Below, piece by piece: positions 1 to 64,000 of a stretch of 64,000 bases of DNA. The notes beneath the pieces were generated by a model. It searched no databases. It saw nothing but the letters and a program-made list of their open reading frames with translations, and was not told the DNA's origin. Made by a program: the position numbers and the translations under genes. Each line of letters starts with the position of its first letter. Positions within the stretch are counted from its first letter, which is position 1. The stretch is from the NCBI RefSeq assembly GCF_026210795.1, contig NC_089433.1:372001-436000 (forward strand), written 5' to 3'. Source of the stretch: Rhizophagus irregularis (Eukaryota).

Positions 1-3000
1 TATAAAAAGAAAAATATACTAGTTATCTTCAAATAGAATATTGAAGTATATAAAAATAAATAAATATAGTGAAATCATACTAGTTTAGAAGTGGGACTTA
101 ATAGTAATATTATAATAATAATTCCAACAAATAGTAAGAAAATAAAACTTCTATATAAAAAACTAAATCACAAGATTTTGGACCAACTTTTTAATTTAAA
201 AAAGCCATAAAAAGAAGTATTACTTATTACTGAATACTTTTTTTAAAACATTTCCAATGCTCATAACTAACAGTTAACAATGAGAACAAAAAACTTTAAA
301 AAAAAGTAATAAACAGAAAAAATGTGATACCAATATCAAAAAAAAATTTTCAATAAGCAAATCATATTTCATATCTGGCCAATGGTCACCTTCATCCACT
401 TCTTCTTTTCTTTTTAGAGATGATATCATATGTGTATATAAATGCAACCTCACATGAATACTGAAACTGTGTACTCCCACTTGGTTCCACCATTAACTGA
501 AAACATCTTCTAAAAGTGCATCCTTAGAGAAAATACTAAAAATCATTGTACATAGTGGAATCTTGTGACCAATATACAATTCAGGTATTTTCTTTTGTAA
601 TCATACAGAGTATCCAAAACTTAAATATTAAAAGTAACATCAAATTGTCTTATATAAAACAAGTGATTTATTACATAGATTTTTTCTGATACCACAGTTT
701 GCAATAATCCCATAGCATTTACCTTTCTACTTCTTTTTTAAGTTCCATATTTTCTTTTTTTAGATAATGTTTTCTTTTAAGGTTTTTAACCCTATTTTCT
801 AAGGCCCTTTCTGTTGTTGTATTTTGTAATTCCCACTCTTATTGCCTGTGTATGTGATAATGTTGGAAGATAACTAACTTTGCATTATTCATATCTTTTA
901 AATTTCCTTTAAGATTAAGATCTAATGTTAATATTTGGCCTTTATAATCCAATCTATCAAACACATAAGCATGTAATTCTCTAGCTATTAAAATTCCAGT
1001 ACCCTAGATAGTTTTCATTATCTTTATTTGTAAAATATGATATATAATTGTTCATAATAGTTTTGTATATATATTTGGCCTCTATATTTTTAAGAAAGTT
1101 CAGATACTGTATATCCAATATGCTAATTTTCTTTTCTTCCATTAGATCTAATATAAAATTGTCTTTTTTCAATTATTAATGTGCTTATGTTGACTGTAAT
1201 CATTGATTGTTTAGGTTCAGTACAATATTGTCTAATAGAAATTGGAACCATTCTGGAGTTTATCCCTTTTTGCAGTTGAGTGAACCTTTAATATCAGATC
1301 AGGTTCTAAGAAAATAACCATCTCAGCTAATGACAAATGTTGATCAAGAAGTGAAATTTGTTTTTTCTTTAAACTAGTCATATATACCTTCAACGTTATC
1401 GTCTGATAATCTTATTCATTTCTCAAATTCACTACTCTTCTCAGTATTATGTCTTGAGATTCTTTCATTATCATCAATATTTCATTTTTCGCGTAATAAA
1501 TCTAAAAATTGGGTTGAACATCAATATCCTGCCTTTTGTTAAGTGCATTATCAACCTAAATATTCGTGCATTTTCAAATTGGGGCTACTTTGGACCATAA
1601 AATTTTTAAAGCTTTCTTGTCCTTTTGAAATAGAATCAAAAATATTAAGAATGTTAGGGTAAATAGGATTATATAAAATGGAAAAATAAAAATTTTCAGG
1701 TAACAATAAAGAAGTTTTGAAAATTAATCAAATTGATTCAGTTAAATTCAGTACAAATATAAGTAAAAATAAAAATGTATTGAGTAAGGTATTCTATACA
1801 TGGTATTAAAACTTTATTGATCATGTAAATCACATGATTATGGGTGTATAATACTGTAACATGTGTGTTTAATTTTGTTGAAGATAATGACTGAGAAGTT
1901 GTCTATGTTAATGTATTCTTTCTGAATAGTATTTCTTTAATATGTATTTCTTTAATATCTTGACCTTCATATCATCAATACATAAAGGAATTTTAGTCAA
2001 GTCTTGTTTAAAAAGATTCATTGGTGAGAAGCTTTGTTTTGTCTTATTGACTTTAATGTTCATGAAATTGTAAAAATCATCTGCTATTAAGATGTTTGAT
2101 ACTAAAGGTGAGATAATGAACTAAAAAACCTGAGGCTATGCATTTTGATTTATCTCACTAATTAATTGGCAGTGTTTGACCAAATCATGTGCTTTCATTA
2201 ATATTAAAGGTGATTTTCTGCGATGTATTTTGCATAATAAGAACAATATTAATTGCTTTATAAGTATAGTTTTGTATTTGAAAGTTATAGATAATAAAAT
2301 TTTCACATTATTAATATAACTTCGATATATTTCCTTTTGGAATATTTATCTCTTAGTATATCAAATCAAGTATAAATTCCATTTAAATTTAATTCAATTT
2401 GATGTTACTTTTCTTAATACTTTTCTTAATAAAATTCCACAACTATGTAGTATTAGAAAATAATATACTATGAATAAATTGATATCAATGTAATTGTAAA
2501 ATAGTAAGAAGTATATTATTAAGTTTATCAATTTATTTTTTTTCTTTTTTTTAGTGAAAAAGAAATGTTATTTTGGCAACTTATTTACATTTAAAGGGGT
2601 ATGCCAAGAGATTTGTTACTTATTTTGGGTCAATTATTAAAATTTTGTTGTTATATTTGTATCAAAGGTTTTGAAACTTCATTTTTTCAATTTTATTCCA
2701 TCCTGAAATATTCAAATATTCAATATTGCTTTTTAAAGTTTTTTGCAAATTGATGAATAAAATTGTAATGTAGTGTGTATTGAAATATTTAATATTGTTT
2801 TTTTAAGTTTTTTGTATAGCTTCTTCCTATTTTAGCTTCAAAAAAGTTGAGAGTTATAACATTACTTTCAATTGAAGAATGCATACATTTATTCATTAGT
2901 GCACTCATTGTTCTGGTAAATTTGTTAATGAAAAGGTCTCATATTTATGATATCAATAATGAATATCTTGACCTATATTTTTGTATTTTCTTAATAGTTT

Positions 3001-4361
3001 GTAACTGGTTTCTTTATAAAAAATATTTTCTTTTAAGTATAGTCTCCATATTTATTTATATAATAATAATTTTTGTCTAGACTTTCAAACTTTTAACATT
3101 ATTTTTTTCTGAAAAAATTTGGTTTAGATGATCAGTGGAAAGAGTTCTCTTTAAACTGATTTTTTTACCAATATTAAAATTGTAATGTAGTATGTATTAA
3201 ATATTCAATATTACTTTTTTAAGTTTTTTTGCAAATTGATGAATAAAATTGTAATTTAATGTGTATTTATTTATTAATAAATTTCTCACATGAAAAGTGG
3301 CTTTAACTTAATTAAAAAACAAAAGTTATATTATTTGTCCATAATTTTAAATATTTGGGTAAAAGTTATTTGTCCAAATTTTCAAAAATAAATAAATTTA
3401 TGGTATTGACCTAAAAATAATAATAATTATATAAGTAGATTAATTACAATTAGAATTTTGCATAGCCATTATCTGTTATGAAAAAAATTTTTTATCAGCC
3501 ACTTTTTTTGCTAAGCAAATTTAATCAAAACTCTAAAATTTACCAATTATATTATTATATTATATTATTAATATGATGTATTTTTATACCAAAAAAAAAA
3601 ATTTATTAATGTAAAATTATTTAAGAGAATTTCCTATTAATAATGTTTAAATTTTCAAATTTTTGGTTTAAGCAAAATACAAAAATTGGGATCAATACTT
3701 AATATTTTATGATAAAGGTATTACAATAATATAATAATTTATTAAATCAACTTGTTTATACTGGTTTAAACTTAGCCCATTTTAAGCCACTAAAACTGGT
3801 TATAGGCTTAGTCAAGCTAAGCTTAACCTTAACTTGGCTTGGTTTGAGCCAAGCCTTTTTTACTTGTAAATATAGAATTATCTAATATTATTATAAATTT
3901 ACTGTATTAACTGTATTAACTGAATAATTATCAATTTAATATCTCATCTCCTTTATTTCATTTGTAATTGTATATAGAAATGTACAATAAAATATAACTA
4001 AAAAAAAAATGAGATGGAAAGTAAAATGGTTCTTTAAAGTTTTAAGGAAATTTGTTACAACTCGGAAAAAAAAAAAATATTAAGCATCCTGCTTGAATAA
4101 GAAGAAAAGTGAAAGAAGTAAGCCACATAACAATTGACCCATGACACAATTAAAGAAAACGTTTGTTATAATGAAAACCACTAAGGCATGTGATCACGGT
4201 TCACGAGTTTGATACAGCTCGCATGTGATCTTACAAATATTAATTACAAATTTCTTTGCTTTATTACATAAGCAATAATATTCCAAATATTAATTATTGC
4301 TTCTATGAAGATAAAATTATTAGTTTAATATATACTGTATACATATAAATATTAAAACTTT

Positions 4362-6482
4362 TTACTGTACATACCGAATAAACAATTCATTTTCAATATC
4401 TTTAATTGGATATGATACATTAATTTCACCATCATTTTCTTGATATGATTTATACCATTTTAATGCTTCTATTTTATTTTTTTGAGTACCTTCACCATTT
4501 TTATAACATTCGGCTAATTCATATTGAGATGGTATAAATCCATTTTCAGCAGATTTTTTAAATAATTCGAATGCTATAATTGAATTATTTTGTGCATTAT
4601 AATTGAATTGATGATAACAAGATGCAAGAAAATGTAAAGCTATATTTAATCCATTATTAACAGCATGTTGACAAAATTCCAATGATCTTTCATTATAATT
4701 TTTTTCAACGGTATAACCAAGATAATAATAAAATCCAACCTCATAATATCCATTGAAATCATTTTGTTGACTTGATCTCATATACCATTCGAATGCTATA
4801 TTTATACTTTTATTTACTCCAAAACCTCTATTATAAAAGACTCCTAACATTAATTCATAATATTGTAAAGTAGGATTATTTATAAGGTAATTAAAAATTT
4901 CTTTTGATCTTGATTCATATCTTTCTAATACTTTATTAAAATCAAAAGTTTTTATCCATCCAATCTTATTTCTTTTTAAATAATTTTGAATAATTTCTTC
5001 TAAATCATCTCTTAAACCTTTTTCATATTCACTAATACTAGATGATATCATTGATGGTGTACCTAAATATATAATAAAATATTAATAAGAATTTAATCAA
5101 ATACTGTATGATTGATTGAATGATTGAATGATTGAATGATTGATTTTACTTACTAATTTGACTAGTAAATTGCGCTAAATTCAGTTCGTTAATATTATCA
5201 TCAATTGTTAAGTATGATCGTGATTGTAAATTATTTTCATTATTCAATATATTAGAACTATTAGAATTTGTTTCATCACTATAAATATTTATTTTAATAT
5301 CAACCGTAGAATTATCTTTAGAAAAACGTTTCAATGTATCGTAAACTTCTTCAGCATTCGGTCTTAAATCTGGATCATTATCCCAACATTTCTGATAAAG
5401 TTCAACATATTCTAATGGTGTATCATTCATTGGTGATTCTCTATATCCATTTGCAATCCTATAACATAAAGTAGCTCTTGAAATACTTGGAAAAGGAGGA
5501 TACCCGCTTGTTATTTCCCATAAAAGAATTCCTAAACTATAAATATCAGATCTTTTGTCTCTTACATAATTATCAACAACATAACATTGCGGTTCAATAT
5601 ATTCTAACATCCCCCAAGCTATTGAATTTGATGTAATTTCACCCGTTAAATGTTTAGATAACCCAAGGTCCGCAATCATCAAATTATTATTATCAACTAA
5701 TATATTCTTTGCATGCTATAAAAAAAAAAATAAATAAATAATTTTAGATATGAATTAAAAAATATTAAAAAAATTTTATTAACAGTTGAGGATAAATAAA
5801 TTTATTACCAAATCTCTATGAATAATTTTTCTAGAATGTAAACATTTCAATCCACAAGTAATTTCTGATGCCATCCGAATTTTATCATCCCAATTAAGTG
5901 ACTTAAAATTATTTTTTAAATATTCTCTTAAATTTCCACGATTAGCGTATTGTAACACCATTATATAATTATTTGTTATTGGTTCTAGTATATTATAAAG
6001 ATAAAAATAAAATAAATTAATATGTTATTTAATACATTTGAAGTGGTTACAGAAATGTCAAAAATAATCCAACCTTTTGTAATTCCTAAAAATCGATTTA
6101 TGTTCGGATGGAAATTAACTTTTCTTAAATTTCTTAACTAAGTTAACGTACGTTAATGGATTATTTATTTTGAACAATAATAATGAAATCGTCAATATAA
6201 TAAATCATGATGATGAGAATAAATCTTATTATAATAAATCTTGAATATGAACAATATATACTGTACCTCTTTAAGAAATCTATTCATATTATCTTGATTG
6301 ACTGAATTATATTCGATAATTTTTAATGCTATTTTAATACCACAACTTTTCCAATCAGCTTTATTCACAATTCCGAACGCTCCTTCGCCAACTTTTTCAA
6401 AATTACTAAATTCATCATAATCAAAATAATTTATGTCATCATCCCTTATTTTCATATCGATCCACTCGCATAATGAAGTCAT
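4362..6482 (-). CDS. TKL-like protein kinase fused to C-terminal Sel1-like repeats (5 exons: 6482-6267, 6137-6074, 5984-5809, 5715-5154, 5062-4362)
   Basis: Spliced GT-AG model keeps frame: GEGAFG, IALK, IHRDL|HAKN, DLG, YIEPQ, SDIYSLG, CW..DP..RP, then Sel1 motifs (AFEWY..S, SQYELAECYKNGEGT.KN..EALKWY). Confidence 0.9.
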
Positions 6483-7101
6483 ATTTTGCAAGAAATTTTT
6501 TTTTTCTTTTTTTTAAAAAAAAATAAAAAAAATAAAGAGAAGAATTATTTTTTTGCACGAAAGAAGTACATTCGGAAAGTTTGATATTTTGTAAATACAA
6601 CACGGGGATAGACGACAGATTAGTAAACCGTTAAAAGCTGATCTTTCTAAAAGCATAATCTTGCGTTTTGTAGAACTTTTATTTACAGATGAAACGATAA
6701 CATGTGATTTTCTTCAACGGATTGAAGGATAAATGCATGAAATAAATGAAATAAGGTAGAAAGTGCATAAACCAGTTAACATACTATTTTTGTGAAACGA
6801 TATCGTATGAATCTGTAATGATTTTTTCATGCGACAATAATTAACGTTCAACGAAATATAATAATTTACTTTCTTACTTCTTGTATCAATAGATAATATA
6901 AAATGTTAAAAAATTGATAAATTTATTATTTTATACACGACATTTAGAACAAACAAAACATAATATTCTAATGTATGATAAAATGTAATAAAAAAAAAAA
7001 TATATGTAAAATATGAAGATATTATGCCTGCATATATATAACTTCAATAATTTAAATATGCAAAAATCTATGATACAATATAATAAATATGAGTTTTTTT
7101 T

Positions 7102-8280
7102 TTACTTTTCCACATCATTATTATTATTATCATTATTGTTATCATTATCATTATTTCTTCGTTTATCAGGTTTACGACGATCTTTTAATGCTTCAAATAC
7201 ACGACCTATTATGGCTATAGGTAATTTTACTGAAATTGTAATAAGTTTTAAGAACGGTATTAATGTATAATCGCCTTCAACTTCCCTTTTATACAAAATC
7301 TAAGATAAAGAAAAAAATTAATTACGCGTTTCTTTAAAAATCTTTTTTTAATAAAAGTACTATATATATTACTTTTTACATACCTGAATAACAAATTGAG
7401 GTATATCTGCAATAATAGAACTTATGACACAACCCCATAATATCATGGTCTTAGAATCATCAGAAAATGGAGCATTAAACTTTTTCATTCTAAAAATCTC
7501 TGAATAAAGTAATTTCAACGTTGACATATCAGCTCCTGCAAGTACTGCGGCTGTTGCTGCAAATGATGAATTATCATAAAACCATCGTCTAAATTCTGTG
7601 GAACCCTTCTTTTTTTCATTAATTATTATCATGAGTGAAAGTACAATATTCACAATCACTGGACCTATCAAAAATATGATACTGTAAAAAGGAGGAACGA
7701 AAATTTAATAAGCTAGGAAGTTTATTTGTATTATGCATTAAATAAATTATTTACCTTGGCACATAAAGTGAAGGAACATCTTTCCCTTGATTTTTGACAA
7801 AAAGTGCATCGAGAATAAAATCCAATAAAGTCCATGGTATCGAAAGTATAACGCCACTCATTGCCTAATAATATGATGTATATCGTGCACGAACGTTTAT
7901 TAATAATCACATTATTAATAAATTATAATAATGTTCAGGATAACTTATCACATACCTTTCTATTTAAACAAAAAGATATTCCAAAACATAAAAGGAGAAA
8001 CAACCCAAATAGGCCAAGTGCGATACCTCCAACTATTTATAAAACAGAAAAGTAAGGGAACGAGCTCAAAAAAAAAAAAAAAGATTCACCAATTATTTGT
8101 TAACTTACAGGTATATTGAAAAACTACTCCAGCTGAAAGTGCTCTCTTTTCGATATTATTGTGTGATGAAGGTGAAAATCGTTTGTCGTTGGATTCAACT
8201 TCACATAATGAAATTTGGATAAAATATAATAAGAATGAAAGTAATAGAAAATTAAAGATTTTGGGGGATTTTGAATACAT
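7102..8280 (-). CDS. Signal-peptide-bearing multi-pass membrane protein (5 exons: 8280-8109, 8032-7956, 7864-7755, 7681-7384, 7299-7102)
   Basis: N-terminal hydrophobic segment MYSKSPKIFNFLLLSFLLYFIQISLC, in-frame GT-AG junctions, several hydrophobic helices, ADIPQFVIQ motif, Asn/Asp-rich tail. Confidence 0.75.
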
Positions 8281-10614
8281 TTTTTGAAGATATTTTTTTT
8301 TTTGTATGAAAAATAAAAACGTAAACAAGTTTTTTGAGGGAAAAAAAAGTACTTTACGATAAATATATATAGAAGACCATTTTATTTGTGATATGAAGGC
8401 GAAACATGCATGAAACAACGATTATAAGTAATAGATTTAATCATTTCTTTCTTTTTTTGACAAAAATATTGATGGGGTACAAAGTATATATGGATTAATG
8501 AGCACAGAAAAGCTTCCTTTTGTTAATTTAGTTAAAACAATTTACATTGTAATTATATATAAAGCGATAATGGATGATACTTGTTTAAAAAGGTATTTTG
8601 CGTAATATAAACTAAATAAAGGGGAATTGCGTTTTAGATGTAGTAGAGGAATCTTTGCTTTAAACTAACGCTAACTAAAAAATTTGATTAACCGGAAGAT
8701 CCGATCTTGATCATCATTTTTTTTTTTTGGTATAACGAATGAAAAAAAAGAATCAATCATTATTCGCCAAAAGAAATGGTATAATATATAATTGTTCAAC
8801 AATATGAAAATTTGATTAACACGAAAAGGAGGAAAATGTCATTTAAGGAAATTGGTTCATTAAATATACAATGAACATACCTTATTAATAAATCTAAAAC
8901 ATACAGTACTTCCGAAATTAAGCATCCTTAATGTTGCCCAAAGTCATCATAAGTGCCGATCAAAGTTGGCTTAATGCGATTATGCGACCCGAGTACTCAA
9001 TATTCAGGGGATGCTTAATTTTGGTTATACGAACTGAAAAACAAACGTAAAGTTAGGTTAATCCTTATTATACAAGTACGAAAATTATTGGTTCCTTTAT
9101 TTGGATATCGAATGTTTCAAGATTTACATTCGAAATTACTAAATAGGTTTAAATGATTTGATCGTTGTGTGATTTACATGAAACCTAAGGAGGTTGAAAT
9201 TGCCCCAAAAAAAAATAATTTATGCATGTTAATTTCATAGGTTCATTTAATATTTGCATAAATAAAGTAAATAGGTCACAACAACCACGATACTATTTGT
9301 AAAATGATTTATTGGATAACAACTAATTTTTTTGGGTAAAGTTTCTGATAATAGGGTACAATGATAAGATCCGAAAAGGAAATTTGCGTGTATCATGTTA
9401 CACATTTTACGGGTTTCGTGGGTTCCATCAAGCCGGAATATTTATACTTAAAATAGTAATTTTTTCTTGATCGTCAAAAAAAATTATAAAATGTATTTTT
9501 AATTTATAAAATATTGTACGGTAAGCATGTCGCAATAAATTAGACGCGAACAAAGATTTTATTCTGTATGAATTATTGTTTAATAATGACACAATATATA
9601 AGACAAACATGCAATTCATTAATCATAATTTCATAAAGTTTAACGAATTTTTTAAAAAAGGTTAACCCCCGAAATTTATTCCCAATTTTTAATTAAGTCA
9701 TGTGATTCTTTGTCTATTTATAATATTTATTTAGACATGGCTCCTTTGTTATAGTTTATAACTGTTTACCTTTTTTAAATAATTTAATGAGGTTAATACA
9801 AGGATATTATGGATTTTGTTTGAATATATATTTTCTTTCTGATAAAACATAAAAATTAATTTTCTTTAAAATATTTAATTTACTTTTTAGTGCATAATAG
9901 ATAAATTCTTTCTGCATATTAATAATTTTTTCTTTTTTTTACTTTGAATATTTTTTTTAAATATTAAATATATACAATATATTCACGACTAGTTTAAAGA
10001 TGTTAAGCCAAATTTTATTTTTTTTTATGTACGACTAATTTTTGTACCCGTGTAATATTTGTAATATTTTGTACGGTATGAAATAATGAAATCAACGTAT
10101 TAAATCGAGTAGATAAATCGAATAAATCGAAAATTCACATGCTTATCTTTTTTATACAAGGAGTTATTTCATGTGTCAAAATCTTTACGTTCAAACTTAC
10201 ATATTTATAATTTCTAATTACCAGGGATGAAATTAACAAAGTCCGAACGTCCCGTTGAATTGGCAATTATCCAATTGTAAAGACAGTATCTTTTACCGCA
10301 GTAGGTATCACCGTGATACCGTGATATTTATAGTATAAATAGGACAGAGGCGTTAAGGTATGACGCAAAATTCCATTTATACTCGTTCATTTTAAAAGAA
10401 TAAAAGGAAATCAAAATCATACTTCATTATAATGTAATAGAATTGTGAAACAAAAATAAGAGTGTCATTTGCTTTGTGTATAACACATATAATATATTGT
10501 TTGATAATACTTATTTTCATTATTATACTGTAAATACCCAATTCTTTCCTTTTATTGCGTTTTTTTTAAAAAAAACCCCAGTTAATATTTAATAATAAAA
10601 CATAGAATTCTATT

Positions 10615-11580
10615 ATGAACATACAAAATGATAATCAATCATTTAAATTTACCGATGCGGATTTAAATGATGTGGTTGGAAATAATAACGTTAATGTTGA
10701 TGTCAATTTTCAAATTGAATCAACCAATTTAAAAGAATCAACATCTGGTTTTGAAATAATCGAATAGAATTCTTCTAATACTTCAAAAATTCTTACCGAT
10801 GTTATGGAAAAGCTTCACACATGTTTTTTGAATACTTTAGAAGAACATGAAATCATGAATAAAGATGCAGAAAAAGGCCAGTGTGGAATTTCGCTTTCAA
10901 TGATTGTTGTGCTTTTGACGAATATCAACTAATGTACCAAGTCCTTAACATTCGACCTCATCCCAGTTTTCGTTTTATCCATGAAGAACACACTTCAAGT
11001 AAATCTTCTTACTCGGTTGTTACAAATGCACGTGGAATTTATCTAATTGTCGTAATAGTTGTCGCTCCTTCTGATAGTCAACGAGTAATAAAGCGTCAAC
11101 AAGGTTTGATGGATGCGAAACAACTTAAAGAACAATTTCGCCTCGCAAATATAAATAACGAGAAAGTTGTTTGTTGTTCTCGGCGCATTTATTATGAATG
11201 AAACCGAAATGAATAAAAGTACCATCATTTTTATCGACGAGAATGATGAAGCAATTGCTCGTGCTGCGGACGAGAATTACCTTGTTAACAAACAGGTAAT
11301 CGACGAAGTTTATTTAGAGGCGTCTCGGCCGGTAATGGATCTTCAAGAAGAGATGTTGCAACAAGGTATAAAGTATTTTTATTAGCGGTTTCTTTTGCAA
11401 TTTTATATTTATACTTACTAAAAGTCGATCAAAATTTTTTTAAAGGCCTCAGATCGATTGGTTGTTATGATGATGTTGTTATTGACGATTGCGAAAATCT
11501 TGTTATTGAAGAGTTATCCGAAGAAGAAATGATGAACAATCTTCAAATCAACAACAAACATCTGACTACAAATCTTTATT
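10615..11580 (+). pseudogene. Disrupted hypothetical gene
   Basis: ATG at 10615 runs into TAG near 10766; coding-like sequence continues in shifting frames (ORFs 10881-11201, 11167-11385); an apparent GT-AG intron lies at ~11367-11445. Confidence 0.45.
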
Positions 11581-12580
11581 ATATATTATGGTTCAAGTCA
11601 TGGTATTAATATTAGCAATAATTTATAAAATAAATTTTACTTAGGATGAATTAAATTTACCTTATTAGAAATGATAATTTATATTAAAATGGAAATTCAT
11701 ACATATTATTATATTATTCAGCCTTGTGTTTAACGATTTTACGAACAGATCTATCATATAATTAGTGACATTTTCAAAATAAAATACTAACAAAAAAATT
11801 TTTTTAAGAGTATCCGATTACAGCAAAAAATCAAAGTTCGGGCGGGGAGGATTAATCGATCCAAGCCTAACGGCATAAAAATTTGATATGTGACATGGTG
11901 GACAATGTGTTGTATTTGAAAAGAAAAATTTGGCTCTGAAAAGGATTAAAGATTTTTTCCTTAATAATTTTTTAAAATTAATCAATTTTTTTTCTCCATT
12001 CTTTCTTTACTTCAATCGAATTTTTAATAATAAAGTACAGCTAAATGTCGTATAGTCCCGATAATCAACTATAATGAATAATATTTATCAACTTAAATAT
12101 ATTAGTTGTTATTTTTAATATTAATTTAAAACATAAAACGTAGTAGTTGTTTTACCGTTTCTACCATTTATGTTAGCGATACAGTAAAAGTGTCGATTTC
12201 CTCGATGGTATAAATCGTGTCAGTATTAAAATTATTTTCGCTATGTTTGTTAAAATGTAAACTTTCATTTATATTATACAACGAACCCCATCCAAAATTA
12301 AATCCATTATTATCATGACTTGTGATTGATTCCATTTACTATCCGACTTACTTTTATATTTTGAGTATCTTCACTATCTTCAAATGAAAAAATGAAAAAA
12401 TAAAATTATCTGACGATCTGTATTAAATAGTTCACTTTATTATATCAATCATGTGTTATTGTTGCACTTTTAAAATAATGAAAACGCGTAAAATAACTGA
12501 ATTTCTTTTGTATTTTAACTTTAATATTAGATAATACGGATGATTATAATGTGGTAATTCAAGAAAGGCCTCTTAGAAGA

Positions 12581-12733
12581 ATTAAGACGAAAAATTAAAG
12601 CTATTTTTTTTTTAAAAAAAAAAACTCTTCACGCGTTTAGGTTCATTAAATATGAAAATAATTTAAGACGAAAAATTAAAGCTATTTTTTTTTAAAAAAA
12701 AAACTCTTTACGCGTTTAGGTTCATTAAATATA
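12581..12733. repeat. ~80-bp direct duplication
   Basis: Two copies of ttaagacgaaaaattaaagctatttttt...acgcgtttaggttcattaaatat. Confidence 0.85.
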
Positions 12734-12849
12734 CGAAATTTTGTAACATTACACAGATTTAGAATTATTTCATATTGTTATACACTTCCCAGGCACCACA
12801 CAATAATTTAAGCCCCCTTTCCTTTAAAAACAGCCAAGTTTCTTAGACC

Positions 12850-13835
12850 AAAAAATGATGATATCCAAGGTATAGGTAATTCTTCCTGTATTACATGATT
12901 TGAAATGTTGGATTTTTTGATTTTTTGCCTGAAATATAAGATATTAGTTAGTAGTGTGTACATTTATTTAGGATAAAGGAAGGCACATAGCTGATTCTTT
13001 GTAACAGAATCAACAGACCTTTACCAACAACAAACTTAAGTCAAACTTAGGACACCTCAGATAGAAAGAAATTATACCAATCTACCCAAGTGGTTTTTGC
13101 TGTCACAAAATGATACCATGCTACCTAAGTGGTCCCTACTGTCATGGTCCTTCAGGATACCACTGTTACAGAAAGATGATACCATGCTACCTAATATATG
13201 GTTCCTACTGTCATGGTCCTTCAGAATCCACTGTTAATGCCTAAAGTCCTAAGCCCCCTAAGTTTGCAAAATAAAAAATACACACCTTTTCCATTAGTTT
13301 CTTAATCCAAAAAATGATGAAGAAAAAGTAATAATGATATCCAAGGTATAGGTAATTTATCTTGCATTACATGATTAAAATGTTGGATTTTTGATTTTTT
13401 GCCTGAAATATAAGATATTAGTTAGTAGTGTGTACATTTATTTAGGATAAAGGAAGGCACATAGCTGATTCTTTGTAACAGAATCAACAGACCTCTACCA
13501 ACAACAAACTCAAGTCAAGCTTAGGACACCTCAGATAGAAAGAAATTATACCAATCTACCCAAGTGGTTCTTGCTGTCACAAAATGATACCATGCTACCT
13601 AAGTGGTCCCTACTGTCATGGTCCTTCAGGATACCACTGTTACAGAAAGATGATACCATGCTACCTAATATATGGTTCCTACTGTCATGGTCCTTCAGAA
13701 TCCACTGTTAATGCCTAAAGTCCTAAGCCCCTTAAGTTTGCAAAATAAAAAAATACACACCTTTTCCTTTAAATCAGCCCAGATTCTTAATCCAAAAAAT
13801 GATGAAGAAAAGTAATAATGATATCCAAGGTATAG
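12850..13835. repeat. ~480-bp near-identical tandem duplication with internal subrepeats
   Basis: atgatatccaaggtatag occurs near 12858, 13335 and 13818; the intervening blocks are nearly identical; internal gataccatgctaccta / ctactgtcatggtccttcag subrepeats. Confidence 0.9.
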
Positions 13836-13849
13836 ATATTAATTTCTCA

Positions 13850-14120
13850 AAAATTGCAAAAAATATTGGATTTTCAAAAAAATAAATTGCAAAAAATATT
13901 GGATTTTCAAAAAAATAAATTGCAAAAAATATTGGATTTTCAAAAAAAAATAAATTACAAAAAGTATTGATCTTCAAAAAAATAAATTACAAAAAGTATT
14001 AAAATATTGTGTAAAAGTAAAAAAATATTGTGCAAAAAAAAAAATAAATTGCAATTTTTTCTAATTGCAATTTTTTCAAAAAAAAAATTACAAAATTACA
14101 AAAAAATATTTGGCAAATTG
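13850..14120. repeat. ~33-bp A-rich minisatellite
   Basis: Repeated aaattgcaaaaaatattggattttcaaaaaaat, degenerating to the right. Confidence 0.8.
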
Positions 14121-15194
14121 CAGGCCTTTAAATAAAAAAAAAATGCCTTTCAATAATACTGAATAATATTGAATCATCTTTATTAATATTCCATCTTTTA
14201 AATAATTATGCATTGATATCACAAGAAGGCTTGATTTAGAAATAATAAAAAAATTCGTATAATGTCAATTTTTTTTTTTCTACCAAAAAAAGAAAAAAAG
14301 ATCTTACAAAAATTAATAAATATGACTCATATTGATTTTATATAATCTTTCTATATTTTTCATTATATTCATAGTTACGCCAATATTTTATTATAATAAT
14401 TTTTTTTATCATATTGTAATAGCAATATCTATGTTTTTTATTATTGTTTATAGTTGCACCAATATCTTTTATAATGATTAATAGATTTCTAATGTAAATA
14501 TTGATAATATAAATCTGTATATCATATGAGTCATAAAAAATTACCTGTACTACTCACATAAAAATTGCTCATGTGAATTAAAGATCAGTACTATAATAGA
14601 AAATACACAATGGGCACCACAATCAACAATTTCATATGATTTAAAAAACAGGTTTTTATTTGTATAAATATAATCTTAATTTTATATATATTTTTAGAAT
14701 GCAAGAAAATCATTTAAAATAAGAATTTCTTATAGGCTATTAAGCTTGTATTTTGCAAGAAATTTTTATAATGCTATATATTATGTTAATTGATAAAATA
14801 TCATAGAATCGAATGGAAATAATAAAATATAATGATATCTTAGATTACTAAATCTTGTCCCTTTATGTTTGATAGGAGAATTTAGGTTATAATGGTAAGT
14901 ATTTCTTTATTAGTAAAATTGTACTATTTACTTATAATAATTATTTTAGGTTCCAATGGTGTCACTCAAGCTAAATATAGTGAAAATGATCATTCGCCAC
15001 AATACCATCATGACATCTTTCTATATTTAGAAACAAATTTTGTTATAAATTTATGCGTGAAAAATGAAAAGCTGTAATTAATTATAAAATTATCAATGTT
15101 AATAGTTTATACAGTACCATTTTAATGTTTCTTTTATAATTTTTTGGACTATTAAATTGAATAAGGTTCGTTATCGTGAAATTATTACAAAACT

Positions 15195-17957
15195 TTAATA
15201 GGTATTAAATGTATTTACCAACTCATTTTGACTTGTCGTGTATTTTTTTTCCCATTTTGAAGCTTCATCCCTATTTTTTTGAGTACCTATACCATCTTTA
15301 TAACATTCAGCTAATTCACGTTGTGATAGTACAAATCCATTTTCAGCAGATTTTTTGTACAATTCAAATGCTTTAACTTGATGTTCTCGCAATAATTGCT
15401 GATTGGTCTCATTCATTTTTCGAATACCATCACCAGATTTGTAACAAGTTGCAAGAGAATATAAAGCTCTATTTAACTTTTCCTTACTCTCATTAACAGC
15501 ACGCTGAAAAAATTCAAATGCTTTGTCACAGTTCTTCACAACACCATTTCCATTATAATAACAATTTCCAGTCTCTAAGATGCCATTATAATTATTTTGT
15601 TTACTTGCATCTATATACCATTTAAAAGCTTTATCCATGTTTTCATTTGTTCCAAACCCCATTTCATGAAATTTTCCAACAATTACTTCATAATTCCGTA
15701 TAGTTTGATTATTATTAAGGCATTTAAAAATTTCTTGTGATTTTGACTCATAATTCTTTAAAACTTTAAAGAAGGAAAAACTTTTTGTTTCTCCAATGCT
15801 ATTATGTTTTAAATAAGCTTCAATAATTTCATCTAATTCATTACGTGTGATTTCTCTTTCAATGTCATTAATGAGAGATTTAATAGATAACGTAGTTTTT
15901 TCCTATTAAATTAAATATAATTTAAGTCAATTACTTTATTTTTTTTTTAAAAAAAAAAGAGTGAAAACAAAGGAAATTATATTTACCATTATGGTATCCT
16001 TGATATTATATGTTGGATTATACTCGCCATTATTTTCTAAAAACAGTTTGTACCATTTTAAGGCTTCTGTTTTATTCTGTTGTGTACCTTTACCTATTTC
16101 ATAAAATGTGGCTAATTTATATTGAGATGGTATAAATCCTTTTTCGGCAGATTTCTTATATAATTTGAACGCCTCATCAAATCTATTTTTTTCATTATCA
16201 AATTCATAACTAATTGCAAGAAAATATGTAGCTATATTTAACCCTTCATCAGAAGCAAGTTTATATGATTTTAACGCTTCTTTAAGATTTTTTTTAATGC
16301 TATATCCATAATTATAACAGTATCCAAGTTCAAATTGACCATTCAAATTATTTAATTTACTTGCCTTTTTATACCACTCAAAAGCAACAATTTCATTTTT
16401 ATATACACCAAATCCATCTTCATAAAAATATCCAACCATTACTTCATATTGTCGTATAGTTTGATTATTGATAAGATTACCAAAAATTTTATTTGATATC
16501 GATTTGTGCTTTTCTAAAATTTTTGGAAAAGAAAAATCTCTTGACCATCCAATATTATTTCTTTTTAAATAAGAATCAATGATTTCGTCTGTAGCATTAA
16601 TTATATTTTCTCTCTCATCCTCGTAAATTTTGGGCGTCAAAAATGAGGGTGATTCACCTAATGATATATAAATATTAGTAATATATTTTCAATGTTTTTT
16701 TTTAAAAAAAATAAATAAATATAACAAATATACTTACCTAATGGATTTTCAAGATATGATAATTTAAGATTGTTTTGGTCATATAAAATTTGACTATTTT
16801 TATCACTGTTATTTTTTTTAATCACATCTTCCATAATTTTAGGAAGATTATTATATTGATCCTCCAATATATTAAAAACTTCAATAACAGTTGGTCTTAA
16901 TTTTGGGTCATCATCCCAGCATCTCTGGTAGAGATTAACGTAAACTTTAGGTGTATTAATTATTGGTTCTTCTCTATATCCATTGGCAATTTTAAAAGTT
17001 AAAGCGGTATCCTTATGAGGTGAATTCTTAGAAAATGGAGGATATCCACTCGTTATTTCCCATAAGAGAACACCCAAACTATAGATATCAGACTTTAAAT
17101 CTCTGACATAATCACCATATTTATAACATTGTGGTTCGACATATGCCGGCATTCCATAAACTACCGAATTTGACGAACCATCGATGGTTAATTCCTTTGC
17201 TAATCCAAGATCCGCAATCATTAAAGTACCATTGTGGACCAGTATATTTTTTGCGTGCTATAAAAATAGAACAAAAATAATTTAATTTAAAACGTGAAAA
17301 TAATATGAAATAAATAAATTAGTATATATTACCAGATCTCTATGAATAATCTTTGTGGAGTGTAAGTACTTCAATCCACAAGCAATTTCTGATGCCATCC
17401 GAATTTTATCACTCCATTGGAGCGGCTTAAAATTGATTTTTAAATATTCTCTTAAATTTCCTTGATTCGCATATTGTAAGACCATTACATAATTGTTTGA
17501 TGTCGGATCTAAAAAAGATTTAGTTAATATCAGAACAAGATAACAGAAACTAACGAAAATTATATTTACCCCTTGTTATTCCATAAAATTGATTTATATT
17601 TGGATGAAAGCCAACTTTTCTTAAGATCTTTAACTATTTTTTTTTTTTTTTAAAAAAAAAATAATATAAGTTGTTTTTATTATTAAAACTTATTATAATG
17701 TAATATTAAAAAATTACCTCCTTAATAAATTTTTCCATATTACTTTTCACATTATTTTCATTATTTATTTCACTAATTGCTTTATTATTTGTAAGTATCT
17801 TTAACGCTATCTTAATTTTACCACTATTCCAATCAGCTCTGTTCACAATTCCGAACGCTCCTTCGCCAACTTTTTCCAAATTAATGAATTCATCATATCT
17901 AAAAAAATTTATATCTTCTTCTTCTATTTTCTTGTCAATCCATTCACTCGACGTCAT
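15195..17957 (-). CDS. TKL-like protein kinase with two tandem Sel1-repeat modules (6 exons: 17957-17718, 17633-17570, 17508-17333, 17257-16738, 16657-15987, 15902-15195)
   Basis: Same motifs and same first intron positions as the 4362-6482 gene (GEGAFG, IALK, IHRDL|HAKN, DLG, YVEPQ); two Sel1-bearing exons follow. Confidence 0.9.
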
Positions 17958-19849
17958 ATTTAAAAGAACATAAAAAAAAATATGGTCTGATTTTTTTTAT
18001 ATATTTTAAAAAAGGATAAAATAGGTAATAAGACTAAAAAGATTGAATAAATGAGTATTCGTTAAGTTATTTATAGCTATCCGGTATACAATTTGCCGAT
18101 CATTCCGGTTTATCAATGATATTTATCGCACAGATTAAACGGAAAAGCCTCGAACATCGATGTTTGTGGCACAGGCGCAGTCAATCTTTCATTAATAACC
18201 TAGAAATAGTAGTAAGTATGGTAGTATAAATGTGTAACAAACTATGTCCTCGTGATCAATAATATTTGTAAATATTTTGTAATAAAATCTTAAATCTTTT
18301 TTTTTAAAAAAGAAAAGTTTCGGTAAAATTTATAAATTTTCGGTCGAATTAATAAATTTTTGATCAAAAATTAGGAATAAATAAATATGACAAATATGTA
18401 AACATCATACTATCTCACATCTTTGGAATGTTTGTTGAGCAAAAAATTTAATTTAGTCTTTTAAAAATAATACCGTTTATTCATTACGCCACACATCTTG
18501 GTATCCTAGTACCAAATGCCAGATATGCAACTAATGCAACATTGTCGTATGACAACTACGATATGCATAATTTTAAATTGAATACAAGATTTCAAGATCA
18601 GATAAATTTTATTTTATTGGATAAAAAAAAGGACAAAATCTTCTTTATTTGGATAATTTCAGCCGATATTACATAATTCTGGCCCTGAAAAGATGCGTAG
18701 AGCTAATAGCAAATGAATGCCATTTGCCAATCTCTTGTTACCTATTTATATATTGCTCTATCTAATATTATTCAAATAATCATTATTATTTTAAAAAAAA
18801 ATAAATGTCTTATCCTTTGCAAAAATGAACAATGTTTTTTTGAGTTGCTGGAAAATTTTATACTTTGAAACAGTATTTAACCAAAATGGTTTATCAAAAT
18901 TTTAATCTAACATTCTAACATATTGCTTAACCCATAACTTGGATCGGATGGTGAGTCTGTGATAGTACTAATTGTCGTAATTATTTAGTCTATATTATAT
19001 CGTACTTCAATTTTTTATATATAAAAAAAATATTCGTCAAAAAGCCATCAAAGTCAAAGTCAATTTCGAATTACTACTATTTTTTTGGTTAAAAACCTTT
19101 TTTTTTTATTAACCTTTTTTTTTAAAATAAAAAAAATTGTCAAAAAAAAAATCGTGATGCTTTTATTTACTCATCTTTTGTTAGAAGCTTTTGTGCAACG
19201 AGTGTTCATATATCATTTTGTGAATCCCAAATTGTGAAACATTACTAAAGTTCTTTTTACTGTCCTTTTTACTAATATGGTTACAATAAATAAGTTACAA
19301 TAAATAAAACGCCCGCTAACGTACGGAAATTAATTTAGTAATATTGTATTACACAAAAAATTACAAATTACACAATAAAATTTTTATTATATAGTGATAC
19401 AGTGTAATCTTCAATCCGTAAAAAAGGACCAATAGAATGAAATAGCCCGATATTGATGAATATGTAGAAGATTTTCTTGCAACTATCAGATTATTACATC
19501 AATATTCTCATTCAAGAAATAATACTATAAAATTATAAAATTCAAAATATTCAAAGATTTATAATAAATAGTAAAACACTATTTATAATACTTTGTAATG
19601 TTGTAAACAGATTACACAAGACCATTTCCATTATTGAAAAAGGAGAACGGCTCACTTGAATTCTTACACTATTATCAGTATTGATCAAAAAATTTCTTTG
19701 CAATGGTTGAAATAGATGTCAATCAAATAATCAACGATTATGAGACATTTGACCAATCATTTTTTCTTTTATGTTTATTATCAAATTCGTACTTATCATT
19801 TTTTTAAGTTATATACATGGTAAATAATTAACCAAGTTGATAAAGGATT

Positions 19850-20305
19850 TCGAAATATTGGTTTGAAAATTTTTATTGTCGGGATCGTCAGGTACTCGGG
19901 TTATTCGGCTAGTCGGGTTATTAGAAAAGATAACACGGGTATACTTTACAGCTGATTTCATGAGACCTGGGACAAAATAAATTTTTGAACCCAACCGCCG
20001 ACCCGCCGATCCGGTTCAGTTGTTATTTATTTTACAAATCAAACTATCAAATCTGGATCACGTACCCAACTAAAAATACCAGATCGGCGGGTCGGCGGTC
20101 GGGTTTTAAAATTTATTTTGTCCCAGGTCTCATGAAATCAGCTGTAAAGCCTGTAATATAACATAATTACATTTATATAGTACATACAATTATAAATTAT
20201 ACTACGCCATCATATATATATATGTCAGTGTTATATATCTTTTTTAATAACCCGACTACCGACAATCCCGACAATAAAAATTTTCAAGTGTCCACTATAT
20301 TTCGA
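19850..20305. mobile_element. Nested inverted-repeat elements (outer MITE ~19850-20305; inner MITE ~19945-20148)
   Basis: Inner ~70-bp TIRs tttacagctgatttcatgagacctgggacaaaataaattt... match ...aaatttattttgtcccaggtctcatgaaatcagctgtaaa; outer TIRs gaaaatttttattgtcgggat match atcccgacaataaaaattttc. Confidence 0.75.
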
Positions 20306-20313
20306 ATTGTAAC

Positions 20314-20570
20314 CTAAAGTGCCTGGCCCGGCCCGCGAACTATTATTATTATAAAAACAAAAAAATGGGCCAACTTAATTTTGGCCAGTTTAATTTCGGC
20401 CAGAATTAAGACGGTTTGGCCAGAATTACGAAAATCCGGGTTTAACGAAAAATCATGTGCCGGCCCGGACCCAACCCGGGTGAATTTTGAAGTAAGTTTT
20501 CCAGTCCAAACCCGGATCCGAGTCCGGACCGGGTCCGGGCCAGGTCCAGGTCCCGTTTGCATACCTCTAA
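20314..20570. mobile_element. GC-rich MITE-like element
   Basis: Dense ccgg/ggccc/gacccg motifs in AT-rich context; right end cccgtttgcatacctcta reads TAGAGGTATGCAAACGGG on the minus strand, resembling a hAT-type end; left TIR not clear. Confidence 0.5.
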
Positions 20571-20904
20571 TTCCCGCTTTTTTAATTTTCTACAGTTAAC
20601 TGCTAAAATATTGTTAAATTGAATGAAATATATAAATGCAATGTATTAACACAATTCAAAAAGGTCGGAGTATGCTCGATTTAGTGTGATTTTATTGTGA
20701 TTCATAAAGCTATAAAAAAATTTAATCAGAAAAAAATTTATATTTTAAAATAATTTCTGTGACATGATCGACATCGAAATACTTTAATATGTAATGTTTA
20801 CATTTATGATTTTTGTGCTACCTGCTACTTGTACATTACAGTACTTGGGCGTATTATAAATAAAGATTTGTTATTTGAAAAAAATTTTGGGCTTTTTGAA
20901 AACA

Positions 20905-23900
20905 ATGTTTTCTCAGAATATACTTTTGACAAGAAATAATATTCTGAAATATTTAGAAACCAATTTTACAAATTGGACCAGTGGTAACGAAAAAATCAAT
21001 AATTTTATTCAAAAAAGGCAATTAGGAATTATTGTCAATGATGCTGATGTGGTGCTTGAATGGATACCATACAATCAGTTTAACGAAATTAAAGAGATAG
21101 GCGGAAATGGCCTTATAACAGTATATTCAGCAATATGGAAGGATGGTCCATTATATGAGAAAATTGATATGTGGAGTGAAAGTTATACAAGAGATTCAAA
21201 TAAAGAAGTTGCTTTAAAATATTATCATAATTCGCAAGAATCCATTGATTATTTAATAAATGAGGTATGAAATGTCTTTAAATATTTAAATTTTTTTTTT
21301 TTATTAATTAATATATTTACAGTTTCTTTTATTTAGGCTAAAAAATATCCAGCAAAATATGAATCATTTCAAGTATTACATGGAATATCTCAAAATCCAG
21401 ATACAAATGATTATATTTTAGTTCTAAATATTTCCATAAACGTAACAAATTGGATAAGTGGAGATGAAAAAATTGATGATTACATTCTGGAAAGGCAATT
21501 AAAAATTAATAACTATGATGATATAGTGCTTGAATGGGTACCATACAATCAGTTTAATGAAATTAAAATGATAGGCAAAAATGGTCTTATAACGGTATAT
21601 TCAGCAATATGGAAGGATGGTCCATTATACAAAGAGGATATATGGAGTAATTACATAAAAGATTCAAATAAAAAAGTTGCTTTAAGATGTTTACATAATT
21701 CACAAACATCCATTGTTTCTTTAATAAATGAGGTATAAAATTTCTTTAATATTTATAATATATATTTTTGGTGATGATCACCGGTGACTGAAATTATGAC
21801 AATCGACCAGCATTAAAAAAATATAGTGCCGGTAAAATTGATAATTCCGGCCAACGGTGATGATCACCCCTAAAAAAATTATTTTGAATTAGTATATTTA
21901 CATTTACAATTCCTTTTTATTTATGTTTAGGCTAAAAAATATCCAACCAAATATAGGGCATTTCAAGTATTGTATGGTATATCTCAAAATCCTGATACAA
22001 ATGATTATATTTTTGTTCAAAATAATTATACATGGAAAAGTGGAAATGAAAAAATTGATAATTTCATTCAAGAAAGGCAATTAAAAATTAATAACTATGA
22101 TGATATAATGTTTGAATGGATACCATACAGTCAGTTTAATGAAATTAAAGAAACAGGCAAAAATGGTCTTATAACAGTATATTCAGCAATATGGAAGGAT
22201 GGTCCATTATGTTTTAATAAACAATATGAAAATTATACAAGAGATTCAAATATAAAAGTTACTTTAAAATGTTTATATAATTCACAAGAATCCATTGATT
22301 CTTTAATAAATGAGGTATGAAAATTCTTTAAATGATTAATATTTTTTTTAATTAGTATGCTTACAATCTCTTTTATTTATATTTAGTCTAAAAAATATCA
22401 AATTAAACATAAAACTTTTCAAGTATTATATGGAATATCTCAAAATCCTATTACAAATGATTATATTTTTGTTCAAAATAATTATACATGGATAAATGGA
22501 AATGAAAAAATTGATGATTTTATTCAAGAAAGGCAATTAAAAATTAATAATGATAATGATCTAATTTTTGAATGGATACCATACAGTCAGTTTAATGAAA
22601 TTAAAGAAACAGGTAAAAATGGTCTTATAACAGTATATTCAGCAATATGGAAGGATGGTCCATTATACAAAGAGGATATATGGAGTAATTACATAAGAGA
22701 TTCAAATAAAGAAGTTGCTTTAAAATATTTACATAATTCACAAGAATCTATCGATTCTTTGATTAATGAGGTATGAAATTTCTTTAATGCTTAAATATTT
22801 TTTTTAAAATTACTTATATACAATCTCTTTTATTTATATTTAGGCTAAAAAGTATCCAATAAAATATAAATTATTTCAAGTATTATATGGAATATCCCAA
22901 AATCCTGATACAGGAAATTATATTTTAGTTCTTACATGGGCAAGTGGAAATGAAAAAATAGATGATTTTATTCGAAAAATGCAATTAAAAATAAACAATA
23001 ATGATAATTTAATTCTTGAATGGGTACCATATAGTCAGTTTAATGAAATTAAAGAAATAGGTAAAAATGATCTTATAACAGTATATTTAGCAATATGGAA
23101 GGATGGTCCATTAAATTGCAGTAAGTTGCATCATAAATATGCAAGAGAATCAAATAAAGGAGTTGCTTTAATATGTTTACATAATTCACAAAAATCCATT
23201 GATTATTTGATTAATGAGGTATGTAATTTCTTTAAATGTTTAAATAATTTTTAATTAATATATTTACAATCTCTTTTAATTACATTTAGGCTAAAAAGTA
23301 TCCAACAAGACATAAAGCATTTCAAGTATTGTATGGAATATCTCAAAATCCTGATACAGGAGATTATATTTTTATTCAAAATAATTATATATGGACAAGT
23401 GGTAATGAAAAAATTGATAATTTTATTCGAGAAAAGCAGTTAAAAACTAATAATAACAATGATTTAGTATTTGAATGGATTCCATACAGTCAGTTTAATG
23501 AAATTAAAAAAACAGGTAAAAATGACCAAATAACAGTATATTCAGCAATATGGAAAGATGGTCCATTATGTAAAAAGAGTATATGGAGTAATAATTATTC
23601 TAGAGATTCAAGTAAAGAAGTCGCTTTAAAATGTTTATATAATTCACAAGAACCCATTGATTCTTTGATTAATGAGGTATGAAATTCTTAGACATTTAAT
23701 ATTTTTTTTAATTAATATATTTACAATCTTATTTGATTATATTTAGGTTGAAAAATATCTAATAAAACGTAATGCATTTCAAGTATTGTATGGAATATCT
23801 CAAAACCCTAATACAAAAGATTATATTCTTGTTCTTATATGGGCAAGTGGAAATGAAATAATTGATGATTTCATTCAAGAAAGTCAATTAAAAATTAATA

Positions 23901-26900
23901 ACTATAATGATATAGTATTTGAATGGATACCATACAATCAGTTTAATGAAATTAAAGAGACATGTAAAAATGGCTTTATAACGGTATATTCAGCAATATG
24001 GAAGAATGGTCCATTATGCAAGATGGATAGATTAAGTAATAATTATACTAGAGATTCAAATAAAGAAGTTGCTTTAAAATATTTGCAAAATTTACAAGAA
24101 TCTGTTGATTCTTTAATAAATGAGGTATGAGATTTCTTTGAATATTTAAATACTTTTTTTTAATTAGTATATTTACAATCTCTTTCATTTTAATATATTT
24201 AGGCTAAAAAATATCCAACAAAACATAATGCACTACAAGTATTGTACGGAATATCTCAAAATCCTGATACAGAAGATTATATTTTAGTTCTTATCTGGAC
24301 AAGTGGAAATGGAAAAATTGATGATTTTATTCAAGAAAGGCAATTAAAAACTAAAAATTATTATGATATAGTGCTTGAATGGATACCATACAACCAGTTT
24401 AATGAAATTAAAGAAACAGGCAAAAATAGTCTTATTACAGTATATTCAGCAATATGGAAGGATGGTCCAAAATACAAAAATAATAGATGGAGTAATTACA
24501 TGAGAGATTCAAATAAAAAAGTTGCCTTAAAATGCTTGCATAATTCACAAGAATCCATTGATTCTTTAATAAATGAGGTATGAAATTTCTTAAATACTTT
24601 TTTTAATTAATATATATATATTTACAAGCTCTTTTATTTATATTTAGGCTAAAAAATATCCAACAACACATATAGCATTTCAAGTATTGTATGGAATATC
24701 TCAAAATTCTAATACAGGAGATTATATTTTGGTTCTTATATGGACAAGTGGAAATGAAAAAATTGATGATTTCATTCAAGAAAGGCAATTAAAAACTAAA
24801 AATTATAGCGATATAGTAATTGAATGGATACCATACAATCAGTTTAATGAAATTGAAGAAACAGGCAAAAATGGCCTTATAACAGTATATTCAGCAATAT
24901 GGAAGGATGGTCCAAAATACAAAAAGGATAGATGGAGTAATTATATGAGAGATTCAAATAAAAAAGTTGCTTTGAATGTTTATATAATTCACAAAAATCT
25001 ATTGATTCTTTAATAAATGAAGTATGAAATTTTTTTAAATATTTAAATACTTCTTTAATTATATATTTACAATTTCTTTTATCTACATTTAGACCGAAAA
25101 ATACCTAATAAAACATAATGCATTGCAAGCATTATATGGAATATCTCAAAATCCTGATACAGGAAATTATATTTTAGTTCTTATTTGGACGAGTGGAAGT
25201 GAAAAAATTGATGATTTCATTCAAGAAAGGCAATTAAAAGTTTATAATGATAATGATATAGTGTTTGAATGGATACCATACAATCAGTTTAATGAAATTG
25301 AAGAAACAGGCAAAAATGGTTGTATAACAGTATATTCAGCAATATGGAAGGATGGTCCATTTCATTATAATAATTGGACAAAAAAATATGATAAATTTGA
25401 AAGTAATTCAAATAAAAAAGTTGCTTTAAAATATTTATATAATTCAAAAGAATTCATTGATGTTTTAATAAATGAGGTATTAAACTTCTTTAAATATTTA
25501 AATACTCCTTTTATTAATTAATATATTTACAATCTTCTTTATTTATAATTAGGCTAAAAAATATCCAACAAAACATAATGCATTTCAAGCATTGTATGGA
25601 ATATCTCAAAATTTAGTTACAGGAAATTATATTTTGGTTCAAAAAGATTTTATAAACTTTGCAAATTGGACGAGTAAAAATGAAAAAATTGATGATTTCA
25701 TTCAAGAAAGGCAATTAAAAGTTAATAATTATAATGATATAGTGTTTGAATGGATACCATACAATCAGTTTAATGAAGTTGAAGAGACAGGCAAAAATAG
25801 TCTTATAACAGTATATTCAGCAATATGGAAGGATGGTCCATATTGGCATGATGATGAAAATTATACTAGAATTTCAAATAAAAAAGTTGCTTTAAAATGC
25901 TTACATAATTCACAAGAATCCATTGATTCTTTCATAAATGAGGTATAAATTTCTTTAAATACTTAAATATTTTTTAATTAGTGTATTTACAGTCTCTTTA
26001 TTTATATTTAGGCTAAAAAATATCCAACAAAATATAATGAACTACAAGCATTGTATGGAATATCTCAAAATCCTGATACAGGAGATTATATTTTAATTCT
26101 TATCTGGACAAGTGGAAATGGAAAAATTGATGATTTCATTCTAGAAAGTCAATTAAATATTAATGATTATAATAATATGGTGCTTGAATGGATACCATAT
26201 AATCAGTTTAATGAAATTGAAGAAATAGGCAAAAATGGTCTTACAATAGCATATTCAGCAATATGGAAGGATGGTCCATTATACAAAGAGGATATATGGA
26301 GTAATTACATAAGAGATTCAAATAAAGAAGTTGCTTTAAAATATTTACATAATTCACAAGAATCTGTTGATTCTTTAATAAATGAGGTATGAAATTTCTT
26401 TAAATATTTAAATACCTTTTTTTAATTAATATTTACAATCTCTTTTATTTATATTTATTTAGACTAAAAAATATCTAACAAAATATAAAGCATTTCAAAT
26501 ATTAAATGGAATATCTCAAAATCCTGATACAGGAGATTATATTTTTGTTCAAAATAATTATATATGGACAAGTGGAAATAAAAAAATTGATGATCTGATT
26601 TATGAAATGCAATTGAAAATGAATGATCATAGTGATGTAGTATTTGAATGGATACCATATAATCAATTTAATAATATTAAGAAAATAGGAAATGGTGGCT
26701 TTGCTATAGTATATTCTGCAAATTGGAAAAACGGTCCATTAGAATATTATACAAATAAAAGTATATACAAAAGGAATCCAAATATAATGGTTGCCTTAAA
26801 ATGTTTGCATAATTCACAAAATATTAGCAACAAATTTTTAAATGAGGTATTATTTTTTTTAAAAATCATTTATAATAAAAAAATTCTTATTTAAACATAA

Positions 26901-27799
26901 TGAAATAATTATTTCTTTATTTATATATTTAATAGGTTAAAAAATACTCTATAAATAAAAGGAGTAATATTCTTAATGTATATGGGATATCTCAAAATCC
27001 AGATTCAAAAGAGTATATTATGGTTCTCCAATATGCAAAGGAGGGCAATTTTAATCATTGGATAAATAAAAACTATAAATATTTTATTTGGAGGGATAAA
27101 CTATCTGCACTGCTTAATATTATTAATGGTCTTAAAGAAATTCATCAAAAAAGTATAGTTCATCGTGATTTTCATACAGGAAATATATTATTTTTAAGTA
27201 ATATATATAATTTTGGTAATTGTATATCAGTTTCAGATATGGGATTATGCGGAGAAGTTGGTAATATGGATGAAACTAAAATATATGGAGTTATGCCTTA
27301 TGTGGCTCCTGAAGTATTAAGAAAAAAGCTTTATACCCAGGAATCAGATATTTATAGTTTTGGTATGATAATGTATTTTGTAGCAACTGGAAGACAACCT
27401 TTTTATGACCGTGCACATGATCATCAACTTGCATTGGATATTTGTAAAGGAGTTAGACCTGAAATATGTGAACCAGAAGCACCAAGATGTTATATTGATT
27501 TAATGAATAAGTGTTGGGATTTAAATCCAAATAATAGACCAAATGTTCTTGAAGTAAATGAATTAATTGTGTCATTTCATAAGTCATATGGAAGGGATTT
27601 TTACATAATAGAAAATGAAGAAATTGAAATGCAATTCAAGAAAGCAGAAGAATATAGAAAAGCAAATCTTTCATTTATTAAAAATTACCAAATAGCTACT
27701 CATCCACAAGCTATTTACACATCTCGATTACTTAATTCATTTACAGGAGATCTTTCAGAATATGATGATAATTCTCAATGTTTAGATCAAGCAATCTAA
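20905..27799 (+). CDS. Giant TKL-like kinase preceded by 12 tandem degenerate kinase N-lobe modules; 14 exons (~20905-21264, 21337-21732, 21931-22314, 22387-22770, 22844-23218, 23290-23676, 23747-24124, 24203-24577, 24648-25021 [frameshifted], 25093-25476, 25553-25942, 26012-26386, 26463-26846, 26936-27799)
   Basis: Every exon but the last ends ...aatga(g/a)|gtat and every exon but the first starts after ..tag. Exons 2-13 have lengths divisible by 3 except exon 9 (374 nt). The last module has GNGGFAIVY and VALK, and the last exon has HRDFHTGN, DMG, VAPE, SDIYSFG. About 1810 aa if exon 9 is skipped. True start codon uncertain. Confidence 0.85.
21770..21872. mobile_element. ~100-bp MITE inserted in intron 2 of the repeat kinase
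   Basis: ggtgatgatcacc at both ends; this intron is ~200 bp versus ~70 bp for its sisters; a reverse-complement copy lies at ~63054-63144. Confidence 0.8.
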
Positions 27800-28579
27800 A
27801 TTCAAATTAAATCCAAATAAAGCATATTATAATAAAATTTTATTTAAAGGAATATAAATTATTCACTTGATATACTGTATGTATTTCCATACTAACTATT
27901 GCACAGGGTTATATTTTTTCTTTTTTTTATATATTTATTATTATTTATTATTTATTATTAGTTTGTTTTTAATTTATATATTACATAGAGATATTTTTAG
28001 TTATTTAATGATTAGATAAAATTAGAAGCTTAGAGGTGGAAAAGTGGCTGAATTAAAGGTGGCTTAATAATAGATAAATATGACCAATCACCACATTTTG
28101 CTGAGAGAAGATTGGCCAGGTGGCAAATCTGTTTGATAGTCAGATTTACACCAGATTTTTAATGATATAAAAAGGACCGATGGTGTAGAAGTAGTTTGAG
28201 CATTTGTGTAGGGTTTATTTTCAAAAGATAGATATACAGATATTACAGAGCACTGATAGAGGTAGTAATATCATATTTTGTTCAAGTGTTAATAAACCCG
28301 CCTGTTTGTTTCTGATTTATTACAACTCATTTATTTCTTTAAAGTGTTTATTATCTTTTATTGACCTTTTGTTACATATCAATTTATTACTTATACACAA
28401 TTTAAGTTTGATTAATTCATTAATATATACACATTTCACTTCGTTATTATTTATTTATCAATTGCTTATTGTTTAAATATACATTAACTGATTTGCTGAT
28501 ATCTAACATTATAATACCCTATCATTTATTAACTGATCTGATCCTTATATTTCTTTCTGTTACTACATCAAAAACTGGT

Positions 28580-28810
28580 GGTTAGGAATAACAATACATT
28601 GGAAACTTAACAGTACAGTTCTTGATTTTTTCATATAGAAGGCCCATATTCAGGAGAGAATATTGCATCTAAATTATTTGAAATTTTAAGAGAATTTAAT
28701 CTTTTATTAAAGGTAAACATTAGTAAATATTTTATTTAATAAATTTTGAATTCTAATTAATTTTTTTTATTAATATACAGATCTTAGGCATTAGTACTGA
28801 TATAAATAAA
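28580..28810 (+). mobile_element. Degenerate hAT transposase fragment
   Basis: With one frameshift and one intron it reads LGITIHW..TVLDF.HIEGPYSGENIASKLFEILREFNL..K|ILGISTD, matching the hAT catalytic-region pattern (PH[TS]GENIA...TDN). Confidence 0.65.
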
Positions 28811-31311
28811 ATGTTTAGTAAATTTGAATATATGTGTAATTATAAGAGGGTTAAATTTGAGTGTGAAATTGAGAAAACTGCATAGTTTAGGGTCTCTCTG
28901 AGACCATCCTATATTTCCTCATACTTTATTGTGATATTTTTTACAGAGCTAATTTATATCAACAATTATCTAGTACTGTAATTTAAATTGATTTGCAATT
29001 ATTGAAAAAGACAACATGACCAAATTCGATAAAGTGTTGTCTCCAATATCTGGATTGGCATGCCAAATTAAGTGGGTTGGTTACCAAGCATTTTGATGAA
29101 TAAGATTCAGTCAAACTTATATAAAAAATATAAAAAAGAAACTGGACATGAGCCATGGCAATTATCAAATGTTAATGCAAATTGATGATGGCAAAATCCC
29201 AGACCTTTGGATTCAAGCCTATTATTTATAACCAAACCTGATCCAAAATTAATTCTCAAATCTGTCTTAAAATGTTTCATATACTTAAAATTCTGATATA
29301 GTTTTAGGGGGACCATGGAGCTCATCATATCCTTATTTGTAATGGAAAACATGGAAATTATGGATTACATGGTAAATGGTATAAAAATGGAACAGAATAT
29401 TGTCTTAGCTGTAACTCTTCAAGCACTAAATTCAAGTTTGTGATCACAGTCATGTAAAATTGATGCATAGTTAATATTTTTGCCTGACCTATGTGATGCA
29501 AGATTTACATGTGCAATTTTTTCAAAACCAAAGTGTTATAATTTCTTCAAGTAAGCATATTAGAAATTTAGAATAGAAGGTTACTGCATGAAAAACTGAA
29601 TAAAGTCTGCAGTCATTAGTATAAAACATTATACAGTGTATCATAGGTATTATCCAAAATTAGATACTCCTTTAATTTGTACTAATCTAATTTTAACCAC
29701 AGTGCATCTATTATAATGTTCTATTAATAAATTGTGTATTGTCATACATTTTTTTCCTGAAAGTTCTAGTAAATAATTTATCTTACAGTTTTTCATGAAT
29801 TAATGATTTGTGAGTGTCTCTGATCATAGAAATTGAGGTAACAGATTGACTCAATTGCTACAGAAATTTTTATGTAATCACTAATTAATATTTCATTTTT
29901 AGTAAATTAATTGGATTTGTCATATTAATAAAAATTTCCCCAAAGATCTTAGATCTACTGCAAATTATATAAAAAGGTAAGGCCTAGTTAGTAAATCTTT
30001 TTATTTACCTTGTATAAGTAAAACAAAAAATTAAGTGAAATATTCAAACTAATCAAACTTATTAATATTTACATCATTAATATTCTTGAATAAACAAACT
30101 CCTATATTTTGCAAAACCATAATAAGGTACATTTAATTAATTGGCTTATTGCTTATTAGCTAGCTTTTTGAGATATGTTATTATGATGTTAATAAATTTT
30201 CTATCTCTATAGTTATTCCAAAATAAAATGAATATATTATTCTTCTTGCTATGTATTAGTAATTTGATCTTTGCTGAGAAAATCTTTGACAATCATCATA
30301 TGTACAACAGATGCAGTGAAACTATTTACATGAATATCATCACATGCCTTAATATCATACTTCTCAATAAAATTTGACATAGTGTGTCTAATAAATTTTC
30401 AATAATAAACATCTTTACATGCCAAATTCTTGGTATTTAGTGCAATATTGTACTGGCAATAATAAATTGAATTACCTTTATTGTAATGCATTGTCACCCA
30501 CATCTGCCAACCATGGATAAACAAGTATTTTATTTTTCAATTTTATCACATTTGGTTTAGATTTTTATTATTACTTCTATTTAACTTTCAAACTTTGATG
30601 GTTCTCCCATATTCTAGTATTCACAACATTCTTTACAAACTTGGAGAACTTCCCCATCTTTATTATTTCATTTTAATAAAGCAAACATACATAAGTTAGG
30701 GCAAACCATATTACTTTTCATTATTGACATAATACTTTATTAATATTGAGTCTGAAGACTGGGGATTTCCTATTGAATTCCACCTCTATTTATAACAATT
30801 TACAAAATGTACTCTTATATACCTTTCATTTCTATTTCTATAACTAATTATGACTCATCTCTTAGCATTTTTGAGTAACAATTATTTTCATTCACACAAT
30901 CATTTTATTGGTACAATGAGTTCCGTCATTGATACAATAACTTCATTGATACAATAATAAATTATTTATAACTAAACTACCAAATATAACTAATCTAAAT
31001 ATAAATATAAATAACTAAACTAAATAAATGTAATTATAAATAAATATTGTGTAATAAATATTACTCATATAAATTATTTCATCCTTCTTATTATTTTTTC
31101 TTTGATCAATCACTTGTCTTTCAGTTAATTATTTATCCTTCGGTTAAATGTTTACCCATATTCCATTCAATATATTATTCTTCTAATCACATGATTATTC
31201 TGGTATCTATGGTTACAGCATTAAGTAATAAATTTTAGGTGGAATGAAATGTTGCAAAAATTAATAGTAATGGTAAGTGTGAATCAGAAATATTTTTTAC
31301 TCATTTGCTAA

Positions 31312-31721
31312 TAGGAATGGCAACAGTCACAATTATTAATTGGTCATGACTGATATCAGTCAGTCAAAGGCTTCTGACAATCTGACTGACTGTTTAACTG
31401 ACCAATTTGACCAACTGTTTAACCAACCATTTAACTGACTATTTAACCAATTGTTAGCCAATTATTTAGCCTTTATTCATTTAATGAACTTAATGTTAAT
31501 CAATAAAAAAAGAATAATATTTTTTTTGATTAAATTACACTTTTTAACATTTTGTTTTGATTAAAATTCATTAAAAAGAAAAAAGTGATTGGTCAAACAG
31601 TCAGTCAAATGGTTGGTTAAATGGTCAGTAAAACAGTCAGCCAAAATGGTTGGTCAGTAAAAGGTCCTTAACCAATTATGACCAACCAATAACTGGTTAT
31701 AACTGACCATTACTATCCCTA
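31312..31721. mobile_element. Old, CpG-decayed hAT-type MITE
   Basis: Imperfect TIRs taggaatggcaa / ttactatcccta; 7/8 TSD (tttgctaa vs gttgctaa); mirrored subterminal tgacc/ggtca repeats. Confidence 0.7.
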
Positions 31722-32257
31722 GTTGCTAATCTCCTGAATTTATGCTATAGATTTCAAAATTACTTAATCTCAGAGAAGTTTCATTGTGGAAAATATTATT
31801 TTACATAATCTGTGACTCTGTGTATTTGGGATAGACAAAAATTCTGTAACTATAGGTGGAATAATTTATTTCAGAAATCTATTAGTATAGTAATAAAAGA
31901 GTGTAGGGTGAATTATGAAATTAGCAATCATAGAAGTAGAAACAAATTAGTTATAAATATTATAATAGATTTTAGCTGTAGTATATAAATAATGACTTCT
32001 GCTGAATATTGATTCCATATAATCAAGATATCTCATAATGATGTGTTACAATTACTTTTAATATATTTATGTAATATGATCAGAAAGTTTGATAAATAAT
32101 AAAGTTATAAGGGAAATTTTATTCTTCCATTTTATTCTTTCATCTCTAATATGAAAGTAAATGCTCACCACAAAAATTTATAATATAATTAATACCCTTG
32201 CTCTTACTACAAAGAAATGACCACTTTATGAACTTACTTCTATAAAATTTTATGAAA

Positions 32258-32800
32258 TATGGTGCCGGAACTCTATACTCAAAAATAAAATTGTGATAAT
32301 TATAAATCTTTCAACACTTTAATAAAATAGAATTTCAAAGAAATAAACTGGTAACTTTGTTCTACAAGACAAGTACTATTAAATTACCGGTCAAATTTTC
32401 AAAAAAATATCTACATAAAAAGTTATAAGCGTTTGAAATTTGGTTATTTTTATATGATTGGCCCAAATTTGAAACAAAAAGTCATATAAATGCATTTATT
32501 TTATGAGAATTTACATAAATAATATTGACATTTAATTATTTTAAGGCTTAAAATGGCTTAAAATGTCCTTAATTTACCTAAAGTCTAAATTCAACCCCAT
32601 TTTAGCTTGATTGTTCTTAAATAAATACTACTTTCTGCTTTATTCTTTAGCCGATTTCCTTTTTTTTCCTTTTTTGTACATGCTCGTATCTGTTTTTTCT
32701 ATTTTTTCTCTAAAATTGTGAGTTTTTATTGGCTATTGTGCTTCTCACGTGATAAATTAAAAATTTGAAACATTTCTGAGTATAAAGTTCTGGCACCATA
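32258..32800. mobile_element. Tc1/mariner-type MITE
   Basis: TIRs tatggtgccggaactctatactca / tgagtataaagttctggcaccata with TA at both ends. Confidence 0.7.
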
Positions 32801-35139
32801 GATAAAGCAATAGGAGTTCTTAATACTTGCCAATACATGAAGCAAACTTGACTTTATGAAGGAAACTTTCTTGAACCATAATATGTTATAAAAGACAACA
32901 TGACTAACCCTTTAAACATTTGCACTAACTTTGCCCCTTTTGTCTCCTAACCCAATTTAGATAAACATCAAAGTAAGCCTTTGCATTATAATGATTGGTT
33001 AACATGAACATGATGCACTAACCTTTTCAATTTTTAATTTATTTTGTTATAAAGAAAAACATCAGCATAATTTTCAAGAGTTTAACCATAGAGTTGCCCC
33101 TCCTGCTTATTACAAATTTTGGACACCCTTTTACAATTTATAAATTATTTGCAAATCAGATTATATTGACAAAGTTAGGCTGAGTTCAGAACCATTTTCA
33201 TGTTACATGGATGTTGAGAATCATGACAAAATCATATTAAAGAATAATGTAATGTTTAATTCAGAAGTGTATTAATATTAAATGGTGGTAGACCAGTGGA
33301 AATTATGTTAAACAAAGGGGAGGAATGTAAGCATGTAGTTTTGGGAAAAATTAAGATGGACAATTGTCCAAAATTCTACATTTATGCAAGCATTCAGATG
33401 GAATAGTTTGTGGAGTGACAGAGGAATGTATCTACATCAAAGAATCATATCTCAAGATGATCAAGTTGATTGAAGCAGTCTGCAAGAATGATGGCAGTGT
33501 CATTATTGTAATACCAGATACTGGTAAAATACGCTTATTCTTGTACTTCACTTCTTATATAAGGTGTCAGTATCAAGAAACAGATATTATTTTTGAATAA
33601 TTGTGTAAGAGCACTAATATAAGCTTGATTCTTCGTATCAAAGCAAACAAAAGCATAATGATCAATTTTCTGATCTAATATCTGAACACCCAGTAGATTG
33701 CTATTACATTGCAGATCTATAGCACTTACTGATGTTAAAACTAAATTCACACTTTTATTAACAATTACCAAAAAATGACCAGTGGTATGAATTTGAGAAA
33801 AAAAGCAGTGTTTTGAAATATTACTCATCTTTATGGACAGAAAATAAAATCATGAATGTATGGAAGTGGAGTCATGGTCATATACATGAAGAATGAGTTA
33901 AAGAATTGATTAATACATGGGGTGATGGGGTTGTATACCACAACAGGTTTTCTGCAAATACAATAAAAAACCAAAGACTAATGATGTAATAGCTAAATGT
34001 AATGTTCATGACTACATTGATAATGAAGGGGAAGATCTAGGAGAAAAATATTTGGGAAAAGCAATTCATATTCACCCCAAACCAAATTCTGCTTCAGAAA
34101 TTATGTCTAAGGCTTTGTATGAAAAATACAAAAAATCTACAAAAGAAAATGATGTTAATTTAATTGGTGCTGCTGCTTCATTGTCTGGACTCTGAAAATG
34201 ATTTCTCATAATATATTGTGAAAAGAAGGATCATTTAAAGAATGAAACTTAAGCACTGATGAATAATGCAAAACACTACAACTCCAAGTGATGAAACAAA
34301 ATGTATTCCACAAAATTAATAAAATAGTTCCAATGGAATATAATCTTTCCTACAAGAGCAACATCATAATGTTTATCAAAGCATTTACTAAATATTCATA
34401 AATAGCACAAGATGTATTGAAAAAATGCCTATAAATGTTAAATTAAAATATTAAAAAATGCTTAAAAAAATTAATATATTTAATATATTTATGAATCTTG
34501 AAGCTTTGATTTTCTTATGCCTAATTATAATTGATGTTACCATTTGTATCAAATGACTATCATAAAAAAAACACAATATTAAGGTAATACTGGTTTTGAT
34601 TAGCTTTGTATTAACTATTGTTAAAACATTTATATTTTGTAGGTGAATGGCATTCAATTTTGAAGTCTATTGGATGATAATTTATCAATCCATTTTTATT
34701 TTGTTGTACCAGATGCAGATGAATTATATAATGATTACTGTAAGCAAGATTATCACACAATGAAAGATACTATATATAAAGGATGGAATAATGAAATGAA
34801 ATGAATTCAAACAAAAGTGACCCAATATTTTCTTCTGATTGAGTTAGATTTTCTTGATCTGCTAATGAAAAAAGATGGTAATAAAAAAATACCAAGAATA
34901 AAAAAGATCTGCTAATTTTTAAATTAGAAGAGTTGGTATTTAAAAAATACCAATCTGTCTATTAACGACTTAATGTAAAAAAAAAATAAGCAAACTTGCA
35001 GTAATTTTAAAATACATGAGTTGGTATTTAAAAAATACCAATCTGTCTATATCAGCGCCATAAAAAAATAACATTATTATTAATAATAAGAATTGGGAAA
35101 AAAGGCAATTGCCATGATACCGCAGCATCAATCCAATCA

Positions 35140-35750
35140 CCGATCCAAATTTAAATGGTGAAAGAACGAATGTATTCGGGAAATTTGAGAAAAAAAGGCC
35201 AAACTGAAAAAGGAAAGGGGAAAATTTTTTTTTGGATTGGAATAAAAGCCAACCAGAAAAAAATTCAAAAAATTCAAAAAAATAAAATTAAAAAAAAATT
35301 GGAAAGAGAAAAATCGGGCTGAAAAAAGAAACTGAAAAGGAAAAAAAAAAACAAAAAAAATTTGGAGGATAAAGAAAGAAATCAGTTTAAAAAAGGGAAA
35401 TCTTTGAAAAAAAAGGACCGAAAAAAAAATAAGTACCGAAAAAGTGTGAAAAAAAAGGACTTCAAAAAGACTGAAAAAAAAATTCAAAAAAAAATTAAAT
35501 AATACAGTCTAAAAAAAAAGAAAAAATAATATAAAAAAAATTGGTCTTAAAAGACCGAAACAATAGGATTATTTTAATAAAAAAAAATAATAATAATTTT
35601 TCAGTTTTAGAAAAAAACCAAATCTAAACGGGAAAGAATGAAAAAAAAGGGAGGAAAAAAAGAAAAATTTTTAAAAAAGAAAAGAAAAGAAAAGAAAAAG
35701 GTGTTTCGAAAGAGAAAAAAGAAAATTTGAAAAAAAAGAAAGAATCGAAA
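35140..35750. repeat. A-rich dispersed repeat homologous to the internal part of the Helitron (~48580-49165)
   Basis: Shared colinear motifs, e.g. gtcttaaaagacc..aacaataggattattt, ggtgtttcgaaagagaaaa, ggataaagaaagaaat. Confidence 0.8.
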
Positions 35751-36820
35751 GATCACAAATCTACCTCATTTTCACAAAAGAACAAAAAAGTAAATTAAGA
35801 ACAAAATTTAATAATGAAACAAAAAGAAACATAGAAACAAAAAAACTAATACTAATCCATTTTCACAAGAGAGCTAGCAAACCTAAAAAACATCCAAAGA
35901 ATCATTGGACCTAAAAAAAAGGTACCAAACTTTTCGTAATTTTTAAAAAAAAATCAAAATATAATTTAAACCAACCTTCACTCTGAAAGGTACTGCTAAA
36001 ACCTAAAAAAGAGAAATGGGTTGTTCCCTACAAACAAAAAGTCATTTTTTTAAAGTTTCAAATTCATTTTTCAGAGTTTACCCACCCAAAAATCTCAAAA
36101 ATCAACTGTACAGAGAGAGGGTTGAATTTTGTGACACTTCATTGCGCAATGTTAGTTTTCTAATTAGCATACTGTTGTCAGTGGCATGGTAAGATATTAT
36201 AGTTTTCAGGCATAGCCTCTCCACCCAAAAAAAAGATAAGATATACAAATGAGATTATGCGAGTACTTAGTCGTTAGTGGGATCGTGTTTTACTCGCTAA
36301 GCATTCCGTACTTATTTATTTTCGTGACATGTCGAAACGATAAGACATCAATAAAAAGGCCCAATATAACCGAAACTTTATCATGCATGTAAAAAAAAAA
36401 ATTAGAAACTTTTCTTGTGATCACACATGTATAGTATTATAATACACATTGAAGTAAACATTTTTCTCCTAGTAAATAAAACAGGAACCCAGTATATCAT
36501 ATTAAATATTTATAAGGTAAATCAAGAATGATAAAGAATTCATGCTTGTTCATATTAATTGATTTCACTCGTAAATAATAAATCTCAATAATAAATAAAT
36601 AAATATTTTATTTAAGTATAAGTAAATTTATAAGCAATATTGTATAAATAATCTTAACTGGTATTTTTAAGTTAATCAACAAAATCATACGTGTTAATAA
36701 AATATGATTTTTTGTGAAATAGCTAAGTGGAACGTTCATCTGCTGTTTAATGAATTAATCATATTAAACTTACACATCAGCTTTTCAAGTTTTTGATTCG
36801 CTTCGCAGTATAGTGCGGTA

Positions 36821-38274
36821 TTAATTTATCTGTGGAACGTGTACAAACTTATCTGCTTTTGATAGTTTTCTTTTCCTATAAAAGTATATAAGAACTGAAG
36901 ACCCTACCAAGGCAAGCACGATTGATGAAATTATAATTCCTATAATAACATTTTTGTTTTGAGTACTAGGTTTCGGATTAGGATCAAACTCACTGACCCA
37001 CTTGTAATTAGATTTATCGCTCGTGTCTAAAATAAACGTTTCGTTTGATAATTGAGTATTATCTCTTCCAAAAAGCACGATCATATGATCACCAACCAAA
37101 GTAGCCGTATGGTAACAACGTGGAAGTGGTGGATCTGTGGCACTTATGACATTCGCTTTTGACCATGTATAAACAGTTTGTGATGTATCTAATATCACAA
37201 GATCATCATTAACGGCAGCAATATCAGCATCACAGCCTCCATACACGATAATACGACCATCTTGAGCTATATAATTTAGAGAACAATGTAATATATTACC
37301 CATTTTATAATTTAATTCACAAAAAAAAGATTAAATATATAATTACTCAGAACAGCAGAATGGCATGCACGACGTGCAGGCGAATAACCAGTGGTAGTCT
37401 GAAATATAATATATCTTATAAGAAAATGAACGATTAGCTTTTAAAAAAATTAAAAGAAACACCTTACCATTGAAGTCCATTTATTATCATATGTATTATA
37501 CAAAGGTAACTATTTTTTTTTAAAAAAAACAATGATCAGTAAATATACAATTTAGACTCTCAATTAATCAATTAAACGGTGCTGATTTACCTTTAACATA
37601 TCTGCTAGTGAATTTACGCCGTTATCATGTATGGTACCACCTATATAAACAATATTACCGTTTCTTAACAAAGTACCCGTATGATCGAACCTTTGTTCTG
37701 GAGCATTAACTATTTCCCACACTAGCGTCGATGCATCCAAAATATCCAAATTATAATTATATTTGTTTTCTGGTGAGGAAGGTAACATTCCACCAAATCT
37801 ATACATTTTTCTAGTTTTAACATCACAAACGGTCTGGGTCTGGCTGTGAAAATTAGATAGAGGTGGATTGGTGGTCGCAATGCTGTTCCATTGTTTTGAA
37901 CTTATCCCATAAATGTAGACGAAGTTTGCTATAAATGTATTGTTTTCTCCAATATACAAAATTAGAGAATCATCAAGTCCACAATTTGAGAACGCGCTCC
38001 ATGCATGATCTGGAAGACCTTGCGAACTAAGTTCCTTCCAAGGTAATGGTTCTCCTACTTTAATTACAATGGGTTGCTTAACGTCTAAATAATAAAATTC
38101 ATTGGAAAATGTTAATCCATCAAAATTATTCGGGTTTTTGGGTTGGAGACCACCTGTAATATATATTTTAGAATCTGTAAATACGGCGCTGGGACCCCAA
38201 ACTGTCTTAGGCGTGAAAGCCAAAGTGAACTCATTGAGGTACAGGCAAATAACGATCAAGCCGAGGAAAAGCAT
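36821..38274 (-). CDS. Type I membrane Kelch/galactose-oxidase-like beta-propeller protein (4 exons: 38274-37591, 37509-37468, 37398-37347, 37266-36821)
   Basis: Signal peptide MLFLGLIVICLYLNEFTLA; Kelch motifs KIYITGG, MYRFGG, RFDHTGTL..IVYIGG, RACHSAV..IIVYGG, RCYHTATL; C-terminal TM helix followed by RKRK. Confidence 0.9.
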
Positions 38275-39363
38275 TATCAATAATCATAAGGGAGGCGAAA
38301 AATACACCTGGCATTTTTTTAGTTCGTCTAAATACCGAAAATAAATGAATTCTAGTATAGAAAATGTCATGATCTATTACGTAATGTATCCTTTCTTCTA
38401 CAGCCTATTGCTAATTATGATAATATCCTTGCACTACAAATTCTAGTATTTCCATATATGGCATGATTGCCAAGCATTACGAAAATAATCTAAATAATAA
38501 AATAATAAAATAATAAAAATACTTTGATTAAAAAAAGTATAAACATATATAGGATAGAAAAGGATTTTCGGAATGGGAATTCCGGACATAGCCACAATTT
38601 ATATTCGGCTAGGAAAACGGAAACCGCTCAAGCCTTTCGCGTTGCATAACTCACAGTTACGTGTCATTTATTTATTTGACATATGACATATTTCAGGGGT
38701 CAAATAGGTAGTGTTACGTAAATCGTGATACATATTCAAAAAAAGAAAATAGAATTGTCGATTGTGACAGGGACAAAAACGGGGGGTTAAACCAAAATTT
38801 TGCTAGTTCTGTACAGTAAATAGTCCTTCGCTAACGCTTGATGATTAGGCGTTCAGTTGTGTTACGGATATCGGCAAAATTTTTCCGTTTTAACATAACT
38901 TATTCAATTTATCCTTTTTTAAACTTATCTTCAATTTTTGGTGATTTCATATACGATGAACATGTTTATAGAAATTTTCAAAACTGAATTGAGTTTTTTG
39001 AGTTTAAACTATCATACAAATAGTACGAAGTAACTTAGTGGCACCTATTAGTACAATTAAAGAATTATTTGGCGATGTACAAATCAAATCGCTCACTTTC
39101 GTGCTAACAATAACTTGTTCCATAATATCGTCGACACGTTTCTTCATTTATTCAGGAACCGACTAGAATATTTTTTTGGAAATTACCCTGAACTCTAACT
39201 ATGATTAACATTGCACTTTACATGTCATGTATCGTGTCGTATCCATCGAATACTTATTAATTTCTTCGCTTTGGAAAGCAACAAAAATAAATATATTCTG
39301 GTTATAAAAACAGCTCAACTAAGAGACCGTGACCCTAAGGTCACAGTTGGCTTATTTCATCAT

Positions 39364-39553
39364 AGGCCTGTTCATGTCTGGTCGGTTGAGGTTGAGGTTG
39401 GTTGAGGTTTAGTTTGATTAGCCAGATCCGCTTGCATTTGCCGACCTTTAGCCCAATACTTTTTTAGAGTTTTTAGGGCGAATTTTTTTCACCAATAGGA
39501 CTGTTATTTTGCATATGATCAAAATTTACAACCGACCGGACATGAACAGACCT
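39364..39553. mobile_element. ~190-bp MITE
   Basis: 25-bp TIRs aggcctgttcatgtctggtcggttg / caaccgaccggacatgaacagacct; CAT on both flanks. Confidence 0.75.
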
Positions 39554-39711
39554 CATGTGTATGAAAAAAGTTTACCCATATACTGTACAACAGTACCATA
39601 CTAAGGGAATACTCAATTTGTCTTACATTGGAAGATTTCTATTCGTAAATAACGTTCCACTGGGGCACAGAATATATGCTCGTCACATGTAATGAGGTAA
39701 TTGTTAACTAC

Positions 39712-39796
39712 CCCAACGGCACCCAGAAAATTCTTCGAACTCGGCCGGCGTTATGCACTGACACGTGATCGAAGAATTTTTCTGGGTGCTGTTGGG
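39712..39796. mobile_element. ~85-bp mini inverted-repeat element
   Basis: cccaacggcacccagaaaattcttcga pairs with tcgaagaatttttctgggtgctgttggg. Confidence 0.7.
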
Positions 39797-41937
39797 TTAT
39801 ATGTAATTGTTCATTACCACTATACAAATAAGTTTTATGTTTTCGTAGTTAAAACTCCAAGTCGTTTGTTGCAAAGACGCCCAAAAACGAAAAATAAATA
39901 CCTTTTATATTTCTCATCGCTTAACGGCAGTGTAAACTATAATTTCAACCTCAGATTTCAAATAAACAGCGTTAACAAATATTTTTTCTGCTAATGCAAA
40001 GGACCGTTTATCCTTAATTATTCCTTTATTCTCTCTTCTTTTAAAATAAACTCCCAAAAAAACTTGGAACCAGAACAACAATTTACTAGACTTACTGCGC
40101 CACAAAGAAAACAGGCCGAAATTTATATCAAAATGGTTTTTTAACGCTACACGGCAGACTAACTCCTCCGTCTTTTTCCCTATCCTAAACGCCATTTTGC
40201 AAACACAAACGGATTAACGGAAATTCATAATAGTCGTATCCGGAAGATCATTGCGCCAAAGAACTTAATAGATTATTAAGAGCTATTATTCTCATGATCT
40301 TATCCATTCCAAAGATATTATCTCTGGAGGATTCTCATCAATTTATGTCGCAAAATGGAGGAATATGCCAACAATATATGCAATTAAGGAATTTGTCGAC
40401 AATAAAGAAATGTGCTACAGATAATATTTTTTTTTTATATTACGTAACTATAGTCATATCCTAGGGCCGGTGGCCGGCCCTTACTAAGAGTATGATACTG
40501 TATATACATAAATTTTGACACTTATTTGCAGAAACAAAAGTAGGTAAGATATAATTTAATTTTCATTTGAAATAAATAAATAATTTTATTTTATTTCTTT
40601 TCATCTAAAATAATTTAATTTATTTTTTTTTTCGTTTTTGATTTAATAATCTTGTAATTGATCTTAAAAGAAGACTTTTTTTTAAAATTTATAAAGAACA
40701 AACATTAACAAAAAATTTTTCGTTTCTAACTAAAATAAAATTATTTATTTCACATGATTAAATACTTATTAATATTTTATTTTTTAATAAATCAATTCGT
40801 GTAATATATATAATTTTAATAAGTAAATTCAATATATTATAAAAATGCTCCCCATACTTAGTAATCTCCTTCCTTTCCGGGATAGTCAATTAGCATAACA
40901 ACCAATCACAAGAAAATCACTATTAAAATGAAGATCACCTGATATCGTTAAATATATAGTGCGATTTGTATATAGTGTCAAAAATTATTTATTAACAAGT
41001 TAACATTAAACATGGCAGGGAGCTATAGTCATAGTATAATTAGAACTGTAATAATTCTGACTTTTTTTTAATTAAGTTGGTTTATACTACCATACAGTAT
41101 CATAATTATGATAAATAGTTTTTAAGATTTAAAGAGAATTTCTAAATTTTAACTGGTGGAAAAATTACTGGTAGATCATGTGATTGTGTATTAAATATTC
41201 ATGTGATTTATTATGATGATGCAATTTCATTTGGCTCGCTTCGCTCGCCGGGCTTTTCTAGCCAAACCATAACTTTCACTTTATTTGCAAAATTTTTGAT
41301 TATATTTAACATATCTATAAAAAAAAATGAGAAATTACTCTTAACTAGCTATTAACATAATTTTTTTCTCATTTGGTAAAGGATGATCATTTTCGGTTTA
41401 TTTTGCTTGTTAATCATTTTTGGCTTAGTTATTTCACTTGTTAATCATTTTAAGGTTAATTATCTTGATTGTTGTTTATTTTTTGGTTTAAAAATAAAAA
41501 AATATATATATCAGAATATGTGATTAACTTTAAATAACAATACAGAAAGATTGTTTATTACTTGATAAAGCATTTATTTAATATTTACTATCATCATTTT
41601 TGGAATTACGGCTCTGGAAAAAAATTTTTCACGATTATATTGTAATAAAACAATTCTACTATCCGATTGCTGATCATTTTTAGTTCTGGAAAATTATGAT
41701 AACTGAATATCATAATAATAAGACAATGATAATGAAATTTTACCATTTAGTTGTTGTTTATTGTTTTGTTTCAAAATAAAAAATTACTTGATATAACATT
41801 TATTTAATTTTATCATCCAATTGTTGAGAAAAAAAAAATTTTATAATAACATTATAATAAACAACAATTTTATTATCTGATTGTTAATCATTTTTAGAAT
41901 TACTACCCTGAAAAAATTTTCATGATAGCATTATAAC

Positions 41938-42834
41938 TAAAGTTGCCTGCCAAAACTCTACAGGCTATTGTCGAAATGTCGAAACTAAAACCTGTAGAAA
42001 TGCCGAAATGCCGAAATAGTTTCGACATGTCAAAATTGTCAAAACCTAAAAATATTACGTTTCACGTAATAACTCGGCATCCAATGATCGTAGAAAGATG
42101 CACCATAGCTCGTTGGAATCGTCTCATAACGACGAGTCAAATGGTGGTTAGATCGTCTTTCTACGATCACTGGATGCCGAGATATTGAGCGAAACGTCAA
42201 AAATCAGCATTTTGTATTTTGCAATACTGCGCCATTTGACGTTTCGCGTAATAACTCGACGTCCAATGATCGTAGAAAGATGCACCATAGCTCGTTTGAA
42301 TCGTCTCATAACGACGAGTCGAATTGGTGTTAAATCGTCTTTTTACGATCATTGGATGCCGAGATAATAGACGAAACGTCAAACGGCGCAGTAGCGCAAA
42401 ATACAAAATGCCGATTTTTGACGTTTCGCTCAATATCTCGGCATCCAGTGATCGTAGAAAGACGATCTAACCACCATTCGACTCGTCGTTATGAGACGAT
42501 TCCAACGAGCTATGGTGCATCTTTCTACGATCATTGGATGCCGAGATATTAAGCGAAACGTCAAAAATCGGCATTTTGTATTTTGCGCTACTGCGCCGTT
42601 TGACGTTTCGTCTATTATCTCGGCATCCAGTGATCGTAGAAAGACGATTTAACTACCATTCGACTCGTCGTTATGAGACGATTCCAACGAGCTATGGTGC
42701 ATCTTTCTACGATCATTGGACGTCGAGTTATTACGTGAAATGTAATATTTTTAGGTTTCGACAATTTTGACATGTCAAAATAGTTTTGACAATTTTGACA
42801 TGCCGAAACTCCCTAATTTCGGCAGGCAACTTTA
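41938..42834. mobile_element. Young foldback-like hAT-type non-autonomous element
   Basis: TIR taaagttgcctgcc / ggcaggcaacttta; perfect 8-bp TSD ATTATAAC (41930-41937, 42835-42842); interior made of ~180-bp units, two forward and two reversed. Confidence 0.9.
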
Positions 42835-43759
42835 ATTATAACGATAATGTAATGACGACGATAATGAAAATTTACCATTTGATTATTGTTTATTTTTTTG
42901 TTCAAAATAAAAAAAAAATGTATCTATATTTAAATAAGTAATAATACAAACAAATTGTTTATTTACATAATATTAAAATTTGTCATCCGGTTGTTGATCA
43001 TTTTTGGCTAACAAAAAAATTATTTAGTTTTCACATGATTTGCTAAAAATTTTATCCCATAATTATTAAGCAAGAAAGATCATTCTATATAAGTCCAATA
43101 TCACCCTATGGGTGGGTGGATGGCGCGTCACGTTATTGTTATGACTTGAAATGATTGACATGTCATGATAGGTTAACGTTAACTTAACGTTAACATAAGA
43201 TTAGTTTTTGAGTGATTTCCATTTTAAGATGCTGATCCCCCATCTTTGGTATTGATTTGCTGATTATATAAATACATTTCAAATCAAGCTTTTCTATTTT
43301 AGTACGATCGGCAACCAACAAATCTTTTAGTGTTTTAATAACTTCCTCCTTAGTCCCTAGGTTTATTTAACAAAAATGGTTAATTCCCATGCAAATATAA
43401 TCGGATTACTAAATTAGAAGGTAGCAACAATTTATATAACAGATAAACATAAAAGTAAATATCCAGGTATAATTCTTCCATGATTAGATCGCTTAATATT
43501 TCGATTCTTGAATTTTCCTGTTTTAAAAGAATCTTTTCATGCGAATCATCGAACATAAAATTATATTTTTGTTAACATGTTAATTTTCTTTAGATGTGGA
43601 AAGGTATTCACTTGTTCTGGATTATGCGGACAATGCTATTCAATGGAAGAACCAATTAAGATTTGCAAGAGAGATTACAAATGCGATTTTATGGTTACAG
43701 TAAATAAAGAAAATAATATATTCATAGCGTTTAATAAATTTTTAAAAAAAAACCAGTTA

Positions 43760-43990
43760 ATTCATAGGACACAATAAAATTGGCAGATATTGGACATTCA
43801 TTTGAAAAAGGGAAGGGTTGTAAAAATGCTGAAGTATAGGAAGTAATTCCTTATGTGGATCCTAAAATGCTCGATCAAACAGTTCCATATAAGCTAAACG
43901 AGAAATCTGATATATATTGTTTGGGAGTTTTATTCTGGGAGTTGACCAGCTCACTATTCATTAATGATCTTGAAGATAATCATATTGCGC
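43760..43990 (+). pseudogene. Protein kinase C-lobe fragment
   Basis: IKLADIG..., stop, VIPYVDPKML...KLNEKSDIYCLGVLFWELTS; no intact N-lobe. Confidence 0.75.
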
Positions 43991-44606
43991 TTGGAGAGGC
44001 TGTACGTATAGTATTAACTAATTAAATTAACACGATTTTACAAATACATACAAACAAATGGAATTTCGTATTACTGTTAATATTTTTCAGTTTTCACATT
44101 GAATCATTTTCCTTGGGAAATTTATGGATATCAAGTAATAACTTCATTAATTATTAATCCATGAAGTTTGTATTATTTTGAATATTTATTTGGACCAATA
44201 TCCCCAACATTCTCATCACATTATCAGAAAGAAACGAGTCCTATTTTGTAAAAAAAGAAATAAAAAAAGGTGTTACATTTATTATTAATTAAATTACAAA
44301 TGATTAATAATACTTACAAGGTTTATATATACAATATCAGATAATAATATTAATATGTTATATTAAACCAAATAAAATTTTTAAAACTACAGTAAAACAA
44401 TTATAAATCTGAAGCAAAAATATTATTGAAATAAATCTTATGAAATATAGGTTCAAATAAAATAAATCCCATCAAATAAAAAAGTGTGCAATTAAGGAGC
44501 AATACTAAGTATACGCCATATTAATAATATCAAGCGCAATAAATTTTGAAAATTATTTTAGATAGATAACTATTATTATGTGAATGTGATTTTATTTGTA
44601 TATATA

Positions 44607-46063
44607 TTACTTTACTTTATAACGTGGTACCTTTTTAATTTCAAATTTCTTAAATTTAATATCTAATTTCATATATTTTTCAATAAGTATTTTTATATCA
44701 TTCATATTTTTAATGTAATAAATATCGTCAGGAATATAAATAATCAGTGAAAGTGATCTTTGTGATACACGATCTTGCCAGTTTATAAAAAATTCCTCTA
44801 AATCTTTTAAATCTTCATAAAGGCTATCCATCGACCATACCGGCCATGCAAAAGAATAATCTAAAATTAAGCCATAAAAATATTCTTGTGAATAATTTGC
44901 CAAAATGTTGTAGAAGTTAAAGACATAATTACAAGCAAAAGGATATTCAATAATTTCTAAATATTGACAATTACTTAGAATTAGTTTCAATGTTTCTTCT
45001 TCTTCCTTCTTAATTTGAATGCGTAAAATTTTAAGATTTGGACAAAATTCAGCTAAAACTAAATTTAATGATCTATTATAGTAATGATATATATAAAACT
45101 CTGTTAGATTTTTTCCATTAATTTCCAAAAAGTTAATTAGCATTTCAACATCAGAAAAATTATTTTTATATATAATCTTCAGAATCTTCAATTGTGAAAA
45201 ATAAGTATCCTGCAATTGATAAAATATATGATTAGCACTACATTCTTGATATAAAATGAGTTCTTGTAAATTTTTGAACATAGCTATAAATGGAAAGGAT
45301 ATTTTACAATTCTTTAATGTTAACTTTGTTAATGTTAAAGAATGCTTAGTTAATGAACAGATGAAAAAATATTGAAGATTTGCAATTTTAAAATTATTCT
45401 GTGAAAAAATCAAATCCAATAATCCATTTGAAATCTCAGACTTAAAATTTATAGTTAATGATTGCAGATTATGAGATACTTGAGAAATAAATTCAGAAAA
45501 AATATCTGAATCACATTTAAATTCTACAAGGTTAGCTAAATGAAAATGAATTATTGCTAAAGATAATACATCAATATCTTTTGATTGTGATTGTGATTGT
45601 GATTGTGATTCGTTACACTTCAAAACTTTTAATGATGAAATTTGATTCATAATCATTTTTAATTTGTAATAACAAATTTCGTATGTCTTCTGAAATAATT
45701 GATTGTTGATTTTTAAGTGCAAGTATAATCATGTCATCAATTTTATAAACTGAGATAACTTTGCAAAATGATGCATAATTAATCAATGGAGGTTTCTGAA
45801 TTGGAATGGTTATATTAAATCCATTCTATGTAAAATTTTTCTGATTCCTTAGGAAGACAAGCAATTAAAGTATTAATAATTGATAATGATATATATGGCT
45901 TTTCACCAAAATCATAAAACTTCCAAACATTTCTCCATAAAATTCTAACTGCAACTTCACAACAAAGATGGTTAACTAATAGACATGAATATAAGGTAAT
46001 TTTATCATCATATAAATATTCAAATATATAATTAAGGCAATCAGTAGTTAGTTGACGAGGCAT
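44607..46063 (-). pseudogene. F-box / RNI-like leucine-rich repeat gene with frameshifts
   Basis: F-box-like MPRQLTTDCLNYIFEYL..LYSCLLVN.LCC...V.ILW; the KPPLINYASF segment is in a different frame; LRR-like ORF 45722-44607 (FCPNLK.L); at least two frame breaks near 45830 and 45660. Confidence 0.8.
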
Positions 46064-46329
46064 TTTATTTTGTTTTTAATTGAGAGGTAAATATGCAAAT
46101 TGAAAAATTACTATTTCTAGTCATATTAGTATATTTTATAGTAATTTTGATGCAATGTGATGAAGTGAATATAATTTTGAACTCAAAATGATGTCATTAG
46201 AATTTTCCTTTTTAAGGATTAACACTGGTAGTTGAGAGATACAATCGTAGATATTACTAATAAATTATAAAAAATATATTCTAAGATTTTATTCAGAAAT
46301 ACGTACATGAACATTCGGTTCTGATTAGG

Positions 46330-47170
46330 CTTGTTTTCCAGAAAAACTTTTGATTTCAGTTATTTATTTAAATGAGCGAAATTTAAGTTTGGTAACATGT
46401 GCTTAAATGGGGAATTGCTCATAATCCAGAATTACAATCTGGCCTTAAAAACTATTTAAATAAAGATTTCACCACTTTGAAGGATATCTTACAATGCATC
46501 CCGTTTATTAGATTTTACAATTTAACTTCTAAAGAATTTGCGGGAAAAGTATATCCTTATAAAAAAGTTTTATCTGATGATTTATTATTGAGTTATTTGA
46601 ATCCTGATAAGGGTGAATCAAAACCTCGTATACCTGAGAAATGTTGATTCAAGAAATATTGATTCTATTATAATTACATCTCAACATGCTGAAAAAATCT
46701 CAAAATGGGTCGATAAATAGAAATTACTAATGAGTTAACTTCTCCATATGAGTTCAAATTATTATTTCGTGGATCTCGTGATGGATTTTATCCCAATAAA
46801 ATTTCATTCTTCATTCTCGCACTGTACAATTGCTAAAGAGAAAGATAGTAGCGAAATTCTTGGAGATACAATCCGATTGGATGGAAATCCGTTAATAGAT
46901 ATGGTAATACTAAAGATAGTTTTATATTTTCTTTTAATAATAAAGAGAGAAATGAGAATTATAATTTAAGTCGTATAATTGATAATCAGTATGCTATAGA
47001 TAATAGATCTTTTTTTGATCCATCGTTTGGTAACGGAGCCCTTATTATATGGGGATTAGATATTAGTACATTTAGTTATTATTGTAAAGTTTGTAAGAAA
47101 GATCGACTAGAGAAACTGAAGTTAGATTTTATGCTGAAGAATATGAAGTATTTCAATTGATGAAAATTTA
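46330..47170 (+). pseudogene. BTB/BACK-TLDc gene remnant
   Basis: VLKWGIAHNPEL..CIPFIRF..LTS.EF..KVYPY, then PYEFKLLFRGSRDGF, TKDSFIFSF, EEYEVFQ across several frames; BTB N-terminus absent. Confidence 0.8.
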
Positions 47171-48035
47171 TTCATGAATTTTTATTAAATAATAATAATA
47201 AGAAATTTTAATACTTATTTTTTAAAAAATTATGAGCAGATTTCTTTGAAATCCTTCTTTACCTTACCACATTGTAAATTTACTTCAAATCATAATAAAG
47301 TTTACCTTATCATGTACAATTCATTTCTCATGATTGGTATAATGGTATAATCATCTCGCACACCAAAATTTAACGTTGCATAATATTAAAAACCTTTTTC
47401 ACAAATTAGGTAAATCATGGAAATTAATTCTCATTTTCTTTACTAAATTAACAAGAATTATCGATATAAAGAAAAACAGAGAAGAAAGGGAACTTATAAA
47501 ATGTTGTTATATAAATGTTTTTCGAATATAAAAGAAAAGATATGGATCTTAGATGCAAAGTAGTAGTTAGATTAGAGAAAATAAAGGGATAGCAGGAAAG
47601 TAGAAACGGAGTCATAGTTCATAACTCATTATAAAAGGAGAACTTAGATTTAGATAAAGAAATAGAAAAAATATAAAATAAGATTAGAAAATACCAAAAA
47701 TAGATTAATTACAAATAGCGTAGAATTAAGTACGGTATAAACGGTAAATTATCTTGGGCCATATAAATATAGAACATTGTTTAATATCTTTAATATAGGG
47801 TAATAGTTCTTAGAAATGTATTAAATAATAATTATATTTACTGTATATCTAATAATAAAACGTGTTTATAAAAAAAAAAATTAAAAAAAGAGGATTTAAT
47901 CGAGTACTTTGAAATTTTAATTCGAACATGAATTGATTTTTTTTCTCATTGCAATCATTGTACAGTAAATTAACGAATGTGTGTATAATAATAATGGTTT
48001 AATAATTTTTTTTTATTTTTTTAATGATATATATA

Positions 48036-50064
48036 CTAGGTGTAACCCGTCGCATTGCGCCGGGGATGATACTTGCCCATCAAATAAGAAAGTAATAATA
48101 ACACACTAATATTTTATTTGCCATGCAGTGTGAATAAGTCTAGTTTTTTACTATTGTTATGACTTATGAGGGATTAGTAGGAAATAAATGTAATAAATTA
48201 CACAATTTACATGATTATAAAATAACAATGAAATTGTGTGCAAGTGTTATACAGTATATGAAATATTATTATTAAATGCAAATTTTATTTATCACATGAA
48301 ATAAATGTTTCAGTACTGTGAAATTTACAAATTCATTACAAAAACAATTTCATATAAGTAGTTTATTGTTACATTGTTACAAAAAAAATCTTTTTTTTTA
48401 TCTTAAAAAATTGCATTGTGACATTAAAAAAATACATCCTCTAGAAAAAAAAAATATCACTAATTAATATCTAATTATAACGATCTATTGTTACAAAAAA
48501 TAAATAAATAAGTATCATTGAGCTTAATACAAAAAAAAAAATGTTATTATTAATAATAAAAAAAGTAATCAGATCCAAACCTAAATGGGGAAATAATGTA
48601 TTTGGGAAAAAAAATTCGGTTTGAAATAAAAAAAAGCCAAACCGAAAAGGAAAAGGGGAAAAATTATTCTGATTGGAACCGGAAAAATCAAAAAAAATAA
48701 AAATTGAAAAAAATTGAAAAAATAAAAATGAAAAAAAAAGTTGTGGGGAGGAACAAAGAGAAAAATCGGGTTGAAAAAAAAACCGAAAAGGAAAAAGAAA
48801 AAAAATTTGGGGGAAAAGAAAAAGGATAAAGAAAGAAATTGGTTTAAAAAAAAATAAGTACTAAAAAAAATTCCGAAAAAAAGGACAATAATCCTGTCCA
48901 AAAGACCGAAAAAAAAATTCAAAAAAAAAATTAATAATATGGTCTAAAAAAAAGACCGAAAAAATAATATAAAAAAAATCGTCTTAAAAGACCAAAACAA
49001 TAGGATTATTTAATAATAATAATTTAAATGGGAAAAGAATGAAAAAAAAACAAAAAAGAAAGAAAGAGAAAAAAAAGAAAAATTTTTTAAAAAAGAAAAA
49101 AAAAGGAAAAGAAAAAGGTGTTTCGAAAGAGAAAATGGAAAATTTGAAAAAAAAAGAAAGAACCATTTGTAAAAGATAAAGAAATCAAAAAAAAAGGGGG
49201 AACCGAAAAAATTTAGATCGGTTAGAAAACGAAAAAATAAAAAAAAAAATTCTGATTAAAATTTCATTAATTAATTTATACAGGTGTTACCACCGATTTA
49301 TGTCGTTTGGTAGGTTGAAAAATAAGGATCGGTTTATTAGTGGTAAGGTAATATAGCGATATATAACAATCGATAAAGTAAAAGTATATATATACGAATA
49401 GTCGATTATAAGCGATAATAAATGATGCGATAAATTAAAGTAAATCACGTGGTGTGTGTATAAAAACAATTAATTATACAGTGTATACGAAAATCAACGA
49501 TGTATAACAAAAATCAACAAATGGTAATAAATGATAATGATAGTGAACGATAATAAACGATAATAAACAATAATAAACTGTGTAAAAAAAAATATATATA
49601 AAATGTATATTAACAATACAGATCAGCGGTTTATTAACAATGAAACAAAATACGATATTACTGCCTCTATCGGCGCTCTGTAATATCCGTATATTATCGG
49701 CTGATAATAAAACCTAACTAAACTTTTTCTAAACGTTAGGATTTTGGTACAATTCTGTCTTTCGGACATAATTGTCACCCGGCCAATATCGTTTCCTGGC
49801 CAATTGTGGCGATCTGGGCACATTTGTCTATACAGCCACTTATATTCAGCCACTTTATATCGCTAAGCTTCCGCTTTTTATCTAATCCATAAACAACTAA
49901 AAACAACTACAGGTAACCTATCTAAAAATAACCAAAAATAACTAAAAGATAAAAATAGAATAAAAAAAAAATAAAATAAATAAAATAAAAATAAAAAAAA
50001 TATCCCGTGACACAGGCTAATCTAAACGTTAGTCACACAAACACCATTTTTTTAATTATATAGA
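48036..50064 (-). mobile_element. Non-autonomous Helitron (~2.0 kb)
   Basis: Minus strand begins A|TCTATATAATT (50064) and ends CTAG|T (48036); GC-rich subterminal hairpin cccgtcgcattgcgccggg at 48046-48064; no TIR, TSD or Rep/helicase ORF. Confidence 0.8.
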
Positions 50065-50379
50065 TATGACATTAATCATTCTGTAGTATTATATAATTTC
50101 TTCAAGTCACATCAAAAATTGTTTGTATAAAAAAATTTCTGACTTAAATTCTTGGCAATTTCTTCATAGAATAGAACGCGTTACACACCGACACTGGTGG
50201 AGCAGTAAATAAACCGAATTCACAATCTTAATAGAAGGCGAAAAAATTTCATACGATGATCTAATCCGAATAAGTAATAAGTTAGTCACAGTCACATGCG
50301 TAGGACCCGAGTTATCTCCCAGAGCAAAATGAACTATTTTGGGATAAATTTTGTTTATCTCCCGACACATTACTCTACG

Positions 50380-51034
50380 CATTTCTTAAATGAGGTAATT
50401 ATTATTTTTATTTTATAATAATCAATTATTGGATTTATGATTTTTTTTAGGCGAAATCACTTTATCGATGTTAATGATACAGTTTTTATTATGGTATTAC
50501 GTAAGACCCCGTGAAAAAAGATTATATGTTAATAATAGAATATACGAGCGGTGGAAATTCACACAGTTATTTTAAAAAAAAATTTATAAATATTAAATGG
50601 ATCACAAAATTAGCTATTTTATGTCAAATTTCAGCTGGGTATATATTATTATTAATATTTCTATCAATCTTATTTATGTGAAATAATATTAAATTATTTA
50701 ATATTATTTATTCTAGACTTAAGACTATTTATTTATCATGAAAATTTTATACATCGAGATTTTCATAGTGGAAATATATTATCATTAAAAAATAATCACA
50801 AAAAGTGGGTAATTGGAGATCTAGAATTATCGCAACCAGCAGATAATTAGTCGAATAATGAAATATATGGAGAAATACCTTATGTTCGCACCAGAAATAT
50901 TTCAAGGTGGTGTATTTTCGAAAGAGTCTGACATATATAGTCTAGGTATGGTTATGTGGGAATTAACAATAGGCCGTAAACCATTTTTCAATATTGAGTA
51001 TGATATTGAACTTATTTTTCAAATGATTGATGGG
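50380..51034 (+). pseudogene. TKL-like kinase pseudogene truncated by a repeat element
   Basis: FLNE|intron, [55 protein letters not shown]; stops and frameshifts; homology ends abruptly at ~51034. Confidence 0.85.
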
Positions 51035-52715
51035 AACGTCATTTACGTTCCTTTTGCTTCTTTTCTTTAGGGAACGTCCTGGATTTCGGCTTGGGCTATA
51101 AAGGTAAGTTGGGGAGTATATTTTAATGTTTTTTGTCTTTGGGAACATCATTAACGTTCCTTTTTCTTCTTTTCTTTAGGTAATGCCCTCTTGAACTTGA
51201 ATTTCGGTTTTGGATTATGAAAGGTAGGTTGGAGTGGGGTCATTTCGGTTTCATTTGGAACGTTACTAACGTTCCTCTACTTTCTTTTCTTTAGGGAATG
51301 CCAACCTGGACCTAGATTTTGGCTTAGGCTATAAAAGTTAGTTCGACTTTTGTTGATTTGTCATTGGGAACGTCATCAACGTTCCTTCTTCTTTTTCTCT
51401 TAGGGATGCTTTCCTGGACCTGGATTTTGGTTTGGATTTGAATTGTAAAATGGGAAGGAGTATTTTATTTATTTTATTTTATTTTATTTTTTATTTGGGA
51501 ACTCTAGCCTCTTTTTTTAAAAAAATGGGATCTTTGAAATTATTAGTTTTAGGACTTTACAATAATAATAAAATAATAATATAATAAAATAATAATTTAT
51601 TATAATAAAATTATACAAATATTAATTTAGATATAAATAATTATCCATAAATACTATTAACTTTAATTGCATTTTTTAAAAAAAATTATTATTGCTGAAA
51701 GAAAAATTCCTGCATCAGAAAATAACCTTTCTGATAGTGTGGATGTTGCTGGAATAGCTAAATGAAATTCCTCTCTCCCAAACTTATATTATCACGGAAT
51801 GCTAATAATAGTTAAGATTTGTCGGTCTGATGATGTATTATTAATTATTGCAGCAGTTGGAACAAAAACCCCGCTGCGCCCTCGGGAATTACAGAAACAT
51901 GTGATAAAAAAAAGATGTAACATTTCCAAGACAAAAAAAGTGACATTTACCTATTCCAAATATACCTTTCATAGTCCAAGCTAAAATCCCGGTCAGGAAG
52001 GTATTCTCTAAAGAAAAAAAGCAAAGGAACTTTAGTGACGTTCCGAAGACAAAAAAAAACAAAAAAACACGCCCCTAACTAACCTACATAGCCCAAGCCC
52101 AGGAAGTCATCCCTTAAAAAAATAAGAAGAAAAAGGAACGTTGATGACATTCCAGAGACAAAAACTCCTCTCCCAAACTTACCTTTCATAATCCAAGCTG
52201 AAATCAAAGTCCAAGAAGGCGTTCCCTAAAGAAAAAAATAAAAATAAACGTTAATGACATTTTAAAGACAACAAAAAAACGAAAAATCCCACCCAACTTA
52301 CCTTCACAATCCAGGCTGAAATTCAAGTCCAAGAGGGCGTTCCCTAAAGAACGTTTCAGAGACAAAAAAAAATAAGTTTCCCACCCACTCTACCTTTCAT
52401 AGCCCAGGCCGAAATCCAGGTCCAAGAAGGTGTCTTCTAAATAAAAGAAGCAGAAGGAGCATTAGTAAGACTCCTTAAACAAAAAAATAATCACCTTTAA
52501 CTTACCTTTTGCAATTCAGGTCCAGGAAGGCGTCCCTAAAGAAAAGAAGTGAAGAACACGTTTAGTAACATTCCCCAAAGCGAAAGAACAAAGAAATCCG
52601 CACTCACCGTTCAAAAACCAAGTTGTCCAAGTTGTCAAAGTCAGTTCTAGGCCAAGGAGAAAGCGTCTCTAAAGAAAAAATATAAATGGAACGTTAGTAA
52701 CGTCCCAAAACGAAA
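51032..52715. repeat. Convergent arrays of a ~120-bp repeat (about 4 forward copies 51032-51450; about 7 reversed copies ~51900-52715)
   Basis: Unit: ggaacgt..t.aacgttcc palindrome, pyrimidine tract ending ttag, ggaacgcc..ctggac.tggatttcggcttgggctatgaaag, gtaagtt. Confidence 0.85.
51695..51765 (-). mobile_element. hAT C-terminal dimerisation-domain fragment
   Basis: Minus-strand translation LAIPATSTLSERLFSDAG matches the hATC motif. Confidence 0.75.
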
Positions 52716-52829
52716 GAACAACATCAGGAGGTTAAATCATGCGAGTAATAGTGTAGAATCATCAAATATGTATATACTCGAAAATTTACATCTTGAAAAA
52801 ATCTGTAGATTTACGGATTTGTGTAATGT

Positions 52830-53330
52830 ACACTTAAAAATATAGTCTCGATAATTTTTATTTTAAAAATTCGCATAAATTTTACTTAAATGGATAGTTT
52901 TGATAACTCACTTTACTAAAAATATTTGTAAATATACTATTTTGTATAGCTTACACTTAAATATATAGTCTTGATAATTCTTATATTAGAAATTTGTATA
53001 AATTTTACTTAAATGGGTAGTTTTGATAACTCACTTTACTAAAAATATTTGTAAATATACTATTTTGTATAACTTACACTTAAATATATAGTCTCGATAA
53101 TTTTTATATTAGAAATTTTGTATAAATTTTACTTAATGGGTAGTTTTGATAACTCACTTTACTAAAAATATTCGTAAATATACTATTTTGTATAACTTAC
53201 ACTTAAATATATAGTCTCGATAATTTTTATTTTAAAAATTCGCACAAATTTTACTTAAATGGGTAATTTTGATAACTCACTTTACTAAAAATATTCGTAA
53301 ATATACTATTTTGTATAACTTACGCTTAAT
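52830..53330. repeat. ~122-bp tandem repeat, about 4 copies
   Basis: tacacttaaa.atatagtctcgataatttt...gataactcactttactaaaaatatt recurs at ~52830, 52952, 53075, 53197. Confidence 0.9.
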
Positions 53331-53765
53331 ATAATTATCATTTTAAAACTTTATTAGTACAATATATAATACTAAATATTTGAACCAAGAAATGATAACA
53401 TATATACAATTTAGAAAATATTTCTATTCATCAAAAATTCATTTTCTTTATGAAATCTTGGTATAATATGAACACTGTGTGTTATAGAATCTAATGGTAC
53501 TACATCATAACTTTTTAACATTAATAGCCGAGAACATCCATAAAATCAAAGCAGGATTGGACCTAAAGAGAAACAATGTTACATAAATATTTAATAATAA
53601 CTGGAAGAAATAACTATATAGTGCAATTATATAATATAAATGATATAATTGTCAGTAATGATATCATAATTATTTAATACAGTACAGTCATTTAATAATA
53701 GTACATAGATTAAATATTAAACTGAAATTCATATATATTAATTTGTATCATAATAAAATTAGGAT

Positions 53766-53903
53766 ATTGCTAAACATCACCAGTGGTGTTGGTCATCAAT
53801 ATGATGTAATACTGGCCAGTATTTTATTAGATTTTTTAATTCTGGTTGAAAGTACATTATAATGCTGGTACGGTAACTATCACTACCGGTGAACTTTAGC
53901 AAT
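53766..53903. mobile_element. ~140-bp degenerate MITE
   Basis: attgctaaacatcaccagtggtg pairs imperfectly with cactaccggtgaactttagcaat. Confidence 0.55.
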
Positions 53904-54159
53904 CATATTCATAAAATTATTATACAGTATACAAATTAAAATAAGGGCTACACAGAGATGCAAAATGAGGTCAAAATGACGTATAAATATGCTTCAATTA
54001 AACTTATTAGTACTTCAATTAAACTTATTAGTAAGCTATTAATAAACTCATGATCATATAAATACAGTAAAGTTATTTTAAATCTTCTTTCCATCCCTAT
54101 TTAATTCTCTCTTTTTCATTTAATAACCTTTTTTTACAATACAACTATTAAAAATAATC

Positions 54160-55826
54160 ATGGCAGATATGGAAAGATCTAGTAAAAAAAGAGGAAAGGG
54201 AAGAAAAACCAATTCAATAACTCAAACTACTCGTGTACCTCTTAGAAGTCTTAGAAGTCAAAGGCAATTTAATGATGGTATTTAAAATTTTTTATTAATG
54301 ATAATTTCTTTACTGCAAAATAAACAAAGAATTATTAAACTGTGGCTAGTGGAACTAAGTAATAAACTTTCTCACAATTATTGAAAAGTTCGTCAGGATA
54401 ATCCTGAAAGAAATAGTCAAGATGATCATCAAGAAAGTCTTCAAAACCATGAAATTCACGATCAACAAATTCATGGTAAAATCAATTTTATATATGTAGA
54501 TATATAATTAATTTGTGTACTATAAAATGCTAATTATTTTTGCATATTAATTTCATTTCTTTAACAACCCCTTAATGAAGTTCCTGATAAAGAAAAGGTT
54601 ACCAATGAGGAGGAAGAAGATAGTAGTGATGTATCCGAGGAGAATGAATCAGAAACTCCAAGAAAATATAGAAAAAATGATACTGATAATTTAATGCCAA
54701 AAGCTAAAAAAACTACTGGTGCGTACTTCCAAAATTTGAATGTATATTTTTAAGATTTACATTTTCCACTTAAATAGAAAGTGAAAAGGAAGAATACTAT
54801 ATAATTCCCATGAAGTTTCTTGAAAAATTAAACAATCAAAATAAAGTTTTATGGAAAAACCAATTGAAACAAGAAAAGAGACTTGAAGATATAAAACAAA
54901 TACTTTTAAAAATACATCGTGAAGAATCCTTATCACCCGCTTTTTTTAAAGTAAATGTTGTTTTTGGTCCTAGATTTGTAAATATTTTTGACAACATTTG
55001 AACTTTTTTTAACAGAAAGGTATTGTAACGATTACTAAAGAAATACAAAAGAAATCCTTATACCCCACTCCAGAATTATTCAAGGAACATTTTGAGGTAT
55101 ATATTGAAAAAGGGTCTAAGGGATATATTAATGATATTGGGAGACATCGTTGGGATTCTCGATTTTACTCTGAATTTATGCCTATCGTAAGTGTTATTTA
55201 TTTTTAAAGTCTTTAATATAATAATTTTTATGAATATTAATCTTGTTATTTATTTGATAATATACTAGTGTCTCGACAAGATGAAAAATCGTCGAGGTAT
55301 ACTCGCAAAAGAAATAAGAGCTACACTTTTTAAAACATGTAATATTCAAATTAAAACAAATTCGGGTGCGAAAATTACTGATTGGAAAAAAAGTCCTTGT
55401 GTTACAGAAGCATACGCGAATTTGTGGAAAGTAGACAATACTGGACTTTTCGTAATTAATGGAATTATTATGAAGGCAATGCCAAAAGAATCCAAGGAAA
55501 ATTGTTTAACACCTTCAATAATTTCATTTGCTCTTGCCGTCTGTTGCATTGTTTTAAATCCACATAGTGACGAAATAAGATGCACAGAAGACGCCATTAA
55601 GCAACGATCATCTATTTTCTTGGTATGTTTATAATTTAAATCTATAGAAATGATGATCGGAATTATCATTAATTTGTTACTTTGGTAGGTATTATTAAAT
55701 GAAAATACATTTCCAAAAGAAAGTGATATTTCGGAAATTCAGGAAGGATCAAGAGAAATGACTAATTATAATGATAATGTTGAAGAAATTTCTGAAGATG
55801 ATGATGACGCGAGATTATTTGAGTAG
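54160..55826 (+). CDS. Multi-exon hypothetical protein (basic N-terminus, acidic linker, helical C-terminal domain); possibly transposon-associated and partly decayed
   Basis: ATG 54160; the 3' exons (~55018-55186, 55269-55623, 55689-55826) splice in frame and end at TAG 55826; at least one 5' acceptor (~54567) looks damaged. Confidence 0.5.
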
Positions 55827-55879
55827 TTATTTTACTGTTCAATTCATAATTGTTTGTAATAGAATATAAATTTTATTAG

Positions 55880-56125
55880 TAAAGAAATGCAACGAAAAGA
55901 TGTAAAATTTTATTATTAAATAAATGCAAAAAATTTCATTATTAAAAAATGCGAAAGTTTTTATTATTGAAAAAATATGAAAATTTTTATTTTAAAAGAA
56001 GCGCGAAAATTTTTATTATTGAAAAAATACGTGAATATTTATTATTGAAAACATATATAAATTCTCATTGATAAAAAGATACGTAAAATTTTATTTTAAA
56101 AAAAATGCGAAAATTCTTATTATTA
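55880..56125. repeat. ~33-bp degenerate minisatellite
   Basis: Recurring aaaatgcg/acgt-aaattttt-attattgaaaaa. Confidence 0.65.
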
Positions 56126-56827
56126 AGGTTATTCACTATTTTTGTACACCCGTATACCCCCGTAGGTGGTGTGAATTTGCGTAATTTTTTAAAGACGTAA
56201 AATTTTGCAGATCCACGCCTTGTTTTAACTCCTGATGAAAGAAAACCAATACTTACCATTCGAAATTCCAAAGTTCTAGTCAGAAGGAAGAAAAGGAACG
56301 TAAATGACGTTAATTCGCAGTCTGTAATGCCGTTGTAACCCTATATTAAAAGAAACTAATCAATAAAAATCAATAAAAATAAAAAAAACCCAATTAGAAA
56401 AAAACTAACCTTTTTTGGTCTTTTGCCCTTTGTAAATTAGTTTAAAAAGCTGTTAGAAAAAAAAAAAAATATCACCGGATATCCGATGATCCATCTGGTC
56501 AATCCGGTGATACAAACGGTCCGGGATATGAACCAATTTTTTTTGTGTCGCCTTATTATTCCTATTTATAATTATATGGAACTATTTAGAAGTTGTTGTT
56601 TATATAAAACAAGACTACTAGTTGCAGTGCGTATATTTTCTTTATGTAGGGTTTTATACTATAGTTTAAGAAATAAATTCAAAATGGTACTTTTATTTAT
56701 TTTAAAATTTATTTATTTGAAAATTTCCTTATATATACTATGTACAACCACGCACAAAAAAAAAAAACTTGAATTTGATTAACAATGAAAATTTTTTTTA
56801 TGTCGAAAGTTCTAAAGTTGATCATTT

Positions 56828-57300
56828 GCTCAATTAACTTTTCATAATAAGAAAATTTTTTTTTTTATGCAAGAGGCGAAGTTTTACGTAGGCATGCATA
56901 TCTATATATGTGTTTCAAAATAAAAAAGCTCAATTAACTTTTCACAAAAAATTTTTTTTTTTTATACAAGGGACGAAGTTTTACGTACAGACATGCATAT
57001 TTATTTGTTTCAAAATAAAGAAAGCTTAATTAACTTTTCACAATAAAAAATATTTTTTTATTTTATGCAAGAGGCGAAATTTTACGTACTGTACAGCCAT
57101 GCACATTTAATTTGTGTTTCAAATAAAAAATCTCAATTAACTTTTCATAATAAAAAAAATTTTTTTTTTATGCAGGAGGCGAAATTTTACGTACGGCCAT
57201 GAATATTTGAAATGTGTTTCAATAAAAAAACTTAATTAGCTTTTCACAATAAAAAAAAAAATTCTTTTTTTATGTACGTACAACCATGCATATTTACATG
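56828..57300. repeat. ~100-bp tandem repeat, about 5 copies, directly upstream of the channel gene
   Basis: ctcaattaacttttca...ttttatgcaagaggcgaa.ttttacgta...catgcat recurs five times. Confidence 0.9.
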
Positions 57301-57397
57301 TATTTTAAATGAAAAAAAAGTATATAATCACAAATGGACGATATAAAAAAAATAATTTCTTTGGTAATAAATTTATATATTTATAAACGACTACCAA

Positions 57398-60300
57398 ATG
57401 AATGAAGTAATCGAAATCAAAATTAACAATGATGCTGACAAAATCGAAGTTGATGATGTTGATAAAATAAATTTTGCTAAAATCGATGTTGATGAAAATG
57501 ATGTTGACAAAATATTTAACTTCGATGGTGAACAACATAATGGTAAACCTATTACTATGTTAGAAATATCACCAAATGAAAAATACCTTATTACTTATAG
57601 TGAAGAAGATCGTTCAATTGTCGGTTGGAATGTTGAAGATATAGATAAGGTTCAACTTAAATTTCATCAAGCTGTTAAAACTAAAGAAACGAAATATGGA
57701 ATCAAAAGTTTATGCGTTTCTGATGATAAGAAACTAGCTTATATTACTGGTAGTAAACATAGTGAAGATAATACTATTGGTAAGTAAAAATTATTTGATT
57801 ATGTAATTATTAAATTATGGCAATTTATATTTATTTTAATATTTTTTTAGTAATCGATATGAATAATAAAGATAAAAAAATTGCATTAAGTTTTGATGAA
57901 TTTGGTTCTGCAAAGTATTGTACCTTTAATTTAAAAGGTGAATTTATTTTACATAGTGTAAAGTATACTAATGAAAATGCTGTTTCTGAAATACAAAGAA
58001 TTATTAAAAAACATAAAATTATTTGGATTTATTCCACACAAACTAAAAATAACAAATTGGAATGTAAGAGATTTTACAGGATACCTGAAGATTATAAATT
58101 AATTAGTATATCAAAATATGATAAAGTTTACCTGTTTTCAAATGATTACATTTATGAATGGAATATTAATACTGAAAGAGGTGTAAAAATATTTGGTAAT
58201 AATAATAAGGATAAGAATAAGGTAATAAATATTACAAAATTTATTTTCCAATCAATATTAAATTATAATTAAATATATAAATACTAATTATTTTTTAGTT
58301 TGAAACAAAAAACATCGGAATATTCAGTAATGATGAAAATTTTATTTTTCTAAAAATCAATGATAAAATTGTCATTTATTCAATTGAATTGAAAATTCCT
58401 ATTGCTTCTTTGGATATAAATGATGGTAACCATTTTTAAAAAATTTTATTTATACTTTAATTATTACTCATATTAAATTATTCTTTTTTATTTAGATATT
58501 CAATTATATAATTTTATGAATCATACTGGTTTATTTCTTTTACCTTCTTTATTCTATTATACCCAAGATAAAGAAATCAAACATTGCTGGAACAATAAAT
58601 ACAAAACTAGGTTTAATTACACTTTATTTGATAAATCAATTGATAAACCGACTGATGAACCAACTGATGAACCAACTGATGAACCAACTGATGAATCAAC
58701 TGATGATCAAACAAAGTTTGTGTTTGGATTTCGATCTAAATTTGACGAAAAGATGTCAAAAATGAACTTTTTATCCGAAAATTCTGATGAATTAAACAAA
58801 GAAAATAATAAAATTGTTGAATGTGATGAATACTTAAATGTTCATTCATTTAATCTATATACGGTTAATGTGGATACATTAATTCATTCAGGTGATTTTT
58901 TTGGAATTAAATTAACTGGAAATTTAATTGAATGGGATGTACGTATTGGTGACGGTAAAATTAAACTGGAAGTTTTCAAAAAAGGAAAATTAATTAGCAC
59001 GAGAATTGAAAATTTTTATTATCCTATTAAATTTTTTATTACTTTCGACAATGATCATAAATTACTTGAGAGCTCATTATTTAATAATGATGATATTGTT
59101 ATATTGACAACATTTGGTATTCTTATTTATACTTTTAGTGAAAATAACAAATCTAGTGAAAAAGACCAATCTTGTTTTTATAACAAATATGGTGAAAAGG
59201 ACAAATCTATTTTTTTAAACTATTTTTATCGTTGGAAAGATAATAAAATATATTACCCAGAATCTACTTTACCATTACCAAATCATGATAGTTTTAGATT
59301 AGATGGATGGGTTTTAGATGTGATAAATAATAAGTCAAGTCTTTTGAAATATGGTGTTGAATTATTAAAATTTGCAATTAAAGAACATAAGTTAGAATTA
59401 ATTGATGATATTTATAAAAAATGTATGACTTATTTTAAAGAGGATTTAATGAACAATAAGTCATTTTTAAGCATTATAACTTCTGCAATGCCATTACTAG
59501 ATGAATATTATCCAGAATATATTCTAAAATATTCATCAGAAACGAATATGATCATAGATTCTTCTTTTTACAGTATAGAGCATCAAAATAAAAATTTCCA
59601 TCTTTATTCTTTTTTTCAATCTCCTCAAATGGCTAATTTATCAAAATCTCTTTTATGGACAAAATACCATTATAAATTATATCATTGTAATCCAATAATA
59701 ATACTTATATTGTTTATTATACAAGCTTTAATAATACTTTTAACTTTACCCCTATATTTGGCTACATTTTATATTTTATTAAAATACGATTTTATTAATA
59801 GTATTTACATTTTTGATATATTTTCTCTTATTTATTTCTATACTAAACGTAAAATTTTTAAAATTTTTAAAAAATATATAACAACGACACCAACAATTAC
59901 TTTTATGATTCCTTATATTAATTTTGTTAATTATTCAAGTGATTATAAGTGGTTTTTAGAATTAATTAAACCTCAACCTAGTCCATTTACTGAAACAATA
60001 AATAGAAATATTTATAAAACATGGAATGGAGAAGCATTAATTAATTTTAAATGGAATGTTTATGGAAAATATTATTATGCAATGATTTGGATTTTATTTA
60101 TGGCTTTGCTTGGATGCTTTACTACTGCTGCAACAATTTCTCAGCAATATATTAATGAAGAAGTTAGACAACAACTTTTTATTGCTTCGATTATACTTGG
60201 ATTTATTCATCTGATTTTAGAAATTCGTCAATTTTTTTATAATATTACTAAGTGGTTCTATAATTTTTGGAATATTTTTGGTAAATATAAATGTTTAATT

Positions 60301-61645
60301 TATTTTACAATATTTTAAGAAAATAAAATTAATTATATAATATTTTAATATTGTAGATATAATTGCTTATGTCCTTTCAATTTACACTTCTATTTATTGG
60401 CTTCAAACAAATGATAAGAACAATAATATGTATCTAATTCAATTGCTTTCTTTTTCATGCTTATTTTTGGATATAAAATTTTTGTTATTTTTTAGAGCAT
60501 TTGAATATTTTGGTGTATATTTTGCAATAATTATTAGTGTTGGAAAAAAGATTTTTTCTTTTTTATTAGTCTTATTCATTATTATAATAAGTTTTGCACA
60601 TGCATTTTATATTTTATTATCACCAAAATCTAAATTTTCACTTGATCAATATAATACAAATAGTAATGATGATCCAAATAATCCTTGGAATTTAGCTCCT
60701 AGTTATAGTCAAGTTGATAATAATGGAAATATAAATTCCAATCCACTTATGATGATTCAAATTCCTGATGGAAATACAAACATGTTTATAGATATTAAAA
60801 CTTCCCTTTTTGCTATATATTTATTTTTAATAGGTATATTTAAATTTTTCATAATTATGTAAATATACATAAATATTTTCTAATATTTTTAAGCAATTCT
60901 TCTTATCAATAGGTGATTCAAGTGCATTATCCAATTGGACGTATACAGAAAATCCATCAATTTCAGTATTGATTGTTTTGTTTTCCCTTTTAGTTGTTGT
61001 ATATCTTATGAACTTGTTAATTGGATTACTCAATATAGCAATTGAAGAAGATAATAATAGAGTCTCATATTTGATGCAAAAGGCAGAGGTAAATAATATT
61101 ATCATTAATCATTCCATTTCTGTAAATATACTAATATATCTCGATTTTATTTTTAAAGATTTTGGCTGAGATTGAGTTATTTTACCTATTACCACATCAG
61201 AAACGTTGGCATACATGGTTTCCTGAAGTAATGTATGTAATTTTACTTTTAAAAAAACTTTGTTATGGTCTTATTAATTATTCGAATTTGTTTTTTAAGA
61301 CATTATTATGCCGATGTTGATAAAGCTCGAGTAGAAATTAAAAGATTGATTAAAGAGGGTGAATGGGATACTAAGGAATTCACAGAGTTGCGGAAAAATT
61401 TATTCGAAGTACTTCAAATTGAATATAATTCTATTGACAATGAGGCAATATTGGAGCAATTAAAAATTGACAATGAGGTAATATTGGAGAAATTAAAATC
61501 TCATGAGAAATTATTGAAAGAAAATAATAATGAGTTGGAGAAATTAAAATCTCATGATGAAAAATTAGATAAATTAGATAAATTAGATAAATTAGATAAA
61601 TTAGAGGAATTAGAGAAATTATTGAAAGAAATACGCGCAAAATAA
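57398..61645 (+). CDS. TRP-like ion channel (8 exons: 57398-57779, 57851-58221, 58299-58425, 58496-60280, 60357-60833, 60913-61088, 61159-61232, 61300-61645)
   Basis: In-frame splicing; WD-like N-terminus; EALINFKW pre-S1; S4-like FLLFFRAFEYFG; S5 SFAHAFYILL; S6 YLMNLLIGLLN; TRP-box-like QKAEILAEIELF; coiled-coil tail. Confidence 0.88.
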
Positions 61646-62789
61646 TTTTTAATATTATGTTAGTTTTATAATTCAGTTTGTAATTTAAATAATTCTTTTT
61701 TATATGGCTTATCCAAATATTAAATATATATATTCTTTTTTTTTACTTAGAATTATTTAAACACTAATGTTAATGAATATTTAAAAAAATTCTTAGTTCA
61801 TAATTTAAATAAATCTTGATTTTTCTTAACTTATCCAATTATTAAATATAAATTGCATATAAGTATCTCCAATTTACGAAATCAAAATAAATAATGTAAA
61901 ATTTTTTATATTCATCTTCAAGACAGTGTTGATGACATTAAAGTAATTAAAACTTCATTAGCTCCATAATTTCTAAATTAAATGAAAGCTTTTTTTTGAT
62001 AATGACAGATTGTTAACATAAAAATCTCATAGGGTGATTCCATGGGTTGATTTTGAATATACATATTTTTTTTGAGTAGCTACCATAAATATTTAATATA
62101 TCAACGTAATAAGAGATTGGAAAAATATATTTATTAATACATTTATTAATAATAGAATTATTATGATTTAGGAGAATCAGTTAAATCAAAAAAATTTTTT
62201 TTTTTATGATAATAAATAAATATTTCATTTGGTAAAAAACTTTTTTCTTTTTCTTTCTTTTTTTTTTTGAGGAAAAGTAGAATACCTTTTAGTATTTATG
62301 AAAAGAAGAAATTTTTTAAACATTTAAATAAGAAAAATTATACAATAATAAGGAATCGAACCGGCTTTAGACAAACCCTCAAATGCTGAAAAAATTCGTC
62401 ATAAATTCTTTTTATTGGTTAAATTATACGTAATAGCTAGACGCAAAACTATTGGTAGATTTAACATATTGATTGGACATCTGACAGTTCTGATCACGGA
62501 TCATAAAAAAAATAATAATGTATGATATCTAAAATTCTTTAAGTTCATCTATAATAATATGGGAAAAATTGTGTTATGACATAAATAATAATAAAGTTGT
62601 ATTTACTTAATACAATGTTTTAAAATAAAAGCCTATTTATAAATTTATTAAATATTGGCATAAAAAAATATATATATATATTTTTTATTGGAATTTTACA
62701 ATAAAAAAAAATCTAATTAATTTTATATAAATTGTAAAATTAGATTCACGTGGCACGAAAAAAGTTGGAACGTAGCCCATGATCATAAT

Positions 62790-63050
62790 TACTCTTCCTC
62801 TTTCTTGAAATAACCTTGAACCCGTTGCTTTTCATCACCGGTTTCTTCTCATCTTCCACCTATCCTTTAACAAACCAACTATAACCTCCATTACCCGCTT
62901 CACATTTTTATGCAAATCCTTTTCTTCTTCCGAACTTTCTTCCAAAGCAGACTCGACAAACCGGATATTGAGTGGATTTCTACTCGTGCAAGAAATTACG
63001 TCTGGAGTATAAAGGAGAAAATGCCATTAGTGTTGTATGGTGATCGGTTT
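62790..63050 (-). pseudogene. C-terminal remnant of a Glomeromycota Crinkler-like repeated family
   Basis: Across frameshifts it reads WHFLLYTPDVISCTSRNPLNIRFVESAL.ESSEEEKDLHKNVKRVMEVIVGLLKDR; family recognised from memory, not by search. Confidence 0.5.
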
Positions 63051-63053
63051 GTT

Positions 63054-63144
63054 GTGATCATCACCGTTGGCCGGAATTATCAATTTTTACCGGCACTATA
63101 TTTTTTTAATGCTGGTCGATCGTCATAATTTCAGTCACCGGTGA
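63054..63144 (-). mobile_element. Second copy of the kinase-intron MITE
   Basis: gtgatcatcaccgttggccggaattatcaatttttaccggcactata...tcagtcaccggtga is the reverse complement of ~21777-21867. Confidence 0.85.
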
Positions 63145-64000
63145 ACTGTGATATTGCCATATTTAAATTATGTTTTCATATTTCACAAATTAATATAAGA
63201 TTTAATTATTACTAATTATTCTTTGAAATTTTTCTCTAACGTCTCACATCTGATAACTGGTTAACGCGTTAAGTAGGACTCCATGTTCTTATATTTTATT
63301 TATTTTTAATATAAATTTGGTACATTGATTCTCTTAGCATAATTTTGACGAGGGAGAGTTTTTTTTTATGATCGTTTAAAATCTAAATTAAATTATAAAT
63401 TTATGATAAAAATTGATCATTGAGATTTAATACTATTATAAAATAATAAAATAAAAACTGTTACAATAAAATATATAAAAAATTAACTATTTAATTTTAC
63501 ACAAAATATTTTATAACATTAAATACATATTTAATTCTGTTACTATTGAATCCCGTGATTTTATATGAAGTCATATGACATAAATTAGATCTGAGTTAGT
63601 TTTATCAAAAATTTAGACTGTGTTCTTGATTAAAATGTGTATGTAGTATATTAAAGTACTTTAATATGTCTTAGTCAACTATAATAGATGTTAATAAAAA
63701 TAATAAAGATTTCTATTATTTCTATTGTATATTTAATTAAATCTCCTAAATAGATATGAGGAGTTAAAAATTAAACAGATAATCAATTAGACTCTGACAA
63801 AAGTAGAAATTAAACAGGTATCGGTGATTAGATATTGATCTGAAAAAATAGATGATATGATTGATATCTGTTTAACTACTTTTTTGTGTTAATTTTTACT
63901 TTTTTGGTTAATTTCTACTTTTTTGTGTTTAAATTTCTACTTTTTTATGTCTTAGATTATGATATACTACTTTCACTACAGATTTTATTAATTAGACACA

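What the first reader, a model, noticed from the sequence alone, without database searches (positions are those of the whole stretch)
20905..27799. Kinase with a 12-unit array of N-lobe-only modules built from symmetric cassette exons
Seen: the ~125-aa module (WxSGNEKIDDFI..RQL..EWIPY.QFNEI..GKNGLITVYSAIWKDGP..VALK.L.NS..LINE / .KKY..YGISQNPDT.DYI) occurs 12 times with no C-lobe, followed by one canonical N-lobe and one C-lobe with HRD/DMG/APE intact. All 13 introns are phase 0 at the same position. Established: these motifs correspond to kinase beta1-beta5 and alphaC, and an N-lobe alone cannot catalyse. Inference: half a kinase fold has been repurposed as a tandem binding or decoy repeat, and any exon can be skipped, lost or duplicated in frame. 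That would give a modular sensor kinase analogous to repeat-variable fungal NLRs or tandem-kinase immune proteins. Similar proteins may already sit in Glomeromycota annotations as generic kinases; I do not know of a description of this architecture.
Basis: partly seen in the sequence, partly recalled or inferred. Interest (0 to 1): 0.88.

Follow-up and report, generated by a model that had tools for sequence, protein, structure and literature searches.

The report
Kinase N-lobes strung into repeat arrays
A mycorrhizal fungus gene strings twelve copies of the front half of a protein kinase ahead of one complete kinase, a layout shared by a large unnamed gene family across these fungi; the copies have lost their ATP-gripping loop and likely act as a shuffled array of binding baits, though no partner is known and one exon of this copy is frameshifted.

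Summary
The array is real: 14 exons, 13 GT-AG introns at one site in helix alphaC, 12 N-lobe-only modules, then one intact kinase. Four public annotations work around that spot; another allele and a spliced contig are intact there. Exons are out of register with modules, so skipping makes hybrids. The gene matches Rhizophagus irregularis records and belongs to a large family also in R. clarus, Glomus cerebriforme, Acaulospora and Gigaspora. Four of 13 junctions are seen spliced. Modules are predicted to fold as kinase N-lobes, are under purifying selection (omega 0.30), have lost the GxGGF loop (8 of 379 keep it; 66 of 66 catalytic lobes do) and swap segments by gene conversion. Positive selection was not found. 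The closest precedent is the single effector-binding partial kinase duplication of wheat RWT4/WTK3; ten literature searches found no N-lobe arrays. The architecture is solid and apparently undescribed; a sensor/decoy role is the best guess (about 0.45), untested.

The parts
20905..21264 (+). Exon 1: start, N-terminal helix, beta1-beta3 and front of alphaC of module 1
   Evidence: 120/120 identical to P0121
21337..21732 (+). Exon 2: back of module 1, front of module 2
21931..22314 (+). Exon 3 (repeat)
   Evidence: P0014/P0015 carry an exon 2/3 hybrid, one unit shorter
22387..22770 (+). Exon 4 (repeat)
   Evidence: junction to exon 5 spliced in X18 and X19
22844..23218 (+). Exon 5 (repeat)
   Evidence: junction to exon 6 spliced in X20
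23290..23676 (+). Exon 6 (repeat)
23747..24124 (+). Exon 7 (repeat)
24203..24577 (+). Exon 8 (repeat)
24648..25021 (+). Exon 9 (repeat), 374 nt, frameshifted by a one-base deletion near 24975; public annotations use a cryptic GT at 24978
   Evidence: junction to exon 10 spliced with one extra base in X20
25093..25476 (+). Exon 10 (repeat)
25553..25942 (+). Exon 11 (repeat)
26012..26386 (+). Exon 12: back of module 11, front of module 12
26463..26846 (+). Exon 13: beta4-beta5 of module 12, then front of the catalytic N-lobe (GNGGF 26688-26702, VALK 26790-26801)
   Evidence: junction to exon 14 spliced in X18 and X19
26936..27799 (+). Exon 14: beta4-beta5, hinge and C-lobe (HRDFHTGN 27161-27184, DMG 27236-27244, APE 27305-27313), stop
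   Evidence: Pfam PF07714
22635..22749 (+). 115-bp tract identical to 26251-26365 (exon 4 vs exon 12), covering beta2, the hypervariable beta2-beta3 insert and beta3: gene-conversion-like
   Evidence: global permutation p 0.0002
21595..21658 (+). 64-bp tract identical to 22633-22696 (exon 2 vs exon 4)
   Evidence: global p 0.008

Best explanation
This is a spliced fungal tyrosine-kinase-like gene with twelve non-catalytic copies of the kinase front half ahead of one complete kinase; the copies are predicted to fold as separate N-lobes and likely serve as a variable array of binding baits whose engagement would switch the terminal kinase. Shown: the architecture; splicing of 4 of 13 junctions; loss of the glycine-rich loop in repeats with the fold core kept; purifying selection; gene conversion of the most variable segment; 2 to 13 full N-lobes per family member; spread over Glomerales and Diversisporales. 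Predicted: the N-lobe fold of each module, and possibly fixed packing between neighbours. Inferred: the unit arose by intragenic duplication of everything in front of the kinase hinge (zinc-finger-like motif, helix, N-lobe, with its alphaC intron), more than once, and the Rhizophagus sub-family of this gene later lost the zinc-finger-like motif. Because the intron lies inside alphaC, unit gain, loss or skipping keeps the frame but makes hybrid modules. Guessed, by analogy to wheat RWT4/WTK3: the baits catch foreign proteins that target the fungus's very large kinase set (endobacterial, viral or non-self fungal). In this allele the full product is not encoded; it would need exon 9 skipping or a cryptic donor, otherwise the product is kinase-less or degraded.
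For: Exon structure and motifs. Spliced junctions E4-5, E5-6, E9-10 and E13-14 with GT..AG ends and no mismatches. AlphaFold model of modules 11-12 plus kinase: pLDDT 79, pTM 0.70. Model of a kinase-less three-module relative P0153: pLDDT 81, pTM 0.66; best structural matches RIPK2 (Z 10.3, rmsd 2.2, 86 aligned) and MLKL (Z 10.1, rmsd 2.1, 86 aligned), all 50 listed rows kinase-fold proteins. Of 274 proteins examined, 66 had a C-lobe and 2 or more full N-lobes: GxF/Y loop in 66 of 66 terminal lobes and 8 of 379 repeats; core residues such as EW, W-x-x-G and YG as conserved in repeats as in terminal lobes. Framework omega 0.30 (likelihood ratio 40.2 against omega 1); 0 to 2 of 2000 neutral runs kept 10 exons free of stops. 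Loops change 3 times and the beta2-beta3 insert 5 times faster per codon than the framework. Conversion tracts. 21 of 29 listed OCT59_ genes lie on one 4.9-Mb contig, tags 008295-008672. Precedent: RWT4 KDup / WTK3 PKF is an N-terminal partial kinase copy needed for effector binding (passages).
Against: No ligand or partner is known. No positive selection: loops omega 0.39, below 1 (p 0.002); insert 0.43, not different from 1. The beta2-beta3 insert is about as variable in catalytic lobes as in repeats. The excess of allele differences in repeats (23/1439 vs 1/327) is not significant, p 0.11. No record joins a repeat exon to the kinase exons, junction E12-13 was not seen, and no skipped isoform was seen. 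This allele is frameshifted, and the annotated alleles P0014/P0015 and P0123 also look damaged, which fits a decaying copy. The beta3 Lys (331 of 379) and alphaC Glu (266 of 379) are often kept, so a residual conformational or nucleotide role is not excluded. None of 8 neighbouring ORFs scanned was an NLR domain.
Confidence: 0.45

Rival explanations
1. The repeats are an internal regulatory or scaffold rod. They keep N-lobe docking surfaces and clamp, space or oligomerise the fungus's own kinases (autoinhibition or dominant-negative control of the expanded kinase family), with no role in sensing foreign molecules.
For: Purifying rather than positive selection. The N-terminal helix and outer core are as conserved in repeats as in catalytic lobes. 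Linkers between modules are 0-8 residues and pTM is 0.66-0.70, hinting at a rigid array (inference). N-lobe surfaces mediate allosteric kinase dimers in several kinase families (recalled).
Against: A fixed internal job does not explain 2-13 copies per gene, dozens of clustered paralogues, conversion of the most variable segment, or repeated origins.
Confidence: 0.27
2. The arrays are a tolerated by-product of a duplication-prone kinase family. An in-frame unit is easily amplified by unequal crossing over, and selection only removes unfolding or truncating changes to protect the kinase at the end; the modules do nothing.
For: AM fungal kinases are very numerous, often methylated and near MULE transposons (passages of 10.1101/2021.03.30.436303). 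This allele is frameshifted and other alleles look broken. Many listed family members lack an annotated intact C-lobe. Repeats arose more than once.
Against: Framework omega of 0.30 is low for passengers; 43 of 44 sampled Acaulospora and Gigaspora repeats form one old group apart from their own catalytic lobes (SH-aLRT 94.6), so modules persisted across fungal families; ATP-loop residues were lost selectively while surface and core motifs stayed. Deleting useless units would be frame-neutral, yet arrays are kept.
Confidence: 0.23
3. The array is an assembly or annotation artefact, or a run of separate dead kinase fragments rather than one gene.
For: No single read or contig spans the locus; exon 9 is frameshifted.
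Against: Units differ by 9-24% in DNA. The same exons in the same order stand in several separate public records and in diverged alleles. Neighbouring repeat exons are spliced together in RNA contigs. The layout recurs in five species.
Confidence: 0.05

Closest known systems
Wheat RWT4/WTK3 integrated partial kinase duplication (KDup, PKF); bioRxiv 10.1101/2024.04.30.591956 and 10.1101/2024.08.30.610185 (passages read)
   Same: An N-terminal, non-catalytic copy of the front part of the protein's own kinase, made by intragenic duplication and placed before an active kinase.
   Different: One copy there, 12 here (up to 12 full ones in the family sample). RWT4 has two whole kinase domains, a known effector and an NLR partner; here one C-lobe and no known partner. 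PKF dN/dS is about 0.96; here 0.30-0.43. Plant versus fungus, presumably independent origins (not tested on a tree).
Expanded tyrosine-kinase-like (PF07714) family of arbuscular mycorrhizal fungi (passages of PMC6123716 and 10.1101/2021.03.30.436303)
   Same: The terminal kinase is an ordinary member (PF07714 184.6 bits), sits among kinase-Sel1 and Kelch genes, and is annotated only as 'kinase-like domain-containing'.
   Different: The passages seen count kinase genes by Pfam and say nothing of N-lobe repeats; Pfam has no model for the module (12 of 12 repeat exons without a hit above cut-off).
Fungal NLRs with shuffled WD/TPR/ANK sensor repeats (passages of review PMC10197012)
   Same: Tandem repeats exchanged by recombination within a gene, variable copy number, gene clusters.
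   Different: No NACHT or NB-ARC domain; the repeat is half a kinase; repeats are 58-82% identical in protein rather than near-identical; positive selection not detected; output is a C-terminal kinase.
Kinase-pseudokinase tandems such as JAK (JH2-JH1) and MLKL/RIPK folds (structure hits)
   Same: A non-catalytic kinase-fold element in front of or beside an active kinase; same N-lobe fold.
   Different: Those pseudokinases are whole two-lobed domains in single copy; no solved structure matched the module by sequence (0 hits at E 10).

Membership tests
Tyrosine-kinase-like protein kinase (PF07714) | Pfam match above the curated cut-off | tested here: met
   P0121 residues 1578-1843, 184.6 bits vs 23.1
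Tyrosine-kinase-like protein kinase (PF07714) | Glycine-rich loop, beta3 Lys, alphaC Glu, HRD, DxG, APE in one domain | tested here: met
   GNGGF, VALK, NE, HRDFHTGN, DMG, APE in exons 13-14
Tyrosine-kinase-like protein kinase (PF07714) | Phosphotransfer activity | not testable with these tools
   needs an assay
Plant tandem kinase proteins (RWT4/WTK3 type) | Two complete kinase or pseudokinase domains | tested here: not met
   one C-lobe only; not filed as a member
Plant tandem kinase proteins (RWT4/WTK3 type) | N-terminal partial duplication of the kinase front | tested here: met
   12 copies, N-lobe fold predicted
Plant tandem kinase proteins (RWT4/WTK3 type) | Partial copy binds a foreign effector | not testable with these tools
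   no candidate ligand known
Plant tandem kinase proteins (RWT4/WTK3 type) | Linked NLR executor | tested here: inconclusive
   8 neighbouring ORFs of the 36 listed at 110 aa or more were scanned, none an NLR domain; intron-rich genes may be missed and no genome was held
Fungal NLR with variable sensor repeats | NACHT or NB-ARC nucleotide-binding domain | tested here: not met
   absent from P0121; not filed as a member
Fungal NLR with variable sensor repeats | Repeat exchange by recombination within the gene | tested here: met
   2 of 55 exon pairs with significant identical tracts; hybrid exon in P0014 (DNA not seen)
Fungal NLR with variable sensor repeats | Positive selection on exposed repeat positions | tested here: inconclusive
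   region-level omega 0.39 and 0.43 on 10 exons; no site model, little power, insert near saturation

The most novel reading that the evidence does not exclude
Arbuscular mycorrhizal fungi have repeatedly turned the kinase N-lobe into a tandem-repeat domain, a new kind of repeat protein, and use dozens of such array kinases per genome as a recombining immune-receptor repertoire: the decoy N-lobes mimic the fungus's own kinases, trap proteins from endobacteria, viruses or rival fungi that target them, and trigger the terminal kinase. This would be a fungal, many-copy convergence on the plant KDup principle and a partial answer to why these fungi carry some 2000 kinases.
Probability: 0.3. Interest if true: 0.9.

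Novelty: new variant of a known kind. Interest (0 to 1): 0.72.

Why it matters
The two-lobed kinase fold is normally treated as one unit. Here its front half is an independent, selected, tandemly repeated domain across at least two fungal orders, unseen by Pfam. The purpose of the huge kinase expansion in arbuscular mycorrhizal fungi is an open question; this gives a defined sub-family, a countable unit and sharp tests (what binds the modules, whether they gate the kinase, how arrays differ between strains and nuclei). If the decoy reading holds, it is a convergent immune design shared with cereal tandem kinases.

Tried and rejected
No genome was held for this window, so copies per genome could not be counted directly. 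Complex prediction of module 11 with the catalytic domain gave 'no answer', score 0.00, no evidence either way. Sequence search of solved structures with the exon profile: 0 hits. Pfam on single repeat exons: nothing above cut-off; BCS1_N, KAsynt_C_assoc and similar whole-protein hits have no stretch that passes alone and were set aside as summed repeat noise. ESM Atlas: hits under 0.9, mostly Mucoromycota kinase or hypothetical clusters, leads only, no structure held. The run search listed no holder on record as RNA; RNA status rests on spliced junctions. Long 'joints' between distant exons have short sides, non-GT-AG ends or depths far above the locus and were rejected as paralogue cross-matches, not skipping. 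Nei-Gojobori counting gave an apparent insert dN/dS of 2.5 against the gene-wide dS; rejected, because synonymous change is raised there too and the likelihood estimate is 0.43. A single origin of all repeats was rejected (AU p 0.0006, 48 vs 40 rows, 124 columns). The frameshift as an assembly slip was rejected because separate records work around the same base. Earlier scan findings: none relevant. Occurrence outside Glomeromycota was not tested: names were looked up for only 20 of the 150 listed representatives (of 2758 hits), all Rhizophagus or Acaulospora.
Full report
Observation. The window shows a tandem array of period about 456 nt. Donor and acceptor sites give 14 exons from ATG 20905 to the stop at 27799, with 13 GT..AG introns that all follow the Asn-Glu codons of helix alphaC. 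In protein register there are 13 units running from W-x-SGN through beta5. The first 12 have K/G-N-[G/D/S]-[L/F/Q/C] where a kinase has its glycine-rich loop; the 13th has GNGGF and is followed by a C-lobe with HRDFHTGN, DMG and APE (PF07714 184.6 bits). Repeat exons 2-12 are 79-91% identical in DNA, exon 1 76-79%.

Two corrections. First, exon 9 is 374 nt. One base is missing near 24975; joining all exons stops at residue 1135, and omitting exon 9 gives 1811 open residues. The window's exons match P0121 (EXX61973.1, GBC19340.1, named Rhizophagus irregularis) letter for letter, except that P0121 and P0002 cut exon 9 at a cryptic donor and P0122 splices around it, so separate records share the lesion. 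P0014 reads through intact, and record 26 of run X20 has one more base in that stretch and uses the normal donor. The frameshift is therefore a real allele difference. Second, exons are out of register with modules: each holds the back of one and the front of the next. Gain, loss or skipping keeps the frame but makes a hybrid module, and skipping exon 13 would put a loop-less N-lobe on the C-lobe (inference).

Expression. Laying four contig sets at 99% likeness showed 4 of 13 predicted introns removed exactly: E4-5 and E13-14 in X18 and X19, E5-6 and E9-10 in X20 (E13-14 also). These are short contigs (85-334 letters) from runs only guessed to be RNA. No record links a repeat exon to the kinase exons, and no skipping was seen.

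Family. Exon 8 found 652 longer proteins; the best 120, ranked by score and so biased to long arrays, all carry 4 or more N-lobe hits and are named R. irregularis, R. clarus or Glomus cerebriforme. 21 of the 29 with OCT59_ tags lie on one 4.9-Mb contig. A profile search found 2758 representatives at E 0.001. An Acaulospora query brought 55 proteins, including arrays of up to about 12 units in Acaulospora morrowiae and 2-3 units in Gigaspora rosea. In those, and in many Rhizophagus genes, each unit also carries a CxxC..WCxxC motif, the front of the single-kinase ancestor; the window's sub-family lacks it. In 78 soil metagenome loci, 51 of 58 beta3-alphaC motif ends are followed by GT, and 40 of 78 loci hold two or more units, so the intron site is a family trait.

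Structure. AlphaFold on modules 11-12 plus kinase gave pLDDT 79, pTM 0.70, each module showing an extra helix, beta1-2, a hairpin insert, beta3, alphaC and beta4-5; Foldseek matched JAK and Csk kinases. A kinase-less three-module relative gave pLDDT 81, pTM 0.66 and matched N-lobes of RIPK2 (Z 10.3, rmsd 2.2, 86 residues), MLKL (10.1, 2.1, 86) and TNNI3K (9.6, 3.0, 95). The pTM values hint at ordered packing between modules; I saw no coordinates.

Specialisation. Among 274 proteins, 66 had a full C-lobe and at least two full N-lobes, the last adjacent (alleles and near-duplicates included). The GxF/Y loop is in 66 of 66 terminal lobes and 8 of 379 repeats; beta3 Lys 66 of 66 vs 331 of 379; alphaC Glu 62 of 66 vs 266 of 379. 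Core motifs are equally conserved, and the alphaC-beta4 loop, which normally faces the C-lobe (recalled), becomes highly variable in repeats. Each terminal lobe's nearest neighbour is another gene's terminal lobe (65 of 65), and 332 of 351 repeats are nearest to a repeat (29 gappy modules dropped). Repeats thus copy from repeats. A wider tree puts 43 of 44 Acaulospora and Gigaspora repeats in one group (SH-aLRT 94.6) and Glomerales repeats with Glomerales catalytic lobes; one clade of all repeats is rejected (AU p 0.0006). On 124 columns this suggests, but does not prove, several origins or renewals.

Selection and exchange. On 10 internal exons (1, 9, 13 and 14 left out) the codon model gives omega 0.30 for the framework (p 2e-10 against 1), 0.39 for loops (p 0.002) and 0.43 for the beta2-beta3 insert (not different from 1), with tree lengths 2.3, 7.5 and 12.3 per codon. 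Regions were chosen after seeing the alignment. Neutral simulations kept all 10 exons open in 0 to 2 of 2000 runs. Exons 4 and 12 share a 115-bp identical tract over the insert (global p 0.0002), exons 2 and 4 a 64-bp tract (0.008), out of 55 pairs. P0014/P0015 have a hybrid of exons 2 and 3, one unit shorter; I did not see their DNA, so collapse or mis-annotation is possible. Positive selection was not shown, and the allele excess in repeats is not significant (p 0.11). P0014/P0015 lack the kinase and P0123 lacks most of exon 13 as annotated, so this particular locus may be decaying while the family persists.

Mechanism. Best reading (0.45): a bait array gating a terminal kinase. The support is architectural and by analogy: in wheat RWT4/WTK3 a single N-terminal partial kinase copy binds the effector and is needed for defence (passages of 10.1101/2024.04.30.591956, and 10.1101/2024.08.30.610185), and fungal NLR repeats are shuffled by recombination (passages of PMC10197012). 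Endobacteria of these fungi hold host-derived kinases (passages of PMC10507103), and one such protein, P0324, belongs to this kinase family, which offers a setting but no proof. Rivals: internal regulator or scaffold (0.27), tolerated by-product (0.23), artefact (0.05).

Novelty. The kinase expansion itself is known (passages of PMC6123716, 10.1101/2021.03.30.436303 and PMC8778642). Ten full-text searches (listings and abstract starts only, apart from the seven papers named) found no account of N-lobe arrays, on six phrasings, returned 0 papers. Subscription papers and supplementary files, including those of the AM fungal genome papers, were not seen and could mention the architecture. It is not a plant tandem kinase or an NLR by their defining features, but it may work like the KDup sensor. 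Verdict: new variant of a known kind, interest 0.72.

Noticed in passing
window 21770-21870 (intron 2): About 100-bp insertion with GGTGATGATCACC at both ends; DNA runs show high depth and loose ends at 21770 and 21870, so likely a small high-copy mobile element.
   Followed up: partly
window 19863-20287: Nested inverted repeats upstream of the gene (72-nt arms 94% complementary, plus 27- and 23-nt arms), MITE- or foldback-like.
   Followed up: partly
window 4362-5715 and 15195-17257, minus strand: Two kinase plus Sel1-repeat genes, the common expanded type in these fungi.
   Followed up: partly
window 36821-38283, minus strand: Kelch-repeat gene with a likely C-terminal membrane helix.
   Followed up: partly
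window 57371-61645, plus strand: Multi-exon gene with a weak Ion_trans match and a DEPT-type short repeat, possibly a TRP-like channel.
   Followed up: partly
window 44607-45728, minus strand: 373-aa open frame with leucine-rich appearance and no Pfam hit at E 0.01.
   Followed up: partly
P0324: Protein of a Mycoplasmataceae endobacterium with leucine-rich repeats fused to a single kinase of this same family, zinc-finger-like motif and WTSGN helix included.
   Followed up: partly
P0285, P0286: Gigaspora rosea array kinases annotated behind a long N-terminal region with apparent membrane helices; receptor-like if the gene models are right.
   Followed up: no
P0319, P0311, P0307, P0308: Other layouts in the family: kinase followed by N-lobes, kinase then array then Sel1 repeats, and true tandem kinases; gene models unchecked.
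   Followed up: no
window 42057-42740, 52818-53399, 56828-57257: Non-coding tandem repeats of period 182, 123 and about 99-206 nt.
   Followed up: no

What the first reader, a model, noticed from the sequence alone, without database searches (positions are those of the whole stretch)
21150..26790. CDR-like hypervariable loop in every module
Seen: flanks are almost invariant (YSAIWKDGP ... SNK.VALK), but the segment between differs in sequence and length: LYEKIDMWSESYTR, LYKEDIWSNYIK, LCFNKQYENYTR, LYKEDIWSNYIR, LNCSKLHHKYAR, LCKKSIWSNNYSR, LCKMDRLSNNYTR, KYKNNRWSNYMR, KYKKDRWSNYMR, FHYNNWTKKYDKF, YWHDDENYTR, LYKEDIWSNYIR. All indels are in frame, and by eye the loop looks more diverged than the neighbouring introns. 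Inference: the beta2-beta3 hairpin, rich in aromatic and charged residues, is a specificity surface under diversifying selection, as in non-self-recognition receptors.
Basis: partly seen in the sequence, partly recalled or inferred. Interest (0 to 1): 0.82.

Follow-up and report, generated by a model that had tools for sequence, protein, structure and literature searches.

The report
Swappable loops in fungal half-kinase array
A kinase gene of a root-symbiotic fungus carries twelve tandem copies of only the front half of a kinase, each with its own variable hairpin loop that is copied between repeats as a block; the array likely works as a multi-partner sensor, but the loops show no robust sign of antibody-like positive selection.

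Summary
The loops are real and read correctly. They lie in a 14-exon Rhizophagus irregularis tyrosine-kinase-like gene (20905-27799, +): twelve exon-encoded repeats of a kinase N-lobe without C-lobe, then a complete kinase. In the models each loop is an extra beta2-beta3 hairpin. Loops differ far more between repeats (nucleotide p 0.38) than framework (0.14) or introns (0.17-0.20). Diversifying selection is not robust: omega is 1.8-3.9 only if synonymous rate and tree are tied to the framework. The loop rejects that tree (AU p=5e-6), and on its own tree omega is 0.3-0.6 with 2-3 times the synonymous divergence. Repeats 4 and 12 share a 115-nt identical tract across the loop in 15%-diverged exons. 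Between strains loops vary no more than framework at single sites. Best reading: old, conserved loop variants held in a scaffold homogenised by gene conversion and swapped as cassettes. Binding is untested, and catalytic N-lobes of the family are equally variable there. This copy has a 1-nt frameshift in exon 9; other strains are intact and spliced. The family has hundreds of Glomeraceae members; ten paper searches found no description of the arrays, and two look-ups found no earlier scan note on them.

The parts
20905..27799 (+). 14-exon tyrosine-kinase-like gene: 12 N-lobe-only repeats plus a complete kinase; 13 phase-0 GT-AG introns, all at the same place (after the alphaC Glu codon)
   Evidence: Exon parse; matches stored R. 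irregularis protein P0121; Pfam PF07714 on exon 14, E 3.8e-33
20905..26386 (+). Exons 1-12 (20905-21264, 21337-21732, 21931-22314, 22387-22770, 22844-23218, 23290-23676, 23747-24124, 24203-24577, 24648-25021, 25093-25476, 25553-25942, 26012-26386), one repeat per exon+intron unit, period about 456 bp
   Evidence: repeats fold as kinase N-lobes
21151..21192 (+). loop 1, LYEKIDMWSESYTR
21625..21660 (+). loop 2, LYKEDIWSNYIK (1 nt from loops 4 and 12)
22207..22242 (+). loop 3, LCFNKQYENYTR
22635..22749 (+). 115-nt tract of exon 4 identical to exon 12 (26251-26365); spans loop 4 (22663-22698)
   Evidence: window coordinates derived from its alignment columns
23111..23146 (+). loop 5, LNCSKLHHKYAR
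23566..23604 (+). loop 6, LCKKSIWSNNYSR
24014..24052 (+). loop 7, LCKMDRLSNNYTR
24470..24505 (+). loop 8, KYKNNRWSNYMR
24915..24950 (+). loop 9, KYKKDRWSNYMR
24970..24978 (+). 1-nt deletion in exon 9 at the beta3 Lys codon; frameshift, stop at codon 1135 on canonical splicing; a strain polymorphism
   Evidence: database gene models route around it; frame intact in P0015/P0018 and in contigs of runs X5 and X20
25360..25404 (+). loop 10, FHYNNWTKKYDKFES
25841..25870 (+). loop 11, YWHDDENYTR
26251..26365 (+). 115-nt tract of exon 12 identical to exon 4; spans loop 12 (26279-26314)
26463..27799 (+). Exons 13-14: thirteenth N-lobe with intact GNGGF glycine loop, VALK lysine and alphaC Glu; its own hairpin (26739-26774); C-lobe with HRDFHTGN, SDMG and APE
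   Evidence: sequence; Pfam; model
21770..21868 (.). 99-nt multi-copy insertion in intron 2, bounded by a 13-nt near-palindrome at each end
   Evidence: high contig depth over it

Best explanation
The gene encodes a kinase preceded by twelve catalytically dead half-kinase (N-lobe) repeats whose beta2-beta3 hairpins are old, distinct variants that gene conversion likely copies between repeats as cassettes, and the array likely acts as a multi-specificity binding or decoy module controlling the C-terminal kinase. Shown: the architecture; loss of the glycine loop in the repeats; much deeper divergence in the loop than in framework or introns; a loop genealogy that differs from the framework's; an identical tract across the loop in repeats 4 and 12; splicing in RNA-like runs. 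Predicted: the N-lobe fold and the protruding hairpin. Inferred: conversion and unequal crossover start or end in the near-invariant 5' flank (ITVYSAIWKDGP) and homogenise the scaffold, while selection keeps different loops in different repeats. This leaves a local peak of both synonymous and non-synonymous divergence rather than omega above 1. Untested: that the hairpins bind anything. The predicted protein has no obvious signal peptide or membrane span (read by eye), so partners would be intracellular, for example kinase-targeting proteins of endobacteria, viruses or fusing hyphae, or the fungus's own signalling proteins.
For: Loop data reject the framework tree (AU p=5e-6) and framework data reject the loop tree (p=0.001). 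Loop and framework distances are uncorrelated over 66 pairs (rho 0.09). Repeats 4 and 12 share 115 identical nt, not reached in 2000 column shuffles. On its own tree the loop has omega 0.31-0.51 and synonymous length 2.3-3.6 against 1.10-1.21 for the framework (all 12 repeats, 8 of 8 fits). Simulations with omega 1.5 and framework-level synonymous rate never gave such estimates (0 of 60). Between strains, loops carry 9 variable sites of 355 (one whole-loop replacement set aside) against 70 of 3076 in framework, ratio 1.11, versus 2.2-3.2 expected for a free loop (Poisson p 0.017-0.0001). Identical loops recur in dissimilar frameworks in 5 proteins (this one and four others) and in one pair of proteins (6 of 30 shared loops). 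The P0015/P0018 allele lacks one repeat, joined at the WKDGP flank. Theory for a peak of divergence under conversion: PMC3924837 (passages). Precedent for a partial kinase duplication that binds an effector: wheat RWT4 (10.1101/2024.04.30.591956, passages).
Against: Catalytic N-lobes of the family are just as variable in this loop (loop identity 0.40 at framework 0.75, 70 units; repeats 0.39 at 0.76, 229 units), so the variability is not special to the repeats. The synonymous excess rests on about 12 codons. Counted directly it is 48 against 30 expected among non-independent pairs, almost all at Tyr and Lys codons. The lower transition bias in the loop (kappa 2.1-3.1 against 5.5-6.2) could mean misalignment or saturation. 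In the seven well-alignable W-S-type loops the synonymous excess is slight (0.9-1.4 against 0.81-0.94). If the replaced loop is counted, strain variation is 18 of 355, ratio 2.2. This allele is frameshifted, so the intact array is dispensable in at least one strain. No ligand is known.
Confidence: 0.45

Rival explanations
1. Permissive loop that escapes homogenisation. The hairpin tip tolerates almost any sequence and in-frame indels. Once two loops differ by indels, conversion tracts stop at the loop edge, so loops drift apart while the scaffold is homogenised. The differences have no function.
For: Equal loop variability in catalytic N-lobes. Many identical tracts end at the loop's 5' edge. 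Omega about 1 with a free synonymous rate on the framework tree. A simulated omega of 0.82 with doubled synonymous rate was not excluded (5 of 60 reached the observed omega). Indels are known to end conversion (PMC3924837 passage).
Against: Point polymorphism between strains is not raised in loops (ratio 1.11). Omega point estimates are below 1 in 16 of 16 own-tree fits. Related loop types recur in other genes and in R. clarus (loop 3 scores 0.74-0.90 with loops elsewhere).
Confidence: 0.3
2. One reading: classical site-wise diversifying selection (omega above 1) on a non-self recognition surface, as in fungal HNWD repeats.
For: M8 versus M8a p=0.001 under MG-F3x4, omega 2.2, 5 of 6 high-posterior sites in the loop; nothing significant in the framework alone. 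Omega 1.75-3.85 when dS is tied to the framework. 142 of 162 loops are distinct within 27 multi-repeat proteins.
Against: p=0.08 under GY-F3x4. The single-tree assumption is rejected and the tied synonymous rate is rejected in 3 of 4 models (p 0.004-0.038; 0.076 in the fourth). Own-tree omega is 0.19-0.62. Loops are stable between strains.
Confidence: 0.15
3. The repeats are by-products of unequal crossover in a fast-turnover kinase family. They act at most as a spacer or autoinhibitory stack, and the loop differences were inherited from the diverse kinases that donated the units.
For: Repeat number varies widely (4-25 profile hits per protein, fragments included). Many hits have no detectable catalytic motif, and this allele is frameshifted.
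Against: Framework omega is 0.30-0.66. All loop indels keep frame. The beta3 Lys is kept in 216 of 229 repeats while the glycine loop is lost in nearly all. The architecture occurs in R. irregularis, R. clarus and Glomus cerebriforme. Transcripts are spliced.
Confidence: 0.1

Closest known systems
Expanded tyrosine-kinase-like (PF07714) kinases of Rhizophagus irregularis (PMC6123716, PMC8647823, PMC10234402: passages read)
   Same: Same species, same kinase domain, high copy number, transposon-rich surroundings; the gene is annotated only as 'kinase-like domain-containing protein'.
   Different: The passages read say nothing of N-lobe-only repeats, loop variation or conversion; Pfam has no match for the repeat.
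Wheat tandem kinase RWT4 with its partial kinase duplication KDup, and the beta-finger of Sr62TK and other kinase fusion proteins (10.1101/2024.04.30.591956 and 10.1101/2024.08.30.610287 passages; 10.1101/2025.07.14.664643 first third)
   Same: A non-catalytic copy of a kinase's front part placed before an active kinase, and a variable protruding N-lobe hairpin that contacts effectors.
   Different: One duplication rather than twelve. The plant finger extends the last two N-lobe strands (beta4-beta5), not beta2-beta3, and is reported as specific to grasses. Effector binding is shown there and not here. An analogue, not a homologue.
Podospora HNWD and other high-internal-conservation NLR repeats (PMC13449251, passages)
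   Same: Near-identical repeats under concerted evolution, repeat gain and loss between strains, repeat exchange, and a small variable surface.
   Different: WD40 repeats with a NACHT domain and four positively selected positions there; kinase N-lobes, no NTPase domain, a whole loop of variable length and no robust omega above 1 here.
Ectocarpus ROCO LRR and NB-ARC-TPR exon-shuffled candidate receptors (PMC3341825, abstract and outline)
   Same: One repeat per exon, shuffled repeats, a signalling domain at the end.
   Different: LRR or TPR repeats; whole exons shuffle there, whereas the tracts found here are sub-exonic and centred on the loop.

Membership tests
Tyrosine-kinase-like protein kinase (PF07714), C-terminal domain | Pfam match above the curated cut-off; glycine loop, beta3 Lys, alphaC Glu, HRD, DFG-like and APE motifs | tested here: met
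   115.3 bits against cut-off 23.1; GNGGF, VALK, FLNE, HRDFHTGN, SDMG, APE in exons 13-14; best solved relatives JAK, RIPK1, Roco4, TAK1
Tyrosine-kinase-like protein kinase (PF07714), C-terminal domain | Catalytic activity | not testable with these tools
   motifs only
Kinase N-lobe (each repeat) | beta1-beta2-beta3-alphaC-beta4-beta5 fold matching solved kinase N-lobes | tested here: met
   Models with mean pLDDT 84.7 and 83.4; all 50 listed VIA-align rows are kinase or pseudokinase chains, best Z 9.5, rmsd 2.4, 83 residues; 59% identity of exon 4 to exon 13
Plant tandem kinase / kinase fusion immune receptors | Extended beta-finger on strands beta4-beta5 | tested here: not met
   The extra hairpin is between beta2 and beta3 in the models; the plant finger is on the last two N-lobe strands
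Plant tandem kinase / kinase fusion immune receptors | Two or more complete kinase or pseudokinase domains | tested here: not met
   One C-lobe only
Plant tandem kinase / kinase fusion immune receptors | Direct effector binding that triggers defence | not testable with these tools
   no candidate ligand
Fungal NLR with high-internal-conservation repeats (HNWD-like) | NACHT or NB-ARC domain with WD40, TPR or ankyrin repeats | tested here: not met
   Pfam scan of exons 1, 4, 13 and 14 found only kinase families on exon 14; the other exons are copies of exon 4
Fungal NLR with high-internal-conservation repeats (HNWD-like) | Concerted evolution with repeat exchange and repeat-number polymorphism | tested here: met
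   allele with one repeat fewer, though an assembly collapse is not excluded
Fungal NLR with high-internal-conservation repeats (HNWD-like) | Positively selected hypervariable codons | tested here: inconclusive
   M8 significant under one of two frequency models; not supported once tree and dS are freed

The most novel reading that the evidence does not exclude
Glomeraceae fungi have built a receptor repertoire out of kinase N-lobes: hundreds of genes carry arrays of dead half-kinases, each presenting a different hairpin drawn from an old family-wide library and re-dealt by gene conversion at a conserved flank, so that one protein senses up to a dozen intracellular non-self or kinase-targeting ligands and signals through its single active kinase. 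This would be a repeat-sensor class independent of LRR, WD40, TPR and ankyrin, and would explain part of the unexplained kinase expansion in these fungi.
Probability: 0.25. Interest if true: 0.85.

Novelty: new variant of a known kind. Interest (0 to 1): 0.52.

Why it matters
R. irregularis has about 2,500 kinase genes (PMC10234402, passage) and their purpose is an open question. This finding gives a subfamily a concrete anatomy (an N-lobe array before one kinase), a defined variable element and a mechanism of exchange, which makes a sensor hypothesis directly testable by loop swaps and pull-downs. It also shows that a standard M8 test on such repeats can report positive selection that disappears when gene conversion is allowed for. 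As it stands the function is unproven and the kinase family itself is known, hence a middling score.

Tried and rejected
No whole genome is held for this window, so codon analyses rest on the 12 repeats of this one gene. The metagenome scan gave 1 related locus from 253 pattern matches (L001), too short to add. The ESM Atlas gave unnamed or kinase clusters, best score 0.90, Mucoromycota: nothing beyond the sequence searches. The search of 50% cluster representatives gave 594 hits at 1e-10 but no names, so range outside Rhizophagus and Glomus was not determined. The run search listed no holder on record as RNA; I used only the exact splice joints seen in contigs of X18 and X20. The framework fits were stuck at their starting value and were redone; one search failed on a faulty pattern and was redone. 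Column-shuffle hits involving exon 1 were discounted, because they likely reflect the conserved 5' flank. The frameshift as a one-off assembly error was rejected: gene models from separately deposited assemblies route around the same place and run X6 covers it without the extra base. No complex prediction was sent, as there is no candidate partner. Kwon et al. 2019 on pseudokinases, which I recall discusses R. irregularis expansions, is not held and could bear on novelty. No supplements were read; those of PMC6123716 and PMC8647823 list kinase genes and might describe domain layouts.
Full report
What the region is. The window is AT-rich and holds a 456-bp tandem array. Parsing GT-AG introns gives a 14-exon gene at 20905-27799 (+); all 13 introns are phase 0 and fall after the same Glu codon. 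Exon 14 matches PF07714 (E 3.8e-33); exons 1, 4 and 13 alone match no kinase family. A search with exon 4 among proteins of 225-2000 residues found 597 relatives among 719 candidates; all 120 listed come from Rhizophagus irregularis, R. clarus or Glomus cerebriforme. P0002 and P0121 are this gene, labelled R. irregularis DAOM 197198 by their sources. Each repeat is 59% identical to the N-lobe exon of the terminal kinase. Two AlphaFold2 models (three repeats plus kinase, pLDDT 84.7, pTM 0.69; three repeats alone, pLDDT 83.4, pTM 0.74) give every repeat a leading helix and the strands and helix of a kinase N-lobe, with an extra two-stranded hairpin between beta2 and beta3. All 50 listed structural matches of the repeats-only model are kinase or pseudokinase chains (best Z 9.5, rmsd 2.4, 83 residues), and Foldseek agrees. 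The repeats replace the GxGGF glycine loop with GKNGL-like sequence and have no C-lobe, so they cannot be catalytic (sequence plus established kinase biochemistry). Of 277 non-terminal units in 128 family proteins, 272 lack the glycine loop, while 216 of 229 zinc-finger-less repeats keep the beta3 Lys. More distant members carry a CxxC...WCxxC motif between repeats (P0113, P0085), which this subfamily has lost.

Observation. The 12 loops are as listed, 30-45 nt, in frame. Pairwise nucleotide distance is 0.38 in the loop, 0.14 in the framework and 0.17-0.20 in introns; by Nei-Gojobori counts the loop has pN 0.39 and pS 0.34, the framework pN 0.12 and pS 0.21. The 5' flank is near-invariant (0.041) but the 3' flank is not (0.133). 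Three database gene models route around it (P0002, P0121, P0122) and run X6 covers the site without the extra base, whereas P0015/P0018 and contigs of X5 and X20 have the frame intact. Contigs of X18 and X20, guessed to be RNA runs from two studies, join 25021 to 25093 at GT-AG, so this gene or a near-identical allele is transcribed and spliced as parsed.

Selection tests. I wrote codon models in Python (four frequency schemes; exon 1's non-homologous start masked; exon 13 left out). Framework omega is 0.30-0.66. With the framework's tree and synonymous rate imposed, loop omega is 1.75-3.85 (p at most 2e-4). With the loop's synonymous rate free it is 0.95-1.35 (not different from 1) and that rate is 1.8-2.8 times the framework's. 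M8 versus M8a, with fixed relative branch lengths and naive empirical Bayes, gives p=0.001 under MG-F3x4 (omega 2.2; 5 of 6 flagged sites in the loop) and p=0.08 under GY-F3x4; the framework alone gives p=0.36. The single tree these tests need does not exist: the loop rejects the framework tree (AU p=5e-6) and the reverse (p=0.001), and loop and framework distances are uncorrelated (rho 0.09, 66 pairs). On its own tree the loop has omega 0.19-0.59 with free branch lengths. Over four alignments, two models and two taxon sets it is 0.31-0.62 in 16 of 16 fits, with upper limits of 0.6-1.5; for all 12 repeats synonymous length is 2.3-3.6 against 1.10-1.21. Simulation without indels shows that omega 1.5 at framework synonymous rate would not give this (0 of 60), while omega 0.82 at doubled rate could (5 of 60). 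Cautions: the loop is about 12 codons; the direct synonymous excess is modest (48 against 30, non-independent pairs, nearly all Tyr and Lys); transition bias is lower in the loop, as saturation or misalignment would cause; and among the seven alignable W-S-type loops the synonymous excess is slight.

Exchange. Repeats 4 and 12 are 15% apart in framework yet share 115 identical nt across the loop; repeat 2 shares 62-64 nt with them; none of 2000 column shuffles reached the 4/12 or 2/4 runs. Repeats 3 and 4 have the closest frameworks (0.09) and loops 0.50 apart. Many other identical tracts end at the loop's 5' edge. In P0015/P0018 the start of repeat 2 runs into loop 3 at WKDGP, one repeat fewer; an assembly collapse is possible. 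In the family, 6 of 30 identically shared loops sit in frameworks under 85% identical, five within one protein and one between proteins; 142 of 162 loops are distinct within the 27 proteins with four or more repeats. Loop 3 resembles loops of other genes and of R. clarus (scores 0.74-0.90).

Controls at protein level. Against pure drift: in 12 allele groups assigned to different strains by accession prefix, 31 units were matched at 93% framework identity or more (four groups gave none, and one pair with no differences may be one strain). Loops had 18 variable sites of 355 and framework 70 of 3076. Nine of the 18 are the single loop replacement in P0015; without it the ratio is 1.11, below the 2.2-3.2 expected for a free loop (p 0.017-0.0001), and with it the ratio is 2.2 and that test is not significant. 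Mildly deleterious framework variants would weaken this test.

Mechanism. The pattern fits a peak of divergence kept against gene conversion, described as a signature of selection on duplicates (PMC3924837, passages); the same paper notes that indels alone can end conversion, which is the main rival. I therefore read the loops as old, individually conserved variants moved as cassettes, not as codons under fast positive selection. A binding role is an inference from anatomy and precedent: wheat RWT4 uses a partial kinase duplication to bind an effector (passages), and Sr62TK uses a variable N-lobe finger, though on beta4-beta5 (passages; first third of the preprint). Fungal HNWD repeats (passages) and Ectocarpus exon-encoded repeats (abstract and outline) are evolutionary analogues. 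The gene is a member of none of these families.

Novelty. The kinase expansion of R. irregularis is well known (passages; one search adds nothing on it). Ten library searches found no description of N-lobe-only arrays or of this loop; most subscription papers are not covered, and Kwon et al. 2019 could not be read. Look-ups in the scan's earlier findings gave no look-alike by sequence and one unrelated bacterial kinase note by words, which I did not use.

Noticed in passing
window 21770-21868: 99-nt insertion in intron 2 with the same 13-nt near-palindrome at both ends; very high contig depth suggests a small multi-copy mobile element. A further near match to the 13-mer lies at 63053-63065.
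   Followed up: partly
window 19863-20544: Nested inverted-repeat elements upstream of the gene: arms 19863-19889/20261-20287, 19944-20015/20078-20149 (72 nt, 94%), and a GC-rich one at about 20322-20544; MITE-like.
   Followed up: partly
window 4362-5715 (-) and 15195-17257 (-): Two kinase-Sel1 genes, another expanded family of these fungi.
   Followed up: no
window 36821-38283 (-): Kelch-repeat protein with a C-terminal hydrophobic segment.
   Followed up: no
window 57371-61645 (+): Long multi-exon gene with a weak Ion_trans match and a short DEPT tandem repeat; possibly a channel-like protein.
   Followed up: no
window 44607-45728 (-): 373-codon open frame with no Pfam match; leucine-rich-looking by eye.
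   Followed up: no
protein hits: 21 of the 120 listed relatives lie on one 4.92-Mb contig with locus tags OCT59_008295 to OCT59_008672, a large cluster of this family; this gene itself is OCT59_024656 on another contig.
   Followed up: no
P0024 versus P0228: An allele's loop gains the KTDN of another repeat's loop in the same gene, which looks like a partial conversion inside the loop.
   Followed up: partly
P0236, P0001: A 3470-residue family member and one with about 14 repeats of exactly 125 residues: very long or very recently amplified arrays.
   Followed up: no
L001:1-1016: Metagenome contig with the same exon-intron repeat unit, near-identical introns and two different loops.
   Followed up: partly
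exon alignment columns 1-15 and 56-65: Two further segments of the repeat (after alphaC, and before EWIPY) are moderately variable (pN about 0.20-0.24); whether they lie next to the hairpin in space was not testable.
   Followed up: no
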